Shown: positions 1 through 64,000 of the stretch, in pieces
Layout of the letters: each line of letters begins with the position of its first letter
Position numbering within the stretch: position 1 is the first letter of the stretch
Assembly: GCA_964409225.1 (NCBI GenBank)
Contig: CAYPCM010000002.1
Coordinates: 413-64,412 of the forward strand
Length of the DNA stretch: 64,000 bases
Reading direction: 5' to 3'
Source: an uncultured Candidatus Saccharibacteria bacterium
GTDB taxonomy: Bacteria > Patescibacteriota > Minisyncoccia > JACPXH01
Position numbers and translations under genes: made by a program
Notes under the pieces: model-generated
Told to the model about the DNA's origin: nothing
Seen by the model: only the letters and a program-made list of their open reading frames with translations
The model's database searches: none

Positions 1-148
1 AAATTTTCGCGTGGGGGTGAAGCGCACCGCGAAGCACTTGACGAGTATGGTAGTGCCGTGCTACTGTTTTTTTGTTCTTTCCCCGCATGGTTTGCCGCTT
101 AGGCGCGGTAGTGGACGTGGCAGCGCAACGCGCAGAAGGGAGGATGCG

Positions 149-466
149 ATGATCGTGATACAGGTGCTTGGGATCTCGGACGCTTCCACCGAGGAAGAGC
201 TTCAGGCGATCACGAGAGATCTACACGATTTCTGCCAGACGGCGGGATACAACAAGTATTACGTCGCCTTCACGAGCGATCAGATGAAGATGGATCTCGG
301 AGTAGAGATTGTTGCGCTCGTCTCCGGCGTGCCGCTCGATGCCAACGGCGATGCCCTCGGCATCCGCGTTCACAATGTGCTTAAGGCGCACTTCCCGGCA
401 GGAACGCTTATAGGCGTTCAGCTGATCGAGGCGAGAACGGTGATCGATCTCATCGAGAAATCATGA
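149..466 (+). CDS. hypothetical protein (N-terminus of the longer ORF 11..466 looks like non-coding extension; start at internal Met MIVIQVLG)
   Basis: ORF track; no recognisable motifs; start choice by composition change. Confidence 0.4.
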   Translation: MIVIQVLGISDASTEEELQAITRDLHDFCQTAGYNKYYVAFTSDQMKMDLGVEIVALVSGVPLDANGDALGIRVHNVLKAHFPAGTLIGVQLIEARTVIDLIEKS

Positions 467-479
467 GGGGAAGGATGGC

Positions 480-764
480 ATGGCGGTGACATTTCGGTTG
501 GCAGCGCACCGGGTCAAACCCGATATTCAGATCGTTGAAGTGCTCATTGATGGGGTGGTGGGCGGGGTCATCTATCCAGCGGGTGAACGCGAGATCATAT
601 TGGCGAGCGCCCACGTGAGCGAGAAGCGTCTTGAGGAGGGGTTTGTCGGCGAGGTCCGAGAGGACGAGAGAGGGCTCTGGCCGCCGATCCCGGCTTGGTT
701 CGTTCGGTTCGATCCGTCGCCCTACGAAATCCGCGGGGGCAAGGTGGTTAAGCTTTCGCGGTAA
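480..764 (+). CDS. hypothetical protein
   Basis: ORF preceded by GGGGAAGG Shine-Dalgarno; followed by intrinsic terminator. Confidence 0.45.
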   Translation: MAVTFRLAAHRVKPDIQIVEVLIDGVVGGVIYPAGEREIILASAHVSEKRLEEGFVGEVREDERGLWPPIPAWFVRFDPSPYEIRGGKVVKLSR

Positions 765-766
765 GA

Positions 767-803
767 CGCAGGCCGCAGCCATTGGCTGCGGCCTGTTTTC
801 GTG
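767..803 (+). terminator. Rho-independent terminator (11-bp GC stem gcaggccgcag..ctgcggcctg + TTTTCGTGG)
   Basis: perfect stem-loop followed by T-tract immediately after stop of 480..764. Confidence 0.5.
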
Positions 804-935
804 GTCGTGCCTTGCGGCGGCGCATAGCTCGTCTTGAAACCAAGATACGGAAAGCTCTAGCTACTCATGAGAAAAAAGTGCGCCCCCGAACACGGTCGGG
901 GGGCGATGATAAACAAAAGGAACAGGCGCGGCGCT

Positions 936-1310
936 TTAGCGCCGCGCCTGCGTAACCGTATCCACACGCTGAGGACGTTGCCGCCGTGCAAATGGCACCA
1001 CCGTTCTGTGCCGCCGGATAGCAAGCTGTGCTTCCAGCACGCGAATACGACCCTCCAGCTCGCGAATCCGACGGCCGAGCGCATCGTTTGCTTCGATGCT
1101 ACTGTGAAGAAACGCTTCAGCCGTAGAAAGTGTTGAGGCCGTGGCGACGAGCACCGCGCCGTAATCGGCAGCGGCGAACTCGTAGGTCCGAACCGTGCGC
1201 TCGACCCACACGAGCACCTCATCTGCAATCCCGCGGCGCTGCGCTTCGAAAACCTTCGCCGCGATGCGCGCCCGCACCTTGGCAGTAAGGAGTTTACTGC
1301 GCGCAGCCAT
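936..1310 (-). CDS. hypothetical coiled-coil protein
   Basis: ORF with GGGAGAG SD; stop codon lies in loop of hairpin aggcgcggcgc-ttta-gcgccgcgcct followed (minus strand) by U-tract. Confidence 0.5.
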   Translation of the reverse strand: MAARSKLLTAKVRARIAAKVFEAQRRGIADEVLVWVERTVRTYEFAAADYGAVLVATASTLSTAEAFLHSSIEANDALGRRIRELEGRIRVLEAQLAIRRHRTVVPFARRQRPQRVDTVTQARR

Positions 1311-1313
1311 CGG

Positions 1314-1505
1314 TCAACTCTCCCAGAATTCGATCCCAACCGACTCGTCGGGATCCGCGCCGCACGGCCTCTGCTCGTCCGCCGGTTTGAGGGCCGGCGT
1401 TGTGGTGAGTACCGCAAGTACGACTGCTTGTTCGTCGGGAGGAACTCGTTGCCGGCTGATCGCGTCCACCACTTCCCCCTTGTCGTTGCGCGTATAAAGG
1501 GACAT
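1314..1505 (-). CDS. hypothetical small protein (63 aa), translationally coupled upstream of 936..1310
   Basis: strong SD AAAGGAGGGG before ATG; 3-nt gap to downstream gene. Confidence 0.45.
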   Translation of the reverse strand: MSLYTRNDKGEVVDAISRQRVPPDEQAVVLAVLTTTPALKPADEQRPCGADPDESVGIEFWES

Positions 1506-1563
1506 GCCCCCTCCTTTCTGCGCGACTGCGCGTGACCACTGCTAGTCTAGCTTTACTATGCCG

Positions 1564-2424
1564 TCATCCCAACGTCAACGCCGCCGCGCCAACCGCACCC
1601 GCATAATCTCCAAACGTCGCAAGTCGGATCGGCGTCTCGCGCGCTTCAGGCGAGATGACCACGCGATTGATGGCTTCGCGGGCATACAGCTCGAAGTGAG
1701 GCCACAGATTCGCCATGCCGCCCCCCAACACGATGCACGCAGGATCGAGGATGTTCATGATGTCCCCGATGTCGACCCCGAGCGCAGCGCCGATCTGCTT
1801 GGCGATTTCGGCCGCGCGCTCGTCGCCTGATGCAAGCGCGGCGGCGAGCGCCTTGCCGGTGGGAAACGGTGTACCGGCGAGCGCTTGCTGCGATGCGAGC
1901 TGTTCGAATGTTTGGTTGCCGCCGATAACGATCTGCCCGATTTCTCCGGCGCTCCCGTGCGCGCCTCGAAACACTCTGCCCTCCAGTACGATCGCGCCCC
2001 CGATGCCGCTACCGATCGCGATGAACACGAACGAATTGCCCGCTTTTCCAGATCGTAATTCGCCGAGTGCGGCGGCGCGCACGTCGTTGTCTATAACAAC
2101 CGGAAGGTTCAGTCGTTCTGTGAGCAACCGCGGCAGCTCGATGCCGTTGAGCGCGGAGAGATTCGACGCCACTTCCACCCGCGAGCGATCAAGCGAAAGA
2201 ACCCCGGGCACGCCCACGCCAACCGATTTGAACTCGCCGGGCCGCTGCGCCATGAGCGTTTCGGCCATCTCTGCCGCAAGCGCAACAATTGTTTCGGTAT
2301 CGGCGTCAGTCGGCAGCGGCCGGCGCTCCTGCGCAAGAATCTCGCGGCCGTCGAACACAACGCCGGCGATTTTCGATGCGCCGATGTCGAGACCGCAGAG
2401 CACGGGGTGGGACGTCCGGTGCAT
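1564..2424 (-). CDS. ROK family sugar kinase / regulator-like protein (glucokinase-like)
   Basis: N-terminal ATPase fold CGLDIGASKIAGV, ROK signature region GIGGAIVLEGRVFRGAHGSAGEIG. Confidence 0.85.
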   Translation of the reverse strand: MHRTSHPVLCGLDIGASKIAGVVFDGREILAQERRPLPTDADTETIVALAAEMAETLMAQRPGEFKSVGVGVPGVLSLDRSRVEVASNLSALNGIELPRLLTERLNLPVVIDNDVRAAALGELRSGKAGNSFVFIAIGSGIGGAIVLEGRVFRGAHGSAGEIGQIVIGGNQTFEQLASQQALAGTPFPTGKALAAALASGDERAAEIAKQIGAALGVDIGDIMNILDPACIVLGGGMANLWPHFELYAREAINRVVISPEARETPIRLATFGDYAGAVGAAALTLG

Positions 2425-2505
2425 ATAGTATGTTCAGTATACGACGTCTTGAGACATGACAAAAGATATGCTACAAAAGAGGAAACGCTTACAAAGGAGG
2501 GTGCG

Positions 2506-3231
2506 ATGGCAAAGCGTCAACCCGAGGCCTCTCCGCTGCGACAGCTGCTCGAACAGTTCCTTGACACCGAACAGCTTCGTTCCGTAGACCAGATCCTCAT
2601 TCCCTGGCGGCAGGCAGCCCGACGCCGACGCTATCCGTTGCCGGCCCCCAGTACGGTGAACACCGGTGCCGTGTGCGCGGCGATCACCAGAGCAACGGGG
2701 GAGCGAGCCGAGCGCATCACCGCCTTCTCGGTCAACCGCGCACTTCGGGAGACCTCTGTACTCACTTGGAAGTGCTACCGCTGGCTGAAAGGCCGCCAGG
2801 GCGACACCAATACCCTGCCCTTCTGGGATCTCGTTGACCTGCAGCTGATGGGCCTTGGCGCAGGCGCGACGGATGGTCTCGACGAGGAAACGTTCGATGC
2901 GCTGGTTGAACGCGTGCTCGAGAGCGGCGGCAATGAGATTTACGAGGCACTGATGGATTTTGCCGACCGCCTCTCGGTGCGTTTTGGCGAGCGTGCGTGG
3001 GAGGGCGGCCGTGGGGTCCTCACGATGCCGGAACTGGAGATTGACGATGCGCCCGTCGCGGACCTCGAGGCGATCCCAGCGGAACTACTGCGCAGGTACC
3101 TCGGTTTTCGCATGAGCGGCGCTCGAGATCTCGCGCTCCGGCTTGAACCAACCGTCCGCATGCTCCCCTACTACCTGCCGCTCTACGAGCAGCACGGAGA
3201 ACCGGGCAACTGGGTGGTGTTGACGGCATGA
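2506..3231 (+). CDS. hypothetical protein
   Basis: ORF with AAAGGAGGGTG SD upstream of ATG at 2506 (track ORF 2407.. trimmed). Confidence 0.5.
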   Translation: MAKRQPEASPLRQLLEQFLDTEQLRSVDQILIPWRQAARRRRYPLPAPSTVNTGAVCAAITRATGERAERITAFSVNRALRETSVLTWKCYRWLKGRQGDTNTLPFWDLVDLQLMGLGAGATDGLDEETFDALVERVLESGGNEIYEALMDFADRLSVRFGERAWEGGRGVLTMPELEIDDAPVADLEAIPAELLRRYLGFRMSGARDLALRLEPTVRMLPYYLPLYEQHGEPGNWVVLTA

Positions 3232-3424
3232 ACGGAACGGCGTCATCGTGAGCTCGCAGCGGTGGTTCGGCTCGCCACGCTCGGCCTAGATTGCGCCAGA
3301 CTCATTGCCGTCGCCTCGCCGTTTACCGGCGACTGACGACCTCAACGACCTGACGGGTTCCATCCTAACCCGTCAGGTCTTCTTATTGACGGAATTCCCG
3401 AGTACGCCTGAGAATGAAACCGAT

Positions 3425-3997
3425 ATGCTCACCCTTGCCCGAATCCGTCCCGGCGCAACGTTCCTCGAAGACGGGGATCCGTACGTTGTGCTCGAAGCCC
3501 AGCATGTACAGCTGGGTCGGGGCGGCGCGATTTTGAACACACGCATCCGGAACCTGCGGACCGGCGCCACCACCAAACGCGCCTTCAAAGGAAACGATGC
3601 GGTGGCGGAAGCTGAGGTTAAGAAACAAGCCAGCCGATTCATATACGCACACCGCGGCGAATATTGGTTTGAGAATCCGGCGAATCCCAAGGAACGATTT
3701 GCGCTTTCGGCAGGTCAATTGGGCGATAATGCGCAATGGCTGATGCCAAAACTGGAGGTTTCCGCCCTCGTATTTGAGGATCAGGTACTTGCGGTGGAAT
3801 TGCCGATTAAGGTTGACTATCGAGTCACCGATGCTCCGCCCGGCCTACGCGGCAACACTGCCCAAGGCGGCACGAAATCAGTAACTCTCGAAACCGGTGC
3901 CGTCATCCAAGCCCCTCTCTTCATCGAAGCCGGCGCAGTGGTGCGCGTGAACACTAGAACCGGTGAGTACGTCGAGCGCGTTACGACGCAACACTGA
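3425..3997 (+). CDS. efp: translation elongation factor P
   Basis: EF-P hallmark C-terminal KVDYRVTDAPPGLRGNTAQGGTKSVTLETGAVIQAPLFIE; length ~190 aa from internal Met; track ORF 3305.. has non-homologous N-extension. Confidence 0.9.
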   Translation: MLTLARIRPGATFLEDGDPYVVLEAQHVQLGRGGAILNTRIRNLRTGATTKRAFKGNDAVAEAEVKKQASRFIYAHRGEYWFENPANPKERFALSAGQLGDNAQWLMPKLEVSALVFEDQVLAVELPIKVDYRVTDAPPGLRGNTAQGGTKSVTLETGAVIQAPLFIEAGAVVRVNTRTGEYVERVTTQH

Positions 3998-4151
3998 TCT
4001 CGTTACAATGGTTCCACCGTCGCGTTACACGCTCTGTAACACTTGTGGATAAGTCGCGTCTCTGATAGTGTAAACAAAGAGACGGTTTTAAAACTGCAAA
4101 TCGGAATGCTGGTAAGGTGTTGCCGGGTCATGCATTGTCGCACAGGCGACT

Positions 4152-4808
4152 GTGCGGCGGCGTATGCCTCGACGCGTCCTCAATCGTTTCTCCACCGACT
4201 TTGCCCCATTGGTGGGGCAGATAACGCCGGAAAAAACGGCGCCGCGCGGCGCAGTAGTTATTGACGCCAATAACGATAAAAGAACACCGGCTGAACCCCA
4301 ACACGAATTCCTGGAGGCCTACGACTCTTATCTCGAAAAAATATATCGCTACATCCTTTCACGCATCCGCGTAAGGGAGGTAGCTCAAGATTTAACCAGC
4401 GACGTGTTCACTCGCGCCTGGGCATTCCTGAAAAAGGGCGCGGCGGTAAAACACTGGGGCGCGTTTCTCTATACCCTCGCCACGAATGCGTTAAGGGATT
4501 TTGGGCGCTCGCGAGGGCGCCGCGAGCGTGTATTTTCTTCCATCGCACCGCACGCGCTCGAAAATAACGACCGCGTGCGGGTTGAGCCAGATTCAGATCG
4601 CGAGCTCGACCGGCGGCGAGAGTATGAAGTTGCGCTCGTGAACCTAAACAACCTCAAACCTACATACCGACAAGTCGTATTCCTGCGGTATGTTGAGGGC
4701 TACAGAACTTGCGAAATCGCTACAATCATGAACCGTTCTAGTACGTGGGTGCGCGTGACGCTTCACCGCGCTTTAAAGCGCCTGCGGAGCGGCATTAGGC
4801 GGGTGTAA
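4152..4808 (+). CDS. RNA polymerase sigma-70 factor, ECF subfamily
   Basis: region 2 (YLEKIYRYILSRI...DVFTRAW) and region 4 HTH (YRQVVFLRYVEGYRTCEIATIMNRSSTWVRVTLHRALKRLR). Confidence 0.85.
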   Translation: MRRRMPRRVLNRFSTDFAPLVGQITPEKTAPRGAVVIDANNDKRTPAEPQHEFLEAYDSYLEKIYRYILSRIRVREVAQDLTSDVFTRAWAFLKKGAAVKHWGAFLYTLATNALRDFGRSRGRRERVFSSIAPHALENNDRVRVEPDSDRELDRRREYEVALVNLNNLKPTYRQVVFLRYVEGYRTCEIATIMNRSSTWVRVTLHRALKRLRSGIRRV

Positions 4809-4850
4809 CGCCGAGTTGCGTCGAGCGTCCTTACCTCAACGCGCCTGCTT

Positions 4851-5042
4851 ATGCTGACTCCCGATCTTGCGGCGTTTTGTGCCGAGCTTCGTCAAATCAA
4901 GCCGAGTTCCCGCTGGCAAACGTCATTGCGCAAACGTCTATGCGGGCAGCTTGAGGACGAAGCACAAACCACGCCCGTAACAACGCCGGCGCTCATTCGT
5001 CTTTTCTTATGGAAAGGTCGAACGTGGCACCTTCGCAACTGA
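4851..5042 (+). CDS. hypothetical small protein downstream of ECF sigma (possible anti-sigma; weak)
   Basis: position only; no SD. Confidence 0.2.
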   Translation: MLTPDLAAFCAELRQIKPSSRWQTSLRKRLCGQLEDEAQTTPVTTPALIRLFLWKGRTWHLRN

Positions 5043-5244
5043 ATATCTCTCGGCGTCACCCCCGTTCCCCGAGAACGAGGTTCAAGTCCCTTCTTTACGG
5101 GCAAGCACTATCAGTATACTTAGCGACAAAACGGTGCCAACATATCCTATAGTGTGAGTCCCCTTCTTCGAACAATCGAAGAAGGGGACTTGAGTTTTTA
5201 TAGTTGGGGTAAGACCGGCAGTGCTTTTGTAAACGTTGAGTATT

Positions 5245-6972
5245 TTAGGGCTCGAATCGTATCCGTTCTCCGGGTCTAAGTGGTTGCGCCTGACGCTTCT
5301 CCGGCTGCTTCGGATGAGTCGCGGCGCGACTGGCGCCCGGTGATGACTGCGCACGCTTAGACGCGGCCATGGTCTCGCCCAAGAGCTCACGGAGTCCGGC
5401 GAGATCCGGGCCGCGACGTTCACGCATCTGGACACGGTCCGGCTCAACGCCCTCGGCGCGCGGCGGCGATTTCTTAACGGCTTCGCCCAGCGAAATCGGC
5501 GCGCCAGTCGGTCTGGGCACGGCCTGCGATTCGCGCAGAGGTAAGGGCGAGGTTCTGACTGGACGTTCAACACCATCAGGGATGCGCGGCTCACGGCGGT
5601 GAGGCCTATGAAGTCGCGGCTGCGGCATGACCGACTGCACCCTTTCCGTGACCTCCTCCTCGGGATCCTCAAGCATGCCCGTCCATTTGGCGATTTTCGC
5701 CTCCACCTCGGCCCGATCAGTGGCATAGCGCTCGCGAGAGATGCGAACAATCTTATCGCGGTGCGATGTTTCTGGATGCGGATACTTATCCAAGGTCGTA
5801 GCCGAAAAGGCCCGTGAGGCCACCCCGTCAATCATAAGCTTTAAATAGATGTAGCGGTTTTTGAGATTGACCAAATCATTCATGGTAAAGTCGGGCTCAA
5901 ACTCCTTTTCGAGGAACTCGGCGTCTGTCGCACCGACCCTGAAGGAGATAAGCGTGCCTACGTTGCCGAAAACCGCCGCCGCCACCTCCTCCGGCAGCTG
6001 TTCTACGTATTGATGCGCCAAAATAAGTGCGAGACGATATTTGCGCGCCTCGGACAGGATATTCGTAAACGATTGCGTCGCAAAGTTCTGAAACTCGTCA
6101 ACATAGAGATAAAAATCTTTCCGCTCAAATTCGGGGATGTCCACCCTGCTCATCGCAGCAAGTTGCAACTTAGTAATGAGGAGCGCTCCAAGTAGTTGCG
6201 AATTGTCTTCGCCCACCCGTCCCTTTGAGAGATTCAAGATAAGAATCTTCTGCCCATCCATGACTTCCCGCATGTTGATGGCCGACTTGGTCTGGCCCAC
6301 GATGTTGCGGATAAGGGGGCTGGTGAGGAACTGGCCGACTTTGTTTTGAATCGGGTTTATTGCTTCGGCCTGAAACCGATCCGGATATTTGGAATACTCG
6401 TCCACCCAAAACGAGCGCACAATGGGATCGGAAATTTTGTCCACCACTTTCTTGCGATACTCCTTGTCAATTAGCATGCGCATAATGCCAAGAAGTGTGG
6501 AGCCAGGGTATTCAAGCAACGCAAGTATGGCATTGCGCAGCACGTATTCAAGCCGCGGCCCCCATGTATCTGCCCACAGTTTTTTGAACACGCCGATCAC
6601 GCCCGAAGCCACCAGGTGGCGGTGCTCGGGCGCGACTTTCTCGAGCACGTTAAACGCAATCGGATGGTTTAAGTCCGCCGGGTTGAGGTAAACAACGTCA
6701 TTGACACGGCTCGAAGGCACGAAATCCAACATCTCTTCGGCAAACTCGCCGTGCGGATCTACCACGCCTACGCCCTTGCCCGAAAGAATATCGGCAATCA
6801 CCATGTTTGTGATCATGGAGGTCTTGCCGGTGCCGGTCTTGCCGATCACGTACATGTGCCGGCGCCGGTCGTCGGTTTTGATGCCAAACCGCCGACGCTC
6901 GTTGCGGAAGTTTGTTTCCGCAAAGAGAGTAATTTCACTCTGACCATTCTTCAACGTGAATCCTTCAGGCAT
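5245..6972 (-). CDS. TraD/VirD4/TraG-like type IV coupling protein ATPase (HerA/FtsK-like P-loop)
   Basis: Walker A HMYVIGKTGTGKTS, Walker B FYLYVDEFQN, typical TraD-like C-terminal low-complexity tail. Confidence 0.8.
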   Translation of the reverse strand: MPEGFTLKNGQSEITLFAETNFRNERRRFGIKTDDRRRHMYVIGKTGTGKTSMITNMVIADILSGKGVGVVDPHGEFAEEMLDFVPSSRVNDVVYLNPADLNHPIAFNVLEKVAPEHRHLVASGVIGVFKKLWADTWGPRLEYVLRNAILALLEYPGSTLLGIMRMLIDKEYRKKVVDKISDPIVRSFWVDEYSKYPDRFQAEAINPIQNKVGQFLTSPLIRNIVGQTKSAINMREVMDGQKILILNLSKGRVGEDNSQLLGALLITKLQLAAMSRVDIPEFERKDFYLYVDEFQNFATQSFTNILSEARKYRLALILAHQYVEQLPEEVAAAVFGNVGTLISFRVGATDAEFLEKEFEPDFTMNDLVNLKNRYIYLKLMIDGVASRAFSATTLDKYPHPETSHRDKIVRISRERYATDRAEVEAKIAKWTGMLEDPEEEVTERVQSVMPQPRLHRPHRREPRIPDGVERPVRTSPLPLRESQAVPRPTGAPISLGEAVKKSPPRAEGVEPDRVQMRERRGPDLAGLRELLGETMAASKRAQSSPGASRAATHPKQPEKRQAQPLRPGERIRFEP

Positions 6973-7005
6973 GGATTTGAATCGGGGAAAGACCTCAATT
7001 ATTTA

Positions 7006-7170
7006 TCGAATGTCTAATGCCAAAATCTAAATGTCAAATTCTCGACGCGCTCGCGCGGCTCGCTTGCTCGAATACTAAAATTATTCTTCGAGCGAGTCCC
7101 GAGCCGCCAGCCGGCGGAGAGGGACGAGTCGAGAAGTTGTCATTTGAACTTTGACATTTGTCATTCGTCA
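7006..7170. repeat. AT-rich intergenic segment with imperfect inverted repeats (aatgtcaaattctcgac ... gtcgagaagttgtcatttgaactttgacattt) and TGTCATTCG motif
   Basis: read directly; lies between the two minus-strand genes. Confidence 0.4.
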
Positions 7171-8451
7171 CACGGTCGGCAATCCCACCGGCGGCTCGCC
7201 GGCCTTGGCCTCGACATGCGGCACGAGCGGCGTGGCGACGCTCATGGCCGGGAAGTGATAGATAGTCGCAAGCTCCTCAACATTGAGCACACACGTTTTT
7301 GGCTCCAAGCCGCCGAGCAAAGAAATTTTTGTAAAGCCAGACCGATTCCGGTACGCCTTCAATATTCGCTTCTTGCGCGCCGGTTCGCGCCACTTCTTAA
7401 AGTAGTCCACGCCGGATTTTGTCGCGGCGTACGGCCTGAAACTGTTTAGATTCTGGGTGCGGTAGGGGTTAAGCGCGGCAAAGAGCGCCGGAATGGTGCT
7501 GCGCTTTGAAAACGGCTTTTTACCGACAAAAATGGTCCGGATGAGTACGTTGAATCCCAATTTTGAAACGTTCATCTCAAGCGCCTTCAGGATGTCTGAT
7601 TCGCCCGGAGTGAGGTATTGCACCTGCGAAGGACGCTCCTCTTTCTTTTCGGTTTTCGGTGCCTCCCCGCCGAAAAGCGCCTGCCAGAATTCACCGAAGA
7701 TGCCGAGCACCGTGTCGAAGACAGTTTTCTCCTCCTTCGCGGGTTTGCCGGCGAACTTCGCGATCAACTTATCACCTGCTTTTTTCCACTTGTCGTCAGC
7801 CGGAGTGAGCAAAATCTGCAGCCACATTTGTTGGCCCGGCGGGAGCTTCGCGTACCACTCCAAAAGGCCGGCCACCGGATCAATGTGCATCTCCTCATCC
7901 TTGTGCTCAAAGGAGACGTACGTACGGATGGGATACGCGTCCTCGCGCGCGAGCACAATATCATACCCCCACAGGTCGTATTCTTCATTCGGGATATCCT
8001 CTGGTACGGCCTTGGTGTAATCCTCGACCTCGGTTATTTCCGCCTGCTGGTACTGGGCGTACAGATGCGCTTCGATGAAGTTTCGGTAGTATGAGGGCGT
8101 ACGGATCAAAAAATGCGTTGTGCCCTCTATGCCGACAATTTCCAAACTCACCGCTTCCTGGAACCTGCCGTCCCAATACTTCTCGACGAGATTTTGTCGC
8201 GATTGAATCGCATGCATACCGGCGAGCGCATTCTCCATGGCCTTCGGGGTGCGGACGAAATCGCGGGGGATTTTTATCTCCAAAAGCGTCCAAGGAATTT
8301 TCTTGGCAAACTCGCCTTGGATATAGTCCATCCAGAGCCCTTTGAGGATGAGAAAAAGCGCTATGGGCGCAATCACCCACCAGAGCGGTATGACGAACCG
8401 CAATACGGCTCCGATTTCTTCAAATGGTAATTGGAACATCGGAAAGGACAC
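7168..8451 (-). CDS. hypothetical membrane protein, operon partner of TraD-like ATPase
   Basis: N-terminal TM helix (VIPLWWVIAPIALFLILKGLW); co-oriented immediately upstream of ATPase. Confidence 0.6.
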   Translation of the reverse strand: MSFPMFQLPFEEIGAVLRFVIPLWWVIAPIALFLILKGLWMDYIQGEFAKKIPWTLLEIKIPRDFVRTPKAMENALAGMHAIQSRQNLVEKYWDGRFQEAVSLEIVGIEGTTHFLIRTPSYYRNFIEAHLYAQYQQAEITEVEDYTKAVPEDIPNEEYDLWGYDIVLAREDAYPIRTYVSFEHKDEEMHIDPVAGLLEWYAKLPPGQQMWLQILLTPADDKWKKAGDKLIAKFAGKPAKEEKTVFDTVLGIFGEFWQALFGGEAPKTEKKEERPSQVQYLTPGESDILKALEMNVSKLGFNVLIRTIFVGKKPFSKRSTIPALFAALNPYRTQNLNSFRPYAATKSGVDYFKKWREPARKKRILKAYRNRSGFTKISLLGGLEPKTCVLNVEELATIYHFPAMSVATPLVPHVEAKAGEPPVGLPTV

Positions 8452-9006
8452 TGCTGCATTAGGCGCACAGAGAGCCCTGGCCGTCTTGCTCGGGTGCTGC
8501 CTCGCCCGGACCCCGCACCAACGTCGCTTCGCTCCGTGGTGCGGGGCAGGCGTGTCGCTCGACCCCTTCTGCTTTGTGATTCGGCGAGGCGCAGCCCCTC
8601 TGCGAGCGTTCGCTCGTCCAGCGACTCGCTCACTCTGTCCTCGCTGACGGGGTCGCTGCTGCGGCAGCGCCCACCATGCCCGTCAGCTGCGGATGTCGCC
8701 TCGGGGCTGCGCCTCGCCTCAGGAGCTCGGCCGGAGTTTACCCCGCCTGGTCGCCCGCAGGCGACTCGTGCGGGGCGACGCCGGTCTCGGCAGCAACCCT
8801 CACAGACCCCCCGCCCTCGCCGGCGGGGCCGCCGCGTGCCGTTCGAGCGACGTCGCGCAGCCGCGCCCGAGATAAAACTGCTCTTAAATCTGATAATCTA
8901 AGGCGCGGCGAGCGAGAGCAGCGGCCTGACAATAGCCCAATTCCAACCCGAGTCAGGCCGACTGCGGTCGCGAGACACGGCTGCGGCGGCCCCGCCACGA
9001 AAAATC
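8452..9006. other. 555-bp GC-rich non-coding gap with 10-bp hairpin (ccccgcacca..tggtgcgggg) and 16-bp long-range inverted repeat GGCGAGGCGCAGCCCC / GGGGCTGCGCCTCGCC
   Basis: only overlapping Arg-rich ORFs typical of GC-rich noise; repeats read directly. Confidence 0.3.
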
Positions 9007-10053
9007 TTACGCCGTCTTGACTGCGTACTTGCCTTCTCCGGTGCGCACGAAGAATGACCGATGCTGAAGATTCAACAGCACCGTGTTTTCTTTTACGAAC
9101 CGACGCCTCAACACTTCCGCCAGAAGCTCTTCTTTTGTCATGGGTCGGCCATTCTCGCGCAATACCGCAAGCAACACTTCCCGCACCGTGCCCGGTTGAT
9201 ACCCCCATTCAGCCAGCGCATACGTGCCCCGGCCAACGAGAACGAAACGTTTGTCCTTGATGAGTTCGTTGTGCACGGTCTGCGGATGAGCTGGTCGGCG
9301 CTTGGCAATGCTCGAATTGATATGTTCGGCCACCTCCCGGAAATGCAATGGCTTGGCCGCCCGCTTAAAAATGAGATAGGCCTTGTCCTTTACGCCGCGG
9401 GGCTTAACCTCTGGCCAGTGCGCCGGCCCCCATTCACCAAAGGGATTACGCTCGACGAGCCGAGAAGCGTCAACGTAAGAAAGCACTGTTTTGGCGGTCG
9501 CACCGCTTAGCGACTGCGCCACTCGGCCAGCTCGGTTCGCAAGTTCCTCCTCGGATATGGTGCGCCGATCATTCGTAAACGTGTCGCTTAACATCGCGAC
9601 GGCCTTTCGCGCCGCGGCCAACGCTTCTGCGCCTACGTACCACAGCGTGTAAAATTCGTCATCGTCGCGCTGACGCGCGGCTTCACCGGCAAGAGTAAGT
9701 ATCAAAGTTGCTGCCGCGCGCTCTTGCGGCGTATCTGCACCAAACATTTGAGCAATATCTACTAAAAACTGATCTTCCCGGCGCACGTTTCCATGATCAG
9801 CCAAATGCTGACTCATGGCGGTCGCGTAACTTGCAATCTTCGCCATTACTTCCGGCTTGCGGAGCACGGTGAGACCATCCGCCTCGATCTGACGAACCCG
9901 CTCGCGAGTAATGCCAAAACCGTCCCCGATTGCTTCGAGGGTTTTCCTTTTCCCGTCCTTGAGCCCGAAACGACCGGAGATAATGTCGCGCGTGCGCTTA
10001 GCCAGCGCGCCCACGATCTCTGCCGCCACCACCTGAAGAGATGAGTTTATCAT
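9007..10053 (-). CDS. sigma-70 region 4 domain protein with C-terminal HTH/winged-helix domain
   Basis: ISGRFGLKDGKRKTLEAIGDGFGITRERVRQIEADGL is a canonical sigma-70 region 4.2 HTH. Confidence 0.75.
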   Translation of the reverse strand: MINSSLQVVAAEIVGALAKRTRDIISGRFGLKDGKRKTLEAIGDGFGITRERVRQIEADGLTVLRKPEVMAKIASYATAMSQHLADHGNVRREDQFLVDIAQMFGADTPQERAAATLILTLAGEAARQRDDDEFYTLWYVGAEALAAARKAVAMLSDTFTNDRRTISEEELANRAGRVAQSLSGATAKTVLSYVDASRLVERNPFGEWGPAHWPEVKPRGVKDKAYLIFKRAAKPLHFREVAEHINSSIAKRRPAHPQTVHNELIKDKRFVLVGRGTYALAEWGYQPGTVREVLLAVLRENGRPMTKEELLAEVLRRRFVKENTVLLNLQHRSFFVRTGEGKYAVKTA

Positions 10054-10057
10054 AAGT

Positions 10058-10102
10058 ATATTGATTTATAGCATGGCCTGATTTTAGAGTCAACCCCCCC
10101 CC
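10058..10102 (-). promoter_or_regulatory. sigma-70-type promoter TTGACT-N17-TATAAA directly upstream of ATG at 10053 (near-leaderless), abutting a C9/G9 homopolymer (10094-10102)
   Basis: reverse complement of 10065-10093 reads TTGACTctaaaatcaggccatgcTATAAA. Confidence 0.45.
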
Positions 10103-10177
10103 GCACCCCTTTCCACAGACCGCTACGCTCTCTTCATACCTGACCACCTTACATCTGTCAATGGGAAAAAAGTTTCA

Positions 10178-10206
10178 GGCGCTCGCCAGTTGGCGAGCGC
10201 CTGTCC
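10178..10206 (-). terminator. Rho-independent terminator after 10209..11441 (caggcgctcgcc-agtt-ggcgagcgcctg + U-tract on minus strand)
   Basis: perfect 12-bp stem followed by AAACUUUUUU on minus strand. Confidence 0.55.
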
Positions 10207-10208
10207 GA

Positions 10209-11441
10209 TCACCTCTCGAAGATGATGCTATCGACATCCGCAAAGAACTCGCGCTCGGCCGCGCGATCCCTCAAGACCGCCTCGTAATTGTATGGGGCGA
10301 GACGCGCTTCGTATATCACATACGAAGGCGGCTTCCAATGCATCCGCCGCGGTCCGGGGTAGCGCGGGCCAAGTGGTTCTGCCGCGTAACGAACCTCAAT
10401 GTCGCGCGCGAAGGGACCCCGGTCAGAGTTTCCAAACGGCGCGAGGATGTTGCGCCTTCCGGCTAACGTCTGCCGTAACCGCTGCGTCTCGGCGGCAACC
10501 TCGTGAGTGATGCATGCCGCCCGCACGAGGAGCTCGAGCACCGCATCAGGATGTTCAAGAAGGGGCCCATACCGCCGCCGGAGATGCACCCGGCGTTCGA
10601 CACTCGTAGAATACCCGCCGCCCTTCTTGCGTCGCCGCCTCATGCGTTCATGGACAACTTCTTCAAAGCGGGGTTTGCGTGTTTGAACCTGAAGGAGCTC
10701 GAGCAACGCGGCTGGCCGGTAGAAATAGATCTGGCCGGGCCGCATGAGGAACTCACGCACCTCCCGGGGCACCGCACCGTTGAGCTGCCATCGGTACGGC
10801 TGCATAAGCGTGTGCAGCACCGAAGCGTATGCAAAGAGTCTCCGGTTGAAAGCGGGATGGCACTGGTCCAACGTGTTGAATATACCCACGAGGACCGGAT
10901 CGCCCATGTCCACGCTTACTCGCGTACCTCGCCAGGGTGCCGCAGCGAACGCGGCTTCCCGATCGTCGTCAGTCCGCACCGGGACGGCGTCCCCGTTACG
11001 GTCGAATCGCAAGACGAGTTGGCGCCGGCGGAACACACCCTTAACTTTATAGCGCTCTTCGACTCGCCGCGCGACCGCGTCGCGCAAGCATTCGATGATG
11101 GGAGGCAACACCGCCTCCCATGCCTGCGTGGGTAACGCGACTTGGGCACGGCTCCGATGCGGAGCGATGACGCCCCGTTCGTTGGTGCGTGCGCGTCCGT
11201 ACGGGCGTGTCCGACCAAGTCCAATCTCTCCGGCAACGCGGAGTTCTCGGGACGCTGCTTGGTGCAACACGGCGATCACGCTCAGTCGTGCGCCATGCCG
11301 CGGGTACTCGGCTTCTGCGCGAAACCCGTCACCCTCTCGCCAAACTCGGATAATATACCGAGCTCGCTCTTGCAGAATCTGAAGTGAGATTGTTGGGTCG
11401 GCGGCATGATGGCCGCTGACCCGTGGTCGTGCGGCCTCCAT
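10209..11441 (-). CDS. hypothetical protein (410 aa)
   Basis: long ORF with AGGAGGG SD; no recognised domain. Confidence 0.55.
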   Translation of the reverse strand: MEAARPRVSGHHAADPTISLQILQERARYIIRVWREGDGFRAEAEYPRHGARLSVIAVLHQAASRELRVAGEIGLGRTRPYGRARTNERGVIAPHRSRAQVALPTQAWEAVLPPIIECLRDAVARRVEERYKVKGVFRRRQLVLRFDRNGDAVPVRTDDDREAAFAAAPWRGTRVSVDMGDPVLVGIFNTLDQCHPAFNRRLFAYASVLHTLMQPYRWQLNGAVPREVREFLMRPGQIYFYRPAALLELLQVQTRKPRFEEVVHERMRRRRKKGGGYSTSVERRVHLRRRYGPLLEHPDAVLELLVRAACITHEVAAETQRLRQTLAGRRNILAPFGNSDRGPFARDIEVRYAAEPLGPRYPGPRRMHWKPPSYVIYEARLAPYNYEAVLRDRAAEREFFADVDSIIFER

Positions 11442-11499
11442 CGTCGCCCTCCTACCGGGTTCGAAAACCCGGTCATTTTGAGTTGATTTGGAATGAACG

Positions 11500-11800
11500 C
11501 CTCCACGCCTTCACTATGACGAGGAATGGGTACGAGAGCAACCGCCGGTTATCCCCAGATGTGATACCGAGAGGAGGTGGTGCCGCCTAACGGCGAGGCG
11601 GCTCACGCCGCCTGGTGATAAACACCTAGAAGATGGCGAAAACGGTATTCACCGTTTCAGGCGGCATAAGCCGCCTGGCGACAAACGCTGACAAGGTGGA
11701 GGAAACGCTTCAGCGTTTAGGCGGCTCCGCCGCCTGGTCATAAAGACCTGGTCATAAAGACTTAGAAGATGGCGAAAACGGTATTCACCGTTTTCGCCAT
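11500..11800. repeat. intergenic direct repeats (agaagatggcgaaaacggtattcaccgtt x2; gccgcctggYgaYaaaSRc x3) including perfect 12-bp hairpin ggcgaaaacggt-attc-accgttttcgcc
   Basis: read directly; lies between secF stop and start of upstream gene. Confidence 0.5.
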
Positions 11801-12666
11801 CTTTCCCAAATCACCAAGATTGGACTTGCTACAAAAATCGAGGAGTACGTGCCGAAAGCAATTCCCAAAATCAGCACAAGCGCAAAATACTTGGTCGTAG
11901 CACCCCCAAAAAGAAACACGGCCATAAGCGCAAACACAACCGTAAGGGACGTATTGATCGAACGCGCCACACTCTGATTGACCGAAGCATTTACCACTTC
12001 CTCAAAAGTGCCCGCGGTACCCTTGAGCAGGTTCTCGCGGGTCCGATCGAAGACGACGATCGTGTCATGCACCGAAAACCCAAGAATTGTGAGCACTGCG
12101 GCGATGGCCGCGGTATTGAACTCTACTCCCAAAAACCGACCCAAAACCGCGTATGCGCCAACGCTGATCACTACATCGTGGAAAAGCGCAATGAGGGTAG
12201 CGAGGCCATAGATCCACGACGAAACCGGCCGCACCACTTTTCTAAAAGCAAAGGCGATGTAAAGCACGATGAGCAGGAGCGCCAGCGCCACTGCTATGGC
12301 TGCCTTGCGAGCAATCTCTCGCGAGATGGTGGGTCCAATGAGCGAAAAGCGCTGGACCTTGGCCTCCCCGATTCTCTGCAAAGCAAAGAGCGTCGTGGCT
12401 TTTACGCCCTCATCACTTTGCTTGCTACGCACCAGCACCCGATCGGTGCCAATGGGTTGCAGAATAGGATCAAACCCCGCCTCCTCAATGACGCGGCGCA
12501 TGGAATCCACCGAGGGCCGAGGTGAAGAAAATGAAATCTCCACCAAGCTGCCGCCAGTAAAATCAATGCCGAGCCGGAAACCGAAAACCGCGATGGCCGC
12601 AGCGGCCGCGATAACAAAAGCAGCGGAAAGCGAGAGATAGATGCGTCGGTGCTGGATGATCCTCAT
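11785..12666 (-). CDS. secF: protein translocase subunit SecF
   Basis: SecF 6-TM pattern, conserved FDRTRENL and HDxxxxxG region. Confidence 0.9.
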   Translation of the reverse strand: MRIIQHRRIYLSLSAAFVIAAAAAIAVFGFRLGIDFTGGSLVEISFSSPRPSVDSMRRVIEEAGFDPILQPIGTDRVLVRSKQSDEGVKATTLFALQRIGEAKVQRFSLIGPTISREIARKAAIAVALALLLIVLYIAFAFRKVVRPVSSWIYGLATLIALFHDVVISVGAYAVLGRFLGVEFNTAAIAAVLTILGFSVHDTIVVFDRTRENLLKGTAGTFEEVVNASVNQSVARSINTSLTVVFALMAVFLFGGATTKYFALVLILGIAFGTYSSIFVASPILVIWERWRKR

Positions 12667-12770
12667 AACAATTTTAAATTCATAATTTCGAATTTTGAAT
12701 CAAATCCGAATGATCGAATGTTTCAAAATTGTGTCATTCAAAATTCATTCGAAATTCAAAATTTGGAATT

Positions 12771-14225
12771 CTACGAGCGAACCCCAAACAGCCACCTCGC
12801 CCTCGCCACCCTTGTATTCTCCAGCCCTCTCAACATCATCCTCGACACCATAATCGCCGTAAACATTGAAACAAGTACCCCGATTGCGAGGGTAAGCGCA
12901 AAGCCCTTCACGCTGGATTCGCCTAACCAAAACAAAATACCAGCCGTGATGAGCGATGAAATATTAGAGTCGCGTATCGAAGTCCAGGCGCGTTTGAACC
13001 CGTCGTGAATCGCGGCCGCGAGCGCTTTGCCGAGACGCAATTCTTCCTTCAAACGCTCAAAAATAAGCACGTTCGCGTCAACCGCCATGCCAATGGACAG
13101 CACAAATCCCGCGATGCCGGCCAGCGTAAGCGTAACCGGTACAAGCTTAAATACCGCCAGCACCAAGATCGAGTATATAAAAAGTGCAAGCACCGCCACT
13201 ACTCCGGGCAACCGGTACCAAACAACCATGAATAGCGCCACCGCCGCAAATCCAATGAGTGCGGCGCGAAAACTTTGCCTCAAGTATCCTGCTCCGAGCG
13301 AGGCCTCCACCGACTCTTGGCTCACGAGCTTAATCGGCACGGGCAAGGCGCCTGCGCTGAGCCGCCGCGCAAGTTCCCGGGCTTCGACGATGGTGAAGTT
13401 TCCAGAAATCGTGGCGCGGCCCTCGGGAATCTCGTTTTGCACCACCGGCGCCGACAACAGAAACTTGTCAAGGAAAATCGCGACGGGCTTCCCCACGTTG
13501 CGCTTCGTCAAATCCTGAAACAGCTTGGCACCCTCGGCGTTGAACTCGATTGCGACCTGCGGCTTATTCGTATTCGGGTCGAAATCAAGCGCGGCATTCT
13601 TGAGGTACTGGCCGGTGAGCGTTGAAGGTTCGTAGCACGGGTCACGGCCGTTTGCGCGGGTCATCAAGTCGTAGAGCGCCTGAGGATTGCCGCAGATAAA
13701 CGTTTTCGCCTGATTGATTTGATCGGCGGTAAAGTTTGAACCGCTCAAATCCTCGTTAAGCCGCTTCGTCCGTTCCTCGTCCGACAGCTCTTCTCGGAAT
13801 TCGAGAAAGGGGGTTTCGCCGATGATCTGAATCGCGCGGTCAATCTCCTTGATGCCGGCAAGTTCCACGATGAGCCGGTTTGCGCCCGGCGCCTGCTCAA
13901 GCTGCACCACCGGCTCTTGCGCACCGAACAAATTCACGCGCCGCTCCACCACGTTACGCAAGCTCTCGAGAGCGTTTGGCCTCTCGCCTGCCGGAATCTT
14001 AGACGTGTCGGCATCATAAGCAAGATGCACCCCGCCGATAAGGTCAAGCCCCAGCCGAAACGGCACTTTCGTAAAGCCGGTGATTTTAGGTAATCCGATT
14101 TTCGTATTCCAAAAATTTATCCCGCGATCCCATACTTCCGGCGCAATGAAAAAACCGGCAGCTAGTCCCATGAGCAATATGCCAGCCATGACGAAACGTA
14201 TTTTGTTGCGGCGAAAGAAGTTCAC
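12771..14225 (-). CDS. secD: protein translocase subunit SecD
   Basis: SecD periplasmic domain and C-terminal TM bundle (LGLDLIGG, GAGYLRQS...); start placed at GTG giving N-terminus MNFFRRNKIRFVMAGILLMGL; track start 14333 would leave only 11 bp to divergent relA. Confidence 0.85.
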   Translation of the reverse strand: MNFFRRNKIRFVMAGILLMGLAAGFFIAPEVWDRGINFWNTKIGLPKITGFTKVPFRLGLDLIGGVHLAYDADTSKIPAGERPNALESLRNVVERRVNLFGAQEPVVQLEQAPGANRLIVELAGIKEIDRAIQIIGETPFLEFREELSDEERTKRLNEDLSGSNFTADQINQAKTFICGNPQALYDLMTRANGRDPCYEPSTLTGQYLKNAALDFDPNTNKPQVAIEFNAEGAKLFQDLTKRNVGKPVAIFLDKFLLSAPVVQNEIPEGRATISGNFTIVEARELARRLSAGALPVPIKLVSQESVEASLGAGYLRQSFRAALIGFAAVALFMVVWYRLPGVVAVLALFIYSILVLAVFKLVPVTLTLAGIAGFVLSIGMAVDANVLIFERLKEELRLGKALAAAIHDGFKRAWTSIRDSNISSLITAGILFWLGESSVKGFALTLAIGVLVSMFTAIMVSRMMLRGLENTRVARARWLFGVRS

Positions 14226-14344
14226 TCTGAATCCAAGATTACAGATGGACGACCCATCGAAAACAGTGTAGGCCAGTACCGTGAAGTCGTCAAACCAAAG
14301 GCGCATGGCGTAAACAACCCAAGCGACATACAATCTAATTACCC

Positions 14345-15790
14345 ATGACCTTTGCAGACCTCCGGCAAAAAATCAAACAAACCTACGGCTCGAAGTTCAA
14401 CTGCGATTTGGTTGAGCGGGCGTACCGATTCGCCGAAGAGGCGCACCGCGACGAAAAACGCAAGTCCGGCGAACCGTTCATAAGCCACCCCGTGGCCGTG
14501 GCAAACTTGCTTGTGGCGAGACGCCTTGACGCCGCGACCATTGCCGCGGCTATTCTGCACGACGTTGCGGAAAGCGCGCCCTATACGAAGGCGGACATCG
14601 AACGTGCATTTGGTTCAGAGGTGGCTTCGCTGGTCGAGGGCGTCACCAAACTCAAAAACATCCGCTACACCGCTGCGCGTTTGAAAAACGAGCACATAGA
14701 AAACTTGAGGAAAATGGTATTCGCTTTTGCGAAGGACATTCGGGTCGTGCTCATCAAGCTCATGGACCGGCTGCACAATATGGAAACGATCTCCTTCCTA
14801 AAACCAGATGCCCAGCAGCGTATCGCCTTGGAGACGCTCGAAATTTATGCCCCGCTGGCAAATCGTCTCGGCATGGGCGAGCTCAAGGGTCAGCTCGAAG
14901 ACCTGTCCTTCCCCGTGGCGTACCCGGATGAGTGGCGCGAGCTCCATAGCCGCGTTACCGAACCCCTCGAGGAGCGCCGCAAGTTCATCAGCCGGCTTAT
15001 CCCGACACTTCGACAACTCCTCGAGGATAACCATATCCCCATCCTTGATATGCACGCTCGCGCGAAACACTGGTACAGCTTGTGGAAAAAGCTTGAGCGC
15101 TACGAAGGCAACCTCGAACGCGTTTACGATCTCGCGGCCGTACGGCTCATCGTGAGTTCAATTGAGCACTGTTACGCCGCACTCGGCGTTATCCATAGCG
15201 CCTGGCCGCCCCTGCCCGGACGCATCAAGGACTTTATCGCACTGCCCAAGCCAAACGGCTATCGGTCGCTTCATACGACCATCGTGGGGCCAGAGGGCAA
15301 AATCACCGAAATGCAAATCCGCACGCTGGATATGCACCACGAAGACGAAGAGGGCATCGCCGCCCACTGGACGTACAAAGAGGACCGCCACACGAAGCAT
15401 ACGCTTCAGAAAACCAAGGCCCTCACGTGGGTGAAGCAACTGCGCGATTGGATGAAACAATTCCACGACGAGCGCGAACTTTTGGAGTCACTGCGCATTG
15501 ACTTTTTCAAAGATCGGATTTTCGTATTCACTCCAAAAGGCGAGGTTATTGATCTGCCGCAGGATTCAACCCCAATTGACTTTGCCTATCACATCCATTC
15601 CGACATCGGCGATCATGCCATGGGCGCGAAGGTAAACGGAAAGATGACCGCGCTCTCAACCGACCTCCAAAACGGCGACATGGTGGAAATTCTCACCCAG
15701 AAAGCAAAGAAGCCGAGCGCAAAGTGGCTCGGCTTCGTGAAGACCTCTGTTGCCCGCAGACACATCCAGGCCGCGGTACGGAAACGTTGA
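14345..15790 (+). CDS. bifunctional (p)ppGpp synthetase/hydrolase, short RelA/SpoT homologue (HD + synthetase + TGS, no ACT)
   Basis: HD motif HPVAVANLL..ILHDVAE; synthetase YRSLHTTIVGPEGKITEMQIRT; TGS IFVFTPKGEVIDLPQDSTPIDFAYHIHSDIG. Confidence 0.9.
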   Translation: MTFADLRQKIKQTYGSKFNCDLVERAYRFAEEAHRDEKRKSGEPFISHPVAVANLLVARRLDAATIAAAILHDVAESAPYTKADIERAFGSEVASLVEGVTKLKNIRYTAARLKNEHIENLRKMVFAFAKDIRVVLIKLMDRLHNMETISFLKPDAQQRIALETLEIYAPLANRLGMGELKGQLEDLSFPVAYPDEWRELHSRVTEPLEERRKFISRLIPTLRQLLEDNHIPILDMHARAKHWYSLWKKLERYEGNLERVYDLAAVRLIVSSIEHCYAALGVIHSAWPPLPGRIKDFIALPKPNGYRSLHTTIVGPEGKITEMQIRTLDMHHEDEEGIAAHWTYKEDRHTKHTLQKTKALTWVKQLRDWMKQFHDERELLESLRIDFFKDRIFVFTPKGEVIDLPQDSTPIDFAYHIHSDIGDHAMGAKVNGKMTALSTDLQNGDMVEILTQKAKKPSAKWLGFVKTSVARRHIQAAVRKR

Positions 15791-16042
15791 ACCTCAACCT
15801 GTCCGGCGCAGCTTCCGGCCAACAGTCCCTCGCAATCCATAATACGCTTTGATCCCGCGCTGCCACTAAAGAAGTCTGGATCCTGACACAATTGTCATTC
15901 CGTGCCTACCTGCCCCGGACTTGATCCGGGGCGGAATCCACGACCGTCGTGTGGATCCTGACTTTCGTCAGGATGACATGCTTCCGTAGGCATGCCACTT
16001 TCGTCGGGATGACACGAGGAAAACTCCCAGAATAGAGCCGCG

Positions 16043-18706
16043 TTAAGCCGCGCGCACTCGGCCGAAGCATCGCTGCTTGGCGATTTCGAGGAACACGAGT
16101 TCCGCTGCGCTCACGCCGAACACAATGAGCCAATCAAACGGTTGAAGCGCGACCGTCGAAAGCACACGCTGGAACGCCGGCAGATACACGGCGAACATGA
16201 GGAGTAGAACCCCGAAGAGCCCCGCCGCAACCAGCAGCTTGTTTGAAAATATGTCTTCGCGCACGATGGGCTTGCGGATTGCCCGCACAATGAATGCAAG
16301 CACGAGCGAATCAATCGCCATGAGCGCAAATACTATAGTGCGCACCCGATCCAAATCCGGAATCTTAAGCCACAAAAGCACAAAAGTTCCGAGCGCCGCG
16401 ATTCCAGTGATGAGCGCCATGAAAGCGGCAAATTTCCGAAGCGGCCGGTGAAAAATCGGCTCAGCCGGATCGCGAGGCGGATCAGCCATAACTTCGTGTT
16501 CCTTGCCCTCAAAAGCGAGGGCAGTGCCGGGAAAGCCGTCTTCAATTACGTTAATCCATAAAATTTGCGCGGGCAGAAGCGGAATCGGCATGCCCATGGC
16601 CATGGTGCCTAAAAACAGAATGAGTTCTGAAAAGTCATCAGCCAGAAGATAGATAATGACTTTGCGAATAGTGCCGAAGGTGGTGCGGCCTTCTTCGACA
16701 GCGTCGGTAATTGTCTTGAAATTGTCGTCAAGTAAAATCATGTCCGCCGACTCTTTGGCCACATCGGTGCCTGAGCCAAGCGCCAGCCCCACGTCGGCGC
16801 GGCGAAGCGCCGGAGCGTCGTTCACTCCGTCGCCGGTCATAGCCACCACTTGCCCCATATTTTGCAGCGTCTCGACTATACGCACTTTGGTGCGCGGGAC
16901 CACCCTGGCAAAGACGCTATACGTCTGCAGTGAGTTCTGAAGCGTTTTATCCGACATCTCTTCCACTGCCTCGCCCGTAAGCACGTGTTCATCGTCGTCC
17001 TCGATCAAACCAACTTCTTTAGCCACGGCGAGGGCCGTACCCGGATGATCACCAGTTACCATGACCGGCCGGATGCCCGCGCGTCGGGCCGTAGCAATCG
17101 CGTGCTTGGCCTCAACTCTGATGGGATCTGAAAGTCCGATCAACCCGACAAAAGTGAGCTTTTTTACCAATTCGCTGACCTTTACGTAAGTCGGGCGCCT
17201 ATGGTAGCGGCGCGTCGCGCAAGCCACCACCCGAATACCTTGAGACGCAAGCCGCGCGACGTCGGCGCGAAGCGCTGCCCGCTTTTCCCGCGTGAGCGCT
17301 TCGGACGCACCGTCGGCGTGAAGTGTATCCGAGATGGCAATAAGTTGCTCCGGCTCGCCCAGCACCACCAAGAGCCAACCCTTACTGTCTTTGCGCAAGC
17401 TGGCCGCATACCCCCGGCTTGATTCGAACGATAGGTGGACTATTCTAGGATACTGACTTTCCAGTTCGTGCTTGCGAAGCCCGGAGTGCATCCCGGCCAA
17501 GACCAAAGCGCGCTCGGTTGGCCGGCCTCGCACCACCCAGTCCTTAAATGTTTCATCGGGATTTTCGATAAACGCATCGTTTGCGAGCACCGCTACTTTA
17601 AGGGCCACAATATGCGATTCAACGCCATTGTGATTAAAGTTCTCGTACGGCGGCTTATGCAGAAGTTCACGGGTGTTGGTTAAAATGTGGCTTACCTGCA
17701 TTCGTCCTTCCGTAAGCGTGCCGGTTTTGTCGGTACAGATAACGGTAATGGCGCCCAGCGTCTCCGTGGCCGCAAGGTTGCGCACAAGCCCGCGCACCCG
17801 TAAAACGCGGCGCATGCCAAGCGCGAGAACAACGGTCATAAGAGGCAATAGCCCCTCCGGGATGGCAGACACAATGAGCGCCAGCGACGCCACAAACAGC
17901 TCATCAAACGCCTTGCCGCGTGTGAGCCCCACGCCAAGCAAAACCACAACAAAAGCAACGATCCCCACGCCCAAAGCCATGGACAACCCGACGAGCCGAC
18001 GCTGCAGAGGCGTACGCACCCCAACTGTTTCGCCAAGCAGAGCGACGGTGCGGCCAAATTCTGTCGCGGCGCCAACTGCCGTAACTACGGCTTCGCCCTC
18101 GCCTTCAGCCGCCAAAGTACCGGCCCAGACCATGTTTACCCTGTTAGTTACAGCAGCATCTGCCGGTACCGCGTCTACCGATTTCATAACCGGCAGCCAT
18201 TCGCCGGTGAGAGCTGATTCTTCGGTTTTAAGATTGTCGGCCACGATAAGCCGGGCGTCGGCCGGAATGCGATCGCCCATGCGAATGGCGATGCGATCGC
18301 CCATCACAAGTTCTGCGGCGGGTATTATCCGGTCGTAGCCGCCACGCCGCACCCGCACCACTTCACGCACATAGCGCTTGAGCGCGGCCGCGGTGGCGCC
18401 GGCTTTACGTTCTTGAAAAAAACCAAGGACCGTATTGATGAGAATGACCAAGGCGATAAAGACGGCGTCAAACACATGCCCCAGCCAAATAGAAATTCCC
18501 ACCGCCACAAAAACAATGTAGATAAGCGGGGAATTAAACTGCCGCAGAAAAATTAACAGGGCCGAAGGCGGCCGCGGCAATGGAATCTCGTTGGACCCAA
18601 ACTCGCGCCGCCGGCGCTCAACCGCGGCTTTACCAAGGCCTTCAGGCGAGGGCGATAGACGCCTACAAACCTCAACAGCAGTTAACGAATGCCATGGTGT
18701 CTGCAT
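16043..18706 (-). CDS. cation-transporting P-type ATPase (type IIA, Ca2+/Mg2+-like)
   Basis: phosphorylation motif ICTDKTGTLT, hinge VAMTGDGVNDAPALRRADVGLALG; start at MQTPWHSLTAVEV (track ORF to 18913 is non-coding-looking extension). Confidence 0.9.
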   Translation of the reverse strand: MQTPWHSLTAVEVCRRLSPSPEGLGKAAVERRRREFGSNEIPLPRPPSALLIFLRQFNSPLIYIVFVAVGISIWLGHVFDAVFIALVILINTVLGFFQERKAGATAAALKRYVREVVRVRRGGYDRIIPAAELVMGDRIAIRMGDRIPADARLIVADNLKTEESALTGEWLPVMKSVDAVPADAAVTNRVNMVWAGTLAAEGEGEAVVTAVGAATEFGRTVALLGETVGVRTPLQRRLVGLSMALGVGIVAFVVVLLGVGLTRGKAFDELFVASLALIVSAIPEGLLPLMTVVLALGMRRVLRVRGLVRNLAATETLGAITVICTDKTGTLTEGRMQVSHILTNTRELLHKPPYENFNHNGVESHIVALKVAVLANDAFIENPDETFKDWVVRGRPTERALVLAGMHSGLRKHELESQYPRIVHLSFESSRGYAASLRKDSKGWLLVVLGEPEQLIAISDTLHADGASEALTREKRAALRADVARLASQGIRVVACATRRYHRRPTYVKVSELVKKLTFVGLIGLSDPIRVEAKHAIATARRAGIRPVMVTGDHPGTALAVAKEVGLIEDDDEHVLTGEAVEEMSDKTLQNSLQTYSVFARVVPRTKVRIVETLQNMGQVVAMTGDGVNDAPALRRADVGLALGSGTDVAKESADMILLDDNFKTITDAVEEGRTTFGTIRKVIIYLLADDFSELILFLGTMAMGMPIPLLPAQILWINVIEDGFPGTALAFEGKEHEVMADPPRDPAEPIFHRPLRKFAAFMALITGIAALGTFVLLWLKIPDLDRVRTIVFALMAIDSLVLAFIVRAIRKPIVREDIFSNKLLVAAGLFGVLLLMFAVYLPAFQRVLSTVALQPFDWLIVFGVSAAELVFLEIAKQRCFGRVRAA

Positions 18707-18765
18707 GTGCTTAAAGCATACCAAATTGGCGGACAAAACTTGTCCCCATACGGTCGTGCCTCCCC

Positions 18766-20331
18766 TCAACAGAACCGTGAAGCCAGCGTGTGAATATCGC
18801 CCGCACCCATTATGATCACGACGTCCACCGCCCCAAGCTCGTCGCGAATGAGGCGCTCTGTTTCCGGAAGATCGGCGCCGTACTGCGCCGGACGTCCGGT
18901 GCGCTGGAGACAACTCACAATTTCTCGGCTTGAAATTGCGATGTTTTCTTCCCGGCCCGAAACGTCAAAAATTTCGCTCACAATCACTTGATCAGCCAAC
19001 GCTAACGCCTCCACAAAACCGTCCAGGAAATGCTGCGTACGGTTTCGCTGGTGCGGCTGGAACGCCGCGAGAATCCGCCGACCCGGAAAAAACTCCCGCG
19101 CCGCGCGGATTGTTTCGCGCACCGCAGTCGGGTGATGAGCGTAATCAGAAACAATGATTTTACCCAACGCACCAGAAGGCCATCGGCTCCTGCCGGTGGA
19201 TGAATGGTTGGTGCGTCGGCCTTCGGTGCGGGGTTCCGCCCCGCCACCGAAGTACGAGGTGCCGCCGACTCCCGTCGGCGGGGCTCCACTTCGAGCCGTG
19301 TCGAGAAACTTGCCTTGTTCCGCGTCGAAGGGACGCGGGCCGTTCTGCCCACACATAATCTCAAATCGCCGCCAGGTGCCGCGGAAACTCGCGACTGCCT
19401 TTTGGATTTCCTCAACCCGAACGCCGAGAGCGTGTGCGGCGGCGATAGCCGCCAAGGCATTGAAGGCGTAAATCTCGCCCGGCAAACGCAACTGAAACTC
19501 GTACTCTTCTCGGGCTATCCGCACCCGCAATGACTGCCCGCCGTCATTGACCGCACGAGAAATCAACTGCACATCCACCGCCCCACCATCACTATCATAT
19601 ATTGATATATTATAGTGACGGGAGGCGCCGTAAGCGATTTTCTTGGCACGGCTGGTTTGGACGACTTCAACCACCGCTGGGTCATCGCGGTTATAAACCA
19701 AAATGCCTTCCGGCGTTAGTAGCGCGACGTACTCGCGGAAAGCGCTCTTGATGTCGTCGAAATCCTTAAAGTAGTCGAGGTGGTCAACTTCGATATTCGT
19801 AAGCGCTATCAGCCGCGGCCGGAGGTTGAGGAAATGCCGGCGGTACTCGCAGCCCTCGACGACGACATACTGACCACTTCCAACTCGTAGATTTGAGCCG
19901 TCGAAATTACCGACCCTGCTGCCCACAACCACAGTTGGATTAAGCCCCGACTCAACGAGAATATGGCCGAGCAAAGCAGTGGTTGTTGTTTTACCATTCG
20001 TGCCGGAAACCGCGATGCCGTACCTATTCGCCATCAAAGCGCCAAGTGCCTCGGGATATGACCGCTGCGGAATGCCGCGACGCTCTGCTTCAGCCCGTTC
20101 GGGGTTGTCGGAAGGCACCGCCGGCGAATACACCACGAGTTCGGTTTGAGTCGGTATATTCTCGGTCGCGTGGCCGATCGAGATGGCGGCACCAAGCCGC
20201 TCCAGTTCGGTTGTAATCTCGGACCGCTTCAAGTCCGATCCGCTCACCGCGCACCCACGATGTAAAAACAGCCGCGCCATGGCCGACACCCCAATCCCGC
20301 CAATGCCGATGAAGTGAGTATGTTGCGTCAC
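18766..20331 (-). CDS. murC: UDP-N-acetylmuramate--L-alanine ligase
   Basis: N-terminal HFIGIGGIGVSAMA, P-loop GTNGKTTTT, C-terminal DYAHHPTAV; contains ~60-aa low-complexity insertion. Confidence 0.9.
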   Translation of the reverse strand: MTQHTHFIGIGGIGVSAMARLFLHRGCAVSGSDLKRSEITTELERLGAAISIGHATENIPTQTELVVYSPAVPSDNPERAEAERRGIPQRSYPEALGALMANRYGIAVSGTNGKTTTTALLGHILVESGLNPTVVVGSRVGNFDGSNLRVGSGQYVVVEGCEYRRHFLNLRPRLIALTNIEVDHLDYFKDFDDIKSAFREYVALLTPEGILVYNRDDPAVVEVVQTSRAKKIAYGASRHYNISIYDSDGGAVDVQLISRAVNDGGQSLRVRIAREEYEFQLRLPGEIYAFNALAAIAAAHALGVRVEEIQKAVASFRGTWRRFEIMCGQNGPRPFDAEQGKFLDTARSGAPPTGVGGTSYFGGGAEPRTEGRRTNHSSTGRSRWPSGALGKIIVSDYAHHPTAVRETIRAAREFFPGRRILAAFQPHQRNRTQHFLDGFVEALALADQVIVSEIFDVSGREENIAISSREIVSCLQRTGRPAQYGADLPETERLIRDELGAVDVVIIMGAGDIHTLASRFC

Positions 20332-20343
20332 AAAGAGATCGCT

Positions 20344-20379
20344 TTCCTAATTATATCACGTACGTGATATAATTAGGAA
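20344..20379. promoter_or_regulatory. 36-bp perfect palindrome TTCCTAATTATATCACGTACGTGATATAATTAGGAA containing extended -10 TGATATAAT on both strands; 12 bp upstream of murC start
   Basis: read directly; identical copy at 28180-28215. Confidence 0.6.
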
Positions 20380-20442
20380 TGCCGAGAATACAACATGCTC
20401 GGTAACACAACCGGAACACGGAGCAAACGCCGGCCCAAAACG

Positions 20443-21150
20443 CTAAAAGCGCAAATAAGTATTCCAGTATTCGAACAGTTCTTTCGTGGCCATCAAATCC
20501 CCGGCGTTGTAGCGCGCGATCGCATCGAACTTCCCATCACGGAAAAGGCGTCCCACGTCGTCTCCGGTTACGCCTTCGGCCTTGGGGCTCTTGATGCCAA
20601 ATGCCCGGCACCACAGATGCAAGCTCCCTTTCCGGCGCACTGCGCCGTAGAACGTAAGCTGATCTTGCAGATCAATGTGAGCGGCGCCGCGCTGACTCGA
20701 CAAGTACCGATTCGACATAAGGTCAATCGTGGGCCGGATTTTGTGGATCGCCGAGCGGATCCCAAGAAACGGCGCATCAAACGACCGGCCCGCAAACGAA
20801 ATAAACTCGCGGTATTCCAATGCCCCCCTCCAAAACGCCGAGAGCATCTCAGCTTCGGTCATGGGCTTAAAACTGAATACCCCCTCCTCGAAAGGCTTAA
20901 TTTCTTGCCCAGCCGCATCAAAGTACACCGCGCCCTTGCCGCGGTCGGGATCATAGGCGCCGATCGCGACGATTTGGCCGGTCAATGGCGAAAACCCGAG
21001 GCCGTCTTTCAAGTCCTGCAACAGCCGCTCGTATTCGGTTTCATCGTCTGCCTCGCGCCGAATCCAACGCGTGAGCGCCTCTTGGGTGGTAGAGTCGAGT
21101 TGGTCGAAATCCTCGCCGACGGTTTCGATGTCGAAAATGAGTCGGGACAT
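20443..21150 (-). CDS. predicted 3'-5' exonuclease, RNase H-like (COG3298, PolB-exonuclease-like)
   Basis: Exo I motif LIFDIETVG at N-terminus, DEDD-type spacing. Confidence 0.7.
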   Translation of the reverse strand: MSRLIFDIETVGEDFDQLDSTTQEALTRWIRREADDETEYERLLQDLKDGLGFSPLTGQIVAIGAYDPDRGKGAVYFDAAGQEIKPFEEGVFSFKPMTEAEMLSAFWRGALEYREFISFAGRSFDAPFLGIRSAIHKIRPTIDLMSNRYLSSQRGAAHIDLQDQLTFYGAVRRKGSLHLWCRAFGIKSPKAEGVTGDDVGRLFRDGKFDAIARYNAGDLMATKELFEYWNTYLRF

Positions 21151-21159
21151 ATTTACGCA

Positions 21160-21657
21160 TCAAACCCTCTGCCACTCGGACTTCTTCCCTTGTCGTCGCT
21201 GCTCGACCAGCACAAGCTCGTCGTAAATGCCGTCGATCAGGTCGTACCGCTTCGCCTCTGCCAAACTCACCCAGACGTACTGGTCGGATTCACCCTCCTG
21301 TAACGCTACTTCTCCCGAGACATACTCTGCCGTACACGAAATAACCAACGACGGGCTGCCGTCAGAGTGCACCGTGGCGAGACTGGTAAGATACTCTATG
21401 TGCTCGATATCAATTCCCACTTCCTCGTTCACTTCTCTTCGGAGAGTGCGCTCGAGCACGTTGTACCAGTAGTGTTCGGTATCTTTGGGCAACTCCAAAT
21501 AATCCTTGGCTTCCAGTTTGCCGCCCGGCACGGTCCACATGCCCGGGAATCGTTTCTTACTCAGCGATCGTCTGATGATCAAATACTTGCCGCCTTTCAC
21601 AATAATGGCGGTAATTGCCACTTCATAAAGATACTGACCATTTGGGCTCATAGACAC
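21160..21657 (-). CDS. NUDIX hydrolase
   Basis: Nudix box GGKLEAKDYLE...TLRREVNEEVGI. Confidence 0.8.
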   Translation of the reverse strand: MSMSPNGQYLYEVAITAIIVKGGKYLIIRRSLSKKRFPGMWTVPGGKLEAKDYLELPKDTEHYWYNVLERTLRREVNEEVGIDIEHIEYLTSLATVHSDGSPSLVISCTAEYVSGEVALQEGESDQYVWVSLAEAKRYDLIDGIYDELVLVEQRRQGKKSEWQRV

Positions 21658-21786
21658 TTTTTAGCCTTCGGTTCGCTCAGGATTAAGAAGGGTTAAATCA
21701 AAAAGCTCGAACGTCCACGCGACCGCGCCTTGAAATAACTCCTCGTCTTCCCCCTACCACTTCCGCGTGGCACCAGCGTGGCGTTG

Positions 21787-22368
21787 CTAGCGCTTCACCG
21801 CAACTGCCACAATGTATCCTTTGTGCTGCCCGAGCTTTTTATAGTTCCCAAACACTTCTCGAAGGTTCCGTTTTATAAATTCTTTCAACCCAGCAATTGT
21901 AACCACAGAAAACGTGCCTCCCGGCTTCAGGTGTGCCTGCGCGTCGAACAGAAGAATGTCGAACAGCTCCCGACCTGTTTTTGCAGGTAGGTTCGAAACA
22001 ATAGCATCAAAACGGATCTCCGACACATGGCTCAACCCGTTCGACAAGTATACCTCGCAGTTGCGCAGCCCGTTCAGCTCGGCGTTTTTTTGCGCGTATT
22101 CCACCGCCACAAAATCTTTGTCTACCATGTGTACTACTCCCTGCGGAGCAAGCTTCGCCAGCAGGAGACCTATTGCGCCGTAGCCGCAGCCGATATCGAG
22201 AGCGACACCATCCGGCTGAACCGTCAGGTGCTCAATGAGCAACCGACTGCCATCGTCAACCTGAGTCGGGCTGAACAACCCCCACGTGCTGTGGAACGTC
22301 AAAGACTGCCCACGCAAACGCGCCATAAAAACTATGTCCTTTTTGAGATCTTGGATGTCTTTTTTCAC
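21787..22368 (-). CDS. class I SAM-dependent methyltransferase, small-domain (RsmC/RlmG-like) family
   Basis: motif I ALDIGCGYGAIG, motif IV-like VSNLPAK. Confidence 0.8.
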   Translation of the reverse strand: MKKDIQDLKKDIVFMARLRGQSLTFHSTWGLFSPTQVDDGSRLLIEHLTVQPDGVALDIGCGYGAIGLLLAKLAPQGVVHMVDKDFVAVEYAQKNAELNGLRNCEVYLSNGLSHVSEIRFDAIVSNLPAKTGRELFDILLFDAQAHLKPGGTFSVVTIAGLKEFIKRNLREVFGNYKKLGQHKGYIVAVAVKR

Positions 22369-22392
22369 GGAAACACCTACCGATCATTATAC

Positions 22393-22731
22393 TTACATTC
22401 GCAACCGGGCAGCATAGGCAAATTGGTCAAAATAGCGCACCAAATCTTCCAAGGAACTTTTATACTCCTTGCCCCCGGAAACTGCGTCCAGAAACACCTC
22501 TCTTGCTCTGGCGATTTCCCGTCGCCGTCCTTTCCAGCGCGAATCATCCAAGGTTAAATCAAAAAGTTCAAGCGCTCGCTCAATAGCACCAAAAAACAAC
22601 CTAGTATCTCTTTCTTTCCAGCGTAAGGCCCGCGAAACTTCGCTGCCAATATTCCCCAGCTGTTCCAGCAAAGAAAGCTGATACCAGCGCCCCGAGGCAA
22701 AAGTTTGGTGTTGGAAGACGGCCATGCTCAA
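22393..22731 (-). CDS. MazG-like nucleotide pyrophosphohydrolase domain protein (all-alpha NTP-PPase)
   Basis: LLEQLGNIGSEVSRAL resembles EExxE/D metal-binding helix of MazG family. Confidence 0.5.
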   Translation of the reverse strand: MSMAVFQHQTFASGRWYQLSLLEQLGNIGSEVSRALRWKERDTRLFFGAIERALELFDLTLDDSRWKGRRREIARAREVFLDAVSGGKEYKSSLEDLVRYFDQFAYAARLRM

Positions 22732-23078
22732 TCAACAATCAACGCGTTAACAATTTCCTTAATTTTTCCCTGCACCGCTTTATTTTCCACGCCGCGGGAA
22801 CGATTCCCAAAAGCCGGTTTGATATTAATCATCGAATCAAACTCGATCCAGTCCTCACCCGATTTTCCGGGATACAGATTAATACCCCACGTATGTTCGC
22901 GCTTCGAACCCTCCTTTTCCATTAACCACGTTTCTTCGTCTGCGTGAAGTTCGCCGCCAACAGCCATAATGCGCTGCTCAACGTCAACTACCGCTTTCAC
23001 CATGTCGCCAAATCCCTCCGCTGCGATTTCGGAAAGCGTCTGGCGCTTGATTGAGATTTTTACAATCCTAATATCCAT
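22728..23078 (-). CDS. hypothetical protein
   Basis: ORF overlapping neighbour by 4 nt (operon coupling). Confidence 0.5.
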   Translation of the reverse strand: MDIRIVKISIKRQTLSEIAAEGFGDMVKAVVDVEQRIMAVGGELHADEETWLMEKEGSKREHTWGINLYPGKSGEDWIEFDSMINIKPAFGNRSRGVENKAVQGKIKEIVNALIVD

Positions 23079-23150
23079 ACGCGCAGATTATATCACGCCG
23101 CAACTGCGCCCCATGGTACCTTATACTCTTATTACCGCACATGCAGAATC

Positions 23151-23498
23151 TCATTTTAATTCCATAACGATAAGCCCGTATTTTCTCAGTTTTTGCCGGT
23201 AGCCAGGAAAGCTATAATACATTCTTTCTAATTCAGCGGCCGTACTGCATCGAGGATGTATATCTCTGGGATCGTACTTCTTTAACATGGCCCCGACCGA
23301 ACGAAACTTCTTTACGTCATGAATGTCCTTTCGAAACTTTGATTTACCGCAGACCAAGAGCACGGTATCGCCTTTGGCAACTCGTTGATACTTCGTGCTC
23401 CCTGCGCGAGTTTCTAATTTTTTCTTACCGCTTTTTATCGCGTTGAATATGCCGCGATTAACAGCTCGAAATCTCAATATATGCTCTCTACGCCCCAT
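23151..23498 (-). CDS. ASCH (PUA-like) domain protein
   Basis: N-terminal ILRFRAVNRGIFNAIKSGKKKLETR...GDTVLL pattern typical of ASCH. Confidence 0.55.
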   Translation of the reverse strand: MGRREHILRFRAVNRGIFNAIKSGKKKLETRAGSTKYQRVAKGDTVLLVCGKSKFRKDIHDVKKFRSVGAMLKKYDPRDIHPRCSTAAELERMYYSFPGYRQKLRKYGLIVMELK

Positions 23499-23558
23499 GA
23501 CGCTTCTGTTACTTCTTCCACGGAACAGTTGCCGCTACGAAGACGGTGATTATTCAGC

Positions 23559-23807
23559 TCAATATGCCCTACTGCGATGTTTTATCCGATAAATTTTTAC
23601 CTCCTTGCTTTTGTCGTCAACCTCATACATTACACGCCAATCACCTATCCGAATGCGCCAAGCACTCTTCGAGCCTTCCAGTTTTTTGGCATTCGTTCTT
23701 GGACTATTTTCTAAGTTCAAAAGATGCGTAATGACACGATTACGCATCTTGGGCACAAGTTTATTGAGATCGCGTTCGGCTCTACGTTCAATGAAAACTT
23801 TATACAC
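23559..23807 (-). CDS. type II toxin, RelE/ParE family
   Basis: C-terminal WRIRIGDWRVMYEVDDKSKEVKIYRIKHRSRAY. Confidence 0.8.
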   Translation of the reverse strand: MYKVFIERRAERDLNKLVPKMRNRVITHLLNLENSPRTNAKKLEGSKSAWRIRIGDWRVMYEVDDKSKEVKIYRIKHRSRAY

Positions 23808-23994
23808 GTTCTCGGAGATACGCTTTCAGCTCCCGAAAGAAAGTTTTGCCCTTCTTTATCCGTTGCAGTTCTGCGAAATCCTCTTTTTCTTCCGCAGCTT
23901 CTAGCAGGCGCTCGTACTCTTTAATATCCAAGACCACGGCTTGAGGTTTGCCGTTGCGCAACACCACTTGTGGTCGTGAAGTGATTACAGACAT
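23800..23994 (-). CDS. antitoxin (Phd/YefM-like) partner of RelE
   Basis: 64-aa ORF overlapping toxin start by 8 nt; N-terminal beta-strand then acidic helix. Confidence 0.65.
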   Translation of the reverse strand: MSVITSRPQVVLRNGKPQAVVLDIKEYERLLEAAEEKEDFAELQRIKKGKTFFRELKAYLRERV

Positions 23995-24018
23995 ACGTCT
24001 TCAATATACCCCTTTGTC

Positions 24019-24258
24019 TTAAATCTCCGCGAGCGGGACACCCTTTCCCCGAGCGCGCAACGCCGCAAGAACATCGTCTCGCGTGAGACGGTATTCCCCC
24101 ATCACCTCCTCAACAGTCATACCCCCAGCAATCCCTCCAACAACCTCCACCGGTACGCGTGTACCGGTTATCACGGGTTTGCCAAACTGCACTTCAGGGT
24201 CGGCGGTGATACGCGGGAAAATTTCTTTCATATCCTCCCAGTGTAGGATGGGACACAT
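24019..24258 (-). CDS. DUF433 domain protein (antitoxin-like, orphan)
   Basis: PVITGTRVPVEVV...GMTVEEVMGEYRLTRDDVLAAL matches DUF433 consensus. Confidence 0.7.
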   Translation of the reverse strand: MCPILHWEDMKEIFPRITADPEVQFGKPVITGTRVPVEVVGGIAGGMTVEEVMGEYRLTRDDVLAALRARGKGVPLAEI

Positions 24259-24274
24259 GCGCTGTCAAACCGAA

Positions 24275-26986
24275 TTAAGCCCCATGGCATCTCTTATACT
24301 TTTTCCCGCTTCCGCACCAGCACGGATCGTTGCGGCCGATTTTTTGCCTGGTTTGAGTGGCGCTGCCTGCGGGACGTGAGGCAGATTCGCTGCCCTGCGA
24401 CGCACCTGCCAGCGCGAATTCGCGTGGCCGCTCGGCGCGGGCAGCCGCCGGCTGCGCCGAAACCTGCACGTGAAAAATCGCGTGCACAAACGTCGCTTGA
24501 ATCGCCGCTAAGAGTTCGTCAAACAGCCGCCGGCCTTCATTTTTATATTCCACCAAGGGATCCCGCTGGCCGTACGCGCGCAGGCGCACCGAATCGCGCA
24601 GGTGCTCCATGGCTTCCAAATGCTCCATCCAAAATCCGTCAATAGAACGCAGCAACAGCGCTCGCTCAACATTGCGCAGCACCTCTTTACTGACCGCCGC
24701 TTCGCGGGCATCGTGCGCCTCTAGCGCTGCCGCAGTCGCGCGCGCGGACACCGCAGCAAGGTTGGGGATTGCGGCCTCGATTTCCTGGCGCGCCGCGTCC
24801 GACACCGGAAAAAGCGCGCACAGGGCCTCGACAAGCTCGGCCTGCCGCCAGCTCGGCGCATCGCCGTCGGCGCCGTGCGCGGCCACGATCCGATGCGCTT
24901 CACCTTCAATCATCTCACGCACTTTCTCTCGGAGCGTCTCCTCTCCGCTTTCAAGCGCCTCGCGGCGCTTTTTGTAAACCACCTCGCGGTGCTTGTTCAC
25001 CACGTCGTCGTATTCCAAGACGTGCTTGCGCACATCAAAGTTGTACCCCTCAATGCGCGCTTGCGCCGCTTCAATGGCGCTGGAAACCATCTTTTGCTCA
25101 ATGGGCTGATCTTCGGGCACGCCGAGCCGCTCCATGAGATTTTTAATTTTCTCGCCGCCGAAAATGCGCATGAGGTCGTCCTCAAGTGAGACGAAAAAGC
25201 GCGTAGCGCCCGGATCGCCTTGCCGACCGGAGCGGCCTCTCAACTGATTATCAATGCGCCGCGCCTCGTGGCGCTCGGTGCCGATGACAAGCAAACCCCC
25301 GACTTCGCGCACTTTTTGCGCTTCGTCGGGCGAGGGCGGGTTGCCGCCGAGCACTATGTCCACCCCGCGGCCGGCCATGTTGGTCGCCACTGTCACTGCG
25401 CCATGCCGGCCCGCCTGCGCAATTATCGCGCCTTCACGTTCATGATTCTTAGCGTTCAACACCTCATGTCTGACGCCTTCACGGTTTAGCATTGCAGACA
25501 AACGCTCGTTTTTTTCAATGGAAATGGTGCCGACGAGGACTGGCTGCCCTCTTTCCTGCGCCGCCTTTATGGCTGAAGTAAGTGCACGCAGCTTGCCTCC
25601 TTCGGCTTTATACACGACATCGGGCAAATCCCCGCGAATCATGGGCTTATGCGTGGGGACTGAAACCACTTCGAGTTTGTAAACCTTGTGAAATTCTTCG
25701 GCCGAAGTGGCGGCCGTGCCGGTCATGCCCGCAAGCTTCCGGTACATGCGGAAGTAGTTTTGGAACGTAATCGTGGCGAGGGTCTTGGATTCCTTCTGCA
25801 CCTCAACGCCTTCTTTGGCTTCAATCGCCTGATGCAAGCCGCCCGAGTAGCGCCGCCCCGGCATAAGACGGCCAGTGAATTCATCTACAATAATCACCTC
25901 GCCTTCTTTGATCACGTAATCTCGATCACGCTGGAAGAGTATCTGCGCCTTGAGCGCTTCTTCTAGATGGTGGACAAACTGAATCGAGGCCGCGTCGTAA
26001 AGGTTGCCCATGTTGAGCATCTTTTCTACCCGCGAGATGCCGGCATCGGTGAGGGAAACCGCGCGCATTTTTTCATCCACCGTAAAATCCTCGCCGACAT
26101 TCAACTTCGGTACCACCCGGCTAAAAACCTCGTAGAGTTTAGTAGATTCGGTGTCGGGCGCGGAGATGATGAGGGGCGTACGCGCTTCGTCGATGAGAAT
26201 GGAATCCACTTCGTCCACAATCGCGAAGGTGTGCCCGCGCTGTACCATGTCAGCCATGTCATAAGCCATGTTGTCGCGCAGGTAATCGAAGCCGAATTCG
26301 TTGTTGGTTCCGTACGTGATGTCGGCCTCATACGCCTCTCGCCGCGAGACCGGACGCAAGAATTCATGGACCACCTTAAATCCACCCACTACATCCCGCT
26401 CGCGGTCCGCTTCGTCGTTTTGGGATTTTGTGCTTGTGGCTTGTCTCGGATTTCGGATTTCGGATTTCGGATTTTGAGCCGAGCGATGCTCGGCGTCATA
26501 AAGATACGCCTGCTCATGATTCAGACACCCAACACTCAACCCCAATGCGGCGTAAATCTGCCCCATCCACACCGCATCGCGCCGCGAGAGGTAATCGTTG
26601 ACCGTAACGATATGCACGCCCTTGCCTTCGAGCGCGTTTAGGTAGGCAGAGAGTGTGGCCACGAGCGTCTTGCCTTCGCCGGTCTTCATCTCGGCGATCT
26701 TGCCTTGATGCAGCGCCATCCCGCCCATAAGCTGCACGTCAAAATGCCGCTGGCCGAGCGTGCGCTTGGCTGCCTCGCGCACCGCGGCAAACGCCTCCGG
26801 CAAAAGATCATCTAACGCCTCGCCTCCCTCGAGTCGCTTCCTGAATTCGCCAGTTTTCTCTTTTAATGCAGAACCTGAAAGCCGCTCGAAGTCCGCTTCG
26901 AGCGCGTTGATTTGCTCCACGATTGGCTGGAGCTTTTTTATGTCTCGATCGTTGGAATCGCCAAAAATGCGGCCAAATAACGCCAT
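24275..26986 (-). CDS. secA: preprotein translocase ATPase SecA
   Basis: DEAD-like motor motifs, C-terminal zinc finger [14 protein letters not shown]; contains in-frame insertion with 7-mer tandem repeat. Confidence 0.95.
26427..26458. repeat. tandem heptamer (CGGATTT)x4 inside secA coding sequence
   Basis: gtctcggatttcggatttcggatttcggattttgagc read directly. Confidence 0.6.
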
Positions 26987-27150
26987 GATTGACTGTTTAG
27001 CGCTCCCAGTGTAACGTACCTCACTGGGTTTTGAAAGACCGCGAGGGTGTCATGCGGAATACCGTAGAACCTCGCTTCGCCTTAAAATGACGCGCGAGAC
27101 TCGCTCTTTACAACCGAATAACGACCAACCGTAACGGAAGGAGGACTGTC

Positions 27151-28077
27151 GTGGAGATGATCGCAACGTGGCGAGAACACGGGCTGCGGATGATGCAACG
27201 CGATGACAATACTGTCCAGGTTCTCGACGACAACGACTGGGCAATCGGCATTGTTCACGACGTAGAGCAACTGGTGGCCGTCTGCCAAAGCCGCCGCGGG
27301 CAACAAATCGCGATCGTGGACACGGTGCGCTTTGGCCGATCGCTCTGGGTGGACGGCTGGCTGCAGTTTGCGATGTTGGACGAACACCGCTACCACCAGC
27401 TGCTGGTATTGCCGGCGCTGCTCGCTCATACCAACCCGCGCCGCGTGCTGATCCTGGGCGGAGGCGACTACCTTGCCGCCTGGCGCGTGCTCATGCGCCG
27501 AGGGATCGAGCGCGTCAAGATTGCGGATTGGGACAAGACTGTCTCCACGCTCGTACTCGAACATTTCTCTGAAATCCGCGAGCTTGGCGTACACGATGAT
27601 CCGCGCGTTGACTTTTCAGAGGAACTGGACGTAACCCGGTACCTGCCGAACACCGGCGACAGCTTCGATGTAATCATCGAAGATCTCACCGAGCCGGAAA
27701 CCCTTGAGCAGCTTGTGCCGGGCGCGCTTGGGTATCTTAAGCGCATGCTAAGGCCGGGCGGCGTGCTCGTGGCCCAAGCCGGCGAGCTTTCGCTCGCTGC
27801 AAAACCGCTCGAACAACTCGCCGCTACGGTCAAGCGAGTGCGCGAGTTCTTTCCCTGCGTATGCGTGTACGGCTATCCCATCGAGTCGTTCTCCTACACG
27901 CAGGCCTTCACCGCGGCGTGGAAGGACGCGGAGGTCTCGCCGATCATCTTCGACTGGGAGATAGCGCACCGCTGCACTGCGGCGCTCGGCAGGCCCGACC
28001 GCCCCTTTTACGGACCGGAGATCCAGTTAGCCGCTTTCACGCTCGATCCTACGATCAAACAAGCGATCGGGCTATAG
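27151..28077 (+). CDS. spermidine synthase-like polyamine aminopropyltransferase
   Basis: HQLLVLPALLAHTNPRRVLILGGGDYLAAWRVL resembles SpeE HEMLxHxxL..P..VLIIGGGDG. Confidence 0.75.
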   Translation: MEMIATWREHGLRMMQRDDNTVQVLDDNDWAIGIVHDVEQLVAVCQSRRGQQIAIVDTVRFGRSLWVDGWLQFAMLDEHRYHQLLVLPALLAHTNPRRVLILGGGDYLAAWRVLMRRGIERVKIADWDKTVSTLVLEHFSEIRELGVHDDPRVDFSEELDVTRYLPNTGDSFDVIIEDLTEPETLEQLVPGALGYLKRMLRPGGVLVAQAGELSLAAKPLEQLAATVKRVREFFPCVCVYGYPIESFSYTQAFTAAWKDAEVSPIIFDWEIAHRCTAALGRPDRPFYGPEIQLAAFTLDPTIKQAIGL

Positions 28078-28179
28078 CACTAATCGCCTTGCGCAACCTC
28101 AATCCTTAAGCGGCCGACCCTTCGGGTCGGCCGCTGTCTACTTCATTCTCCTATACTTAAAAACTGCCTAGAAACCCTC

Positions 28180-28215
28180 TTCCTAATTATATCACGTACG
28201 TGATATAATTAGGAA
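28180..28215. promoter_or_regulatory. second copy of the 36-bp perfect palindrome TTCCTAATTATATCACGTACGTGATATAATTAGGAA
   Basis: identical to 20344-20379; here between convergent spermidine-synthase-like gene and hpf. Confidence 0.6.
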
Positions 28216-28387
28216 ACCATATAACGTCATTCCCCCTACGCTCTTCTTGGGCTATACGATTGTTTAGGGATTGCTTCGCCCACCTAACTCTTGGCGTCCT
28301 ATTGGCACGAGGCAATAAACCATCAAGCAGTCCGCCCTCTACTCTCGCAAAAGTTAGGCGGGCTCGCAGTGACGGCATGTGGAAGCC

Positions 28388-28807
28388 CTACCTCCTAAAC
28401 TTCTTTTTCTCGCGCTTCAACCAAGCAGCCGGTGAAAACGATTTCAAAAACTTGGCGATCCGCGCTCCACGTTCGTAAAGCGCACGGCGTTTCCCCTTGT
28501 ACTGGGCAAGCTCTTGCAACACCTCATCGCGCATCCGGTCAATCGCCGTGTATATATCGACTTCTTCTCGCACCACTCGCACCATACCTCCGGGAAAACG
28601 CAAATTCATCTCGGCTTTATACACTTCGCCTTGACGGTGGTGCCGCGTGGTCCGGCCAATTTCCACATACGCTTCTGCTTCATCGCCCCAGCGGCTAAGA
28701 ATCCTTTCCAAGCTATCCATCCGCTCGGCCACGTGAGCCGAGATTGAATCAGTAAGTTCAAGGTTTGTCGCCTTCAGCTGAAAACGCATACCAATAATAC
28801 CTACCAC
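28388..28807 (-). CDS. hpf: ribosome hibernation promoting factor (HPF/RaiA family)
   Basis: MRFQLKATNLELTDSISAHVAERM...EVYKAEMNL typical HPF; real start may be the Met at 28789. Confidence 0.8.
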   Translation of the reverse strand: MVGIIGMRFQLKATNLELTDSISAHVAERMDSLERILSRWGDEAEAYVEIGRTTRHHRQGEVYKAEMNLRFPGGMVRVVREEVDIYTAIDRMRDEVLQELAQYKGKRRALYERGARIAKFLKSFSPAAWLKREKKKFRR

Positions 28808-29329
28808 TGGAGACGTAAGAATACATCGATTGGTTTCATCTCCATGTTAGCATACGAAGCGAGCCGAGTCGAGAACTTACCACCCGGCCCAAAACAAACA
28901 ACCCGCCCGCCAGTCGCGGGTCGGGGTTGTTTTAAAGCGAGCCCGTCTCCACACCAAAAGCTGTGAAGACGGGCGAAACGCTTGATCTCAGCGGCGGCGG
29001 CGCTTGGCCGTCTTCTTCGCTGCCCGTCGTTTCTTTGCCATTGTCGTATGCCGTGACGCGCTGTTTCGCGGTCGCCCAAAAATCCAAAACCGAGAAACAC
29101 GCTGTTAGGATGTAACGAAAGTCGACCGCGCGAGCGCCGCATTCACTCATTACCGCACGCTCATCGCAAATTACTTTCGTTCGCGTACGCGAAAATTATT
29201 TTTTTAACTTTCGCGTGCAGTTATGCATTTATTATATAGAACACGCACGCAATAGAAAAGTGTGGATAACTTTCTGTGTAGAAAAAGACGAGACGACAGC
29301 AAAATTGTTACAGATAGATGCAGAAAACT

Positions 29330-29450
29330 TGTGAGAAAACATCGCTATCTCAAAACGCAAGGCGCATAACTCAAAATGCAACTTAAAACGTAAAGTTTTT
29401 CGCTTTGCGCTGTGACTTTGCGTTTTGAGCTTTGAACTTTACGCTTTCAG
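29330..29450. repeat. short tandem/inverted motifs (ctcaaaaCgcaa, ctcaaaaTgcaa, cttaaaacgtaaag, ctttgcg x3) in 630-bp AT-rich region upstream of hpf
   Basis: read directly. Confidence 0.35.
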
Positions 29451-30380
29451 ATACCGAACTTCTTCTTCCAATTCGATCCCTGTTTTTTCGTACACTCGCT
29501 GTTTGATAAGCAAAATAAGTTGCATAATGTCCCGCGCCGTCGCTGAACCAATATTCACAATAAAGTTTGCATGCTTCCGGGATACTTCCGCCCCGCCTAC
29601 CCGCACGCCCTTAAGACCACATTCGTCAATAAGCTTGCCGGCCAGCTGCTTAGCAGAAGGGTTTTTGAAAATACACCCCTCTGAACGGTCGCCGAGCGGC
29701 TGATGAGCACATCGGGCGGCCATCACTCGCTGTATTTCCGCAGTAATTGACGCTGGATCATTGTCTGTTTTGAGCTGAAAGACGCCCCGGAATATAACCG
29801 TCCCCGGCCATTCCTTAAAATTCGACCAACGGTAGCGAAATTGAACTTCCGGAGGCGCGAGAATAGTAGGGTCAGACCCTCCTATGACGCCAGCTGATCC
29901 GATCACCGTTACCTCACGAATGAACTCTCCGGTGGCGTGACCAAATGCCCCGGCATTGCCGAAGATCGCCCCGCCCACGGTCCCGGGCAGTCCCGCCGCC
30001 CACTCGAACCCCGTAAGTCCTGCTTTTGCCGCTTCCTGCACGACCCGGCCCATCGGCACGCCTGCGCCGACAGTCACGCTCCCGTCTGATTGCATCTCAA
30101 AATCAGTATTCTCGACTTTGATGACGAGCCCGGGAAACCCCTCGTCAGCCGCAAGCACATTCGTGCCTCCGCCCAATACGAACACGGGCATACTGCGTGC
30201 TTCAGCCCATGAAAGCGCCTCGGCCGCTTCTTCGCTGGAACGAACCCGCGCAAAAAACCGCGCCGGCCCGCCGACGCGGAAAGTGGTAAGGGGAACGAGA
30301 GAAATATTCTCCTGAATGTGCATGAGGAAAACGACACTCGTTACTGTTCGAGCGAGCGAAGCGAGTCGGGAACCTACCAT
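29439..30380 (-). CDS. murB: UDP-N-acetylenolpyruvoylglucosamine reductase
   Basis: FAD-binding domain LVPLTTFRVGGPARFF, C-terminal MurB domain; GGAG SD. Confidence 0.9.
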   Translation of the reverse strand: MVGSRLASLARTVTSVVFLMHIQENISLVPLTTFRVGGPARFFARVRSSEEAAEALSWAEARSMPVFVLGGGTNVLAADEGFPGLVIKVENTDFEMQSDGSVTVGAGVPMGRVVQEAAKAGLTGFEWAAGLPGTVGGAIFGNAGAFGHATGEFIREVTVIGSAGVIGGSDPTILAPPEVQFRYRWSNFKEWPGTVIFRGVFQLKTDNDPASITAEIQRVMAARCAHQPLGDRSEGCIFKNPSAKQLAGKLIDECGLKGVRVGGAEVSRKHANFIVNIGSATARDIMQLILLIKQRVYEKTGIELEEEVRYLKA

Positions 30381-30639
30381 TTACTCCACTCACCTCGAAT
30401 GAGCTTCAGTTTCTTCGCCTGGCTCCAATCTTTTAACTGTCGTTCCCGCCACCGTGCTTGATCAAAATCGTCGTACTCCTCGAGGTACACGACTTTTTGA
30501 CGCCGTGCCTGGCCGTGTATTTCGAGCCGAGCCCAGAGAGATGCTGCACCCAACGACGGTCTGGTCGCCACGTCATACCGGTGTAGTACGTCTCGTCGTT
30601 GCACTCGATAATATATATGTACCATTTCCACTGGGCCAT
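30374..30639 (-). pseudogene. GIY-YIG nuclease family gene (COG2827-like) disrupted by a frameshift (or assembly error)
   Basis: frame B gives WYIYIIECNDETYYTGMTWRPDRRWVQHLSGLGSKYTARHG, frame A continues KVVYLEEYDDFDQARWRERQLKDWSQAKKLKLI; junction ~30530-30560. Confidence 0.6.
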
Positions 30640-30709
30640 AAGGAAACTTCTCGACTCGTCTCTCTCCGCCAGCCGGCGGATCGAGACTCGCTCGAAGAAT
30701 AATGCCTCA

Positions 30710-32731
30710 TTATCGGGTAATCGCCGCGCCGGTCCGATAAAAATTACGCTCCGCCGTGTTGATGTCAAAAATCGCCTCGGCTCGCCGACCAGACGAAAAA
30801 AACTGCCCGGCCGTCATCTGAAGCCACCGCTTGCGGCCGGTTGAATCAATCTCGTAGACGCGCGTGTCGCCGACAGCGCGAATCAAGCGGCTTTCGGCGT
30901 AACGATTCAAAATATCCGCCTCAACCTCAATCACTTTTTCAAACCCGAGATGCCGATAAAACGAAAATATCTTGGCCGAAGTGATGTGCCGCCTGAAGCC
31001 GGCTTTAACGATCCACACCTTAAAGTCGCCGCGCGTCCGTATTAAAGCGCCGTCTGGAATTGTCACTATCGTTTGGGGGGCCGCCTGCGCCGGCGGTGGC
31101 GCCACCGAAACAACCGGAGGAGAGTTGGCAGAAGCAGCGTTTATGTTCACGCTGTCGGTTTTCACGACGGTCGCGCCGCTAGGACCCACAATTTCAATCG
31201 CGACGAGCCCCGAAAGCCCCGCCGGCACCGTGGCTTCAAGAGCGGTGCCTGACGTTACCACCACGCGATTTGTTTCGAGGCCGTTGAAAAACACGCGGCT
31301 GCCTGGCTGGAAGTTGCGGCCCTCAATACTAAGAATCGTCCCGGTACTGGCCTCAAAGGGCCTCACTGTAGTAATTGTCGGCAATTCAACATTGACCATC
31401 TGCGCTGTCAGCGTAAATTGCGCCTGCGGCTCTTTGTCCGTAAAACCGACTGTTTTTAACGTATCAAACGCAATCACCTGCACTGATCGCGCCGCGCTGC
31501 CAAGGTCTGGCACAATCAGAGAGCCAACTTCGTCTTTCATTCTGACGGGCTTGATGTCATACCTTCCGTCTGCTTGCTCAATCACTGCCACCACCCGGAA
31601 GAGCGATCCGGTCGGCGCCGCACCCCGAAAGGAAAGCTGCAACGCCCCGCCGCCCCCCACGAAACGGTACGTCCACGCCGCCCAGGGTGCTGTGCCCTGT
31701 GAAATCGCTGCGGTCTGGCCCGAACCAAGAGCGAAAGACGCGTTTGGCGAAATTCGCATCGCGCGCAGATCTTGCTGTTTATACGCATAACGGCCCGAAC
31801 CGGCTGAGGGGCTGTTGATAACGTTAGCGATGGCCCAGTTTTGGAACACATCGGCAAATTTTTCAGCGCTGCCAACCTGTCCGAGCGCTTCTTCTATGCT
31901 GGGAATCCCTGCTTTCGACGACGCGAGTGCGAGGCGCAAAACGCCCTCGCCGTAATGGTCGGCCAGATACTGCGCAAACATCATTACGATCCCGTAGTCC
32001 TCTGATTGATTAGCCCATTCGGTGAGCGAATCATTCGGTTTTTTCAAAAATCCCTGCACGCGCGACTGCAAGTTCGAACCCTCAAAAGGAGTGTTATAGC
32101 CCACGAGCGTCGTTGCGTATTCGCTGCGCAGTTCATTCAGCCACACCTCGTCGGCGCGGTTGAGCCGCAATTCTTTCTGATTCGAAGAAATCAAATGCTG
32201 GAATTCATGCGCGAGGAAGCTCTTCGAACGACCTATGGTTACGTGGCGCGCATTCAGGTTGATCAGTTCCCGTTCGTTCGATTCCGGATCGCGCGATCGG
32301 GAAAACAGATCATTCGGGTTAAAGTACCCGCCCGCGCTTTGGTTGAGATTTTCGAGGAGCACGTGGATGCGCGGATCTGCGTCAAGGCCGGGATTGGGCT
32401 CTGATCCGAAAAATGCGCGCTCGCGGGGCGCAATAGTGTTGTCGAACTCCTGAACCAAAGTGTTGAGCGCTTGTTGATACGTCTGCTGCTCGTTACCCGA
32501 AAGATTCATCCAGTACCGATCGTCCACCCAGAAATACACATTGTTGCCCACTGCCCGGAGCGTGGCGGTGAGGGACGTGCGCTTATCCGCATCAAAGCTC
32601 GAATCCACGCTGAAGGTCTGTGTGGCGCCGAGATCAAGAGCGAAGCCAGCGGCCGGCACCGTGAGAACAAAAAAGAGCCCGAGGGAGAGGGCCGTGCCGA
32701 TAAATACTTTCGAGCTGCGCCGTCGAAGCAT
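30710..32731 (-). CDS. secreted zinc-metallopeptidase-like protein with C-terminal IPT/TIG-like domain
   Basis: signal peptide, HExxH motif AHEFQHL, IPT-like repeat TILSIEGRNFQPGSRVFFNG...VTSGTALEATVP. Confidence 0.7.
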   Translation of the reverse strand: MLRRRSSKVFIGTALSLGLFFVLTVPAAGFALDLGATQTFSVDSSFDADKRTSLTATLRAVGNNVYFWVDDRYWMNLSGNEQQTYQQALNTLVQEFDNTIAPRERAFFGSEPNPGLDADPRIHVLLENLNQSAGGYFNPNDLFSRSRDPESNERELINLNARHVTIGRSKSFLAHEFQHLISSNQKELRLNRADEVWLNELRSEYATTLVGYNTPFEGSNLQSRVQGFLKKPNDSLTEWANQSEDYGIVMMFAQYLADHYGEGVLRLALASSKAGIPSIEEALGQVGSAEKFADVFQNWAIANVINSPSAGSGRYAYKQQDLRAMRISPNASFALGSGQTAAISQGTAPWAAWTYRFVGGGGALQLSFRGAAPTGSLFRVVAVIEQADGRYDIKPVRMKDEVGSLIVPDLGSAARSVQVIAFDTLKTVGFTDKEPQAQFTLTAQMVNVELPTITTVRPFEASTGTILSIEGRNFQPGSRVFFNGLETNRVVVTSGTALEATVPAGLSGLVAIEIVGPSGATVVKTDSVNINAASANSPPVVSVAPPPAQAAPQTIVTIPDGALIRTRGDFKVWIVKAGFRRHITSAKIFSFYRHLGFEKVIEVEADILNRYAESRLIRAVGDTRVYEIDSTGRKRWLQMTAGQFFSSGRRAEAIFDINTAERNFYRTGAAITR

Positions 32732-32777
32732 ATGTACATTCTACAAAAAATATCGCGGCTGATCAAGAAAAACAATT

Positions 32778-33957
32778 GGCGGAGACCCCGGAGGATCTCC
32801 GCCCTGTGCGGGAACACGCCCTGCCCAACTCGGCTGGACCAAATTTAGCCGAACCGGGCTGCGTTGGAGAATCGGCGGCGTTCGCCTGCAGGCGAACGCC
32901 GCCCTGCGCTGGACAACGCCTCACCTTGATATGCCGTGCGCTGCTTAACTCTAGCAAACGGCAGCATGCCGGGGAGACGATTCTGAATTTGGGATTCGGC
33001 GAGGCGCTGATCTGCGCCTCGCCCCGTGCGTAGGGAAACCTTGCGACATCCCGCGAAGCGATACTTCACGTAACAAGGCCCTGACGTGCTCCGCAAGGCG
33101 TTGCGGTGTGTATCCCAAGAAAGAACAGAATGTGATTGACGAAGCCTGTCATTGACAGGCTTCGTCCCGTGCAAAGTCCTGCTGGACTGGAGCTTACTAG
33201 GGCACACACCACTATACTGGAGTGAGCCACACGCCACAAAGCAATGGCGTGATTGTAAAACAGAGTTTTGGCAGAGAGCCCGCGGGCTCTCTGCCCCGTG
33301 CGAAAGCAAGGAGGAGCCGGCAGCGCGATACTTTGCTCGAGCGCACCACGCGATGCAGAACTCAACCCTGCCGTGGTTTGCGGGAGATGGCGGGGATTTT
33401 TACAAGAATCCCCGCCCCATGCCCAACTCTGCAAAACTGAACCCAGCTTGGCTAAGCTTTACAAGGCCTGGCCCCGCTCAGCTTGGCAAAACATATATAA
33501 CATCCACAACATAACTAGTCAAGCTCAAACAGCAAAGAAAGACGGGAGCCGAATCGGCTCCCGTCCCGTGCCCTGCGCTGCTATGTCGTACCACAGCTAG
33601 CTGGACAAAACTTCGCCCGACAGCACGGAGATGTGTGAACGATATTGATGAGTGGCGGGGACTCTTTCGAGCCCCCGCCCCGTGCAGAACTTCACTGGAG
33701 GTTGCTACAGACAGCTCTGCTGGGCTGCGCCTTGGAGTGTGAACAGCAAGGTTGTCCGTAGACAACGAAATCTCTGCTACCCAGAAAGTGTCGGCGAGGC
33801 GCAGGAGTGCGCCTCGCCCCGGGCTACGCGGTACCCCACGCGGCCTGACTCCGCCTCACCACACAAGGCGAAACCAAACCATGGTCGGAAGGCGAACTAG
33901 TGTGCCGGTACATTCACCAGAGTTGACAGGGGCGCCCGAAGGCGCCCCTGTCCCGTG
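32778..33957 (-). repeat. array A: ~10 tandem ~125-bp units, each = variable GC hairpin (10-16 bp stem; sequence differs, structure conserved) + invariant CCGTGC (plus-strand reading); on minus strand GCACGG-hairpin-U-tract terminators of small-RNA-like units
   Basis: hairpins at ~32778, 32874, 32998, 33138, 33270, 33389, 33541, 33654, 33792, 33924 each followed by CCGTGC (variants CTGTGC/CTGCGC/CCATGC/CCGGGC); internal TTGACT-N17-TATATA promoter at 33494-33522 on minus strand. Confidence 0.7.
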
Positions 33958-34042
33958 CTGGACCAAGCTGGGCCCGACTTGACCGAACCGAGCCCGACCC
34001 TAGACGACCAAGGGCTGGTTTGCCCAGGTGCGTGAAACGACA

Positions 34043-35836
34043 TCACCTCCTCCCCAAGAGTTTCAGCGTCTCCTCGACGCACTGATCGAACGTGAGCGTA
34101 CCGCGGTACGCCGGCTCGAGCCAGCCGGGCAGCGAACCGAACACAAACCGCCGGAACTGCTGCGAGATAAAGAACGTGACTCCTTTGTCCTCGGTACTGC
34201 GGATGTTGCGTCCGCGCACCTGCAACGCCTCGATCATCACCCGCCAGTTCCAGAGCTCCCAGAGCCGACGGCCGAAGCGCTTACCCTCAAAAACCGCCAT
34301 TGGGTCTTTGGGGTTGGGGAAGCCCGGCTTCAAGAAGAAAATGACCGGAGCCATCATCTTCGGCAGATCAACTCCTTCTCCGTACTGCGCCACGGTGCCC
34401 ACGAGCACCGTCCCCTCACCCTCCTTGAAGTTTGCGGCTGCCGCTTTCGCGGTCGTGCCATTGCCGTAGCTTGTCGCATGCACTCCTTCCTCGACGCAGA
34501 ACGCGAGGAACTTTTGGCGTTGCTTCTCGGAGACCACCACGACGAGCGACCGGTGGCCGGCTGCGCCGAACTTCACGCAGGCCCTCGCAATCCGCCGAAG
34601 CACCTTTGTCGGCTCGGCGCGGATGCACACCTTGGCTGCCAAGCTTGGCGTATCGATGGGCATAAAGATACGAGCGTTGTCAGCCGAAAACGTGGACGCA
34701 AGGCTGCAGACGGGAAAATCAATCCCCGTCTCGAACGCAAACACCTGCGGGTTGCCGATCGTCGCCGAATAGGCAACCGTTATGCGGCCAAAGAGTTTAC
34801 GGATGATGGGTGCGACATAGTACGCCCGGATGACGAGCTTGTGCCGAACCCTTTCGCGCTCCGTAAGCTCTTCCCGGTAGAAGGCATACGTGTAGTTGAG
34901 CGCATGACGCTCGCCGGTTGCAAGCGAGTAGCCGAGCGACCGGATGTACCGCCCAAGATCCAGCGCGAGCACCTCGAGCTTCTTCAGAGCCTCGCGGCGC
35001 TCTCGCGGATCAATTCGGCGATCCTTCACCGCCTGAGCAAGCTTCGTGCGGAGCGCATCCGGCTCAATCTTCACCAGCTCATCTAACAACTCCCGGATCT
35101 CCTCGGCCTCGAGCAGGGTCTCGGTCTTTGCCGGCTTCGCCCTAGCGATCCGAACCATCGTCTTCAAGAACTGCTCAAACGCAGCCGCCTCTCCTTCAGC
35201 ACCGATCTCCTCAAGGAGCTCGATGCATTTGCGCAGATGCCAGTCGGTAATCTCATAGCTCAAGAGGCTACGAATCGCGCGAGCGATCCGGTGCGCCTCA
35301 TCAATGATGAGCGCTGCCGGCTGGCGCCACTCTCTCGAGAACAGCTGCGTGAAGAGGTAGAAGGCGTAGGTGCAGACCACCATCGGCGCCTGCTTTGCCT
35401 CGTACTTTGCGCGTAGGTAAGGACACGATGGCGCACCCGGCTCAAACGTCTCGCCTGTCTGCTGATCCACACGAAAGCGGCAATCGATGAGGATCGAACA
35501 TGGAATCTCATCTGCCTTCAACCCCTCGCCCTCATAATAGAGACAGTCATACTCGCTTCGCCCGTAGGCGATCCGGAGATCCGGACACATGTGTCCCACT
35601 TGCTCGACGAGCGTCTTCGTCGGAGCAATGTAGAACAACGGTCCTTCATTGAGACGACGGTGCGCTCGCAACACGGTGTAGCCGATGTCGGTTTTGCCGG
35701 TGCCAGTCGGCGCTTCGAGCACGCAGGACCGGTGCTTTTCGGCAAAATCGAGACCCTGCTCTTGAACCGACCGCATATGTGGATGGATGTGCCGCGGAAA
35801 GCTTGCCTTCAAGTTCAGAGGCCGCTCTTCCTTCAT
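34043..35836 (-). CDS. DinG/XPD (Rad3)-family Fe-S helicase
   Basis: motif I VLEAPTGTGKT, four-Cys Fe-S cluster region (DCLYY..PCSILIDC..SCPY), DEAH box LIIDEAHRIA, helicase C-terminal motifs. Confidence 0.85.
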   Translation of the reverse strand: MKEERPLNLKASFPRHIHPHMRSVQEQGLDFAEKHRSCVLEAPTGTGKTDIGYTVLRAHRRLNEGPLFYIAPTKTLVEQVGHMCPDLRIAYGRSEYDCLYYEGEGLKADEIPCSILIDCRFRVDQQTGETFEPGAPSCPYLRAKYEAKQAPMVVCTYAFYLFTQLFSREWRQPAALIIDEAHRIARAIRSLLSYEITDWHLRKCIELLEEIGAEGEAAAFEQFLKTMVRIARAKPAKTETLLEAEEIRELLDELVKIEPDALRTKLAQAVKDRRIDPRERREALKKLEVLALDLGRYIRSLGYSLATGERHALNYTYAFYREELTERERVRHKLVIRAYYVAPIIRKLFGRITVAYSATIGNPQVFAFETGIDFPVCSLASTFSADNARIFMPIDTPSLAAKVCIRAEPTKVLRRIARACVKFGAAGHRSLVVVVSEKQRQKFLAFCVEEGVHATSYGNGTTAKAAAANFKEGEGTVLVGTVAQYGEGVDLPKMMAPVIFFLKPGFPNPKDPMAVFEGKRFGRRLWELWNWRVMIEALQVRGRNIRSTEDKGVTFFISQQFRRFVFGSLPGWLEPAYRGTLTFDQCVEETLKLLGRR

Positions 35837-35929
35837 CTCTCCTCCCTGCTCGCGTTACGCGAGACTGAACCAGGGTTGCGGTGATGGGAGCTTCTTCGTA
35901 GGAGCTCCCAGATGTCAAAGATCAACCGT

Positions 35930-35961
35930 TTTGATATATCAAAAACAGAAAACTTTGTCAA
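35930..35961 (-). promoter_or_regulatory. promoter for DinG-like gene: TTGACA-N17-(TGa)TATATC on minus strand, embedded in the lead of repeat unit 12
   Basis: reverse complement of 35933-35961 reads TTGACAaagttttctgtttttgaTATATC. Confidence 0.45.
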
Positions 35962-36263
35962 TGTTTCAAAAAAGAAACGGCGGGGATCCGGAAGGATCCC
36001 CGTCCCGCGCATCGCCACACTTAGCTCGACCCTGCGATAGTGAGCAACGGTGGACGGCGTAGTGGTACAAGTAGAAGGAACGATTATGGCGGCGGGGCTC
36101 ACCGCAGAAACTGGCGAGGTCGCCATTGGGCGACCTCGCCCTGTGCAACGCGACGCGATGCTTTACTCTGACCCGCCGAACGCCACCCTGCTGGACATTA
36201 CTTGACTCTGCAGAACCGCGTTGCTAAAAGAACAGACGGCAGGGAACCCTTTGGATCCCTGCC

Positions 36264-36374
36264 CCGTGCCACGCAGCGCCGAACCACGCCATAAGGTACC
36301 GGAGCTCGCCCTGAAGCGCCGCATCGAGCTCTGCTGTGGTCGGCTCTGTAAAATATCATTATCACAAGTAAAAC
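36264..36374 (-). ncRNA. example of one predicted small-RNA unit (~110-125 nt): promoter TTGACA-N15-TGtGATAAT (36368-36394) -> body with internal hairpin gagctcg..cgagctc -> GCACGG + terminator hairpin (unit 14) + UCUGUUCUUUU
   Basis: promoter, body and intrinsic terminator all readable on minus strand. Confidence 0.35.
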
Positions 36375-36899
36375 TACCTGTCAATGTTCAATGTTCAAAA
36401 AGAAGCGGCGGGGATCCTTCCGGATCCCCGCCCCGTGCCAAACTCTACAGAACTGAACTCAGCCTAGGCCGACTCCACTCTGAGCGGCACCGCTACGGCG
36501 AGTTAAGCTCCGCGGCCTTAGGGTAAATTTGCGAGAGCCCTGATGGGAGCTCCCGCCCGTGCTGGGCCTTAGACTACGCGACCCTGCTAAGCACCGGACA
36601 ACTCCGCAATGCGCGACCGCACTAAGAGGATATTCTACAGAAGCGATGATGGAACCCTCCAGTGGAGGGTTCCATCCCATGCGAGACCAGACGCTACTGC
36701 GCTGCACCAGACGGTAACTGGGTTAGCGTAGCAAGGCCGGGCCGCACCGGGCGGCTCCGAGAAAAGGCGGGGATCCAAACCGCGGATCCCCGCCCCATGC
36801 GCTGCTCTGCGCTGCTGAACTGGACCAAACGAAGACGAGTCACGCTGCGCCGAACCGAGTAGCCTAAACGCCGTAAGCCCCAAGGAAGAGAGCCTTGCC

Positions 36900-37607
36900 C
36901 TATGACGCCACCGCGGCCTTCGCGCGCCTGCCCTTCGCTGGCTTCTCGGTCGTGACCTCCGGTCCGCCCTCCCCGTCCTCGCCCTCACCCGTCTCGACGC
37001 CGGACTCGTCGGTGCTCTCGGCCGCGGCCTTCGGGGATTTGGTCCGCTCGAGCACCTCCCAGGTCTTGATGCGGAAGCGCCCGAAGTTGCCCTTGGTCCG
37101 GAAACTGCACAACCCGAAGCACCGTCCGGCCTCGACGAAGAGCTGCTTGGCCGACTTCTCGGACAGCAGATCCTCCTCGATCCGAATGACCACCTCGATC
37201 TCCCACTGGTTGAACTTGGGCCGGACGATCCGGCAGGCGGTGCCGTCCAAGTTGTCGCCCTTGCGCTTGTCCACAACCCAGCCAGAACCGTGGTTGATCG
37301 GGAAGAACTCCTGCTCGAGCGTGACGAGCGCGGGCAAGAACGTGAGCTTGCCGCTCGAGACCTTCCGCTTGTCGCGGAACGGGATGAACACGCCGCCCTC
37401 ACGCAGACACGCGAACAGGTTGTCCCCGGGGATGCCGAGCTGCCCTTCGGCGTTGAGGTAAAGTTTGCCCGCGGCGATCTCCTTGACCGGTCGGTCCTTA
37501 CGCACCGGCAACTTCACGCCGGTCCCGATGGAGTCCAGCACCTCCTCGGACATCGGGTCCATGAGCAGCGGCCTCGTACCCTCCAACACCACCCTGACTC
37601 GAATCAC
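36900..37607 (-). CDS. RAMP-superfamily protein, Cas7-like (Csm3/Cmr4/Csf2-like) with acidic C-terminal tail
   Basis: N-terminal beta-strand IRVRVVLEGTRPLLM, LPVRKDRP...LGIPGDNLFACLREGG (cf. Cas7 PV.RD..IPGSSLKGxLR), C-terminal glycine-rich loop FGLCSFRTKGNFGRFRI. Confidence 0.5.
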   Translation of the reverse strand: MIRVRVVLEGTRPLLMDPMSEEVLDSIGTGVKLPVRKDRPVKEIAAGKLYLNAEGQLGIPGDNLFACLREGGVFIPFRDKRKVSSGKLTFLPALVTLEQEFFPINHGSGWVVDKRKGDNLDGTACRIVRPKFNQWEIEVVIRIEEDLLSEKSAKQLFVEAGRCFGLCSFRTKGNFGRFRIKTWEVLERTKSPKAAAESTDESGVETGEGEDGEGGPEVTTEKPAKGRRAKAAVAS

Positions 37608-37639
37608 GGCTTACCTCCTGGGCTTTCTGCCCGTGAGAG

Positions 37640-38340
37640 AGTGAAAAGAACGAGCGGGAAGAGCATTCTCCCCGCCCTCCTCTGATATGATCCACATATC
37701 ATACGTTGATATACATGTCAAGAGCTTGTACAAGAAATAAAACGACGGGGACCCTAGAGGGTCCCCGTCCCGTGCGAAACAAGGATGGGCACTGCGGCGC
37801 GAAGCATTACAGCACGACACGTTACGAGGCTTCGCCGTGCGCTGTGCTCTACCCGTTACCGCCTTTTCGCTTCCCTCCGAAAAAGTTCTGACACCGACCC
37901 GTACATCACCCCCCCCCCCCGATCGTACCGGCCGTTCCCGCTCGGCTTGCACGAGAGCTCCGATGATCCGCTTGTGCTTGCCGTGCCTCGCAAACGCCTT
38001 GCTCTTGTTCCAGATTTTCTGGACCATCTTCCTACCCCCGGCGTCGGTAATGGGGATCGGCAGGTGTCCGTTCGCGAACGGACACCTGCCCCGTGCCGGA
38101 GATTGATGGGCCGGACCGGACCCTGCTGCGCTTGACTGGACCGCGGGCAACGTTGCTATGCCCGGCTTGGCATTAAGTTTACTAGCACATACGGCTTGCA
38201 CTGTCAAACGCAGATTTTTACTCCGTGGAATTAACGCATTTGCGAGCAGAGACGTCCACACAATCAAACAAGCCCGGACGCATGCGTCCGAGTTGTGATT
38301 TGACGTGCGCCGAGCTTGTATGATCCCCGTGCCGTCCCAG
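37640..38340 (-). repeat. array C: 3-4 further hairpin+CCGTGC units (gacggggaccct-aga-gggtccccgtc ~37744; 16-bp palindrome ggcaggtgtccgttcgcgaacggacacctgcc ~38059) with minus-strand promoter TTGACA-N17-TGcTAGTAA near 38205
   Basis: read directly. Confidence 0.5.
37690..37722 (-). promoter_or_regulatory. promoter for RAMP-like gene: TTGACA-N17-(TGa)TATGTG on minus strand, embedded in lead of repeat unit 21
   Basis: reverse complement of ~37693-37721. Confidence 0.4.
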
Positions 38341-38446
38341 TCGGACGGTGGCGCGGGGCGTTGAATGAAGACGGATGAAACGCGCCGGTGTTACATTTCC
38401 CTTCTCGACTTCGGGACGCTAAGCGTCCCTTCGCTCGAAGGATATG

Positions 38447-39295
38447 CTATCCACCAACCGTTTCGGCAATTTTTTGGATGACGGAGAGATTTCGCAGGTC
38501 GTCTTCGTCCGAGTCCTTCGGCGTTTCCAAAATCCAATTGACTTTACGCAGTTCAGAAAAACCCAAAAGCGCCCGAAAGCCAGCTTCCCCTATTTCGCCT
38601 TTGCCGATGTCGGCATGGCGATCTCTGTGCGAACCAAGCCCAAAAACAGAATCATTCGCGTGGACAATTTTGAGTCGCTCAAGCCCGAGATGCCGATCAA
38701 AATCCGCAAGCATGGCCTTGACCGCAGCGGGAGTGCGCACGTCGTAGCCGGAAGCGAACATATGACAGGTGTCGAGACAAACGCCGAAATCATGGCCGGA
38801 TTTCGCCATGATGTCGCCCACCTCCTCGAACGTATCGCCAATGATCGCACCCGTTCCGGCAGAAAATTCCAACAGCAGTCGGCTCTCTCCGTTCCAGCCC
38901 CGCATAATTTCGGCAAGCGACGCGGCCGCGTTCTTTCGCCCCTCGGTCTCCGGCCGATCCATGGCGCTGCCCAAATGCGTTACCACATACCCGATGCCAA
39001 GAACGTCTGCCCGCTCGAGCTCCTCGCGCACAATCCGAACTGAATTTTTCTGGATGCGCCGATTCGGGGATGCCAAGTTAATATAGTAAGGCGCGTGGAT
39101 GACGATATCTTCAGCCGCATATCCGAACTCGCGGCAACCCCGCCGAAACCCTTGAATCATCTCGTCGGTGAGTGCTTGCCGTCCCCCGCGCGGCGAACGG
39201 CTGAACAACTGAAAACACGCGCACCCCAAACGGTGCGCGTGTTCCGGGACATGCTGAATTCCGCCTGCGGCTGAAACGTGAACGCCGAACTTCAT
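38447..39295 (-). CDS. nfo: deoxyribonuclease IV (endonuclease IV, AP endonuclease family 2)
   Basis: MKFGVHVSAAGG..., HAPYYINLASPN, zinc-ligand residues of Nfo/xylose-isomerase-like TIM barrel; track N-extension to 39469 looks non-coding. Confidence 0.85.
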   Translation of the reverse strand: MKFGVHVSAAGGIQHVPEHAHRLGCACFQLFSRSPRGGRQALTDEMIQGFRRGCREFGYAAEDIVIHAPYYINLASPNRRIQKNSVRIVREELERADVLGIGYVVTHLGSAMDRPETEGRKNAAASLAEIMRGWNGESRLLLEFSAGTGAIIGDTFEEVGDIMAKSGHDFGVCLDTCHMFASGYDVRTPAAVKAMLADFDRHLGLERLKIVHANDSVFGLGSHRDRHADIGKGEIGEAGFRALLGFSELRKVNWILETPKDSDEDDLRNLSVIQKIAETVGG

Positions 39296-39557
39296 GCGCG
39301 TAACGCGTTCAGCTCTTTCGGCGTGAGCTCGACATCGCGAAGAATTTTTCGAAGCAGCCCCCTGCTTCTCTGCCGGAAAGGATCGGGAAACGCGCCATAC
39401 GCGCGATGAACCTCCGCGCTGCAAGCAGCGCGGTATCAAAGGAGACTTCTCGACTCCCCCGATGGACATCGGGGTCGCTCGAAGAATATTTATTGTTCGA
39501 GCTTATCGAGAACATTCCTATGGTAACCGCGCAGCAAGACTGCGCGGAATTATCAAG

Positions 39558-39794
39558 TTAAAGCGTAATCGTATGCAGGCTTAACTCCTCGGGATGATAT
39601 GCCCGCAGGATTTCCCTCGATGCTTCTTCTTGAAGCACCAGCGCGAGGACTTCGCGAATGTTGTACAATGCTTCATCAATTGTCTTCCCTTGGCTGTAGC
39701 ACCCTTCGAATAACGGGCACTCGGCAACGTAAAACCCATCCTCATCTTTCTCGATGAGGAGCGGCAGGGAGGATTTACGATACTTCGTCTTCAT
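39558..39794 (-). CDS. HicB-family antitoxin-like protein (UPF0150), no adjacent HicA
   Basis: DGFYVAECPLFEGCYSQGKTIDEALYNIREVLAL is the classic HicB N-terminal domain. Confidence 0.7.
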   Translation of the reverse strand: MKTKYRKSSLPLLIEKDEDGFYVAECPLFEGCYSQGKTIDEALYNIREVLALVLQEEASREILRAYHPEELSLHTITL

Positions 39795-39823
39795 AGCCGT
39801 ATCGGCGCGAATGACTATTGCTG

Positions 39824-40411
39824 CTACCCAGAAATATGTTCAAACCACTGGTTCACCTTCTCCCAATCCACCGCCGCGAGGAATGCCTGGATGTAGGCCT
39901 TGCGGTCCGAACCGTGATCAATGAAGTACGAATGTTCATACACGTCCATGGCGAGCAATGGCTGGCAGCCCCACACCCCGCCTTGGTTCTGTTGGTCTGC
40001 GGCGTAAATGTGCAGCTCTCGGTCTGACCAGTCAAAGGCGAGAATCGCCCAGCCGCGCGCCGCCATGCCGGTTGCGGTAAATTCGGTTGCGAATTTTTCC
40101 CACGAACCCCAACGCGCTTCAATCGCGTCTTTGATTTTGCCCATCGGCGTGCCGTCGCCGCCCAACACCGCAAAATAGTACTCGTGCAAAATCTGGCCGT
40201 TAGCTGCAAAGGTCTCTTCGTGCTTGAGTCCGCGAACGTCCGAGTAGATTTGGTTCGCGGTCGAAAAATCAACGGCCTGCAACTTCTCTTCAATCTCATT
40301 TCGTTTGTTGACATACCCGGCGTAAAGCTTGCCGTGGTGGATCTCAAGGGTCTTTGCGGAGATACCCGGCACTTCTTTTACTTCGAGAGGTTTTTGAACG
40401 TGTTTGGCCAT
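39824..40411 (-). CDS. sodA: superoxide dismutase [Fe/Mn]
   Basis: Fe/Mn-SOD N-terminal (LEIHHGKLYAGYVNKRN, metal-ligand His), C-terminal DVYEHSYFID. Confidence 0.9.
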   Translation of the reverse strand: MAKHVQKPLEVKEVPGISAKTLEIHHGKLYAGYVNKRNEIEEKLQAVDFSTANQIYSDVRGLKHEETFAANGQILHEYYFAVLGGDGTPMGKIKDAIEARWGSWEKFATEFTATGMAARGWAILAFDWSDRELHIYAADQQNQGGVWGCQPLLAMDVYEHSYFIDHGSDRKAYIQAFLAAVDWEKVNQWFEHISG

Positions 40412-40663
40412 AAGAAAGAAATGATTAATTGCGAATTGCCGAAGGAATGTCTAATGTCGAATTGTCTAGAGCCCATCTTAAAAATGTCATTGCGAGGAGC
40501 GAAACGATGAAGCAATCCGAGGCGAAACCTCGTCCCGAGCGCAGCGAGGGATCCCGGGTATATGGGGCGAGATCCTTCGCTTCGCTCAGGATGACACTGC
40601 GGTGTCAGATCGCCACGCCCCCTTCGGGGGCTCGCGATGACGGACTGAAGCTTTGAGCTTTAT

Positions 40664-41167
40664 CTACGTGTGCTTGTCCGCCACGACGAACGCACCGTAC
40701 CCTTCTGGCTTGATTCGTACCGCAAAGCCGTTGCCGCGAATCATGCCCACAACTTCCTTGATCATCTCACGCGTGGGGCCGTTCTCGCCCACATCCACAT
40801 GAATTTCAAAATCGTACGAATCCTCAGCACCTGGTGCAAGCTGCTCCTTGAGTGCTCCGGTAAGCTCTTGGGCTAGAGTCAACGAATAGAGCGCCTCTTC
40901 GTAAATCTTATCCCGGAGTTGATGGTAGATCTTGCCGTTGCGGAAGCGCCGCCAGTAGTACCGCCCGCCTTTGCCCTGCCGGTGCACGACCACGACCGAA
41001 ACGAAATCAACGCCCTGTCGATCCTGGGAATCAGTGCCCACGACTACCTGATAGCGGCTGGCGCGGTCAGCGTCCATGTAGCCCACCACATCCGCCACCA
41101 CCTCCACAAAACTCATGGGCCCCCGCGAGGGGCTTTGGAATATTTGGTTGCGGAATTCAGCGGTCAT
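40664..41167 (-). CDS. hypothetical protein (possibly YkuK/DUF458 RNase H-like); N-terminus of track ORF (to 41323) is excluded because it spans an intrinsic terminator
   Basis: start set to MTAEFRNQIF; alternative Met at 41116. Confidence 0.45.
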   Translation of the reverse strand: MTAEFRNQIFQSPSRGPMSFVEVVADVVGYMDADRASRYQVVVGTDSQDRQGVDFVSVVVVHRQGKGGRYYWRRFRNGKIYHQLRDKIYEEALYSLTLAQELTGALKEQLAPGAEDSYDFEIHVDVGENGPTREMIKEVVGMIRGNGFAVRIKPEGYGAFVVADKHT

Positions 41168-41244
41168 CGTTCTGTTTGGGTTTGATTCGTACTGGGAGTG
41201 TACCAAACGAAACGAAGAAAGTCCACCGAATTCCCTGAACCGAA

Positions 41245-41290
41245 AAGAAGCGGGCCCCGCGGCAAGCCGCGGGGCCCTGGTACCCAACAA
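41245..41290 (-). terminator. Rho-independent terminator on minus strand (gggccccgcgg-cttg-ccgcggggccc + GCUUCUUUUCGG)
   Basis: read directly. Confidence 0.5.
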
Positions 41291-41850
41291 CGTATCTCGG
41301 TTCGCGACTCTCACTGGCCACACAGAATGGCAGCTTCACAGGCCGCCCTCTGCGCGAACCGCGAGCAGGGCACGCGACCGCCCACAAGCGCGCCCGGCAG
41401 CCCGGACTGCGCTTGCTCGACGAACGACCTTTTCCGGAGGACTACCGCGCGGGTGGATCAGCCGCCAATAATCTCCATTGCGGAGTTTACCGGTGAAGGC
41501 TGCGTCCCCGTGCGCGGCTCGCCCACAAGATCGGGCCGTCCAGCTGAGACCGAGATTTGTTGAGGGGTACCGCGTGGTCCGACTGACAACGGTGGGCGTT
41601 GTTTCCCCCGAAGGGCCGAGCCGTACGGGTTGCAGCTCCGCGAACCACTTCCGTTTCGGATCCGCCTGAAGCCCATCGCACAACCGTACGCTGATCAATC
41701 GGTGGACCCCACCAAATGTCAGTCTGGACCAGTATGCCAAGTGTACTCGCTCCAAAAATCCTGTCAATGGGGTGTATGCTCCCACGACAATAAGCCAAAA
41801 TTTATTTCATCTGTTGGTACGCCGGGGATAACGTGGGGAAAAGATGTGTA
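41291..41850 (-). ncRNA. candidate ~560-nt structured non-coding RNA / long leader, bracketed by two minus-strand terminators; contains AGUCCGGGCUGCC (RNase P P4-like) and GGGGGAAACAACGCCCACCG motifs
   Basis: no plausible ORF; GC-rich with many local stems. Confidence 0.25.
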
Positions 41851-41852
41851 AA

Positions 41853-41885
41853 AAGAGAACGCCCGTCCGCGCAAAACGCGGACGG
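41853..41885 (-). terminator. Rho-independent terminator of ABC-transporter operon (cgcccgtccgcg-caaaa-cgcggacgggcg + UUCUCUUUUUAC on minus strand)
   Basis: perfect 12-bp stem. Confidence 0.6.
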
Positions 41886-41896
41886 GCGCATGGTCC

Positions 41897-42781
41897 CTAC
41901 GACGTGGACACATGGAAGGAGTTCCTACTTCGAAGGTTGAACTCCTCAATTCGCTGAAGATGCGTGGGGTCGAAGCCCTCACGCCGGATCTCCGCTATGA
42001 ACTCCCCGAACTGGGCAGAGGCCTTGACTGCCGTCCCGGTGGCCCTCCGTCCCCACGGGCTCGGGTAGTCAGCCACGATCTTGGAACCGTGATCCGTGCC
42101 CCCGCCCTCTCCATCTTGATAGAAGGGCGAGAGCACCAGAATCCGCGTCCCAAGGTACACAGCCTCCACAAGGTCGTGGGTCACGAAAAAGAGCGTCATC
42201 CCGGACTGCTCCCAAAGCTCGAGCAGAAACACCTGCATGTGCTCGCGGGTGCTCGGATCGAGCGCGCCGAACGGCTCATCCATGAGCAAGATCTTGGGCT
42301 TCACGATGAGCGCCTGTGCAATCGCCACTCGCTGCTGCATCCCGCCCGAGAGCTCGTGGGGGTACTTGTCCTTGTGCTCGACAAGCTCCACGCGCTCAAG
42401 GTGATACATCGCCTCATCTCGCAGCTCGCGGCGCCGACGAATGCGCTCAAACAGATTGAGCCCGAGACGTCTGCCGAGGTACACGTTCTCGAAGACGGTC
42501 AGGTGCGGGTAGAGCGAGTAGCGCTGGAAGACAATCCCCCGGTTTTCGTCAGGCAGTCCCACCGGGCACTCATCGATGAGCATGACCCCGCTGCTGGATC
42601 GCTCCTGGCCCAAGATGAGCCGCAGCAGCGTTGACTTGCCGCACCCAGAGGGCCCCACCACGGTGCAGAATTCCCCTCGATCAACGGCAAGATCAATGCC
42701 GTTGAGCACCATCTTACTGCCGTACCGTTTCTCCACCCCCTCCAGATAGAGGAGTTCTTTTCGCAGTTCGCCCTGGTCCAT
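41897..42781 (-). CDS. ABC transporter ATP-binding protein (NitT/TauT nitrate/sulfonate/bicarbonate family)
   Basis: Walker A GPSGCGKST, signature LSGGMQQRVAIA, Walker B ILLMDEPFGALD; start at MDQGEL with AAAGGAGGT SD. Confidence 0.9.
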   Translation of the reverse strand: MDQGELRKELLYLEGVEKRYGSKMVLNGIDLAVDRGEFCTVVGPSGCGKSTLLRLILGQERSSSGVMLIDECPVGLPDENRGIVFQRYSLYPHLTVFENVYLGRRLGLNLFERIRRRRELRDEAMYHLERVELVEHKDKYPHELSGGMQQRVAIAQALIVKPKILLMDEPFGALDPSTREHMQVFLLELWEQSGMTLFFVTHDLVEAVYLGTRILVLSPFYQDGEGGGTDHGSKIVADYPSPWGRRATGTAVKASAQFGEFIAEIRREGFDPTHLQRIEEFNLRSRNSFHVSTS

Positions 42782-42800
42782 CCGAACCTCCTTTCGTCCG

Positions 42801-43643
42801 CTAGTCCTGTTTCGTTGCGCGGTACCAGGGGAATTGCCACGCGACGAACTTCCCCAACAGACGGTCAATGGCGATACTGATGAGCGTCACCCACAAAACG
42901 TATGGGATGATCCCGTCCATGGCGAGATACCGACGCATGAGGAACGTCCGGTACCCGAGCCCCTCGGTCGCCGCCACCATCTCCGCCGCGATAAGGAAGA
43001 GCCACGCCGCACCAAACGCAACGCGCATCGTGTCGATCCAGTACGGCACGATCTGCGGGAGCACCACGAAGTACACGACCTGCAGCTGGGAGGCGCCGAG
43101 TGTGAGAGACTTTACGACCTGCTCGCGGGAAATCATCCGACGCACCGCGAGGTCAATGCCCCGTCCGATCGCCGGCGCAGTGCCGATGAATATGATCGCG
43201 ATCTTCGAAAACTCGAAGACCCCGAAGAAGATAAACAGAATCGGCAATAGCAACAGCGACGGGATGATGGAGAAGAACGCAAGGGATGCGTCGAAGATGG
43301 CCTGCATGCCCGGGAAGAGCCCCAAGTTAATGCCGAGGATCAACCCGAACAGCCCCGCAAGCCCAACTCCAAGGCATACCCGTCGGAGACTGGCGAGCGT
43401 GTCTTCGAGCATGAGATACCTGCCCGTGTTCTTGTCCGGCGTGAATGCCAGCGTCCCGACGGTCTCTGCCATCTGCGTGACCGACGGCATGAACCGATCC
43501 TCCGGGTTCTCCCGCAGCCGCAGATGGGATGCGATGAGGTACCCGGCGATGAGTACGACGAACGGCAACAGCGGCAGAAAGCGGAACATCGCTGAAGTCG
43601 GCTCTGCATGCAGGCCGAAGAACCGTGGAACCCGAAACTCCAT
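42801..43643 (-). CDS. ABC transporter permease (NitT/TauT family)
   Basis: 6 TM segments, EAA-like loop; start MEFRVPRFF with AAGGAGAAT SD. Confidence 0.85.
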   Translation of the reverse strand: MEFRVPRFFGLHAEPTSAMFRFLPLLPFVVLIAGYLIASHLRLRENPEDRFMPSVTQMAETVGTLAFTPDKNTGRYLMLEDTLASLRRVCLGVGLAGLFGLILGINLGLFPGMQAIFDASLAFFSIIPSLLLLPILFIFFGVFEFSKIAIIFIGTAPAIGRGIDLAVRRMISREQVVKSLTLGASQLQVVYFVVLPQIVPYWIDTMRVAFGAAWLFLIAAEMVAATEGLGYRTFLMRRYLAMDGIIPYVLWVTLISIAIDRLLGKFVAWQFPWYRATKQD

Positions 43644-43794
43644 GGTATTCTCCTTCTTGTGTAAAGGTTCATTCCGCAATACGCGCAACTTAACTCTACA
43701 CCACAAAGTAGATCGTGTCAACTAAAAAGCGAAACCCGGTTGGCCGACCGGCCAACCGGGTTGTAGTACGAGAAAGAGCTCGGAAGGTACTGCG

Positions 43795-44865
43795 TTACAG
43801 CTTGCCCTCCGCTGCAAGCTTCATGAAGGTCGCGTCGAAGCGTAGCTTCACGCGCTTCGGGTTACCGAGAGTTGTTCCGTCCGGGAACGAAATCCCGACG
43901 TGGTCAGCCGACTTGACCTTGCCCATGAGTCCGGCCCCGAAGGAAAACCGACGGACGAGCTCCATCGTTTTCTTCAAGTCCGGCCCGCTGGTAAAGGCCG
44001 CGGCCTCGTTCGAGTCGTAGAACATGCGGGTCGTCCCGAGCTGGGCCCGAAACTCCCCGACGGTAGCCTTTGATGCGTTCGCCATGAAGGCGATCGCGTC
44101 CTCTGCCGGCTTGCCCGGCGCGGACATGACTTGCATAGTCTCATACCAGGCGCCCGTTAACGCCTTCTTGAGCGCATCGGGCGCTTTGGTATGGACCACC
44201 ATCATGTCAATGATCTCGCCGGGAATCTGCGAGGAGTCGAACGCCAGGGTCACGCCCTTCGCGTTCCGGACCCGCATGAGCATCGGGTTCCAGGTAACGA
44301 CGGCGGCCATGGGGCTGGAATCGTTCAGGAACACCGATTCGATCTGACTATCGCCGGTGTTGACCAGCGTGACGTTCGTGTCGCGCTGCTTGATCCCGTT
44401 CATCTCGAGGGCCCGAGCCAACATATACTGCGAAACCGAACCCTCCACGATGTAGACGCGCCGACCCTTGATGTCAGCTACGCCCTTGCCATTGCGCAGC
44501 ACTAACCCATCGTTCCCGTTCGAGAAGTCGCCGACGATCAACGCCGTCGAATCCACACCGCTCGAGGCTGGAATGTTGAGCGCATCCATGTTGGTCATGG
44601 CGCACCCAACAAAGGTCTTGCCCGTGTACTGGTTGATCGACTCGACATAGTCGTCAACGTACACGAGCTCAATCTCGATGCTGTACTTCTTCGCCCACTT
44701 CTTCAAGATCCCGGCCGAGTCCATGTAGCCCCACGGCTCCCAGCCGACGTAACGGGACCAACAGACGCGGTGCTTGGCCGCGGCTTCGGCCTGCGGCGCG
44801 AAGATGGTGGCGAACGAGATGAACGCTGCCAGTACTCCCACACCGATCCGCTTAATGGTCTTCAC
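43795..44865 (-). CDS. ABC transporter substrate-binding protein (NMT1/THI5-like, NitT/TauT family)
   Basis: signal peptide MKTIKRIGVGVLAAFISFATIFAPQAEA; GTG start with GAGGAG SD. Confidence 0.85.
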   Translation of the reverse strand: MKTIKRIGVGVLAAFISFATIFAPQAEAAAKHRVCWSRYVGWEPWGYMDSAGILKKWAKKYSIEIELVYVDDYVESINQYTGKTFVGCAMTNMDALNIPASSGVDSTALIVGDFSNGNDGLVLRNGKGVADIKGRRVYIVEGSVSQYMLARALEMNGIKQRDTNVTLVNTGDSQIESVFLNDSSPMAAVVTWNPMLMRVRNAKGVTLAFDSSQIPGEIIDMMVVHTKAPDALKKALTGAWYETMQVMSAPGKPAEDAIAFMANASKATVGEFRAQLGTTRMFYDSNEAAAFTSGPDLKKTMELVRRFSFGAGLMGKVKSADHVGISFPDGTTLGNPKRVKLRFDATFMKLAAEGKL

Positions 44866-44948
44866 GTCGCACTCCTCTCTTGAGGGTTTTGTGCCCTCGG
44901 TTGGAGTGTTCGGGAGATTGCGGCGAATGCCGCAATCTCCCGAACTGG

Positions 44949-46145
44949 TTAGACCGCCTCTCCCGCTTCAATTGCGAGCCGCGGCCGCATCTTGTCGCCG
45001 CGTTCCATCCTGGCGATCTTCTCCTCGGCCTCGATGGTGAGTTGATCCAGCTCTTGAATCGTCTGGGCCATCTTGGGGAGCGCTTCAGACCGGTACCGCG
45101 CAATGTCGTCCATGGCCTGATGGATGTCTCGGAACGCGGCCTTGAGCTTGTCCATATCAAGCATGGCGCCCGCGGCCTGCTTGTGGATCGCCGTGCCTTG
45201 CGTCTTCAAAAGCTCGGCGTTCTCGGCGATCAGGTTGGATGTCGTCCGGTTAATCGCCTCGATCTTCTCGAGCACGATGCGCTGATGCGTGAGGGCAAAG
45301 GAGACGACCACCGCCACCTGCAGCGCGCTAATCGTCACGCGTTCAGCCCGATCCACGCCGCGAACCAACTCGCGGTTGTTACGCATGATGATCTCGAGCG
45401 CAAGCACCTCCTGCTGACGCACCGCCAGCTCCTGCTGGACGTCCATGGTGCGCTTCCGGACCGTGAAGAGGAGCTCCTGCTCCACGAACTGATAGCGTTC
45501 GTCGTCCTGCGGGATCTCCGTCCCCAGCTTGGCAGAAAGCTCCTGGTCAATGAGCATGAGGAGCCTGACCAGCTGCTCGAGCTTGAGCGTGAGCGCACGC
45601 GCTTCGGCCTGATCATCGAGAAGTATCCCGTTATCCCGCTCGAGCTGGGCCCGTCCCTTTTCGAGCGAAACCACGATGTCGGCGATGACCGACTCGGCGG
45701 CCTGATACTGCGTGAAGTAACGCGTGAGTTTGCGGCCGAGCGGCCAGAACCAACGAGGTGTGAAATCCCACTTGTGTGGATCGAGCCCCTCAACCGTTTC
45801 CTTGAGATCGACCAGTGCATTCGCCACCGGCCCCCCGTTCTCGCCGCGTTGGGCGAGCGTTCGGATGGGCTCGTGGAGCATCCGGCTCATCTTGAGCGAC
45901 TCGCGCGAGAGGTTCGCTCCGGCGCGCTCGACCGCGGTCTTGGTGTCGGCGCGAGCGCGCACGTCCTTGGGATCGAGCTCGAGCAGACGCTTGGTGTAAT
46001 CCCGAGCCTGCGCTACGAGCTGCGGATTCTCTCCTTTCTCCTTGGGCCGGAGTGCCTTCGGATCAACGAGGGCGAGCTCTTCACGAACCTTCAGCGCGTC
46101 GGGAACCACGAGCGGCCGTTCGGCGACCGCAACCTCCGTTGCCAT
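44949..46145 (-). CDS. toxic anion resistance protein (TelA family)
   Basis: length and coiled-coil pattern typical of TelA/KlaA. Confidence 0.8.
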   Translation of the reverse strand: MATEVAVAERPLVVPDALKVREELALVDPKALRPKEKGENPQLVAQARDYTKRLLELDPKDVRARADTKTAVERAGANLSRESLKMSRMLHEPIRTLAQRGENGGPVANALVDLKETVEGLDPHKWDFTPRWFWPLGRKLTRYFTQYQAAESVIADIVVSLEKGRAQLERDNGILLDDQAEARALTLKLEQLVRLLMLIDQELSAKLGTEIPQDDERYQFVEQELLFTVRKRTMDVQQELAVRQQEVLALEIIMRNNRELVRGVDRAERVTISALQVAVVVSFALTHQRIVLEKIEAINRTTSNLIAENAELLKTQGTAIHKQAAGAMLDMDKLKAAFRDIHQAMDDIARYRSEALPKMAQTIQELDQLTIEAEEKIARMERGDKMRPRLAIEAGEAV

Positions 46146-46147
46146 TC

Positions 46148-47032
46148 CTATACCCTCCCTGCCAGATCATCTGGCGGTTGAACGGAAAACTGCTTTGTTC
46201 GCTGCACCAACTCCTCGAGGTACTTCCGTGCGCTCTCGAGGTCCGTGCCTGCCTCCCCGCGTACGGTCTTCATCTCCGCCAAGGCGACCGCGGCCTTATC
46301 GAGTTCGGTCAATGCCTCTTCGTTCTGCCGGAGAATACCCCGCACCTTCTCAAGTTGCGCTTCGTGTAGCCGCCTCCTTTCTTCAAGTGTGCCGACTTCC
46401 TGCGCGTCTTCGGCCGTGGGCTTGCGCCCCCGACGCTTCAGATCGCCGAGTCGCTCGGAGATGTAATCTGCGTCATCCGAGAGACTCATGAGCAGGTGCG
46501 CCATTCGCTGCAGGTTATCCAGTACCGCGAGCGAAACTTGTTCGGTGGTTCCGGCGAAACGCCCGAAGGCGAGTTCCGTCGGGTCGAGCTTTTGGGACAG
46601 GATGTCGCGAATCTTCCCGATCCGTTCGTGGACTTGGTTGCACTGCGCCACACCCTGCTCAATCAACTCCTCAATGCCGCGCAGGCGCCTGCCGCACTCC
46701 TTCAAAGCCTGCTGCAGCTCCTCTGCCTGCGCCTCGCGCCGTTGCATCAAGGCCTCATTCATCGCCTGGATATAGCGGCTTGCGTGCGTATCGCCAACCA
46801 GGAAATAGTTGGCGGCTGCGCTCGCCGCACCCACGGCAAAACCACCGACGGCGATGATCGTCGCGACCAATGACGGACCGAGCAACAGTGCCCAGGCACC
46901 CGCGAGCGCGCCCGCCCCGAGCGGGGCGAGCGTTCCCCAATTGTCATAGGTCGCCCGCAGTACCGCGCGCTTTGTGGCGGCAAACGAAAGGTCGACCTTC
47001 GGCGGATCCGGCCCTTTCCGTCTTTCCTTCAT
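46148..47032 (-). CDS. XpaC-like (5-bromo-4-chloroindolyl phosphate hydrolysis protein family) membrane/coiled-coil protein, TelA-associated
   Basis: two N-terminal TM helices then long coiled coil; immediately downstream of TelA as in Bacillus yaaN/xpaC-type loci. Confidence 0.5.
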   Translation of the reverse strand: MKERRKGPDPPKVDLSFAATKRAVLRATYDNWGTLAPLGAGALAGAWALLLGPSLVATIIAVGGFAVGAASAAANYFLVGDTHASRYIQAMNEALMQRREAQAEELQQALKECGRRLRGIEELIEQGVAQCNQVHERIGKIRDILSQKLDPTELAFGRFAGTTEQVSLAVLDNLQRMAHLLMSLSDDADYISERLGDLKRRGRKPTAEDAQEVGTLEERRRLHEAQLEKVRGILRQNEEALTELDKAAVALAEMKTVRGEAGTDLESARKYLEELVQRTKQFSVQPPDDLAGRV

Positions 47033-47051
47033 CCTTCCTCCCTGCGAGATG

Positions 47052-48611
47052 TCAATACACCTCGCTCACCAAGGAAATCTCCACTCGCCGCAACCGGAAT
47101 TCGTGGGCGCCGTCCGACTCATTGGGTAGTCGTGGGAGCGGCTCCTTCGATCCAATGCCGACCGCGCGCACGCGGTTTGCATCAATGGAGTAGGTTACTC
47201 CAAAGTACCGCGCCACGCTTTCTGCACGCTCTTGGGAGAGTTGCAGATTGGCTTCGGGATCCCCGCTCAAGGCCGTGTGGCCCCTCACGAGGACCCGGAA
47301 ATTCGGATAATGCTTGAGTTTCTCGACCACGCGGTCGAGCTCCTCTTTCCCATCGATCTGCAGATCGGCGGTGCCACTTCGGAAGGTGATGGGTTCAATC
47401 TTGAGCGAACCCACCACCCTGAGCGCCTTCCAGCCAGCTTCATCGAGCTGCGGGAACGCAGCGCTCAAAGAATCGGCGTTCTTCGGCTGGTTTGCGCCAG
47501 CCACGGTAAAGCCAACCGGCCCCTTGGCATACAGCTCTTCGAGGAACCGCCCCCAGACAATCCGGCTGGGATCGCCGTCGGGCAGGGGATTCTTCGTGAA
47601 GTCTCCAACCCTCCGATTCGTCAAAATCGAAACGGTCGAGTCGATCGTCTCCACGAGTCCACGGCTAATCGAACCGATGCCAAACCACTGCTCGCAGTTG
47701 TCGCTGAATGTGGCCCAGGCGACACCCTTGAGCATGGTACGTACCGCTTCACCCGAAAGCCGCGTGGCGGCCATCACTTCCTTCTCAAGTCGCTCGGGAT
47801 TATCCCGGTAGACCTTGAGGGTTCGGAAGTATGCCTGCAGCACGGTCTTGACCGTTCCCACGTTCGCCGCCGCGTACTCGCGGTTCACCAGCAGGATATC
47901 GACAATGAACTGACGGGTGCTCTCGGTGCCGAGGATCTTGACGATCCCCTTATTCGCGAGTGCCCGCGAAACATCGGGTTCCCACAGAACCGCGACGTCC
48001 GCTTGCCGGCCGACGAGCTTCTCGAGCGCCTTGGACGAGCCGTCGGTTTCAATCCGGAGCGGTCCTTTCTGCGGAAGCAACTCTGGCACATCGAAGTGAT
48101 CCACCATCCCTTTAAGAAGGTGGTGGCTCGGCGAGTCGGGCGTGAATGCGACGCGCAATCCCGTCCGCCCTTTGAGAGAATTAATGTTGGTCGCCACGCT
48201 CTCTTGCGCAAGGATGGCGTCTCCGCCTTTCGATTCGTCAATGACCGCAACGATCACAGCCGGAAATCCAACCTTCGCGGCGTTGAGGATATACGAATCC
48301 ACGGTTGCAACCGCGAAGTTGAACTCACGCGCCTTGAGCCCAGCCATGCGTTTCGCGTACGCGGCGCTGTCGTCGAGACACGAAAACAGGTACCCCTCTG
48401 CGAGCATCCGATTTTTCATCTCGGAGCTGCACAAAGGGAAATACCCGATCCAGTTGTCCATAGCGATCGTGATCTTACCCTTGGTTGCGGCAGAATCGCT
48501 TGTCTTGCGCTGCCGCCAATCCTGGATGAACGGGCTCGCAAGCCGATAACCGGCCATGAGACCCGCTCCAAGGATCACCAGCACTCCCACCGTAACCAGC
48601 TTCCTAGACAT
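47052..48611 (-). CDS. periplasmic substrate-binding-like domain fused to C-terminal OmpA/MotB peptidoglycan-binding domain
   Basis: N-terminal TM/signal, NMT1-like SBP region, C-terminal OmpA motif RVLVRGHTALSGDPEANLQLSQERAESVARYF...NRRVEI; start at ATG 48611 with AAGGAGGAGGG SD. Confidence 0.7.
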   Translation of the reverse strand: MSRKLVTVGVLVILGAGLMAGYRLASPFIQDWRQRKTSDSAATKGKITIAMDNWIGYFPLCSSEMKNRMLAEGYLFSCLDDSAAYAKRMAGLKAREFNFAVATVDSYILNAAKVGFPAVIVAVIDESKGGDAILAQESVATNINSLKGRTGLRVAFTPDSPSHHLLKGMVDHFDVPELLPQKGPLRIETDGSSKALEKLVGRQADVAVLWEPDVSRALANKGIVKILGTESTRQFIVDILLVNREYAAANVGTVKTVLQAYFRTLKVYRDNPERLEKEVMAATRLSGEAVRTMLKGVAWATFSDNCEQWFGIGSISRGLVETIDSTVSILTNRRVGDFTKNPLPDGDPSRIVWGRFLEELYAKGPVGFTVAGANQPKNADSLSAAFPQLDEAGWKALRVVGSLKIEPITFRSGTADLQIDGKEELDRVVEKLKHYPNFRVLVRGHTALSGDPEANLQLSQERAESVARYFGVTYSIDANRVRAVGIGSKEPLPRLPNESDGAHEFRLRRVEISLVSEVY

Positions 48612-48660
48612 GTGTCCCTCCTCCTTCTTACGCGGCTTCTGCCGCAACGGGGTTGACTTT

Positions 48661-48679
48661 ACTGGTAATGATTACCAGT
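48661..48679. promoter_or_regulatory. 19-bp palindrome ACTGGTAATGATTACCAGT (putative operator) overlapping predicted -10 of the 47052..48611 gene
   Basis: read directly; TTTACA-N17-TGGTAAT on minus strand. Confidence 0.4.
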
Positions 48680-48832
48680 GTTGACTGTTCATATTGTAAA
48701 GGGACCCAACCGAAAAAAGTATTGCATTATGTTTTCTGTTTGTCAAGACACACTATGCTCGGACATTATGCGTGAAAAGCGAACAGGGAGCCCCGTGTGG
48801 GACTCCCTGTGTGGCATACGGAAAGAGCGAAA

Positions 48833-49615
48833 CTACTTCCGAAACTCGGCTACATCGAAGGTCGGCGCCTCGGCGAGCACTTCCTGAAAGCCTCGGCGAA
48901 GCGACGGGAGGTCTCGTGCCTCGACGTAGACGGTGAGTCCGGGACGGTTCAACGAATGCTTCTCGCCGATGCAAAACCCAAGGGTTTTCACTCCGACCGA
49001 CGAGAAACTTGTAATGTGCTCGACGATCCCGCCCGGATCTTGACCGGCATTCGCTTCGCCGTCGGTGACGACGACGAGCGTATATAGGCCGTAGCCGAGC
49101 TGACGATGGGCTTGGGCCATAAGCTGACGGTAGCCGCGCGTGACTGCATCGTGCAGCGGCGTCCCATTGCCGGTGCGGATCTTCTGAATGGTGCTCACGA
49201 CCCGGGTTTTGTGTGCGGCCCCAAAGCCGAGTGGGACCCGCTCGGAGACTCCGCTGCCGTCGAAGACGAGGAGCCCGATGTTGTCATCGTCCCGCAGCGC
49301 CCCCACGAACTCGACGGTTGCGGTCTTCGCCACACTAATCTTATTGCCACTACCTCCGCAGGCTCGTTCGTCCATACTTGAGGAGGCATCAAGCACGACA
49401 TAGTAGTTGCGGGCAAGGATGTTGTCGGCGAGCTGGATACTCTCTTGCCCCTGCTTCTCTCCCGATTCAATCGGCGGCCAGCTCATGCGGTGCGCGAGCT
49501 GGACGGGAGATCCCCCCGACGCCTGCGACACAGGCGGTTGCGGCATCGGCTCTTCTGAGCACCCATTGAGCGAGAGCGCCGCGAGCACGAGGACTGCCCA
49601 AAAGCTGGTCTGCAT
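48833..49615 (-). CDS. von Willebrand factor type A domain lipoprotein
   Basis: lipobox LSLNGC, MIDAS-like DASSSM...GNGTPL...TDGE; GAGGAGGG SD. Confidence 0.75.
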   Translation of the reverse strand: MQTSFWAVLVLAALSLNGCSEEPMPQPPVSQASGGSPVQLAHRMSWPPIESGEKQGQESIQLADNILARNYYVVLDASSSMDERACGGSGNKISVAKTATVEFVGALRDDDNIGLLVFDGSGVSERVPLGFGAAHKTRVVSTIQKIRTGNGTPLHDAVTRGYRQLMAQAHRQLGYGLYTLVVVTDGEANAGQDPGGIVEHITSFSSVGVKTLGFCIGEKHSLNRPGLTVYVEARDLPSLRRGFQEVLAEAPTFDVAEFRK

Positions 49616-49626
49616 GGCGCCCTCCT

Positions 49627-51363
49627 CTACTTGCTGACCGGGGCGAAAACCGCTGCCTCGGCCTCCACCCGGATAATCCGGAATTCGACGCGCATATTCG
49701 CACGCCATTCCTGCTCGGTTCTCGGAGCGCAAGGGTCCGCGCCACAGAGACCATTCTTCGGCCGCATGACGCCGTGGCCGATAACGGTAAACTGATTGGC
49801 ATCGATCGAGATGCCACGCCCCTTCGCGTAGCTGATCAAGCTCTGCCGCACGCCGTTCGCCCTCGTGTAGGAGAGGTTCTTCGCGGCTTGCGCGACCTCG
49901 GTGAGCTCGCGCTCGGTGGCTTGCTTTGACTTTCGCTGCAGATAGTTGAGAGGGTCCGCGTGTCCCTCGACGGTGATGACGGCGCCGCCGTACGTCGAGG
50001 CAAGTTCCGCGACTCGCTTGAAGGCCTCGGCGTACTGCTCAACGGGGAACGTGTTCTGGTTCGGCTGGAAGTAAACCTCGAAGGAGGGAAAGAGCTCACC
50101 CTCCGCGAGCGTCCCCTGCTTCTGCCTTGTGTCGACGACCTTCGCGACCTCCTTGGGGTCAAACCGCGGGACCTCAACGCCCGTGGTGTCGGCGAGGCCG
50201 GCGGCGAGTTGCTTGTAATCGAGCTGTGCGGCCTGAATCGGGACCTTCTTGGTAATGAGGCCCATGGTGATGAACGCCGACTGCACTTCGCCGATGACTC
50301 GCTGGAGGTTCCGCGGGTTCGTCGAACTCGTGAAGAAGGCGACGTTGCCGCGGTACCCGACAAGATCAGCGTCGGCATACATCCCTTCGGCCTCGGCAAT
50401 TTCCGGCTTGTCGAGGAGAATCATGGCACCGGCAGTCATAAACGTCTTGTAGGCCGCGGCTTGCCTTGCCTTCTCGGCGATAAGGTTTCGCGCGCCTTCG
50501 TGGGCGAGCATGAGGCCGTGCACGAACTTCTCGATTTCGCCCCGGTTCGCCTCGTAGAAGTCGCGACGGACCGCGTAGACATCGGCGATGATGTGATCCG
50601 CGCTCTTGGTACTGAGCAGGATCTTCGCCCCCTTCACCGATCTCTCACCGCCGGAACCAACTGTCCCTTGGGAGGTGAGTTCCATAGCGTCCGGACTGAT
50701 CACGGCCGCGGCCCGCACAGTGGGATCCTTACGGAGAGCTGTTCCCGGATCCTGGTCTGACTTGGTGAGGTCTCTCGTCCACTTGACGGTAACATCCTTT
50801 GGCGAGAGGCCAGCATCGGCCAGCACCTTAAAGAGGAACTCGACCTGCGGCGCGTAGGCCTGAACCGCGATGATCTTCCCCTTCAGATCCTTCGAGGTCT
50901 TGATATCATCTTTGACGACGATGACATCTCCCCCGCGGGACCAGCTTCGCTGCTCGATAATGACGAGCTCGGTCCGCGGATCGCGCGCCGCGATCTCCGC
51001 CGCCATCGCGATCTGACCTACTGTCCCGCGGAGGAACGGCGTATCGCCGGCGAGGTACATACGAAGTTGCTTCGTGAAGTCGTCCTCCCGGAAGAGCACG
51101 AGGCTGAGGCCTTCCCGGTCGAAGATGCTCCCCTTGGCTGTGGTCTTGCTGTTGCCGTTCGCGTAGATCGCCTCGAGGTCCGCTCCCCAGGTAATGACTC
51201 CGACTTTCCTTGGTCCCGGCTTCACGGTGCCGACGACCGGCGGAGGACTCATCTGAATGAGCGGCGGCGCCTGGACGAACGGTACGGGCTGCGCATAGGA
51301 CGGCTGCGCCGCGGCAACCGACGCCACGCACAGAGCCACGACTACTCCGAGCACTCGCTTCAT
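49627..51363 (-). CDS. secreted substrate-binding-like domain fused to C-terminal OmpA-like domain (paralogue of 47052..48611)
   Basis: signal peptide, NMT1-like region, OmpA motif ITVEGHADPLNYLQRKSKQATERELTEVAQAAKNL...NMRVEFRI. Confidence 0.7.
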   Translation of the reverse strand: MKRVLGVVVALCVASVAAAQPSYAQPVPFVQAPPLIQMSPPPVVGTVKPGPRKVGVITWGADLEAIYANGNSKTTAKGSIFDREGLSLVLFREDDFTKQLRMYLAGDTPFLRGTVGQIAMAAEIAARDPRTELVIIEQRSWSRGGDVIVVKDDIKTSKDLKGKIIAVQAYAPQVEFLFKVLADAGLSPKDVTVKWTRDLTKSDQDPGTALRKDPTVRAAAVISPDAMELTSQGTVGSGGERSVKGAKILLSTKSADHIIADVYAVRRDFYEANRGEIEKFVHGLMLAHEGARNLIAEKARQAAAYKTFMTAGAMILLDKPEIAEAEGMYADADLVGYRGNVAFFTSSTNPRNLQRVIGEVQSAFITMGLITKKVPIQAAQLDYKQLAAGLADTTGVEVPRFDPKEVAKVVDTRQKQGTLAEGELFPSFEVYFQPNQNTFPVEQYAEAFKRVAELASTYGGAVITVEGHADPLNYLQRKSKQATERELTEVAQAAKNLSYTRANGVRQSLISYAKGRGISIDANQFTVIGHGVMRPKNGLCGADPCAPRTEQEWRANMRVEFRIIRVEAEAAVFAPVSK

Positions 51364-51488
51364 CGTCGTTCTCCCTTCTCCCTAGTAGGTTTACGGCTTT
51401 CCGGCACACGTCCAAGAACGAGCGTTGACTCCACCACCTCCTCTCGACTGTCTTATTTGCATTTACGGAATAGAAATGTGAACGAACA

Positions 51489-51521
51489 ACACGAAAAATA
51501 TAGTATAGAAACCACCTATAG
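51489..51521 (-). promoter_or_regulatory. sigma-70-like promoter TTGACA-N16-TATACT on minus strand, ~115 nt upstream of 49627..51363
   Basis: reverse complement reads TTGACAacctataggtggtttcTATACT. Confidence 0.45.
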
Positions 51522-51783
51522 GTTGTCAAGTCTGTTTGCTTTTCACCCGACAACGAATTCACCCGAATCACAATATTGAAAGCCCCGACGCGTGAGAGCG
51601 CCGGAGCTTGTTTGCGGCCATACTTACGGGCTGGCGCGCATGCCCGGCGGGACGCCTCTCTGCTGCAAGGCGCTTCACTTTGGGGACCCGCTCCCCGGCG
51701 CTACGGATTACCCATGCGCTCAGAGCCTGGCGAGGGCTCGTGTTCCGCGTGGATTTCCGCTTTCACGCGCGCTGCGCGGGCCG

Positions 51784-52203
51784 CTACCCGAGTTGCTCTT
51801 TAAGAGCCCTCAAGGCACGCTCCCAGTTTTTCGTTTCTGCTTCCGCGTGGCGGTCACGGGAAGCATCCACGATCTCCGGGAACTTCAGCGTCCGCACCAA
51901 CCGCGTGATCCACTCGTACTTGTCGCCGTGATGGTAACCGGCGGTGTTAAGTACGCAGGGGATCTTGCGTTCGGTGCAGGCGATGAGCACGGCAACCCCG
52001 AACGCCTCGGTAGATCGATACAGATCCGAGGCGGGAAAGTAGACGTCCGAGATAACTCCGTCCACTTTCTCCCGATCGAGGTACTGCCATGCCTCCTCGA
52101 GGTTCCTCGCGTAGCAGACGACCTTCACGCCCACCTGCGATGCGAAAAACTTCTCCGCATCCGCCAGGTGCTTGGCGTCGTCCTCCACGACGAGAATCCG
52201 CAT
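51784..52203 (-). CDS. stand-alone response regulator receiver (CheY-like) domain protein
   Basis: MRILVVEDD...DGVISDVYFP receiver signature; AAGGGAGGTG SD. Confidence 0.75.
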   Translation of the reverse strand: MRILVVEDDAKHLADAEKFFASQVGVKVVCYARNLEEAWQYLDREKVDGVISDVYFPASDLYRSTEAFGVAVLIACTERKIPCVLNTAGYHHGDKYEWITRLVRTLKFPEIVDASRDRHAEAETKNWERALRALKEQLG

Positions 52204-52272
52204 CCGATCACCTCCCTTCGTTCTCTCGGTTGCCACCCGAGAGGTTATTCTGGGTTTCCGTCTCGACCGCCG

Positions 52273-52539
52273 CTACCGCTCGCTGTTCTGGACCTCCATC
52301 CCGAGCTTGAAGACGTACGTCAGGAACCGGTCGAAGTCCTCGGTGAACTCGGCGAGGTGGAACAGTCCCTCGAGGACGACGGATGCGTTGTTCTCGGGAA
52401 TCGGCAGGAAGGCGATGACGGAATCAGACACGCCGCCTTCCTTCAGCCACTCCTGAACCTCATCGCGGCCGTCGCAGTTGGTCAATGCCGCGTAGACCGT
52501 GCCGAACTCATCTCGCGCCGCGAACACGCTCAAGCCCAT
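52273..52539 (-). CDS. hypothetical protein (88 aa)
   Basis: ORF in operon with receiver gene. Confidence 0.45.
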   Translation of the reverse strand: MGLSVFAARDEFGTVYAALTNCDGRDEVQEWLKEGGVSDSVIAFLPIPENNASVVLEGLFHLAEFTEDFDRFLTYVFKLGMEVQNSER

Positions 52540-52606
52540 ACCGCACCTTCCTTTCTTCGCCTCGCGCTCGAGGCGATTTGGAGTTTCGCTTCAGGCTCAC
52601 TCAACT

Positions 52607-52894
52607 TCACTCAACGCGGCGAAGCACCCAAATCCCGTGCGGCGCCTCGTCGATGTCCGTGGTGCCATCGAACCGATGGCCGAGCCGCTCCAGAACGTCC
52701 AGAATCGCGACCAACGCCTCAGCCTCAGTATTAACACAGCGAATCTTGTCATCGCGGAACGATCCGTCCGCGTGCCATCCACGAATCACATCGTGGTTGC
52801 GATCCCACAACCTGATCGTGCCGTGGGCGGTATCGAAGTGAATCTCGTATAGGTCATCTACCGACGCCGGAAGCGAGCGATCCGCGAGCGCCAT
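52607..52894 (-). CDS. hypothetical protein (95 aa)
   Basis: ORF; first gene of minus-strand operon. Confidence 0.45.
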   Translation of the reverse strand: MALADRSLPASVDDLYEIHFDTAHGTIRLWDRNHDVIRGWHADGSFRDDKIRCVNTEAEALVAILDVLERLGHRFDGTTDIDEAPHGIWVLRRVE

Positions 52895-53127
52895 GGGGAC
52901 TCCTCCCGAGGCATTGCGCCTCTCCAGTGAATTAAAGAACCACGAGCAAACCCTGCCCGCAATGAACAGGTGCTTCGCTCTCCTTAATCTTCAACCCGAG
53001 AAAAGTATTACTTATCTGCTATAGCAAGTAAGTATTACTTTCTATTTTTAGTCGCTTTGATCACGTTGAAAACTTGGGAGAGCGACGAAGCCATTCCGCT
53101 TCGCCGTTACGCGCAATCACCTCCTTT

Positions 53128-53298
53128 CTAATCCGGAATCTTGGCCAGAAGGGCGTTGAGCTCGCGGTACGACTCCGCCACGAGTCCATACGCCTCGCGG
53201 ATGTCGGCCGATTCGAGCATCGTCCGACACTCCATCAGCACCTTCGCCGCCGCCAACTTCACGCAGATCGCCGCGAGCACCGTCTGGTCAATCTCCAC
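53128..53298 (-). CDS. small hypothetical protein (56 aa), GTG start with AAGGAGG SD
   Basis: below ORF-track threshold; translated manually: (M)EIDQTVLAAICVKLAAAKVLMECRTMLESADIREAYGLVAESYRELNALLAKIPD. Confidence 0.3.
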   Translation of the reverse strand: MEIDQTVLAAICVKLAAAKVLMECRTMLESADIREAYGLVAESYRELNALLAKIPD

Positions 53299-53791
53299 CG
53301 TTTCCTCCTTGGCACCGCGCGCCTCTGAAGACCGACTGAAAAGAACCCGAGCGAACCTCTGCCTGTGCCGCCGCTCCGGCGGCAGGCATTTCGCTCTTCT
53401 AAACGTTCACCCACTACAATGTAATGATACATTGTAGTGGAACCAGCGCTCGGAAGAACGGGCGAGGCCAGGAGACCTCGCCGAATTATTGAAGAGGGTT
53501 TGAGCGGTCGTCCGCATTTGTTTCGCCCCATGGGGGAGCCCCGAACGGGGATGCGGACCAATGCACGCTCTGACATTGTACCCTCGGACAACGCCGCCGG
53601 TTGGCAGCCGACGGTGGGATTTGGCCTCTGCCGCGGAGCCGTTGTAGTACGCGCGCCCAAAACTCGCGAGCGCGCCGGCTCTCCCCGCATACGTTTTGCA
53701 TCTCCGAGGTGCCAACTCTCGGATGCAACCCGCATTGCGGGGTGGCAGTGCCTGACGAGGAACCCATCAGACCCCGGAAAAAGAACAGAAA

Positions 53792-54013
53792 CTAGTCGTA
53801 AGGGGAAGGAGGGCCGCCGCAGCCGTGATCGCACCGCGCTCCGAGCGCCTTGCCTTGGCGCCGGAGCAGCCGCTTGATGCGCATCACGTCGCGGCGGGTG
53901 AGGCGAAGCGGCTTGCCCTGCGTGACCGAGGACGACATGTAGGAATCATACCGGAACATGACTTCAACCACGCGGCCGCGGTAGCGAACAGACTCTGCGC
54001 AATACCAAGCCAT
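53792..54013 (-). CDS. small hypothetical protein (73 aa)
   Basis: strong SD GGAGAGGAGGTGAGG before ATG. Confidence 0.4.
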   Translation of the reverse strand: MAWYCAESVRYRGRVVEVMFRYDSYMSSSVTQGKPLRLTRRDVMRIKRLLRRQGKALGARCDHGCGGPPSPYD

Positions 54014-54017
54014 CGCC

Positions 54018-54227
54018 TCACCTCCTCTCCGTGTTAAGTGAAAGGAGCGTTATCTCCATCACAATCTGCAAATGGATTGCAAACTCTGATCGATAGGCGA
54101 AGGGTTGAACTTCGCCTTGGCAGTCGCCCCGGCGGTCGCGCTCCTCGAGCCGCTCGATCAGCTCTTGGAGTTTCGCCACCACCGCCGACGGCAACCGCAT
54201 ATACAAAGGAACGTACCACACCGTCAT
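54018..54227 (-). CDS. small hypothetical protein (~70 aa; MTVWYVPLYMRLPSAVVAKLQELIERLEER...)
   Basis: AAGGGAGGG SD before internal Met of track ORF 54018..54374. Confidence 0.4.
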   Translation of the reverse strand: MTVWYVPLYMRLPSAVVAKLQELIERLEERDRRGDCQGEVQPFAYRSEFAIHLQIVMEITLLSLNTERR

Positions 54228-54462
54228 CCCTCCCTTCGCGCCTGCCGCTCCACGCGGTGGCTTTCGGAACGGTTGTGCAAAGGAACTCCCGCAGCGGTGC
54301 GCTCGGCCTCGCGTCCCTCTCCGCTGGCTGGCGGATCGAGACAAGCTCGGCCGGCACCGCTGGTTCAGCGCCAAGCAGTTGGCGCCTCACCCTTTCTTCG
54401 ACGTGTGCGCCTTGCCGGGCGGCGCCGTCGGAACCCGGAAAGGGATGCGGAACTTCTTGCCA

Positions 54463-54618
54463 TCATTCATAAGCATCCTCCTCGTCGTCATCCACCCCAT
54501 CCAAATAATCTGAGGAGTAGCCACACTCGCAGACCCACACCACCCCGTTCTTGTACGGAAAACCCATGATCCCGATCGAGCCACACACCGGGCAGGACTC
54601 GACGCGCTCCTCGTACAT
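54463..54618 (-). CDS. small zinc-ribbon protein (CPVCG...CECG)
   Basis: two CxxC pairs; AAGGAGGG SD before MYEERVESCPVCGS. Confidence 0.5.
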   Translation of the reverse strand: MYEERVESCPVCGSIGIMGFPYKNGVVWVCECGYSSDYLDGVDDDEEDAYE

Positions 54619-54689
54619 TTGACCCTCCTTATTTTTAGCTTGTCCGTTTTCGGACAAACAAAAAGGGCATACAACGCCCCTCCTCTACC

Positions 54690-54760
54690 TCCTGCCAAAA
54701 GATTCAAGAATGTCTTAAAACCTTTGGTAGAGCGTCGAGCTCGCGCTCAACGCGAAAGGA
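54690..54760. repeat. structured repeat family copy h (ccaaaa..tcaagaatgtctt..cctttggtagagcgtcgagc..cgctcaacgc)
   Basis: shares ends with copies at 57880 and inner hairpin with copy at 58330. Confidence 0.45.
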
Positions 54761-54995
54761 CAAATGGTAGGAGAGCTTGCCCCTTAGTTGGCGGAGGGCA
54801 GACGAACTGCCCACGGAATTTTCACTATGCGGGTGTCACACCCACCGCGCATAGAACCGCGTGCGATTCCGCGCATTCAGAGTTTCTAGCCGGCCTTTTG
54901 GCGGCCCTCACCGGCGGGGCTCTCCTCCCCGGATGGATCGACCACGTCAATCCCTCTGGGGGAGAGTCGAGCGTGCGACTCGACTCAAAACTCCT

Positions 54996-55352
54996 TTAGC
55001 TTGCCGGCCGCACGTCCGGGTCGCGGCCTTGATCCAAGCTCTGACGCAACGCAAAGTGCTTGCGCTCGCACTCGTCACACCAGAGCAAGTGGATACGCAA
55101 CGCCTCGAACTGCTGCGGGCCGAATGCCTCGCGGCACGCCAGTGCCCGAATTTCGTCCTCCGTCGGGCACGACCCGGCCAGCACCCGCCGCCGCTCCGGC
55201 GTCAGGGTCGCGCCGAACTCGCGCAACCCGTCAATCACCTCCCACTCCGCGGCGCACTCCTCGCACGCGAGAAGGTGCGCCTTGAAATCGGCCGCCTGAA
55301 CCTCCTCTGCCGCCCCGCGCTCCATCGCAGCGCGGGCCTGAACGCAATCCAT
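54996..55352 (-). CDS. putative zinc-finger (zf-HC2, anti-sigma-factor-like) protein
   Basis: two H-x3-C-x2-C motifs (HLLACEECAAEW, HLLWCDECERKH); start at MDCVQ with GGAGGAGGTGAGG SD that is part of repeat copy a. Confidence 0.55.
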   Translation of the reverse strand: MDCVQARAAMERGAAEEVQAADFKAHLLACEECAAEWEVIDGLREFGATLTPERRRVLAGSCPTEDEIRALACREAFGPQQFEALRIHLLWCDECERKHFALRQSLDQGRDPDVRPAS

Positions 55353-55376
55353 CCGCCTCACCTCCTTCCTCCACCA

Positions 55377-55450
55377 AAACCTCTCCATTTTACCTCGAGC
55401 GAAATCGGGGGGCTTTGGTGGAGGGGCGACGATGGTGGTCGCCCATTCCA
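55377..55450. repeat. structured repeat family copy a (cctccaccaaaacc...ctttggtggaggggcgacgatggtggtcgccc)
   Basis: read directly; forms 5' UTR of zf-HC2 gene on minus strand with anti-SD/SD pairing. Confidence 0.5.
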
Positions 55451-55501
55451 CTTTCACAGATACTTGCTCGACTGCATACATTTACGTATGATGAATCCAG
55501 T

Positions 55502-55666
55502 ATGGCAAACGGAACTAACACGAAACTGAAATCCAGAATCTACCCGCTGTTGCGTACGCGAGAGCGCAAACTTGTGTGGGAAAAAGCGCGAGGGATGTGG
55601 CGACGGAAGAAACCCGAACCGATTCGCGAACTTGAGAAGATGCGCCGCGAGTGGGAACGTAATTAG
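55502..55666 (+). CDS. hypothetical small protein upstream of PIN gene (possible antitoxin)
   Basis: position; MANGTNTKLKSRIYPLLRTRERKLVWEKARGMWRRKKPEPIRELEKMRREWERN. Confidence 0.3.
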   Translation: MANGTNTKLKSRIYPLLRTRERKLVWEKARGMWRRKKPEPIRELEKMRREWERN

Positions 55667-55687
55667 GTTTGCCGCATCTCGCAACAC

Positions 55688-56057
55688 CGTGTACACGCTC
55701 GACACGAACGCCATCATCTATTACCTGAAAGATGACTCGTCGGCGGTAGCGACACTGCGCGAAATATTCGCCGAGCCCATCACGCTTTACGTCTCTGCCA
55801 TCACGGAGGTTGAACTGTTCGGCTTTCCGAACCTCACCACTTCAGAAGCCACGCGCATTGAGGAGATACTGCAGACGGTATCAGTGATAGCGCTCGACTC
55901 CCACGTGGCGCGTATTGCCGGCTCGCTCCGCCGCCTCTACGTCTAAAGATTGCCGACGGTGTCGTTGCGGCAACGGCGCTCTTTACCGGCACAACGATAC
56001 TCACGCGCAACGTGAATGACTTCAAGCGAGTACCGGACCTCTCCATACGGCGAATTT
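55688..56057 (+). pseudogene. PIN-domain (VapC-like) toxin gene with frameshift near 55940
   Basis: GTG start, YTLDTNAIIYYL (PIN Asp motif) ... LRRLYV* then +2 frame continues LKIADGVVAATALFTGTTILTRNVNDFKRV (PIN C-terminus). Confidence 0.6.
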
Positions 56058-56084
56058 GATACGCTGACAAGAACCCCCAACACT

Positions 56085-56180
56085 TCTCCTCTACCAAAAC
56101 CTATCCTCAATCGCAGAGGTCCTTCGCGGAGTTTACCCTCGAGCGAAACGAGGGGCTCAGGATAAACTTTGGTGGAGAGG
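56085..56180. repeat. structured repeat family copy b (ctaccaaaacctatcctcaa...ctcgagcgaaacgagggg...ctcaggataaactttggtggagagg)
   Basis: read directly. Confidence 0.5.
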
Positions 56181-56309
56181 TGGGTGCAGGATGTGCACGT
56201 TCCTGCTTTCGGAGCCGAGGGCCCCACCAGAGACCTCGCCCGGGCTGATTACCGGGACCGCGGCGTTATAGGGGGACCGAGGCCCCGCCCGCTGACTCCC
56301 GCATTTCCT

Positions 56310-56375
56310 CCACCGCAACCATCGAAACTCCTCGATGATTCTGGTGGAGGGGCGACGATAATCTGTCGCCCCGAA
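56310..56375. repeat. structured repeat family copy c (cctccaccgcaacc...ttctggtggaggggcgacgataatctgtcgcccc)
   Basis: read directly. Confidence 0.45.
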
Positions 56376-56526
56376 AGAACAATGCGGTCTCGCCCCGACT
56401 TATAGGTCTTGGCGCAACTTCGTGGCGCGCCTTCGACCACTTCGCCAGGATCCCCGCTCACGACGCCTTGGGACTTTAACCCGCAACGCCGGACTCCGAA
56501 GCCGACAGCCGGAAGACGCCTACTTT

Positions 56527-57456
56527 TTACAGCGCCTCCCCGACGACCTCGACAACCTGCTCCAGGGTCAACTCCGAACTTTTTCCTGGAGGGCTGCCGC
56601 CGATCGTGCCGGTCGCCGCACCGCCCCAGCCGGGCTCGATGACGCTGAGTCGCTCGAGCGCGGGAGTGACCACGACGCCGTCTCCGGCGACCGTGAACTT
56701 CCGCACCGGCGGGTTGCCAAAGGCCCGGTTGAACAGCACCACGACCTTGGCCCCGCGCCCGTACAGGGCGCCTGACGCGCCGAAGAACTTGCTCTCCAGC
56801 CACGCCAGCCGCAGGCCCGACTTGGTCTCGCCCCACGAGGCCTGCTCGAGGGTCTCGGCCAAGAGCCGCTTGTTCTCGGCCTTGGCCTCGGCCCACCGAG
56901 CCCACTCGCCCGTGAGTTCCCCCACGAGGAGAAGCCCCTCGGGATCGGCCGGCCCCTGCACGAGCCAATCGCGCAGGAGCACCACGCCCTTACGAACCTG
57001 CTCGGCCTGGTCACGCTCGGTGAGAAGCATGCCAGAGAACAGATCCGAAAGAGACGCCGTTCCCTTCGGCTTGGGCCCGAGGGCCTTTAGCCCCTCCGTG
57101 TCCAGATGGTTGATATACTTCACCAGCTGGCTGAGGGCCCCGCCCTCGAACATCACGTCCCCCGCAAAGTACGCCTGGGACGTGGCCGAGTTGGCCGGCC
57201 CTCCGGCCTCGTGGTGGTCGAAGCACTCCGCGACGACCCGACCCGACCCGCCGCACTCAACGCAGAGCACGTTCGGATCTGCCAGATCAACCTCGGAAGC
57301 CCGACCAGACCGGGCGATCTCGACTGGCGGGATCATCTCCCGCAGCGCTTGCGCACTTGGGAGCTTCCCGCCGGTGAGCCGGAAAAATACCGTCCCGCAA
57401 GTGTCGAGGTCAACCTTGGGGCCGACCACGACCTTGCGGAACTTTCCTATGGCCAT
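56527..57456 (-). CDS. hypothetical protein (possible DHH-like phosphoesterase motifs DLDT / CFDHHE; weak)
   Basis: ATG with AAAGGAGGTG SD (track start 57462 is TTG two codons upstream). Confidence 0.55.
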   Translation of the reverse strand: MAIGKFRKVVVGPKVDLDTCGTVFFRLTGGKLPSAQALREMIPPVEIARSGRASEVDLADPNVLCVECGGSGRVVAECFDHHEAGGPANSATSQAYFAGDVMFEGGALSQLVKYINHLDTEGLKALGPKPKGTASLSDLFSGMLLTERDQAEQVRKGVVLLRDWLVQGPADPEGLLLVGELTGEWARWAEAKAENKRLLAETLEQASWGETKSGLRLAWLESKFFGASGALYGRGAKVVVLFNRAFGNPPVRKFTVAGDGVVVTPALERLSVIEPGWGGAATGTIGGSPPGKSSELTLEQVVEVVGEAL

Positions 57457-57529
57457 ATCCAATCACCTCCTTTCCTATCACCTTACCGGCCACTCGGTAA
57501 AGCGAGGTATTTGGTAAAAGAACTCCCCC

Positions 57530-57595
57530 GCCAAAATCCTGAATTTTGATCAGGGCTTTGGTGGGAGGACGACTTCAGGGTCGTCCCACTGGGTG
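57530..57595. repeat. structured repeat family copy d (cccgccaaaatcc...ggctttggtgggaggacgacttcagggtcgtccc)
   Basis: read directly. Confidence 0.45.
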
Positions 57596-57879
57596 AGGTG
57601 CGCGCTCTTGCGGCTGGGCCGATTGGCAGACCGTCCGCTTATTGCCCGGGCCATGAGCTTGGCCCGCGTGGTCCAAACGGGTACTACCAATACCCTCCCA
57701 CTCCCGGAGACGAACTACTTCTTCGTCTTCTTGTCGGCCTCGGAGGATTTCGCCTCCTGCGCCGCCGGGCGGGTGGCATACACCACCCCCGCTACCACGT
57801 AGTAGCGGACTACCATGCGCCTCACCCCCTTTCACCTAAATTTTAAGTTACGGAAACTTGGACGGACCATCCGCCCACC

Positions 57880-57965
57880 AAAACCTATCCTTGAGATCCT
57901 TCGCTGCGCTCAGGACAAGCTTTGGTAGGGCGTCGAGCGAGTGCGTCCGTCGCTCAACGCACGAT
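57880..57965. repeat. structured repeat family copy e, inverted orientation (cccaccaaaacctatccttgag...ctcaggacaagctttggtagggcgtcgagc...cgctcaacgc)
   Basis: read directly. Confidence 0.5.
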
Positions 57966-58301
57966 GAGCCGCATCGCCTCCTTCCCGTAGATCGCGCCGA
58001 TGCCAGGCGCGACCACGACGACCGCGATCCCGATCGCGGTCTGCCAAGGCCAGCGGGCCCAGCAAAACCGCACCAGCGCCGCGACGCCCCGGCCGATCTG
58101 ACGCGCGACGTACCAGACCGCGCGCCAGAACCAGCGCCACAGCCACGCGACCGCGGCCCGGATGCGCCGGCCGAACCACCGCCGCACGCGCCGCACACCG
58201 CGGTTCGTCCGCCTCGGGTGGAACAACATCAACCCGAAGGCGTAGAGCATGACCGCGAGGCCGGCGAACGCCGCGAACAAGTCGAACATGGCTAACCTCA
58301 T
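57954..58301 (-). CDS. hypothetical membrane protein (Trp/Arg-rich, 2 TM)
   Basis: ORF; no SD; GC-rich region so could be spurious. Confidence 0.3.
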   Translation of the reverse strand: MRLAMFDLFAAFAGLAVMLYAFGLMLFHPRRTNRGVRRVRRWFGRRIRAAVAWLWRWFWRAVWYVARQIGRGVAALVRFCWARWPWQTAIGIAVVVVAPGIGAIYGKEAMRLIVR

Positions 58302-58329
58302 GCCGCGCGGTCGCGGCGAAATTGGTTAA

Positions 58330-58395
58330 GGAACTTACCCACCAAAACCTTCAAACTGTCTTGAAGATTTTGGTGGGAGGACGACGATGGTACTT
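58330..58395. repeat. structured repeat family copy f (cccaccaaaacc-ttcaaactgtcttgaag-attttggtgggaggacgacgATGgtacttgtcgccc)
   Basis: read directly; cleanest copy. Confidence 0.55.
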
Positions 58396-58415
58396 GTCGC
58401 CCTCGAGAAGGAACG

Positions 58416-58784
58416 TTAGAACGAACAGGGGATGATCGGCGTCGGGAGCACGCTTTCGATCCCGGCGTACTGACTCCCCGTCGCCCAACTGAGCACGACT
58501 CGCTGGTAGGCCGTCACGGCACGGTTGTGCCGGGCGACCCAATATCGGTGGTCAAGTTCGCTGGGGATTTGATACTCCCCCCGAACGTTGAATCCACAGA
58601 GATGGCGCGTGGCCTCCGCATACGAGCGGAGATTACTCACCGCCGACCGTTGCACCTCTACGTCGCGCACCAACGCGACGATGGGGGCAGGCCGCGGCCG
58701 ATGTATCATATCGAGCAGCGTCGCGCCCACCATCATCCCCACCGTCGCCACAACCGTTATAAACCCCGCCAGCAGCATTCCCAT
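58416..58784 (-). CDS. hypothetical membrane protein (122 aa)
   Basis: N-terminal TM helix; AAGGAGG SD. Confidence 0.5.
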   Translation of the reverse strand: MGMLLAGFITVVATVGMMVGATLLDMIHRPRPAPIVALVRDVEVQRSAVSNLRSYAEATRHLCGFNVRGEYQIPSELDHRYWVARHNRAVTAYQRVVLSWATGSQYAGIESVLPTPIIPCSF

Positions 58785-59725
58785 TACATCCTCCTTGCGC
58801 CTTGCGCAAAAGGGTTGGGGTCAAAGAGCCATCCCGCCAGATCGAACCTCTCGTGAGATTCCCTCTGGCAGGACCCCGAGTTTGAGTATGATTATGTATG
58901 AGTGCAACTCGGGGCTGACTTACTTTTGGAAGGATCCAACCTTCGTGCCTTATATCGGGCTTGGGCTTGATCGCGTACCGGCTGCGTGATTGCAGACCGG
59001 AGGACTTCTGTGCGATCAGGTCTTCCCTCCGAACTTCGGCACGGGCGCAGGCGCGCCGGATGCGGATGGCCGAGCCTACTGCCGAGATCGAACGACCTCG
59101 AGCACCCGCCCGTCTCGCAGCAGATAGTGGAGGATCAACTTCCCTCCCTCTACCAGCTGTCCGACAAAGCGGATCAGCCCGGCCTTCTCGAGAGCTTCGA
59201 GCAGTTCCTTCATCCTCTCTTAGTACCGAGGGGCACCAGGAGAGGACGAGGGACGCTCCGCGTTTTCGAGAACTTTCCAGACACCTTTCCAAAAATGTAG
59301 GGGCCTTATCCTTGACGCTTTTCAGCGCCGAGGATCCTCGGTGTGGTGCGGATCGTCGGATTACCGACTGCCGCACCCAAGGCCCTTACGTTTCTGTCAA
59401 CGTGCTATTTTATTCTTTCATTATATCACCAACACTTCTACTTGTCAATAGTTTCTGGCATTTGTAAACCGAAAAGGCTGTTTTTTGGCTTTCCAGCTTA
59501 ACTTTATGTATTGCTCAGAAACCCATTCGCATTCTGACACCATTCGCAAAGAGACCCAGACCCCTCTTTTCCTGGGCCTCTCCACGAAAGAGAGGCCTTT
59601 GGCTTTGCCGCTATCCTTCCGGCAAAACCCATTGTGTTTGGCTTTGCATTGAGGCCAATACCGATGGTGTTGAAAGCCTATGCCAAGCCATTTTCTGTCC
59701 CGAATCGCGCCGCTTTGGCACAGTA

Positions 59726-59762
59726 AAAGCGGCAGGCCCGTTCGGGCCTCCCGCTTTTCGGG
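59726..59762. terminator. bidirectional intrinsic terminator (aaaagcggcaggcccgttcgggcctcccgctttt) inside ~520-bp AT-rich island
   Basis: stem-loop flanked by A-tract upstream and T-tract downstream. Confidence 0.5.
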
Positions 59763-60099
59763 AGTCAACTAATGTTGACGTCGCTATTATACTCGCCGAA
59801 AATATTTTGTCAAGAGGTTATGACACTTACGCAGGCACCCCTATTAATTCTTGCTTTTATAGAGCCAAAAATATGGGCATCTCACTTTGCCGAATTCTTC
59901 TAACTATTCAATTCATTTCCAAATTGTCCAATACCATTGACAACTCGTCCACAGTATGATAACATTACAGCGTTAGTTCTTCCTGCTCCGGCACATCGGG
60001 CCACGGGCTGTTACGCCCAAACAGGCCGCCGGAGCGTGCAGCGGTAGTTCCTCGCCGCAGCCAGCCGCCAGCCGACTGGCTGCATGAAAGGAGGTGAAC

Positions 60100-60228
60100 A
60101 TGATGGCTGGAGTTTTTTCGACGGTGTCAACAAGCGGAACTGCCAACGGCATCGGGGCGGGCGTCGCCCCAACGATCCGTCGGCGGTTCACGGTCCCGAG
60201 AGTTGCTCACTGCGGCCTCGGGGCCTGA
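60100..60228 (+). CDS. small ORF (42 aa, MMAGVFSTVSTSGTANGIGAGVAPTIRRRFTVPRVAHCGLGA) with strong SD GAAAGGAGGTGAAC
   Basis: manual translation; below ORF-track threshold. Confidence 0.3.
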   Translation: MMAGVFSTVSTSGTANGIGAGVAPTIRRRFTVPRVAHCGLGA

Positions 60229-60465
60229 CGCGGCCCGGGCGCACGACGGCAGGATGATCGCGCACGGATGCGCGCCCGGGCAGCGGAAAATCGACGTCCT
60301 TCGTGTTTTGGCCCGCGACCTTTCGGTCGCGGGCCACTTCTATGGTGTATACAGCAGCGTTCTGGAGGGATTGCGCCTCGCCGGCCCTACCCGCCGTCTC
60401 TGCTATTACTATGTATCGATACACAGTAACGTGCGGGGACGAACGCGCCCCACACCACTCTTAAC

Positions 60466-61197
60466 TCATGATGATAATCGATCCCACAGCGCGTTGAATA
60501 CCTGCCGAAGGCTCGTCGCCAGATCAGCTGATTCAATAATGACGCCGCTGGGTTTTTCTCTGTATGAAATCATCGCAATTTTGTCGCCGTAAACGTTAAT
60601 CTCGCCGGAAAGCGCATACCGGTCAGCCGGCAGTTCACGGTACTCGCCGCCGAGAGGCTTATTGCCTTGCTTGGACGTGTAGAGTGTGCGCACTTTCACC
60701 TTCGCGATCAAGCGGTGGCGCTCGTCATTCGCGGCAGGCGGAAGAAGCGCAAATGCTTCATCCGGCGCGCCGAACGTAACAAGTTCATCGACGCGACTCT
60801 TCACGACATCTCGCCGGACTGCCTCAATACTCTCGCGCCCCTCAAAAAACCTTACCCTTGGTTTTACGCCCGCCCGATTGAAAATCGCCTGCAATTCCGG
60901 CAGCGCCGAGACAAACTCTTTCTCTTTCGCTTTAATCTCCTCTTCCTGTAGCCGGAATAATCGCAAGAGTGCTTCGGGATTTTCTGCCGCGTAGTGCGTC
61001 TTTTTGCCCTTCTCCACCGTGCTTACGATTCCCTGTTTCATAAGGGAGTCCAAAATCACGTAGGTCGTGGCGCGGTTCACGCCGGATTTTTGCGCGATCT
61101 CCTGCACCGGCCCTTCGCCGATTTCCAAAAGCGCCACATACACTTTCGCCTCTTTATCCGAGAGGCCTAATTTTTTGAGTTCGAGTTCAAGGGCCAT
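60466..61197 (-). CDS. TrmB-family transcriptional regulator
   Basis: N-terminal HTH LKKLGLSDKEAKVYVALLEIGEGPVQEIAQKSGVNRATTYVILDSLMKQGIV. Confidence 0.8.
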   Translation of the reverse strand: MALELELKKLGLSDKEAKVYVALLEIGEGPVQEIAQKSGVNRATTYVILDSLMKQGIVSTVEKGKKTHYAAENPEALLRLFRLQEEEIKAKEKEFVSALPELQAIFNRAGVKPRVRFFEGRESIEAVRRDVVKSRVDELVTFGAPDEAFALLPPAANDERHRLIAKVKVRTLYTSKQGNKPLGGEYRELPADRYALSGEINVYGDKIAMISYREKPSGVIIESADLATSLRQVFNALWDRLSS

Positions 61198-62131
61198 AGG
61201 GTTTGCTGCGCGCGTCAATTTCCGCCTGCATTTTCTCTTGCCACTTGTCAGGGGTGTGCACGACGCGCGTGGCGCCGATCGCCAAAAGTCCGCCCTTTGT
61301 GTTTACCCTCTCGGTGATCGGCTTCCAGTGCTGCGCGATGAGGCGTTCGCGCTCACCTACGGAAACGCGCTGGCTCGGCGGCAGTTTGAACACTTCGTCT
61401 GCCTGCTCCGGGGAAACTAACCAGTCGGGAAGATCAACGAAATAAGCGGCATTGCCAACCCGCGGATTCTCGAGCGCGATGCAACGCGGGAAAAAGGCGC
61501 CACGGTAGCCGGTGAAGCCGTCTTTTGAGTTCACAAACCCGAACAGCACCTGCGGCTGACGCTCAACGAACTCGAGCCGTGCCAAATCAACTCGCGGCTG
61601 CTCCGGCTCTGCAGATCGCTCACGCTGCTCTCTCGTTGAATCTTGTTCTTTTGGAGGAACGCCGACGTCCTGCTCTGGGATAATGCCCAAATCGGTCTTG
61701 TGCCAGAAATCGAGGTTGATGCGTTCGACCGTGCGGAGAATTTCTTTCGCAATGGCCTCGCGCGCTAAACCGAGCTCGCGCGGCACTTCTCCCGACATGC
61801 GGCCGTTCTCGCCAATGCTCCAAGTGGTGTGCCGCTCTTGACCCTTGTCGCCGCGGTAAAAGACGGTGGCGTAGAGCAGCTTCGGTTCGGGCTTGTGCTC
61901 ACCGTCCTTCTCTGGCGGCGCAGTAAAAGGAATGATCGATACTGATTCAGTTGGCGCGGCGGTGCCGGAAAAATTGCCGGCTGAAACCTGATCAAACTTG
62001 CCTTGTAGCACCGAATCAAACATGCCGCGCACTTCTTGACGCTTTTTCTCCTTTTGTTGCTCCGCGGCTTGAGCCTTCAGCACACGGCCCATATCCTGAA
62101 AGTTTTTAATCTTAGGTTTTTCGAAGTCCAT
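61187..62131 (-). CDS. hypothetical protein (314 aa), overlaps trmB-like start by 11 nt
   Basis: ORF, operon coupling. Confidence 0.6.
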   Translation of the reverse strand: MDFEKPKIKNFQDMGRVLKAQAAEQQKEKKRQEVRGMFDSVLQGKFDQVSAGNFSGTAAPTESVSIIPFTAPPEKDGEHKPEPKLLYATVFYRGDKGQERHTTWSIGENGRMSGEVPRELGLAREAIAKEILRTVERINLDFWHKTDLGIIPEQDVGVPPKEQDSTREQRERSAEPEQPRVDLARLEFVERQPQVLFGFVNSKDGFTGYRGAFFPRCIALENPRVGNAAYFVDLPDWLVSPEQADEVFKLPPSQRVSVGERERLIAQHWKPITERVNTKGGLLAIGATRVVHTPDKWQEKMQAEIDARSKPYGP

Positions 62132-62286
62132 AGAAAGTTTTCTGTTTACTCGTTTTTACTCCATGATACCCACATGATACCAGATTTTGTACACGCAACG
62201 GAAACATAACGACACAAACAGAGAAGCAGACCGTCCGAAAACGCAAAATTTAGTCTTCGAGCTTGTCGAGAAGCCTAAATTTTGGC

Positions 62287-62394
62287 TTACCTATATCGGT
62301 GCTTCTCGCCTCTGCTCGAACAATAACGAGTTTTCGAACAGCCTGGGCAAGCCCTACCGCTGAACACACCTAACCACACCAGCCCAGGATTCAC
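62287..62394 (-). CDS. possible small Cys-containing peptide (35 aa, GTG start, SD GGAGGGAGGGG supplied by repeat copy g)
   Basis: manual translation (M)NPGLVWLGVFSGRACPGCSKTRYCSSRGEKHRYR. Confidence 0.2.
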   Translation of the reverse strand: MNPGLVWLGVFSGRACPGCSKTRYCSSRGEKHRYR

Positions 62395-62480
62395 AAAGAA
62401 CCCCTCCCTCCGCCAGAATCTTTGATGACTGCAATTCCCGAAAACTCTGGTGGAGGGGCGAGGAGACCTCCGCGCTCCTC
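62395..62480. repeat. structured repeat family copy g (cctccgccagaatc...aaactctggtggaggggcgaggagacctccgcgctcctcgccc)
   Basis: read directly. Confidence 0.45.
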
Positions 62481-62489
62481 GCCCATGCT

Positions 62490-62972
62490 TTAGCCGCAGT
62501 TCGGCGTCCGCTCGTGCGGCGCCATTGCGTCCGGCGCGCCGCAGTTGCACGGACGCGCCTTACTCTCCTCGGGGACAGGCACAAAATACTCCTCCCGATG
62601 GAGAATAAAAGTAACAAGGCTGCGGGCGGCCCGTTCGGCGGCCGCGTAGAACTCGGCATGGGCGTTGTGCTCTCCATTTCGCCGCCCGTTGAAATAGCCT
62701 ATTGCGATGCCGCGCAGCACGGCCTCCGCAGCCAGCTCGGAACTGAAGAAGCACCGATAAGCTCCCTCGAATGGGGGCAGTTCATCGAGCCGATAGTTTT
62801 CGGTTTTGCCGTCAAACGGGGAGGCGATGGTTATCTCCCCGGAGGAAGAAAGAGTTGTGTATGGCCACCCTTTCTCCCTAAAAAGACCTTCTTCCACCGC
62901 AATGAGTTCGCGGGTCTCAACCCTATTGGAGGAACTAAATTCCGCCTCGTAGACAACCCTTTTTTCATTCAT
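62490..62972 (-). CDS. hypothetical protein with C-terminal Cys cluster (CNCG...PNCG)
   Basis: ORF. Confidence 0.55.
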   Translation of the reverse strand: MNEKRVVYEAEFSSSNRVETRELIAVEEGLFREKGWPYTTLSSSGEITIASPFDGKTENYRLDELPPFEGAYRCFFSSELAAEAVLRGIAIGYFNGRRNGEHNAHAEFYAAAERAARSLVTFILHREEYFVPVPEESKARPCNCGAPDAMAPHERTPNCG

Positions 62973-63215
62973 GGCTGGAGTCCTCCGTCCCGTGTCCCGA
63001 TGCTATCGGGACAAAACCGAATCTTCCTCCCGGCGGCGTATGCCTTCTCCTGACGCTCGTCAGGATACCGAGATGTATTTCGCCGCACGCGGCCTTCGCA
63101 ACGCGCCACCCGGCGCGCTTCTCGTTTCAAAGAACTTCCACCTGCACGACCCGCGCCTCCCTCGCGAGCCCTGTTGGTGGGCCGAGCGTGCGAGCTCGGC
63201 CGATCATCCTCCTTT

Positions 63216-63821
63216 TTAGTTTGCGCCCGGACCGGCGATGTCCGAGACGATCTCGACGGCCCGACGGATCTTCCCCTCGATGCCCTGCTGACATCCGAGG
63301 AAGTACCACCGCGGACGCGCCCGCCAGGCCTCCCGCAGCCCATATTCCCGATTCGCGGCCTCCTCGACGCTCTCGAACCGGATGTCGTTGCCAGCCTTGC
63401 CGTACAGCTCCGGCTGACCGGTCGCGAGCGATTCGAGGTGGATCACGGCCGCATACCGCTCGTACTCCGCGGCCGGATTCACGCCGTAGCGTCGGCTGAA
63501 CTCGGCGAGCCCGCCCGGGGTATACGCTGCGCCGTCGAGCACCCCGCGATCGCACAGAAGCAGCCAGGCGCCGTTCGCCAGCGCCGTGAGCTCCCAAGCG
63601 CGCTCAAGCGACCGCTGCAGTCCGACGAGCGCTGCCTGGAACGTCTCCTGCCATTCCGGCGACCAGGGCAAGTCGCAGCCCGGCACCGGAAACCCTCCGT
63701 TGAGGAGCATGGTCGCGCCCTCCGGAACCACGAGCGCCGCTCCTGCGAACTTCTCCTTGAGCACCGCGAGCACGGTGCTCTTGCCCCCGCAGGGGCCGCC
63801 GGTGATTACGATTTTTTTCAA
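63216..63821 (-). CDS. P-loop NTPase (AAA_28-like predicted ATPase/kinase)
   Basis: Walker A ITGGPCGGKST at N-terminus, Walker B-like LLLCDRG. Confidence 0.75.
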   Translation of the reverse strand: MKKIVITGGPCGGKSTVLAVLKEKFAGAALVVPEGATMLLNGGFPVPGCDLPWSPEWQETFQAALVGLQRSLERAWELTALANGAWLLLCDRGVLDGAAYTPGGLAEFSRRYGVNPAAEYERYAAVIHLESLATGQPELYGKAGNDIRFESVEEAANREYGLREAWRARPRWYFLGCQQGIEGKIRRAVEIVSDIAGPGAN

Positions 63822-64000
63822 GGCCGCTCCCTCCTTGCGCTCACGGCTTTGCGCCGGGCGCGTTTGGGTTACTTGGCCGCGTTGGGGTTTCCCCCGTTTG
63901 TCGAAGAACTTTCAGAACCATTCGCAAGGCTTGCGACGATCTCGTCGTCACAACTCTTGCGATTGCTTCACGCTCTTTTATGGAATGCTCTCGACTCGGC

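Follow-up and report, generated by a model that had tools for sequence, protein, structure and literature searches.

The window, the whole 64-kb stretch of DNA analysed here, contains two exact copies of a 36-nt perfect palindrome (TTCCTAATTATATCACGTACGTGATATAATTAGGAA). We interpret this palindrome as a cis-regulatory DNA module made of two extended -10 promoters that point outward from a central dyad operator, a reading to which we assign a probability of about one half. Most likely, this Parcubacteria palindrome, one copy of which would drive murC, is an unusual but not a revolutionary regulatory element. It is kept in related species, and a second Parcubacteria species, represented by four independent assemblies, has it at both orthologous sites. 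We know of almost no information on the transcription signals and regulators of bacteria of the candidate phyla radiation, which cannot be grown alone. The palindrome provides a short, conserved and concrete sequence open to in vitro tests using standard RNA polymerase and one named candidate regulator. If the promoter-operator reading is true, these reduced genomes transcribe from extended -10 promoters of consensus sequence that leave very short leaders, dedicated control exists for one or more cell-wall genes, and bacteria may share a TrmB operator logic of archaeal type. Should the palindrome be no more than a structural hairpin or a passive repeat, the finding would be an ordinary one.

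Sequence and setting of the two copies

The original prediction of an identical perfect palindrome occurring twice in unrelated flanks was confirmed by exact matching. A scan of the window placed the copies at 20344-20379 (copy 1) and 28180-28215 (copy 2), while the chance expectation in 100 dinucleotide-preserving shuffles is 0, and no further match to the 36-mer with up to three mismatches was found in the 64 kb. Self-complementarity is perfect (18+18, without a spacer) and the stem is 72% A+T. The likeness between the copies reaches only 1 nt past the 36-mer and then stops, so their flanks are unrelated. Searches of the window for weaker copies, using half-sites, the central 14-mer, the -10 element with the outer arm and a relaxed dyad, returned only the two known copies above chance. 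Both strands of each copy carry the extended -10 sequence TGATATAAT exactly as predicted. The two TATAAT-type hexamers occupy positions 7-12 and 25-30 of the 36-mer and are 12 bp apart.

Copy 1 lies between the stop codon of a PolB-like exonuclease gene (20443-21150, minus strand), 63 nt away, and the GTG start codon of murC (18766-20331, minus strand; Pfam Mur_ligase, Mur_ligase_M and Mur_ligase_C), 12 nt away; no in-frame start was found in the sequence upstream of this GTG. Of its two extended -10 elements, the one at 20350-20358 (minus strand) faces murC, and its predicted transcription start at about 20343 would put about 12 nt of leader before the GTG at 20331. The other (20365-20373, plus strand) faces away from murC, and a putative RNA from it would be antisense to the exonuclease gene. 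The candidate operator of copy 1, the dyad TATCAC-GTAC-GTGATA, spans 20354-20369 and takes in the TG plus the two leading bases of each -10 hexamer.

Copy 2 occupies the spacer between a speE-like gene (27151-28077, plus strand) and the convergent hpf (28388-28789, minus strand), and motif matching places its dyad TATCAC-GTAC-GTGATA at 28190-28205. Here one extended -10 element (28186-28194, minus strand) points toward a G+C-rich hairpin terminator at 28109-28135, which is common to the two convergent units, and could give rise to a hypothetical RNA of about 70-75 nt (28179 to about 28107). The other (28201-28209, plus strand) points toward the 3' end of hpf and could yield a hypothetical RNA antisense to the hpf 3' region. 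The terminator shows a compensatory A-T to G-C change in locus L015 and its hairpin is identical in L019; the stretch 28136-28179 is 87.5% identical in L015. A conserved noncoding block past the hpf stop codon (28216-28387, minus strand) is 91% identical to L015 and missing from L014 and L019. It holds a long hairpin that, when folded, has G-U pairs on the hpf-sense strand only. A coding role for the hpf-speE spacer was rejected, as a 63-aa open reading frame is disrupted in L015 by a 16-nt insertion; an open reading frame "X" upstream of hpf was likewise dismissed as coding, not being conserved as a protein.

Conservation in related genomes

We traced the family via the neighbouring proteins. 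The element was found in GCA_016204195.1, GCA_016207185.1 and GCA_964522735.1 and variants of it in GCA_964373035.1 and two Logan assemblies, always in syntenic sequence. The exonuclease-murC spacer is occupied in the window and in L002, the murC-ATPase spacer in L003/L019 and L004, and the hpf-speE spacer in the window and in L015. L015, L016 and L017 carry the 36-mer unchanged at the site orthologous to copy 2. The hpf-speE palindrome is missing in L014, L019, L020, L022 and L023, and the L024 contig stops 58 nt past the speE stop codon. In the second species, the match is 36/36 in the hpf-speE spacer and 34/36 upstream of murC, with one symmetric double change; in the copy-1 orthologue of L002 (877-912), which matches at 34/36, this symmetric change is A12C/T25G. 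In a third lineage a diverged variant lies downstream of murC. A chimeric join, or a palindrome unique to a single assembly, can thus be dismissed: both copies are internal to contig JACPLK010000018.1 (GCA_016186535.1; window 3713-63945), and the same element occupies orthologous sites in independent assemblies. An assembly artefact or linker was rejected on the same syntenic occurrence in several assemblies. Nor does the suggestion of recent copying hold, since both loci are already occupied in the second species and the duplication therefore predates the split.

Strong constraint, which had been proposed as the alternative to recent copying, holds for copy 1. Its flanks in GCA_016204195.1 are only about 50% identical and contain indels, compared with 34/36 for the palindrome. 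Four-fold degenerate sites of the neighbouring genes are 39-81% identical (56% overall), and at this rate a match of at least 34/36 has a probability of about 4e-7. By this comparison copy 1 is evidently under purifying selection. For copy 2 the claim does not stand in the same way: its 36/36 match is weak evidence of constraint because the surrounding patch of roughly 1 kb as a whole reaches about 90% identity (P about 0.02-0.05). We also downgraded the 87-91% identity of the spacer as a sign of strong constraint on copy 2, as a sliding window and four-fold sites reveal that the spacer belongs to a mosaic patch of about 1 kb that shares a recent ancestor.

Primary sequence is conserved in the palindrome beyond pairing alone: among 66 cells there is no one-sided change of the G-U type. 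Over four lineages the invariant columns include C20 G21 T22 G23, A26 and A28 A29 T30. The bases constant across variants (CGTG, A26 and AATT) cover the TG, -11A and -7T of the extended -10 consensus TGnTATAAT. Column 24, the "n" of this consensus, is A, G and G; it varies freely and is the least-paired position. L003 and L004 retain the motif itself as TGGTATAAT / TGTTATAAT, and L002 has it as TGAGATAAT. L004 has TGnTATAAT on both arms, with different n. In L003 the arm towards the downstream gene is intact (TGGTATAAT) and the opposite arm has decayed to TGCTAGAAT. Of the dyad, only TA-CAC-N4-GTG-TA is constant in the relatives.

The occupation of different spacers in related genomes, all within one syntenic neighbourhood (exonuclease-murC, murC-ATPase, hpf-speE), could also be expected of a small selfish palindromic repeat of the REP or miniature mobile element type that spreads between genes within the lineage, perhaps with outward promoters as in Correia elements. 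Correia elements and REPs are short intergenic palindromes present in many copies, which in REPs are often clustered, that may carry outward promoters and fold in RNA. The two copies of the window genome are identical while each lineage has its own variant, and the genome has other short dispersed repeats. Against such a repeat, however, the 64 kb contain just two copies, without degenerate versions or half-sites. Neither a transposase nor a RAYT gene was seen in the window, and the GTAG head typical of REPs is missing, the element beginning with TTCC. Furthermore, orthologous copies of different species are at least as similar to each other as the two paralogues within GCA_016204195.1, pointing to old sites kept by vertical descent. 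No further members were found in 185,579 species genomes, JGI metagenomes or IMG/VR. Scans of these GTDB species genomes and of the two other collections with 18-20-nt cores and a degenerate architecture pattern gave nothing, or chance matches of the core without flank similarity. Phage records contained only partial chance matches, and a literature search on the core sequence found nothing relevant. We consider a selfish repeat quite unlikely. A REP/RAYT system was rejected on the two copies in the 64 kb, the lack of degenerate copies and the lack of a Y1 transposase among the scanned window proteins. A MITE or Correia element, which would have terminal inverted repeats around an internal segment and a flanking target-site duplication, was rejected on the spacerless palindrome and its flanks (GCT/TGC and CTC/ACC), which imply that there is no target-site duplication. 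Unlike Correia elements and REPs, the palindrome has a very low copy density and orthologously conserved sites, and it is much shorter than Correia elements.

A recombination or target site had also been suggested, and the two palindromes are long, identical and 7.8 kb apart. Such a DNA-transaction site might be the target of a site-specific recombinase or invertase acting on the 7.8-kb interval, one of a pair of att sites bounding an island, or a centromere-like site of the parS type. The core includes TCAC...GTGA like that of parS, for which the consensus is TGTTNCACGTGAAACA, and around the palindromes the identity to the related species forms a mosaic. However, the half-site spacing is 4 bp off this consensus and the patches of high identity run past the palindromes. 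The interval holds secA, the speE-like gene, housekeeping genes and a toxin-antitoxin pair, but no recombinase, and L019 has the same gene order and orientation without both copies. We therefore dropped this part of the prediction, including an att or island boundary, and regard a DNA-transaction site as extremely unlikely. The motifs that we compared and rejected on spacing or sequence were parS, matS, SlmA sites, LexA boxes, NrdR, Fur/Zur/PerR, CRP/FNR, the cop box, MerR-type dyads and protelomerase targets.

Possible RNA structure and template switching

The palindrome could instead act as a hairpin element. In the exonuclease-murC message and in the hpf 3' region it would fold into a stem of 16-18 bp that serves processing (e.g. 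by RNase III), stability or termination, or it could be extruded from the DNA as a hairpin or cruciform for a protein to recognise. The calculated RNA stem is stable, at -19.9 kcal/mol (z -8.5) for the form in the window and -30.4 kcal/mol for the 44-nt form in L002. In the comparison of variants, 95.5% of the cells are complementary, compared with 31-46% when the partner is slid, and five pairs have changed on both sides, none on a single side. The outer arms covary from TTAGGAA to TTGAGAC on both sides. The complementary arms have also grown: L002 has four more complementary bases per side, giving a perfect palindrome of 44 nt, and L015 has one more per side. Neither the outer-arm covariation nor the 44-nt symmetry in L002 is required by a promoter alone. 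In the sense direction of a transcription unit, every copy follows a stop codon by 35-187 nt, a placement that fits a 3'-end RNA element equally well, and the long hairpin adjoining copy 2 prefers the hpf-sense strand.

Still, structure alone would preserve neither the 36/36 and 34/36 sequence matches nor the exact TGnTATAAT on both arms. No G-U intermediates were seen, and the three unpaired cells (C-U, G-G and A-G) sit at degenerate promoter positions. The 4-nt centre stays self-complementary throughout (GTAC, or GATC in L003/L004), a property that a loop does not need. As for termination, the palindrome lacks a U-run and the terminator scan picked up neither copy, whereas ordinary terminators here are G+C-rich hairpins. 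An intrinsic terminator was rejected on these scan results, the A+T-rich stem and the tails AGCGATCTC and GAGGGTTTC. We judge the hairpin explanation unlikely.

Moreover, the paired changes do not by themselves demand selection on a structure. Correction of quasipalindromes by template switching yields symmetric double substitutions (PMC7202029, PMC8604942, PMC13100816), and both the symmetric changes of the palindrome and the growth of its arms to 38 and 44 nt are obtainable in this way without selection (PMC8604942, PMC13100816). Template switching is a mutational process rather than a function and leaves the conservation of specifically the promoter bases unexplained. The perfect symmetry may thus be kept partly by template switching between the arms and partly by selection.

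Putative promoter architecture

The reading as two promoters around an operator would account for the bases that stay constant. In this model, the palindrome is a conserved module of back-to-back extended -10 promoters (TGATATAAT) that face outward and lack a usable -35 element. With transcription starting about 7 nt downstream of an extended -10 hexamer, the position of the hexamers at 7-12 and 25-30 puts the two predicted starts about 37 bp apart. The central dyad TATCAC-GTAC-GTGATA would bind one dimeric regulator. Each of its half-sites extends over the TG and into the start of a -10 element, and one bound dimer would therefore shut both promoters. Sequence, conservation and agreement with promoter rules are established; we infer where transcription starts, which RNAs copy 2 makes and which protein binds. 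Copy 1 would be the murC promoter with its short leader of about 12 nt, and murC is the gene most likely driven by it. Copy 2, within the long hpf 3' region, may produce a short RNA ending at the shared terminator, an hpf antisense RNA or both. Across the window, including these proposed RNAs, no Rfam family reached the gathering threshold, and the E-value mode around both copies returned only meaningless matches to miRNA-type hairpins.

The predicted placement of copy 1, 12 nt before the murC start, agrees with the geometry of other TATAAT hexamers in the genome. The distance from TATAAT to the murC GTG is 18 nt, and other TATAAT sites in the window lie at 8, 17 and 17 nt. Outside the palindromes, 5 of 7 TATAAT hexamers fall in the 15% of the window without long open reading frames, and each of the five points to a gene start at a distance of 8-88 nt (P about 0.001). 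TGATATAAT also occurs 8 nt before the ATG of a DUF5674 gene and in a perfect TTGACA-17-TGATATAAT at 59445-59420 of the window. In the relatives, -10 elements nearer to the genes exist, TGGTATGCT 8 nt before the ATPase ATG in L003 and TATATT before murC in L002; that these downstream genes have nearer -10 elements of their own counts against the promoter reading. Its main weakness is copy 2, which has no gene downstream in either direction. The original argument that a location between convergent genes speaks against a simple promoter is upheld at this copy. The proposed role as promoter or operator is the reading that the species comparison speaks for: the constant bases define an extended -10 element, n varies and the dyad is kept.

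In its arms, the palindrome resembles extended -10 sigma-70 promoters without a -35 element, each arm being a perfect TGnTATAAT with invariant TG, -11A and -7T. It differs from ordinary promoters of this class in that two are fused back to back and one copy has no gene to serve. Symmetric DNA that engages RNA polymerase in both directions, with one binding event excluding the other, is shared with bidirectional promoters. These have a single shared -10 element, starts typically 18 bp apart (range 7-25) and reciprocal -7/-11 positions (Warman et al. 2021, as cited in PMC10268837). Measured against that description, the palindrome does not fall into the shared -10 class, as it has two hexamers 12 bp apart, predicted starts about 37 bp apart rather than 7-25 and a symmetry of 36-44 bp.

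Central dyad and candidate regulator

Dyad symmetry, which is expected of an operator, is kept through evolution, although template switching gives the same pattern. The half-sites TATCAC and GTGATA of both dyads are the same as those of the Thermococcales glycolytic motif (TGM), TATCAC-N5-GTGATA, which is the operator of TrmBL1/Tgr (PMC4158304, PMC4706686). However, the TGM spacer has 5 nt, compared with 4 nt in the palindrome (GTAC; GATC in L003/L004), and the only N5 dyad in the window, with one mismatch, is no better than chance. A TrmB-family winged-helix regulator of 250 aa (60466-61218, minus strand; Pfam PF01978, E 5.5e-17) encoded in the window is a candidate binder of the dyad. The protein matches the TrmB structure PDB 3QPH (E 6.7e-5); to the NCBIfam TrmBL1 model it scores 36.7 bits against a cut-off of 650, with the N-terminal HTH only. 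By these scores it is a distant relative and not a TrmBL1 orthologue. There are no further dyad sites in the window outside the two palindromes, and autoregulation of the TrmB-like operon was rejected because no dyad lies upstream of it. TrmBL1 represses from a site that overlaps core promoter elements, and the dyad of the palindrome overlaps them likewise; unlike in the TGM/TrmBL1 system, the host is a bacterium, the spacer has 4 nt and the protein is distant. The TGM-like half-sites and the TrmB-family gene in the same window provide a lead on the regulator.

The palindrome might even be the promoter-operator of a small regulon specific to this Parcubacteria lineage, in which a bacterial TrmB-family repressor recognises a TGM-like dyad (TATCAC-N4-GTGATA) and switches both promoters, and peptidoglycan precursor synthesis (murC) is coupled to control of the ribosome-hibernation gene hpf by antisense or small RNA, while the element symmetrises itself by template switching and moves between neighbouring spacers. 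Taken as a whole we hold this scenario to be very unlikely. TrmBL1 represses from a site that overlaps core promoter elements, and the dyad of the palindrome overlaps them likewise; unlike in the TGM/TrmBL1 system, the host is a bacterium, the spacer has 4 nt and the protein is distant. The TGM-like half-sites and the TrmB-family gene in the same window provide a lead on the regulator.

An identical palindrome at two loci

An exact search of the window confirmed that the 36-mer TTCCTAATTATATCACGTACGTGATATAATTAGGAA occurs twice, at 20344-20379 (copy 1) and 28180-28215 (copy 2), and that it is a perfect, spacerless palindrome. No third copy with up to three mismatches was found in the window, and the 36-mer did not occur in 100 shuffles. 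The element has 72% A+T compared to 57% G+C in the window and, in agreement with the predicted unrelated flanks, identity between the copies extends just one base past the 36-mer. Copy 1 lies within a string of minus-strand genes. The gene for a PolB-like 3'-5' exonuclease (20443-21150, minus strand) ends 63 nt before it and, as predicted, murC (18766-20331, minus strand) starts with GTG 12 nt past its end, with no alternative in-frame start upstream of this GTG. Copy 2 is indeed located between two convergent genes, a speE-like gene (27151-28077) and hpf (28388-28789), the latter encoding a ribosome hibernation factor, whose stop codons are 102 and 172 nt away, respectively. This spacer also contains a G+C-rich hairpin terminator (28109-28135). 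JACPLK010000018.1 of the Candidatus Parcubacteria MAG GCA_016186535.1 contains the MurC gene of the window. As this contig spans window positions 3713-63945, both copies are far from any contig join.

Distribution in related genomes

Scanning GTDB species genomes, JGI metagenomes and IMG/VR for the pattern yielded only chance core matches, so orthologous loci of relatives were reached via MurC, HPF and the SpeE-like protein. In GCA_016204195.1 (locus L002), whose MurC and HPF are 64% and 69% identical to those of the window, the exonuclease-murC spacer carries TTCCTAATTATCTCACGTACGTGAGATAATTAGGAA. It matches at 34/36 positions, both changes form one symmetric pair (12,25; alignment columns facing each other across the dyad), and it is perfect over 44 nt. 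The hpf-speE spacer of the same species (L015), and also of GCA_016207185.1 and GCA_964522735.1, contains the identical 36-mer. A third lineage (L003 and L019, GCA_964373035.1) harbors GTCTCAATTCTAGCACGATCGTGGTATAATTGAGAC 42 nt past the murC stop codon and 187 nt before a P-type ATPase gene, and a related form interrupted by a contig end lies 39 nt past the murC stop in a further relative (L004). No copy follows hpf in L014, L019, L020, L022 and L023. Uniqueness to a single assembly had been named as a point against the element, but it is present in other assemblies. Since two species hold it at both loci, the duplication is old, and the recent copying considered originally was not borne out.

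The occurrence in different spacers of related genomes could suggest a REP or MITE-like repeat. However, copy density is low, the orthologous sites are old, and the window showed no degenerate copies, target duplications or transposase. The proposed recombination or target site, such as an att or parS-type site, is not supported either, because the interval between the copies holds housekeeping genes and is syntenic in L019, which lacks both copies.

Strength of conservation

Between the window genome and GCA_016204195.1, identity at four-fold degenerate sites is 39-81% by gene (56% overall), and sliding windows revealed a mosaic of patches with 90-98% identity in a background of 55-75%. Copy 2 lies within such a patch of ~1 kb from the 3' end of hpf to the middle of speE, so that its 36/36 identity is weakly informative (P ~0.02-0.05). 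The high-identity patch of the exonuclease gene stops at the stop codon, before copy 1. There, the palindrome is conserved at 34/36 positions amid spacer flanks that are ~50% identical with indels and differ in length (63 vs 35 nt upstream, 12 vs 88 nt downstream); the probability of at least 34/36 is ~4e-7 at the overall four-fold rate. Strong constraint, originally offered as the alternative to recent copying, is therefore apparent at copy 1.

Across window 16043-30380, divergence from L002/L015 is strongly mosaic with sharp patch borders (four-fold identity of 39% for the ATPase, 40% for hpf, 78% for the speE-like and 81% for the exonuclease gene), which suggests frequent recombination among these Parcubacteria lineages. 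The murC coding sequence itself contains a 36-nt quasi-palindrome rich in A+T (19586-19621, encoding RHYNISIYDSDG), which is conserved at 35/36 positions in L002 (1723-1758). Identity is 92-98% in the 450-nt patch around it and 59-74% elsewhere in murC. At residues ~330-392, the middle and C-terminal ligase domains of MurC are separated by a low-complexity insert of ~60 amino acids (GPRPFDAEQGKFLDTARSGAPPTGVGG...) that is missing or far shorter in relatives.

A candidate promoter-operator module

In an alignment of four distinct forms, the invariant columns are T2, C3, A6-T9, T11, C14-G17, C20-G23 and A26-T30, and in each arm they cover TG, -11A and -7T of an extended -10 element (TGnTATAAT). 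Column 24, the free position n, is A/G/G, and in two forms it does not pair with column 13; the remaining unpaired cell (10,27) turns the L003 hexamer facing away from the gene into TAGAAT. Five pairs show two-sided changes, namely (1,36), (4,33), (5,32), (12,25) and (18,19), and one-sided pair changes were absent from the four aligned forms. Complementary cells amount to 95.5% vs 31-46% with partners slid. The invariant promoter bases together with the paired changes indicate that both the sigma-70 -10 sequence rules and the dyad symmetry are kept.

The paired covariation, the arms extended to 44 nt in L002, a stable predicted fold and the constant location after stop codons would also fit a hairpin. 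Such a role leaves the primary-sequence conservation, the exact -10 consensus and the self-complementary centre unexplained, and there are no G-U intermediates. Moreover, template switching between inverted-repeat arms can produce symmetric changes and arm growth mutationally (PMC7202029, PMC8604942, PMC13100816), so these features prove neither selection model. A plain intrinsic terminator was excluded by a terminator scan.

With the -10 bases and the dyad kept, we favor the promoter or operator reading among those originally offered, and see roughly an even chance that the palindrome is a promoter-operator module. Two extended -10 promoters would point outward with their hexamers 12 bp apart, and RNA polymerase on one would extend over the opposite partner. 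The element may just as well as not work like such a promoter pair with an operator added. It does not qualify as a bidirectional promoter as defined in PMC10268837, where both directions share one -10 and the starts are separated by 7-25 bp. The inner 16 nt are TATCAC-GTAC-GTGATA, and both half-sites match the Thermococcales glycolytic motif (TGM) TATCAC-N5-GTGATA. This motif is bound by TrmBL1 and Tgr of the TrmB family, which repress at sites overlapping with core promoter elements (PMC4158304, PMC4706686). As each half-site overlaps TG and the two leading bases of one hexamer, a single dimer could silence both promoters. The sole TrmB-family winged-helix protein encoded in the window (60466-61218) is only a lead as regulator: it scores far below the TrmBL1 cut-off, the dyad spacer is 4 nt instead of 5 nt and thus not a strict TGM, relatives keep just TA-CAC-N4-GTG-TA, and no further dyad site was found in the window, including before the operon of this protein.

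Promoter signals and short leaders

TGATATAAT is also found 8 nt ahead of the ATG of a DUF5674 gene and in a perfect consensus promoter, TTGACA-17-TGATATAAT, at 59445-59420 (minus strand). The sequence downstream of the latter is seemingly structured and A+T-poor; its region had no Rfam match, E-value mode included, and the following ORF (58633-59376) no Pfam match. Four of the 11 exact TATAAT hexamers in the window belong to the palindromes, and 5/7 others fall in the 15% of the window outside long ORFs (P ~0.001), where they face start codons 8, 17, 17, 43 or 88 nt off. In three lineages, the ATPase gene is preceded by a conserved TGGTATGCT of its own, 8 nt from its ATG. Elements 8-17 nt before start codons lie at 23087-23095, 22386-22391 and 18715-18723 (L001 11609-11617); the genes concerned encode DUF5674, a methyltransferase and the P-type ATPase. 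As -10 elements are so near to start codons, leaderless or very short-leader mRNAs seem common, and short or absent leaders seem normal in this genome. For murC, the 18 nt between the copy 1 hexamer and GTG predict a leader that is ~12 nt long and lacks a Shine-Dalgarno sequence.

The hpf-speE spacer and further repeats

The 172 nt from the hpf stop codon to copy 2 are noncoding and 91% identical to L015. A 63-aa ORF in this stretch was rejected as a gene since a 16-nt insertion breaks its frame in L015. The whole stretch was then folded. Its fold is a long hairpin with G-U pairs on the hpf-sense strand only, a compensatory change is present in the stem of the terminator, and no Rfam family matched the spacer. 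In L014 and L019, the same terminator follows the hpf stop almost at once, so the hpf 3' region of some lineages has been extended by this block, palindrome included. On the other side of hpf, the relative shows no protein-level conservation of an Arg-rich ORF (28801-29142, 113 aa); the ~600-nt murB-hpf spacer (28801-29438), with TATAAT at 29231-29236, may serve hpf as a long leader instead of holding a gene. The same spacer of a more distant relative (L020, 12664-12692) contains two perfect inverted DnaA boxes, TGTGGATAA-C-TTATCCACA.

A second conserved A+T-rich palindrome, CCACTACAATGTAATGATACATTGTAGTGG, occurs at 53411-53440, and its near-identical counterpart in a related genome (L019, 12873-12902) precedes murB by 19 nt. 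Both arms hold TACA-N-TGTA, similar to operators of the cop-box or BlaI type. A dispersed repeat of 59 nt, with 87-92% identity among copies, is present at 7080-7138, 30645-30703 and 54312-54349, two copies being inverted relative to the first and one lying in the spacer upstream of murB. Finally, 32768-37781 contains at least 10 G+C-rich hairpins, each followed by CCC(G/C)TGC on the plus strand. The minus-strand reading gives intrinsic terminators with hairpin and T-run, each preceded by GCACGGG, which suggests that short, related transcription units are arranged here in tandem.

What the first reader, a model, noticed from the sequence alone, without database searches (positions are those of the whole stretch)
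32778..38340. About 20 tandem hairpin-plus-CCGTGC units flanking a DinG-like helicase and a Cas7-like RAMP gene: a possible array of individually transcribed small or guide RNAs
Across 5.5 kb there are about 20 units spaced 115-148 bp apart. Each has a GC-rich hairpin with a 10-16 bp stem and a 3-7 nt loop. The stem sequence differs from unit to unit, for example ggcggcgttcgcc, gacgaagcctgtc, ggcagagagccc, gacgggagccg and ggcaggtgtccgttcg, but the stem-loop architecture is preserved. This pattern of compensatory change is typical of selection on structure. Each hairpin is followed immediately by an almost invariant CCGTGC, with variants CTGTGC, CCATGC, CCGCGC and CCGGGC.

Read on the minus strand, which is the strand of the two embedded protein genes, each unit becomes GCACGG, then the hairpin, then a U-rich tract such as GUUUCUUUUUUG or GUUUUAUUUCUUG. 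That is an intrinsic terminator.

Several units are followed on the minus strand by good promoters: TTGACT-N17-TATATA at 33494-33522, TTGACA-N15-TGtGATAAT at 36368-36394, TTGACA-N17-TGcTAGTAA near 38205, and the promoters for the DinG-like and RAMP-like genes. Each of these defines a self-contained transcription unit of roughly 100-130 nt whose 5' body, about 60 nt, is unique. A loosely conserved GGUCCAG(U) motif recurs inside the bodies.

The overall picture is a cassette of small-RNA genes with variable guide-like bodies and a conserved 3' handle (GCACGG plus hairpin). The cassette is interleaved with a DinG/XPD helicase gene (Csf4-like) and a Cas7-like RAMP gene. This could be a divergent, minimal type-IV-like or otherwise novel RNA-guided system in which guides are made by individual promoters and terminators rather than by Cas6 processing of identical repeats. 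I know of no described system with this architecture.
Basis: partly seen in the sequence, partly recalled or inferred. Interest (0 to 1): 0.92.

Follow-up and report, generated by a model that had tools for sequence, protein, structure and literature searches.

The report
VIPR guide-RNA array with helicase
This 5.7-kb island in a Parcubacteria (CPR) chromosome is a VIPR system, a CRISPR-like RNA-guided DNA-recognition system first described in two 2026 preprints, carrying one small RAMP protein, a DinG/XPD-type helicase and 19 guide RNAs made of five-base repeats, so it is a real and rich example of a very recently described kind rather than an unknown one.

Summary
Nineteen GC-rich hairpins on the minus strand, each preceded by GCACGG-like bases, lie only in 32778-38175. 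They surround a DinG/XPD-type helicase gene and a 235-aa gene whose predicted fold is a Cas7-like RAMP.

Each "unique body" consists of 12-20 in-phase pentamers of the form Y-N-N-R-G: position 1 is a pyrimidine in 250 of 252 pentamers, position 5 is G in 79%, and positions 2-3 are at background. GCACGG is simply the last pentamer.

This architecture matches VIPR systems (bioRxiv 10.64898/2026.04.26.720920 and .720927): a minimal RAMP (Vipr), vrRNAs built of YNNGG repeats with a structured 3' tail, and an accessory gene. A profile of the 235-aa family matches the solved SUSP1 Vipr protein (E 2e-8, near full length).

The vipr, helicase and vrRNA-array module recurs in about 60 CPR loci.

Applying the published NN-plus-one-skipped-base code, one guide (vr07) matches 15 consecutive dinucleotides in a metagenomic gene. 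The skipped bases fall on codon wobble positions, and the gene sits in a cluster encoding a type IV secretion coupling protein.

Only about 5 promoters and 5 terminators exist, so most guides come from multi-unit transcripts. It is not a type IV CRISPR system and is not undescribed.

The parts
36900..37607 (-). vipr gene: a 235-aa minimal RAMP protein (GTG start; the ortholog in L002 has ATG at the same position)
34043..35836 (-). Accessory (vap-like) gene: a 597-aa DinG/XPD/Rad3-family helicase with Walker A, DEAH and conserved Fe-S cysteines
   Evidence: Pfam Helicase_C_2, DEAD and DEAD_2. PADLOC typeIV_DinG PDLC01439 at E 4.9e-50 over the full length. NCBIfam dinG_rel and rad3 score below cutoff; cas_csf4 scores only 22 bits. 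Sequence hits in the PDB are XPD, FANCJ and Rad3. Invariant GxGKT, DEAH and Cys residues appear in alignment A4. There are more than 390 CPR homologs.
38059..38175 (-). vr01: 17 in-phase pentamers (38091-38175) plus a tail hairpin (38059-38090). It is promoter-proximal.
   Evidence: TTGACA at 38207-38202 and TAGTAA at 38184-38179 read
37744..37844 (-). vr02: 15 pentamers plus a tail hairpin that is followed by a U-tract (terminator of transcription unit 1)
   Evidence: the hairpin is conserved with compensatory changes in L002
36766..36859 (-). vr03: 13 pentamers plus a tail hairpin, the first unit downstream of vipr
36648..36751 (-). vr04: 15 pentamers plus a tail hairpin
36531..36626 (-). 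vr05: 14 pentamers plus a weaker tail hairpin (36531-36556). It was missed by the strict hairpin scan.
36407..36512 (-). vr06: 16 pentamers plus a tail hairpin with a U-tract (terminator of the vipr transcription unit)
36238..36358 (-). vr07: promoter-proximal guide. The transcribed part probably starts near 36350. It has 17 pentamers plus a tail hairpin, and it is the only guide with a predicted natural target.
   Evidence: Promoter TTGACA at 36384. The NN dinucleotides are conserved in the L002 ortholog while positions 1, 4 and 5 vary. 15 consecutive NN match L082/L085 under the 1-nt skip rule.
36113..36220 (-). vr08: 16 pentamers plus a tail hairpin
35979..36079 (-). vr09: 15 pentamers plus a tail hairpin with a U-tract, immediately followed by the helicase promoter
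33925..34042 (-). vr10: up to 18 pentamers starting at the helicase stop codon, plus a tail hairpin
33793..33888 (-). vr11: 14 pentamers plus a tail hairpin
33654..33739 (-). vr12: 12 pentamers plus a tail hairpin
33541..33635 (-). vr13: 14 pentamers plus a tail hairpin with a U-tract (terminator of the helicase transcription unit)
33389..33491 (-). vr14: promoter-proximal guide with 15 pentamers, all ending in G, plus a tail hairpin
   Evidence: TTGACT at 33522-33517, N17, then TATATA at 33499-33494, read
33270..33388 (-). vr15: about 18 pentamers plus a tail hairpin
33138..33251 (-). vr16: 17 pentamers plus a tail hairpin
32998..33108 (-). vr17: 17 pentamers plus a tail hairpin
32874..32973 (-). 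vr18: 14 pentamers plus a tail hairpin
32778..32868 (-). vr19: 13 pentamers plus a tail hairpin with a U-tract (end of the island)
37652..37722 (-). vipr promoter region (TTGACA at 37722-37717) and a tail-like, terminator-like hairpin in the 5' UTR (37652-37677). Both are highly conserved in L002.
35933..35961 (-). Helicase promoter: TTGACA at 35961-35956, N17, then TATATC at 35938-35933
   Evidence: read
37857..38032 (-). Small basic ORF (57 aa) between vr01 and vr02, containing a G12 homopolymer. It is doubtful as a gene.
   Evidence: No family match. The L002 ORF at the same position is not clearly alignable.

Best explanation
The island at about 32760-38210 (minus strand) is a chromosomal VIPR (Viral Interference Programmable Repeat) locus of a Parcubacteria/CPR bacterium. 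It encodes a Vipr protein (a minimal single-RRM RAMP of 235 aa), a DinG/XPD-type helicase acting as the accessory (vap) gene, and 19 vrRNAs.

Each vrRNA has 12-20 tandem pentamers Y-N-N-R-G and ends in a GC-rich hairpin tail.

By analogy with the experimentally studied SUSP1 and P. fulva systems, one Vipr protomer would bind each pentamer and form a helical filament. The filament would sequester the conserved R-G-Y bases and present the two variable bases. Double-stranded DNA would be recognised by pairing those dinucleotides while skipping every third target base.

Five promoters drive five transcription units:
- vr01, the small ORF and vr02
- vipr followed by vr03-06
- vr07-09
- the helicase followed by vr10-13
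- vr14-19

Most vrRNAs must therefore be cut out of longer transcripts by an unknown step. The helicase is probably recruited to the bound target to unwind or remodel it, as DinG is in type IV-A CRISPR. The targets are competing mobile elements.

Shown here: the protein fold and homology, the repeat code, the tail structure, conservation of the module in CPR, and one code-compliant natural target.

Inferred: RNP assembly, processing, silencing, and the role of the helicase.
For: 1. Vipr homology. The family profile hits the solved SUSP1 Vipr at E 2e-8 across nearly the whole chain, with an aligned G-loop (GxGDWRP..RFGRF against GLCSFRTKGNFGRF) and thumb RP motif. Structure searches return only CRISPR RAMPs at the top.

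2. Repeat code. With the phase anchored on the hairpin, position 1 is Y in 250/252 pentamers, position 5 is G in 79%, position 4 is R in 69%, and positions 2-3 are near background. Chi-square is 589 against a shuffle maximum of 43. Each unit has 12-20 consecutive in-phase pentamers. All 19 long tracts (12-20 pentamers) lie on the minus strand inside the island; the four marginal tracts (9-11 pentamers) found elsewhere or on the other strand are probably noise.

3. The published definition matches: 9-16 (up to 30) YNNGG repeats, with YNNNG and NNNGG variants, followed by a structured 3' tail, plus vipr and a vap gene that can be a helicase.

4. The module is conserved. A Vipr homolog lies within 5 kb of the helicase in about 58 of 67 CPR loci. 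There are 543 pentamer tracts on the gene strand against 16 on the other. 72% of tracts are followed by a stable hairpin against 7% of controls.

5. Orthologous vr07 in L002 keeps the NN positions while positions 1, 4 and 5 drift within Y, R and G.

6. Under the 1-nt skip rule, vr07 matches 15 consecutive dinucleotides (30 bases) in contig L082/L085, starting at the first transcribed pentamer. Every skipped base falls on the codon wobble position of a 131-aa ORF. The score is 31/36 against a shuffled maximum of 23.

7. Promoter-proximal tracts begin within a few bases of the predicted transcription start sites.
Against: - No transcript data exist for this organism.
- Only 1 of 19 guides has a predicted target; the seven correctly specified viral-contig scans found nothing.
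- The repeat is degenerate at position 4 (G 38%, A 31%) compared with the canonical GGY.
- The tail is a simple hairpin whose sequence varies between guides of one locus. In the SUSP1 clade the tail is invariable and forms a pseudoknot.
- The locus sits between housekeeping genes, not in a recognisable prophage.
- The VIPR type cannot be assigned, because the preprints' figures and data tables are not available as text.
- Sequence similarity to SUSP1 Vipr is remote, and identity is low.
Confidence: 0.87

Rival explanations
1. A degenerate or minimal type IV-A CRISPR-Cas system (Csf2-like Cas7 plus Csf4 DinG) whose CRISPR array has decayed into dissimilar hairpin repeats with long spacers.
Against: - Direct repeats are only 60-88% identical and irregularly spaced.
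- No Csf1, Csf3, Csf5 or Cas6 genes are present, and the island holds only two or three genes.
- The RAMP matches no Csf2 or Cas7 sequence profile but does match SUSP1 Vipr.
- NCBIfam cas_csf4 scores 22 bits against a cutoff of 400, and PDB sequence hits are XPD and FANCJ, not Csf4.
- The 'spacers' are strict five-base repeats, which CRISPR spacers are not.
Confidence: 0.04
2. About 20 independent small regulatory RNA genes, each with its own promoter and terminator. They would act as sponges or regulators by repeated protein-binding motifs, as CsrB does for CsrA or the 11 triplets do for TRAP, rather than as guides.
For: Five good promoters and five U-tract terminators exist. Periodic short motifs are typical of protein-titrating RNAs.
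Against: - 14 of 19 units have neither a promoter nor a U-tract.
- The variable dinucleotides are conserved between orthologs while the 'binding' positions drift.
- One unit matches a foreign gene exactly according to the published gapped code, with skips at wobble positions.
- The protein partner is homologous to a proven guide-presenting protein.
Confidence: 0.05
3. A local cluster of REP/MITE-like or terminator hairpins, or integron-like attC sites, that only happens to lie next to these genes.
For: The hairpins have variable sequence with conserved structure, as attC sites do. Some are genuine terminators.
Against: - The hairpin-plus-hexamer units and the long (12-20 pentamer) tracts occur only inside the island in 64 kb.
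- They are strictly co-oriented with the genes: 543 tracts on the gene strand against 16 on the other, across the 77 related loci.
- The same association recurs in about 60 loci from many CPR lineages with different flanking genes.
- No integrase is adjacent.
Confidence: 0.01

Closest known systems
VIPR systems (Viral Interference Programmable Repeat): Escherichia phage SUSP1 and the P. fulva prophage, 'type II' (bioRxiv 10.64898/2026.04.26.720920 and .720927)
   Same: - A small single-RRM RAMP with G-loop and thumb, related in sequence (E 2e-8).
- Guides made of tandem pentamers with a fixed pyrimidine, fixed G(s) and two hypervariable bases, followed by a structured 3' tail.
- Guide lengths of roughly 90-130 nt.
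- Several guides upstream and downstream of the genes.
- No CRISPR array and no adaptation genes.
- A target match obeying the NN plus 1-nt-skip rule, with the skip on the wobble base.
   Different: - The accessory gene is a 597-aa DinG/XPD helicase rather than a small DNA-binding Vap1.
- There are 19 guides rather than 4.
- Repeat position 4 is R (G or A) rather than G, and the window protein has Ser where SUSP1 has the G1-reading Asp177.
- The tail is a plain hairpin whose stem sequence differs from guide to guide (covarying), not an invariant pseudoknot.
- The location is chromosomal in a CPR bacterium, between housekeeping genes.
Helicase- or nuclease-associated VIPR types (types III-V of the same preprint)
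   Same: The preprint states that types III-V carry predicted nucleases or helicases, and that some types sit in prokaryotic chromosomes and act as host defence. It also describes YNNNG, NNNGG and NNNNG repeat variants.
   Different: It cannot be told which type this locus belongs to, or whether CPR loci are among the 667 representatives. The text mentions neither DinG nor CPR/Patescibacteria, and the figures and data tables are not available. No hammerhead ribozymes lie between guides here: Rfam gave no match in the window.
Type IV-A CRISPR-Cas (Csf1-Csf5 with DinG/Csf4)
   Same: A RAMP backbone protein works with a DinG-family helicase, the probable outcome is silencing rather than cleavage, and mobile elements are the targets.
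   Different: There is no repeat-spacer array, Cas6, Cas5 or Cas8-like subunit. The guide pairs discontinuously (2 of every 5 guide bases, 2 of every 3 target bases). Csf2 profiles give no match, and the Csf4 equivalog model is far below its cutoff.
Type III Csm3/Cmr4 and type VII Cas7 backbone subunits
   Different: Those proteins bind 6-nt segments of an arbitrary spacer within multi-subunit complexes. This protein's cognate RNA has a 5-nt sequence period, and the protein stands alone.

Membership tests
VIPR system | A Vipr protein: a small (~20 kDa), single-RRM RAMP with G-loop and thumb, homologous to characterised Vipr | tested here: met
VIPR system | vrRNAs made of tandem pentamer repeats (YNNGG or a related consensus), at least 4 and typically 9-16 units, with conserved GGY and hypervariable NN | tested here: met
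   There are 19 tracts of 12-20 in-phase pentamers. Y1 is 99%, G5 79%, R4 69%, and N2-N3 are near background; chi-square is 589 against a shuffle maximum of 43. Position 4 is degenerate (YNNRG), a variant class the preprint lists.
VIPR system | A structured 3' tail capping the repeat tract | tested here: met
   Every tract abuts a 10-14 bp hairpin. 98.8% of cells are paired, with compensatory changes at 9 of 10 pairs. In related loci, 72% of tracts have such a tail against 7% of controls. It differs from SUSP1 in that the sequence is not invariant and no pseudoknot is evident.
VIPR system | A minimal locus: vipr plus one accessory gene flanked by long non-coding stretches, with no CRISPR array and no adaptation genes | tested here: met
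   The island contains vipr, the helicase and one doubtful small ORF. The flanks are MurB, a TIG protein, endonuclease IV and SOD. No identical repeats are present. The vipr-helicase pairing is conserved in about 58 of 67 loci.
VIPR system | Target recognition by the NN dinucleotides with a one-base skip, the skipped base usually being the codon wobble | tested here: met
   Met for 1 of 19 guides. vr07 matches 15 consecutive NN (30 bases) in L082/L085 with all skips at wobble positions of a 131-aa ORF. The 10 bases beyond the searched core all match, which is about 1e-6 per hit by chance. No target was found for the other guides.
VIPR system | ~100-nt vrRNAs are expressed and co-purify with Vipr, and the RNP silences targeted promoters or genes | not testable with these tools
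   This needs small-RNA sequencing, pull-down and reporter assays. Only promoter and terminator positions could be read.
Type IV-A CRISPR-Cas | A CRISPR array of near-identical direct repeats separated by unique spacers | tested here: not met
   Repeat families reach only 60-88% identity with irregular spacing. The 'spacers' are pentamer repeats.
Type IV-A CRISPR-Cas | Csf1 (large subunit), Csf2 (Cas7), Csf3 (Cas5) and Csf5/Cas6 genes | tested here: not met
   The 235-aa and 57-aa products match no PADLOC, NCBIfam or Pfam model. No further ORFs of suitable size lie in the island.
Type IV-A CRISPR-Cas | A Csf4 (DinG) helicase | tested here: inconclusive
   The PADLOC 'typeIV_DinG' model PDLC01439 scores E 4.9e-50 over the full length. 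However, the NCBIfam equivalog cas_csf4 scores 22 bits against a cutoff of 400, and the closest solved sequences are XPD, FANCJ and Rad3.
REP/BIME or MITE family | Copies dispersed through the genome, independent of particular genes | tested here: not met
   In 64 kb, the hairpin-plus-hexamer units and all long pentamer tracts lie only in 32778-38175. In other genomes they follow the vipr and helicase genes.
Integron cassette array | An adjacent IntI integrase and attC sites with RYYYAAC / GTTRRRY cores | tested here: not met
   Neighbouring genes are MurB, a TIG protein, endonuclease IV, SOD and an RNaseH-like protein. The conserved bases are GCACGG on one side only.

The most novel reading that the evidence does not exclude
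The CPR-wide vipr plus DinG/XPD-helicase module may be a distinct VIPR lineage not characterised in the preprints. It would have large arrays (up to about 30 guides per locus), covarying hairpin tails, and a relaxed YNNRG code read by a swapped pair of G1-contacting residues. Its helicase, which scores strongly on a profile labelled type IV-A DinG, could mark the evolutionary bridge between VIPR and type IV CRISPR-Cas. Host-dependent CPR bacteria, which mostly lack CRISPR, may use it as their main sequence-specific defence, including against conjugative elements that circulate in their host bacteria.
Probability: 0.15. Interest if true: 0.8.

Novelty: new member of a known kind. Interest (0 to 1): 0.5.

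Why it matters
VIPR is a newly reported way of recognising DNA with RNA: a gapped two-of-five code read out by a filament of one small RAMP protein. It has been proposed as the ancestor of CRISPR effectors.

This locus shows the system in a chromosomal, CPR-wide form, coupled to an Fe-S DinG/XPD helicase and carrying unusually many guides. Three results go beyond the identification:
- It provides 19 natural guides and one concrete predicted target, a membrane-protein gene in a cluster encoding a type IV secretion coupling protein.
- It gives a natural experiment on how the protein reads the first G of the repeat. Loci with Asp in the G-loop have G-rich position 4, while loci with Ser or Ala there are A-rich or relaxed.
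- It offers a helicase accessory whose role is unknown and testable.

For CPR biology, it suggests a sequence-specific defence in lineages long noted for lacking CRISPR.

Tried and rejected
- Rfam (gathering thresholds) and ARAGORN on the whole window found nothing, so there is no known RNA family, hammerhead ribozyme or tRNA.
- Pfam, NCBIfam and PADLOC gave no match for the 235-aa and 57-aa products.
- The first word-indexed homolog search found only 5 relatives and made the family look tiny. The exhaustive profile search corrected this to more than 4200 clusters.
- The search for related loci with the Vipr alignment failed because no stretch was conserved enough, so the helicase alignment was used instead.
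- A crude GG-lag-5 window score and a 'GG before the hairpin' rule under-detected units in AT-rich loci. They were replaced by the Y1-phase tract scan.
- A local target search (window plus 77 loci) with NN or NNN and 0-3 skipped bases found only self-matches; nothing exceeded the shuffled controls.
- The seven correctly specified viral-contig scans with 10-11-dinucleotide patterns from vr01, vr02, vr07, vr08, vr10, vr11 and vr14 found no hits.
- One viral-contig scan used a mistyped 18-base pattern. Its single hit (L078) is meaningless and serves only as a rough measure of background.
- Three of the six metagenome hits (L080, L081, L084; GC 70-72%) match only the searched core and are taken as chance.
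- tblastn of Vipr and the helicase against GenBank phages gave no match.
- The organism of the target contig could not be identified, because cluster look-ups carry no names.
- The integron, REP and decayed-CRISPR readings were considered and rejected (see the membership tests).

Full report
**1. Checking the observation**

A hairpin scan of the whole 64-kb window returns 76 hairpins.
- Eighteen form a distinct class: 10-14 bp GC-rich stems, 3-5 nt loops, stems beginning GRCRG, each followed on the + strand by CCGTGC or a one-base variant.
- All 18 lie between 32778 and 38090. A 19th, weaker unit (hairpin 36531-36556) emerged later.
- Start-to-start spacing is 96-169 bp.
- The hexamer is not over-represented window-wide (61 matches against 53 expected), but 15 of its 61 occurrences are in this stretch on one strand.
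- The stems differ between units yet stay paired. On an alignment of the ten outer base pairs, 98.8% of cells pair and 9 of 10 pairs show changes on both sides, against 42-49% pairing when the partner columns are slid. The caveat is that these hairpins were picked because they pair.
- The terminator scan finds a U-tract after only five of the tails, at 32778, 33541, 35979, 36407 and 37744.
- TTGACA-type -35 boxes with plausible -10 boxes are present at five places: 38207, 37722, 36384, 35961 and 33522. These were read; only the 36384 site passes the strict scan.

The units are therefore real, but they are not 20 promoter-terminator cassettes.

**2. The genes**

- The 597-aa ORF (34043-35836, minus strand) is a DinG/XPD/Rad3-family helicase. 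It matches Pfam Helicase_C_2, DEAD and DEAD_2.
- It has invariant Walker A, DEAH and four conserved cysteines.
- Its closest solved sequences are XPD, FANCJ and Rad3.
- One PADLOC model labelled typeIV_DinG matches it over its full length at E 4.9e-50. The NCBIfam Csf4 equivalog, however, scores only 22 bits.
- The 235-aa ORF (36900-37607, minus strand) has no Pfam, NCBIfam or PADLOC match.
- An AlphaFold model built from five homologs (pLDDT 72) has a single RRM-like core with a beta-hairpin thumb.

**3. The association is conserved**

- The RAMP's few close relatives sit on short contigs that also carry GCACGG-plus-hairpin units on the gene strand (L001, L002), or are followed directly by the same helicase (L003).
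- The helicase family is widespread in Patescibacteria, with more than 390 clusters at 52-61% identity.
- In three long contigs, the helicase is preceded by a 211-256-aa protein that aligns with the window protein at 37-39% identity. Both intergenic gaps hold hairpin arrays.
- A scan of one genome per species retrieved 67 loci from Parcubacteria, Saccharibacteria, Kerfeld-, Taylor-, Moran-, Uhr-, Berkel- and Kaiserbacteria and others.
- An HMM of the RAMP finds a homolog within 5 kb of the helicase in about 58 of these, usually upstream on the same strand.
- The exhaustive profile search shows the RAMP family is large: 4206 clusters at 50% identity.

**4. What the bodies are**

In the GC-rich relatives, the sequence between hairpins visibly consists of pentamers such as GGTGC GGTTG GGTCG.
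- GG autocorrelation peaks at lags 5, 10, 15 and 20 in every array and not in coding controls.
- I anchored the phase on the hairpin and stacked 14 pentamers for each of 18 units in the window. Position 1 is C or T in 250 of 252 pentamers. Position 5 is G in 79%. Position 4 is a purine in 69% (G 38%, A 31%). Positions 2 and 3 are close to background.
- Chi-square is 589, against a maximum of 43 in 2000 shuffles.
- Each unit has 12-20 uninterrupted in-phase pentamers.
- A blind scan for such tracts finds 19 long ones (12-20 pentamers) on the minus strand, all inside 32804-38175. Only four marginal tracts of 9-11 pentamers appear elsewhere or on the other strand.
- In the 77 related loci there are 543 tracts on the gene strand against 16 on the opposite strand. 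The median is 12 repeats.
- 72% of tracts are followed immediately by a hairpin of -10 kcal/mol or better, against 7% of random positions.

GCACGG is simply the last pentamer (CACGG) plus one base.

**5. Identification**

- A profile of the RAMP family hits one solved structure by sequence: PDB 36pp, 'SUSP1 Vipr protein', at E 2.1e-8 across nearly the whole chain.
- Both proteins also hit phage families: phrog_4652 (unknown function) and phrog_2488 (helicase).
- A literature search found two 2026 preprints describing VIPR systems.
- According to these preprints, a VIPR system comprises a minimal RAMP (Vipr) plus an accessory vap gene, flanked by long intergenic regions.
- Those regions encode ~100-nt vrRNAs of 9-16 YNNGG repeats followed by a structured 3' tail.
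- One Vipr protomer binds each repeat in a helical filament. It hides GGY and presents NN, which pair with dsDNA while every third target base is skipped, usually a codon wobble base.
- The outcome is transcriptional silencing of rival phages and satellites.
- Seven types exist. Some have YNNNG, NNNGG or NNNNG repeats, some have up to 30 repeats, and types III-V carry nucleases or helicases.

Every sequence-level defining feature is met here (see the membership table).

**6. Further tests of the VIPR reading**

(a) Orthologous guides.
- The window and L002 are 82% identical in Vipr.
- Their orthologous vr07 guides differ at pentamer positions 1 (C/T exchanges), 4 (A/G exchanges) and 5.
- Only 2 of 34 NN bases differ. 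This is as expected if NN carries the specificity.

(b) Transcription starts. The tracts of the three guides that directly follow a promoter (vr01, vr07, vr14) start within a few bases of the predicted transcription starts.

(c) A natural target.
- I used the published rule to write the 10 dinucleotides of vr07 that are conserved in both strains as NNxNNx... and scanned the metagenome collection.
- Six contigs matched the 20-base core.
- In one, L082 (identical in L085), the match extends to 15 consecutive dinucleotides. It begins at the first transcribed pentamer, and the 10 extra bases all match, which has a chance of about 1e-6 per hit.
- In L079 and L083, which are homologs of the same gene, 28 of 38 positions match.
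- The three GC-rich contigs match only the core.
- The site lies in a 131-aa predicted membrane protein, at ..AADTMVGSLAADLVR... In the gene's frame, every skipped base is the third codon position. This is the signature the preprint reports.
- The gene sits in a same-strand operon with a vWA-like protein and a TrwB/TraG-type fragment.
- In homologous clusters it lies with a lytic transglycosylase and an 895-aa type IV secretion coupling-type ATPase. In another cluster it lies beside a transposase and DruA.
- This looks like a conjugative or otherwise mobile element. Its host organism could not be determined.
- No other guide hits this element.

(d) Protein-RNA covariation.
- In SUSP1, the first G of GGY is read by His17 and Asp177.
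- Across 48 CPR loci, the two aligned positions covary perfectly. Asp in the G-loop goes with Asn on the beta-strand (25 loci), and Ser or Ala in the G-loop almost always goes with Asp on the strand.
- Asp-class loci have more G at repeat position 4 (mean 0.35 against 0.20; Mann-Whitney p 8e-5). Locus GC content does not explain this.
- The window protein is of the Ser class and has the relaxed YNNRG repeat.
- The loci are not phylogenetically independent, so this is suggestive only.

**7. How it most likely works**

Five transcription units are inferred:
- P38207: vr01, small ORF, vr02 with its terminator
- P37722: vipr, vr03-vr06 with terminator
- P36384: vr07-vr09 with terminator
- P35961: helicase, vr10-vr13 with terminator
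- P33522: vr14-vr19 with terminator

The rest of the mechanism is inferred:
- Guides inside these transcripts must be separated by an unidentified cut in the 5-30-nt linkers between a tail and the next tract. No ribozyme family was detected.
- Vipr would coat each tract, with the tail capping the 3' end.
- The complex would bind matching DNA of invading elements.
- By analogy with DinG in type IV-A CRISPR, the Fe-S helicase would be recruited to the bound site. The preprints themselves say the role of helicase accessories is unknown.

**8. Comparison and novelty**

The locus is a member of the VIPR kind, not of type IV CRISPR.
- It lacks a repeat-spacer array.
- It lacks the Csf1, Csf3 and Csf5 genes.
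- It gives no Csf2 profile match.

It differs from the characterised SUSP1 and P. fulva systems in several ways:
- the helicase accessory
- the number of guides
- the relaxed position 4
- the simple, covarying, non-invariant hairpin tail
- the chromosomal CPR setting

The preprint's text mentions helicase-bearing types but neither DinG nor CPR. Its figures and tables are not readable here, so I cannot say whether this lineage is already included. I therefore rate it a new member of a known, very recently described kind.

Noticed in passing
window 20341-20382 and 28180-28215: Two copies of a 36-42-bp perfect AT-rich palindrome (TTCCTAATTATATCACGTACGTGATATAATTAGGAA) lie 7.8 kb apart, far from the VIPR island. 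They could be an operator or a small mobile-element end.
   Followed up: no
window 37652-37677 (minus strand): A tail-like GC hairpin with a U-tract sits in the 5' UTR of vipr, between its promoter and RBS, without a pentamer tract. It and the whole UTR are almost invariant in the L002 relative. It may be an attenuator or an autoregulatory Vipr-binding site.
   Followed up: partly
window 37857-38032 (minus strand), homopolymer at about 37911-37922: A 57-aa, very basic ORF between vr01 and vr02 contains a run of 12 G (12 C on the + strand). L002 has a different basic 62-aa ORF at the same place. It is unclear whether either is a gene, and the homopolymer could cause phase variation or be an assembly artefact.
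   Followed up: partly
window 33408-33447 vs 36424-36463: The last six pentamers and the tails of vr14 and vr06 are 88% identical. This indicates that guides arise by duplication and then diverge at the NN positions.
   Followed up: no
L031, L034, L038, L039, L045, L048, L068, L072: Several CPR loci carry a second, much more divergent Vipr-like ORF (E 1e-12 to 1e-37) near the helicase. These may be paralogous RAMPs, that is, a step towards multi-RAMP effectors.
   Followed up: no
L037, L041, L063 (each about 11.8 kb): These loci hold 26-30 pentamer tracts each within the fetched 11.8 kb, so vrRNA arrays take up a large share of the DNA fetched around the helicase in these small CPR genomes.
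   Followed up: no
L011, L026, L051, L055, L073, L017, L021: Contigs carrying this CPR-type helicase-Vipr module are labelled in their records as Gammaproteobacteria, Woesearchaeota, Aenigmatarchaeota or Bdellovibrionales MAGs. This is probably mis-binning or mis-labelling, though transfer cannot be excluded.
   Followed up: no
PADLOC model PDLC01439 against window 34043-35836: A profile named 'typeIV_DinG, CAS-IV-A associated' matches this VIPR helicase end to end (E 5e-50), while the curated Csf4 equivalog does not. That profile may have been built partly from VIPR-type helicases, so such loci could be mis-called as orphan type IV components by defence finders.
   Followed up: partly
L089 11792-12427 and neighbours: A homolog of the vr07 target gene lies next to a DruA (Druantia) gene, a DDE transposase and a TonB-type outer-membrane protein. 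At least some members of the targeted gene family therefore reside in diderm, non-CPR bacteria.
   Followed up: no

What the first reader, a model, noticed from the sequence alone, without database searches (positions are those of the whole stretch)
34043..35836. DinG/XPD-family Fe-S helicase embedded in the repeat cassette (Csf4-like context)
The helicase has the complete superfamily-2 Rad3-type motifs plus a four-cysteine Fe-S domain. It sits between repeat arrays A and B. Its promoter, TTGACA-N17-TGaTATATC, is built into the lead of repeat unit 12. This implies that the gene and the repeats are co-evolved rather than adjacent by chance. DinG helicases are the signature accessory gene of type IV-A CRISPR-Cas and of several defence systems.
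Basis: partly seen in the sequence, partly recalled or inferred. Interest (0 to 1): 0.6.

Follow-up and report, generated by a model that had tools for sequence, protein, structure and literature searches.

The report
VIPR RNA-guided locus with XPD-like helicase
The helicase gene is real and sits inside a VIPR locus (a minimal CRISPR-like RNA-guided system first described in 2026), with one small Cas7-like protein and 19 guide-RNA genes, and the same three-part arrangement recurs across candidate-phyla-radiation bacteria.

Summary
ORF 34043-35836 (-) encodes a 597-aa XPD/DinG-family helicase with intact SF2 motifs and four conserved cysteines, and repeats flank it on both sides. The "Csf4 / type IV-A CRISPR" reading does not hold.

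The repeats are 19 units of 81-127 nt on the helicase strand. Each is a tract of 11-20 pentamers of the form YNNNG (position 1 Y 98%, position 5 G 76%), ending in GCAYGGG plus a GC-rich hairpin whose stem covaries.

The unannotated 235-aa ORF 36900-37607 (-) between the arrays is a homologue of Vipr. Its family profile matches PDB 36pp_D, "SUSP1 Vipr protein", at E 3.8e-13, and its predicted fold is Cas7-like. Vipr plus pentamer-repeat vrRNAs with a structured tail defines VIPR systems (bioRxiv 10.64898/2026.04.26.720920), some types of which carry helicase accessory genes.

In 14 of 14 related CPR loci the helicase lies next to a vipr gene. In most, it lies between same-strand pentamer tracts. 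One locus (L005) uses hammerhead ribozymes between the units.

The PADLOC "typeIV_DinG" hit comes from a generic DinG/XPD model. Csf4-specific models fail. No natural target was found.

Verdict: a new member of a known kind, in a chromosomal housekeeping setting.

The parts
34043..35836 (-). XPD/DinG-family SF2 helicase, 597 aa, with a four-Cys Fe-S signature. Inferred to be the VIPR accessory gene (vap).
   Evidence: synteny
35933..35961 (-). Promoter-like site of the helicase gene: TTGACA, 17-nt spacer, TATATC, with an extended -10 TG.
36900..37607 (-). vipr: 235-aa minimal RAMP (Cas7-like). GTG start after AGGAGG. The C-terminal ~45 aa is predicted disordered.
   Evidence: 36pp_D Vipr, E 3.8e-13; phrog_4652, 18/18
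37693..37721 (-). Promoter-like site of vipr (TTGACA-N17-TATGTG with upstream TG), followed by a leader hairpin and T-run at 37652-37677.
38058..38175 (-). vrRNA unit 1: 17 pentamers plus tail hairpin. Promoter-like site starts at 38207.
37742..37844 (-). vrRNA unit 2: 15 pentamers, tail hairpin and T-run terminator.
36764..36859 (-). vrRNA unit 3: 13 pentamers.
36646..36761 (-). vrRNA unit 4: 17 pentamers.
36530..36626 (-). vrRNA unit 5: 14 pentamers.
36405..36497 (-). vrRNA unit 6: 13 pentamers, tail hairpin and T-run terminator.
36238..36348 (-). vrRNA unit 7: 17 pentamers. Promoter TTGACA-N18-AATGAT at 36384-36355.
36112..36220 (-). vrRNA unit 8: 16 pentamers.
35979..36059 (-). vrRNA unit 9: 11 pentamers, tail hairpin and T-run terminator immediately upstream of the helicase promoter.
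33924..34012 (-). vrRNA unit 10: 12 pentamers. Starts about 30 nt after the helicase stop codon.
33792..33883 (-). vrRNA unit 11: 13 pentamers.
33652..33734 (-). vrRNA unit 12: 11 pentamers.
33539..33630 (-). vrRNA unit 13: 13 pentamers, tail hairpin and T-run.
33387..33491 (-). vrRNA unit 14: 15 pentamers. Promoter TTGACT-N17-TATATA at 33522-33494.
33269..33395 (-). vrRNA unit 15: up to 20 pentamers.
33137..33246 (-). vrRNA unit 16: 16 pentamers.
32997..33108 (-). vrRNA unit 17: 17 pentamers.
32873..32973 (-). vrRNA unit 18: 14 pentamers. Its tail is the variant GCGCAGGG plus the hairpin GGCGGCGTTCGCC-TGCA-GGCGAACGCCGCC.
32777..32863 (-). vrRNA unit 19: 12 pentamers, tail hairpin and T-run terminator. 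This is the end of the locus.

Best explanation
Window 32777-38207 (minus strand) is a chromosomal VIPR (Viral Interference Programmable Repeat) locus of a Candidatus Parcubacteria (CPR) bacterium. Its layout is 2 vrRNA genes, vipr, 7 vrRNA genes, the XPD-like helicase gene, then 10 vrRNA genes.

Shown here:
- The 235-aa protein is a Vipr-family minimal RAMP.
- The 19 units have vrRNA anatomy: 11-20 tandem pentamers with fixed Y and G at the pentamer boundary and variable inner bases, capped by a conserved GCAYGGG plus a covarying hairpin tail.
- The helicase gene is linked to vipr and to such arrays in all 14 related loci examined.

Inferred from the published SUSP1 and P. fulva work:
- One Vipr protomer binds each pentamer and sequesters the conserved bases.
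- The protomers polymerise into a helical filament on each roughly 100-nt vrRNA.
- The exposed variable bases read double-stranded DNA discontinuously, forming an R-loop triplex that blocks transcription.

Inferred by analogy with CasDinG in type IV-A and Cas3 in type I:
- The helicase is the accessory effector (vap).
- It has intact ATPase motifs and a four-Cys Fe-S wedge domain but no nuclease domain.
- It would load at the Vipr-vrRNA-bound site and translocate 5'-3' on the displaced strand. That would extend or enforce interference with transcription or replication rather than cutting DNA.

Some units have their own TTGACA promoters and hairpin/T-run terminators, and others are probably co-transcribed and processed. 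In relative L005 the same job is done by type III hammerhead ribozymes between units.
For: Vipr identity:
- A profile of 18 orthologues matches PDB 36pp_D 'SUSP1 Vipr protein' over its full length at E 3.8e-13, including the shared AG..G.G.(F/W)RP..FGRF G-loop.
- All 18 hit phrog_4652.
- The AlphaFold model (pLDDT 79.5) has Csm3 and type VII Cas7 as top folds, E 2e-6.

vrRNA anatomy:
- In-register pentamers have position 1 Y 98% and position 5 G 76%, with positions 2-4 near-uniform.
- 188 of 247 pentamers fit Y...G in register, against 4-39 in the other four registers.
- The signal is unique to these arrays and to this strand in 64 kb, and absent from shuffles.
- The tail hairpin has 12 pairs, 11 of them with compensatory changes across 17 units.
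- Unit lengths are 81-127 nt, compared with the roughly 100-nt vrRNAs with 9-16 repeats and a structured tail in the paper. The paper also lists YNNNG variants, hammerhead-interspersed arrays and helicase vaps.

Linkage:
- vipr lies beside the helicase in L001, L003-L013, L044 and L045, which is 14 of 14 loci.
- Same-strand pentamer tracts flank the helicase in most loci, with about 0 on the opposite strand or in shuffles.
- GCACGGG-hairpin units lie on both sides of the helicase in L001.
- Eight hammerhead matches lie on both sides in L005.
- Flanking genes differ between loci: HisRS/NusA/RelA, GltX/MreB, L25/RF, and here MurB/EndoIV/SOD.

Helicase integrity.
Against: - No expression, binding or interference data exist for this locus.
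- No natural target was found. The best self-match in the window with the NN-x rule is 24 of 36 bases (67%), at the level of shuffled controls.
- Seven exact-core scans of IMG/VR and two of JGI metagenomes gave only chance-level hits that do not extend. The best reached 75% NN match, against the paper's 80% threshold.
- The pentamer here is YNNNG rather than the characterised YNNGG, so the read-out rule may differ.
- The role of the helicase is inferred purely from linkage and analogy.
- The paper's text mentions helicase vaps only in one clause, and I could not see its figures or tables. I therefore cannot say which of its seven types this is, or whether CPR loci are in its data set.
- The neighbourhood is housekeeping rather than a defence island or prophage.
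Confidence: 0.85

Rival explanations
1. The helicase is Csf4/CasDinG of a (degenerate) type IV-A CRISPR-Cas system and the repeats are a decayed CRISPR array.
For: PADLOC PDLC01439 'typeIV_DinG; CAS-IV-A associated' matches at E 4.9e-50 over the full length. The helicase lies next to a RAMP protein and between arrays of hairpin-containing repeats. CasDinG is among the fold matches (E 1e-18 to 1e-16).
Against: - PDLC01439 is generic. Archaeal XPDs, a DnaQ-DinG fusion and other DinG-like proteins score 293-387 bits, against 135-169 bits for the CPR helicases.
- Csf4-specific models fail: PDLC01729 scores 25.5 bits, PDLC01730 scores 13.4 bits, and TIGR03117 scores 22 bits against a cut-off of 400.
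- No CasDinG chain is found by sequence profile at E<=1e-3, whereas XPD reaches 1e-19.
- TM-score is 0.57-0.63 to CasDinG and up to 0.76 to XPD.
- CasDinG has a vestigial Fe-S domain (PMC10450177), whereas this protein keeps four conserved Cys.
- There are no near-identical direct repeats and no Csf1/2/3/5.
- The 'spacers' are pentamer-periodic and the RAMP matches Vipr.
Confidence: 0.03
2. The helicase is a housekeeping DNA-repair XPD/DinG orthologue of CPR bacteria. The VIPR arrays and vipr merely tend to sit next to it (for example a preferred insertion site or shared regulation), with no role for the helicase in RNA-guided targeting.
For: - More than 400 full-length homologues at 51-61% identity occur across many CPR lineages, on contigs up to 690 kb.
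- Neighbourhoods are always housekeeping.
- The closest solved relatives are repair and transcription helicases: XPD, FANCJ, DinG.
- No target or interference evidence exists.
Against: - Linkage is 14 of 14, although the surrounding genes differ in every locus. The conserved unit is therefore vipr + arrays + helicase, not a chromosomal position.
- The helicase gene lies inside the array, on the same strand, behind the same TTGACA-type promoter as vipr and some vrRNAs.
- It fails the curated DinG and YoaA equivalogs by a wide margin: 39-54 bits against cut-offs of 548-789.
- It is more divergent from the generic DinG/XPD model than true housekeeping members are.
- Helicase accessory genes are reported for VIPR types.
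Confidence: 0.09
3. The repeats are ordinary intergenic hairpin elements (REP-like elements, or terminators of unrelated small RNAs) with no guide function, and the 235-aa ORF is an unrelated hypothetical protein.
For: Several hairpins are followed by T-runs and score as intrinsic terminators: 16 found against 7.4 +/- 2.4 expected. Rfam has no family for them.
Against: - Strict 5-nt periodicity lies upstream of every hairpin, in register with the tail.
- The stems show compensatory changes.
- The same architecture appears in genomes with different tail sequences, and with hammerhead processing.
- The ORF matches Vipr at E 3.8e-13 and has a Cas7 fold.
Confidence: 0.02

Closest known systems
VIPR systems (Vipr + vrRNA + vap), bioRxiv 10.64898/2026.04.26.720920 and 10.64898/2026.04.26.720927. 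Characterised examples: Escherichia phage SUSP1 and a P. fulva prophage (type II).
   Same: A single small RAMP protein homologous to SUSP1 Vipr. Roughly 100-nt RNAs made of tandem pentamers with conserved boundary bases and variable inner bases, capped by a structured 3' tail. vrRNA genes in the intergenic DNA on both sides of the protein genes. One accessory gene. Relatives with hammerhead-interspersed arrays. Helicase accessory genes and YNNNG repeat variants are both mentioned in the paper.
   Different: The pentamer is YNNNG (position 4 only R-biased) rather than YNNGG. The tail is a simple hairpin after GCAYGGG rather than the pseudoknotted SUSP1 tail. There are 19 vrRNAs instead of 4. 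The accessory gene is a 597-aa XPD-like Fe-S helicase rather than a small DNA-binding protein. The host is a CPR bacterium, and the locus sits among housekeeping genes rather than in a phage or prophage. No targets are known. Which of the seven published types it belongs to could not be determined from the text.
Type IV-A CRISPR-Cas (Csf1-3, Csf5, CasDinG/Csf4)
   Same: An RNA-guided, RAMP-filament-based, nuclease-free system partnered with an XPD/DinG-family 5'-3' helicase. It has no adaptation genes. CasDinG-dependent transcriptional repression is the best functional analogy for what the helicase may do here.
   Different: No CRISPR array. One RAMP instead of Cas5/6/7/8-like subunits. The helicase fails Csf4 profiles, retains a four-Cys Fe-S signature (CasDinG's Fe-S domain is vestigial) and is structurally closer to XPD. 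The guides are genome-encoded pentamer-repeat RNAs.
XPD/Rad3, FANCJ and bacterial DinG/YoaA helicases (COG1199)
   Same: SF2 motifs, DEAH box, a four-Cys cluster between Walker A and B, and a helical Arch-like insertion at about residues 198-302. Pfam DEAD_2 + Helicase_C_2. TM-score up to 0.76 to XPD and 0.71 to DinG.
   Different: Only 12-19% identity to solved members. Fails the NCBIfam DinG/YoaA/Rad3 cut-offs. Forms its own CPR clade that is always linked to vipr and vrRNA arrays.

Membership tests
VIPR system | A Vipr protein: a minimal single-RRM RAMP with G-loop, homologous to SUSP1 Vipr | tested here: met
   Profile against PDB 36pp_D, E 3.8e-13, positions 4-189 of 200. phrog_4652 hit by 18/18. 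Foldseek top hits are Csm3 / type VII Cas7, E 2e-6.
VIPR system | vrRNA: at least 4 (typically 9-16) tandem pentamer repeats, YNNGG or a related consensus (NNNGG, YNNNG, NNNNG) | tested here: met
   19 tracts of 11-20 pentamers. Position 1 Y 98%, position 5 G 76%. 188/247 in register against 4-39 out of register. Unique in the window and strand-specific. This is the YNNNG variant, not canonical YNNGG.
VIPR system | A conserved structured 3' tail capping the repeat tract | tested here: met
   GCAYGGG plus an 11-15 bp hairpin in 18 of 19 units (a variant motif in unit 18). 11 of 12 pairs show compensatory changes.
VIPR system | A minimal locus: vipr plus an accessory (vap) gene, flanked by vrRNA-bearing intergenic DNA, with no CRISPR array and no other cas genes | tested here: met
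   Only two real genes lie in 32777-38207. vipr-helicase linkage holds in 14 of 14 loci.
VIPR system | vrRNAs are expressed as roughly 100-nt RNAs and co-purify with Vipr | not testable with these tools
   Only promoter- and terminator-like sites and hammerheads in a relative speak to this.
VIPR system | Variable bases specify a dsDNA target by the 1-nt-skip rule; natural targets are in competing mobile elements | tested here: inconclusive
   No self-target. Exact-core scans of IMG/VR and JGI metagenomes gave only chance-level hits, at most 75% NN match. The search was much less sensitive than the paper's nhmmer workflow.
Type IV-A CRISPR-Cas | A CRISPR array of near-identical direct repeats separated by unique spacers | tested here: not met
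   The repeat finder gives only 60-88% similar hairpin families with irregular 90-170-nt spacing. TRF finds no array.
Type IV-A CRISPR-Cas | A helicase that matches Csf4/CasDinG-specific profiles | tested here: not met
   TIGR03117 scores 22 bits against a cut-off of 400. PDLC01729/01730/01321 score at most 25.5 bits. The PDLC01439 hit is generic. No CasDinG is found by sequence profile.
Type IV-A CRISPR-Cas | Csf1, Csf2 (Cas7), Csf3 (Cas5) and Csf5/Cas6 genes | tested here: not met
   There are no PADLOC or NCBIfam hits for the only other proteins of the locus. Neighbouring genes are housekeeping.
XPD/Rad3/DinG helicase family | SF2 motifs with a DEAH box, and Pfam DEAD_2 + Helicase_C_2 | tested here: met
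XPD/Rad3/DinG helicase family | A four-Cys Fe-S domain inserted in helicase domain 1, and an Arch domain | tested here: met
   C98/C113/C119/C138 are conserved. There is a helical insertion at 198-302. TM-score is 0.75-0.76 to XPD. Actual cluster binding is not testable here.
Housekeeping bacterial DinG / YoaA (NCBIfam equivalogs) | A score above the curated equivalog cut-off | tested here: not met
   The best scores are 39-54 bits against cut-offs of 548-789.

The most novel reading that the evidence does not exclude
The vipr + XPD-like helicase + vrRNA-array module is an ancient, largely vertically inherited chromosomal system found throughout the CPR/Patescibacteria, a radiation that (from my own knowledge: Burstein et al. 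2016) largely lacks CRISPR-Cas. On this reading it serves as their main RNA-guided defence, or as a regulator of the cell's own or its host's genes. The RAMP-plus-DinG-like-helicase partnership would then be the evolutionary stock from which helicase-dependent class 1 interference (type IV-A CasDinG, type I Cas3) arose. That would go beyond what the VIPR preprint states in its text, which presents VIPR as mainly phage-borne.
Probability: 0.2. Interest if true: 0.8.

Novelty: new member of a known kind. Interest (0 to 1): 0.5.

Why it matters
VIPR was described only in 2026, and only the small type II phage systems have been characterised experimentally. This locus is a well-delimited example of a helicase-associated, chromosomal VIPR. 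It carries 19 guides, a variant pentamer code (YNNNG) and a simple hairpin tail, and it comes from a bacterial radiation that is poor in CRISPR-Cas.

It gives three things:
- a defined set of parts for testing what a helicase adds to a nuclease-free RNA-guided DNA binder;
- evidence that gene, guides and helicase travel together across deep CPR divergence, with interchangeable RNA-processing solutions (promoter/terminator pairs or hammerhead ribozymes);
- a caution for annotation, since a generic "typeIV_DinG" model will mislabel such helicases as CRISPR type IV components.

Tried and rejected
1. Rfam. No family reaches gathering score in the window. The only match at E<=5 in 32500-38500 is a chance sroE hit. 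There are no tRNAs.

2. CRISPR-like array. TRF finds nothing. The repeat finder shows divergent hairpin families only.

3. Type IV-A membership. The PADLOC PDLC01439 hit looked decisive but was rejected after control proteins scored higher.

4. Integron attC sites, REP elements, a replication origin, and tandem sRNA genes with unrelated function were considered early. They were dropped once the 5-nt periodicity and the Vipr match appeared. GC skew is monotonic across the window.

5. Target search.
   - Self-targets in the window under the NN-x rule are at shuffled-control level.
   - Five exact 10-repeat patterns in IMG/VR gave one hit (L043). It is AT-rich, the skip base falls on codon position 1, and it does not extend.
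   - Two metagenome scans gave three hits, none of which extends beyond the 10-repeat core. Two lie in ordinary genes, a glycosidase-like ORF and a periplasmic binding-protein-like ORF (judged by eye from the translations). The third, L048, was not examined further.
   - Two 8-repeat core scans gave 51 hits, with a best full-tract match of 75%.
   - None is accepted. The method is insensitive, so this is not evidence of absence.

6. Literature. No paper in the library links hammerheads, CPR and helicases. The VIPR preprints do not mention CPR/Patescibacteria or DinG in their text, and no supplementary files are held.

7. The k-mer-prefiltered protein search found only 5-15 Vipr relatives. The exhaustive HMM search found 7,927 cluster representatives at E<=1e-3 and 359 at E<=1e-30.
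Full report
**1. The observation**

ORF 34043..35836 on the minus strand encodes 597 aa.
- Pfam finds Helicase_C_2, DEAD, ResIII and DEAD_2.
- In an alignment of 28 full-length homologues, Walker A (G45-K48-T49), DEAH (D179-E180-H182), SAT (357-359) and motif VI (Q539, R541-R543) are invariant.
- C98, C119 and C138 are invariant and C113 is at least 90% conserved.
- The AlphaFold model is confident (pLDDT 88.4, pTM 0.87). It superposes on E. coli DinG (E 1e-22), archaeal and human XPD (E 1e-21, TM up to 0.76) and, less well, CasDinG (E 1e-18 to 1e-16, TM 0.57-0.63).
It reads TTGACA, a 17-nt spacer, then TATATC, with a TG two bases upstream of the -10.
- It lies directly after a hairpin and T-run that the terminator scan lists.

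**2. What the repeats are**

Read on the helicase strand, every repeat ends in GCAYGGG followed by a GC-rich hairpin whose sequence differs from unit to unit.
- RNAalifold on 17 tails gives a 12-pair stem in which 11 pairs show compensatory double changes.
- Anchored on that tail, the 60-100 nt upstream fall into pentamers. Position 1 is C or T in 98%, position 5 is G in 76%, positions 2-3 are near-uniform and position 4 is purine-biased.
- 188 of 247 pentamers fit Y...G in register, against 4-39 in the other four registers.
- Windows with at least 10 of 12 such pentamers occur only in these arrays in the 64-kb window, only on the minus strand, and never in shuffles.
- A segment scan delimits exactly 19 tracts. 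With their tails they form units of 81-127 nt: two upstream of ORF 36900-37607, seven between that ORF and the helicase, and ten downstream of the helicase.
- Five minus-strand TTGACA-type promoter-like sites (38207, 37721, 36384, 35961, 33522) and six hairpin/T-run terminators at unit ends punctuate the locus. Some units are therefore separate transcription units and others are probably co-transcribed.
- Rfam has no family for these RNAs and TRF sees no array.

**3. The missing partner gene**

ORF 36900..37607 (-), 235 aa, has no Pfam, NCBIfam or PADLOC hit.
- It is 41% identical to a gene in the same position in another CPR genome.
- A profile of 18 such proteins matches one PDB entry, 36pp chain D "SUSP1 Vipr protein". 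The match is full-length at E 3.8e-13 and shares the C-terminal AG..G.G.(F/W)RP..FGRF motif.
- All 18 proteins hit phrog_4652.
- The predicted structure (pLDDT 79.5) has Cas7-family RAMPs (Csm3, type VII Cas7, Cmr4, Cas7-11) as best folds.
- An exhaustive HMM search finds 7,927 cluster representatives of this family at E<=1e-3.

**4. What is known about Vipr**

Two 2026 preprints describe VIPR systems.
- Vipr is a roughly 20-kDa minimal RAMP.
- vrRNAs are roughly 100-nt RNAs of 9-16 YNNGG repeats plus a structured 3' tail.
- One protomer binds each repeat and sequesters GGY. The NN bases read dsDNA with one base skipped per repeat, forming an R-loop triplex that silences transcription.
- Loci are minimal, consisting of vipr plus one vap gene.
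- Seven types exist. Variant repeats include YNNNG. Array architectures include hammerhead-interspersed arrays.

The window matches this definition feature by feature (see the membership table). It carries the YNNNG variant and a simple hairpin tail.

**5. Is the helicase part of the system?**

The helicase has more than 400 full-length homologues at 51-61% identity. The named ones are mostly CPR/Patescibacteria lineages (Parcubacteria, Kerfeldbacteria, Saccharimonadales, Paceibacterota). They sit on contigs up to 690 kb.

I examined 14 loci with enough flank.
- Every one has a vipr homologue on the same strand next to the helicase. L006, L009 and L010 have two each.
- Same-strand pentamer tracts flank the helicase in most loci, often on both sides. 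There are 0-2 on the opposite strand and none in shuffles.
- L001 has GCACGGG-hairpin units on both sides.
- In L005 the units are separated by type III hammerhead ribozymes, with eight RF00008 matches (seven at E 8e-6 to 1e-3, one at 0.3) on both sides of the helicase.
- L008 shows the hammerhead core sequence in a repeat family, seen by eye only and not confirmed with Rfam.
- The flanking genes differ in every locus. In the window they are SecA, spermidine synthase, HPF and MurB on one side, and endonuclease IV, HicB, SOD and an ABC transporter on the other.

The conserved unit is therefore vipr + vrRNA arrays + helicase, not a chromosomal position. It makes the helicase the accessory (vap) gene of this VIPR clade.

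**6. Not Csf4**

The PADLOC hit to "typeIV_DinG" (PDLC01439, E 4.9e-50) is misleading.
- Housekeeping-type archaeal XPDs, a DnaQ-DinG fusion and other DinG-like proteins score 293-387 bits on that model. The CPR helicases score 135-169 bits.
- Csf4-specific models and the NCBIfam Csf4 equivalog fail.
- By sequence profile the nearest solved proteins are XPD (1e-19), FANCJ and DinG, with no CasDinG.
- CasDinG has a vestigial Fe-S domain (PMC10450177), whereas this protein keeps four Cys.
- It also fails the DinG and YoaA equivalogs.

It is a distinct CPR clade of the XPD/DinG family.

**7. Mechanism**

Shown: the parts list, the pentamer code, the covarying tail, the linkage, and the intact ATPase and Fe-S motifs.

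Inferred from the SUSP1 and P. fulva work: Vipr filaments form on each vrRNA, dsDNA is read discontinuously, and transcription is blocked.

Inferred by analogy with CasDinG and Cas3: the helicase loads at the bound site and translocates 5'-3' to enforce interference. It has no nuclease domain.

The biological target is unknown. No self-target appears in the window. My exact-pattern scans of viral and metagenome collections gave only chance-level hits. That search is far less sensitive than the preprint's workflow.

**8. Novelty and score**

The kind of system is already known from the 2026 preprints, including helicase-associated types, YNNNG repeats and ribozyme arrays. This is therefore a new member of a known kind.

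What the text of those papers does not state, and what this analysis adds:
- the breadth of the vipr-helicase module across CPR genomes;
- its housekeeping chromosomal setting;
- the XPD-like Fe-S nature of the helicase;
- the large 19-guide array with mixed promoter/terminator organisation.

I could not view the preprint's figures or tables, so some of this may already be in them.

Interest is 0.5. Confidence that this is a VIPR locus with the helicase as its accessory gene is 0.85. Confidence in the specific helicase mechanism is much lower.

Noticed in passing
L005:2751-2831, 3059-3139, 3469-3549: An 81-nt element with three predicted hairpins occurs three times (69-80% identical), interleaved with the hammerhead and vrRNA units. 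It has no Rfam match at E<=1. It may be a second processing ribozyme or an alternative vrRNA tail.
   Followed up: partly
L013:4335-4409: A tRNA gene (Rfam RF00005, 70 bits) sits inside the vrRNA array between vipr and the helicase. This could be another way of getting defined RNA ends, via RNase P/Z.
   Followed up: no
L006:709-1413 and 3700-4248; L009:7953-8564 and 8548-9219; L010: ~1943 and ~2876: Three related loci carry two divergent vipr paralogues. In L009 both lie downstream of the helicase.
   Followed up: partly
window:37652-37677 (-): A GC-rich hairpin followed by a T-run lies inside the 5' leader of vipr, between its promoter-like site (37721) and the GTG start (37607). It may be an attenuator or autoregulatory site.
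   Followed up: no
window:30374-30768 (-): A GIY-YIG-like small gene, judged by eye from the translation, appears split over two overlapping reading frames (ORFs 30433..30768 and 30374..30631). The 85-aa ORF has no Pfam hit. This could be a frameshift, a pseudogene or an assembly error.
   Followed up: no
window:39558-39794 (-): A HicB-like antitoxin (PF15919, 2.2e-7) lies next to the SOD gene. No HicA partner was looked for.
   Followed up: no
PADLOC model PDLC01439 (seen with window:34043-35836 and L014-L025): The model labelled 'typeIV_DinG; CAS-IV-A associated' scores archaeal XPD, DnaQ-DinG fusions and other DinG-like helicases at 293-387 bits. It is a generic DinG/XPD model and will mislabel any family member as CRISPR type IV-associated.
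   Followed up: yes
window:37611-38267, 32845-33309, 33066-33434, 36635-37402: Long ORFs overlie the vrRNA arrays or run antisense to or overlapping vipr. The one tested (37611-38267) has no homologues in Pfam, NCBIfam or PADLOC. They look like artefacts of GC-rich non-coding DNA and could be mis-called as genes.
   Followed up: partly
window:33387-33418 / 36405-36434 and their upstream 20 nt: Units 14 and 6 share not only the tail but also the last four or five pentamers (TTCAG TTYTG YAGAG TTKGG). The units may fall into sub-families with a longer conserved 3' handle, or these two may be recent duplicates.
   Followed up: no
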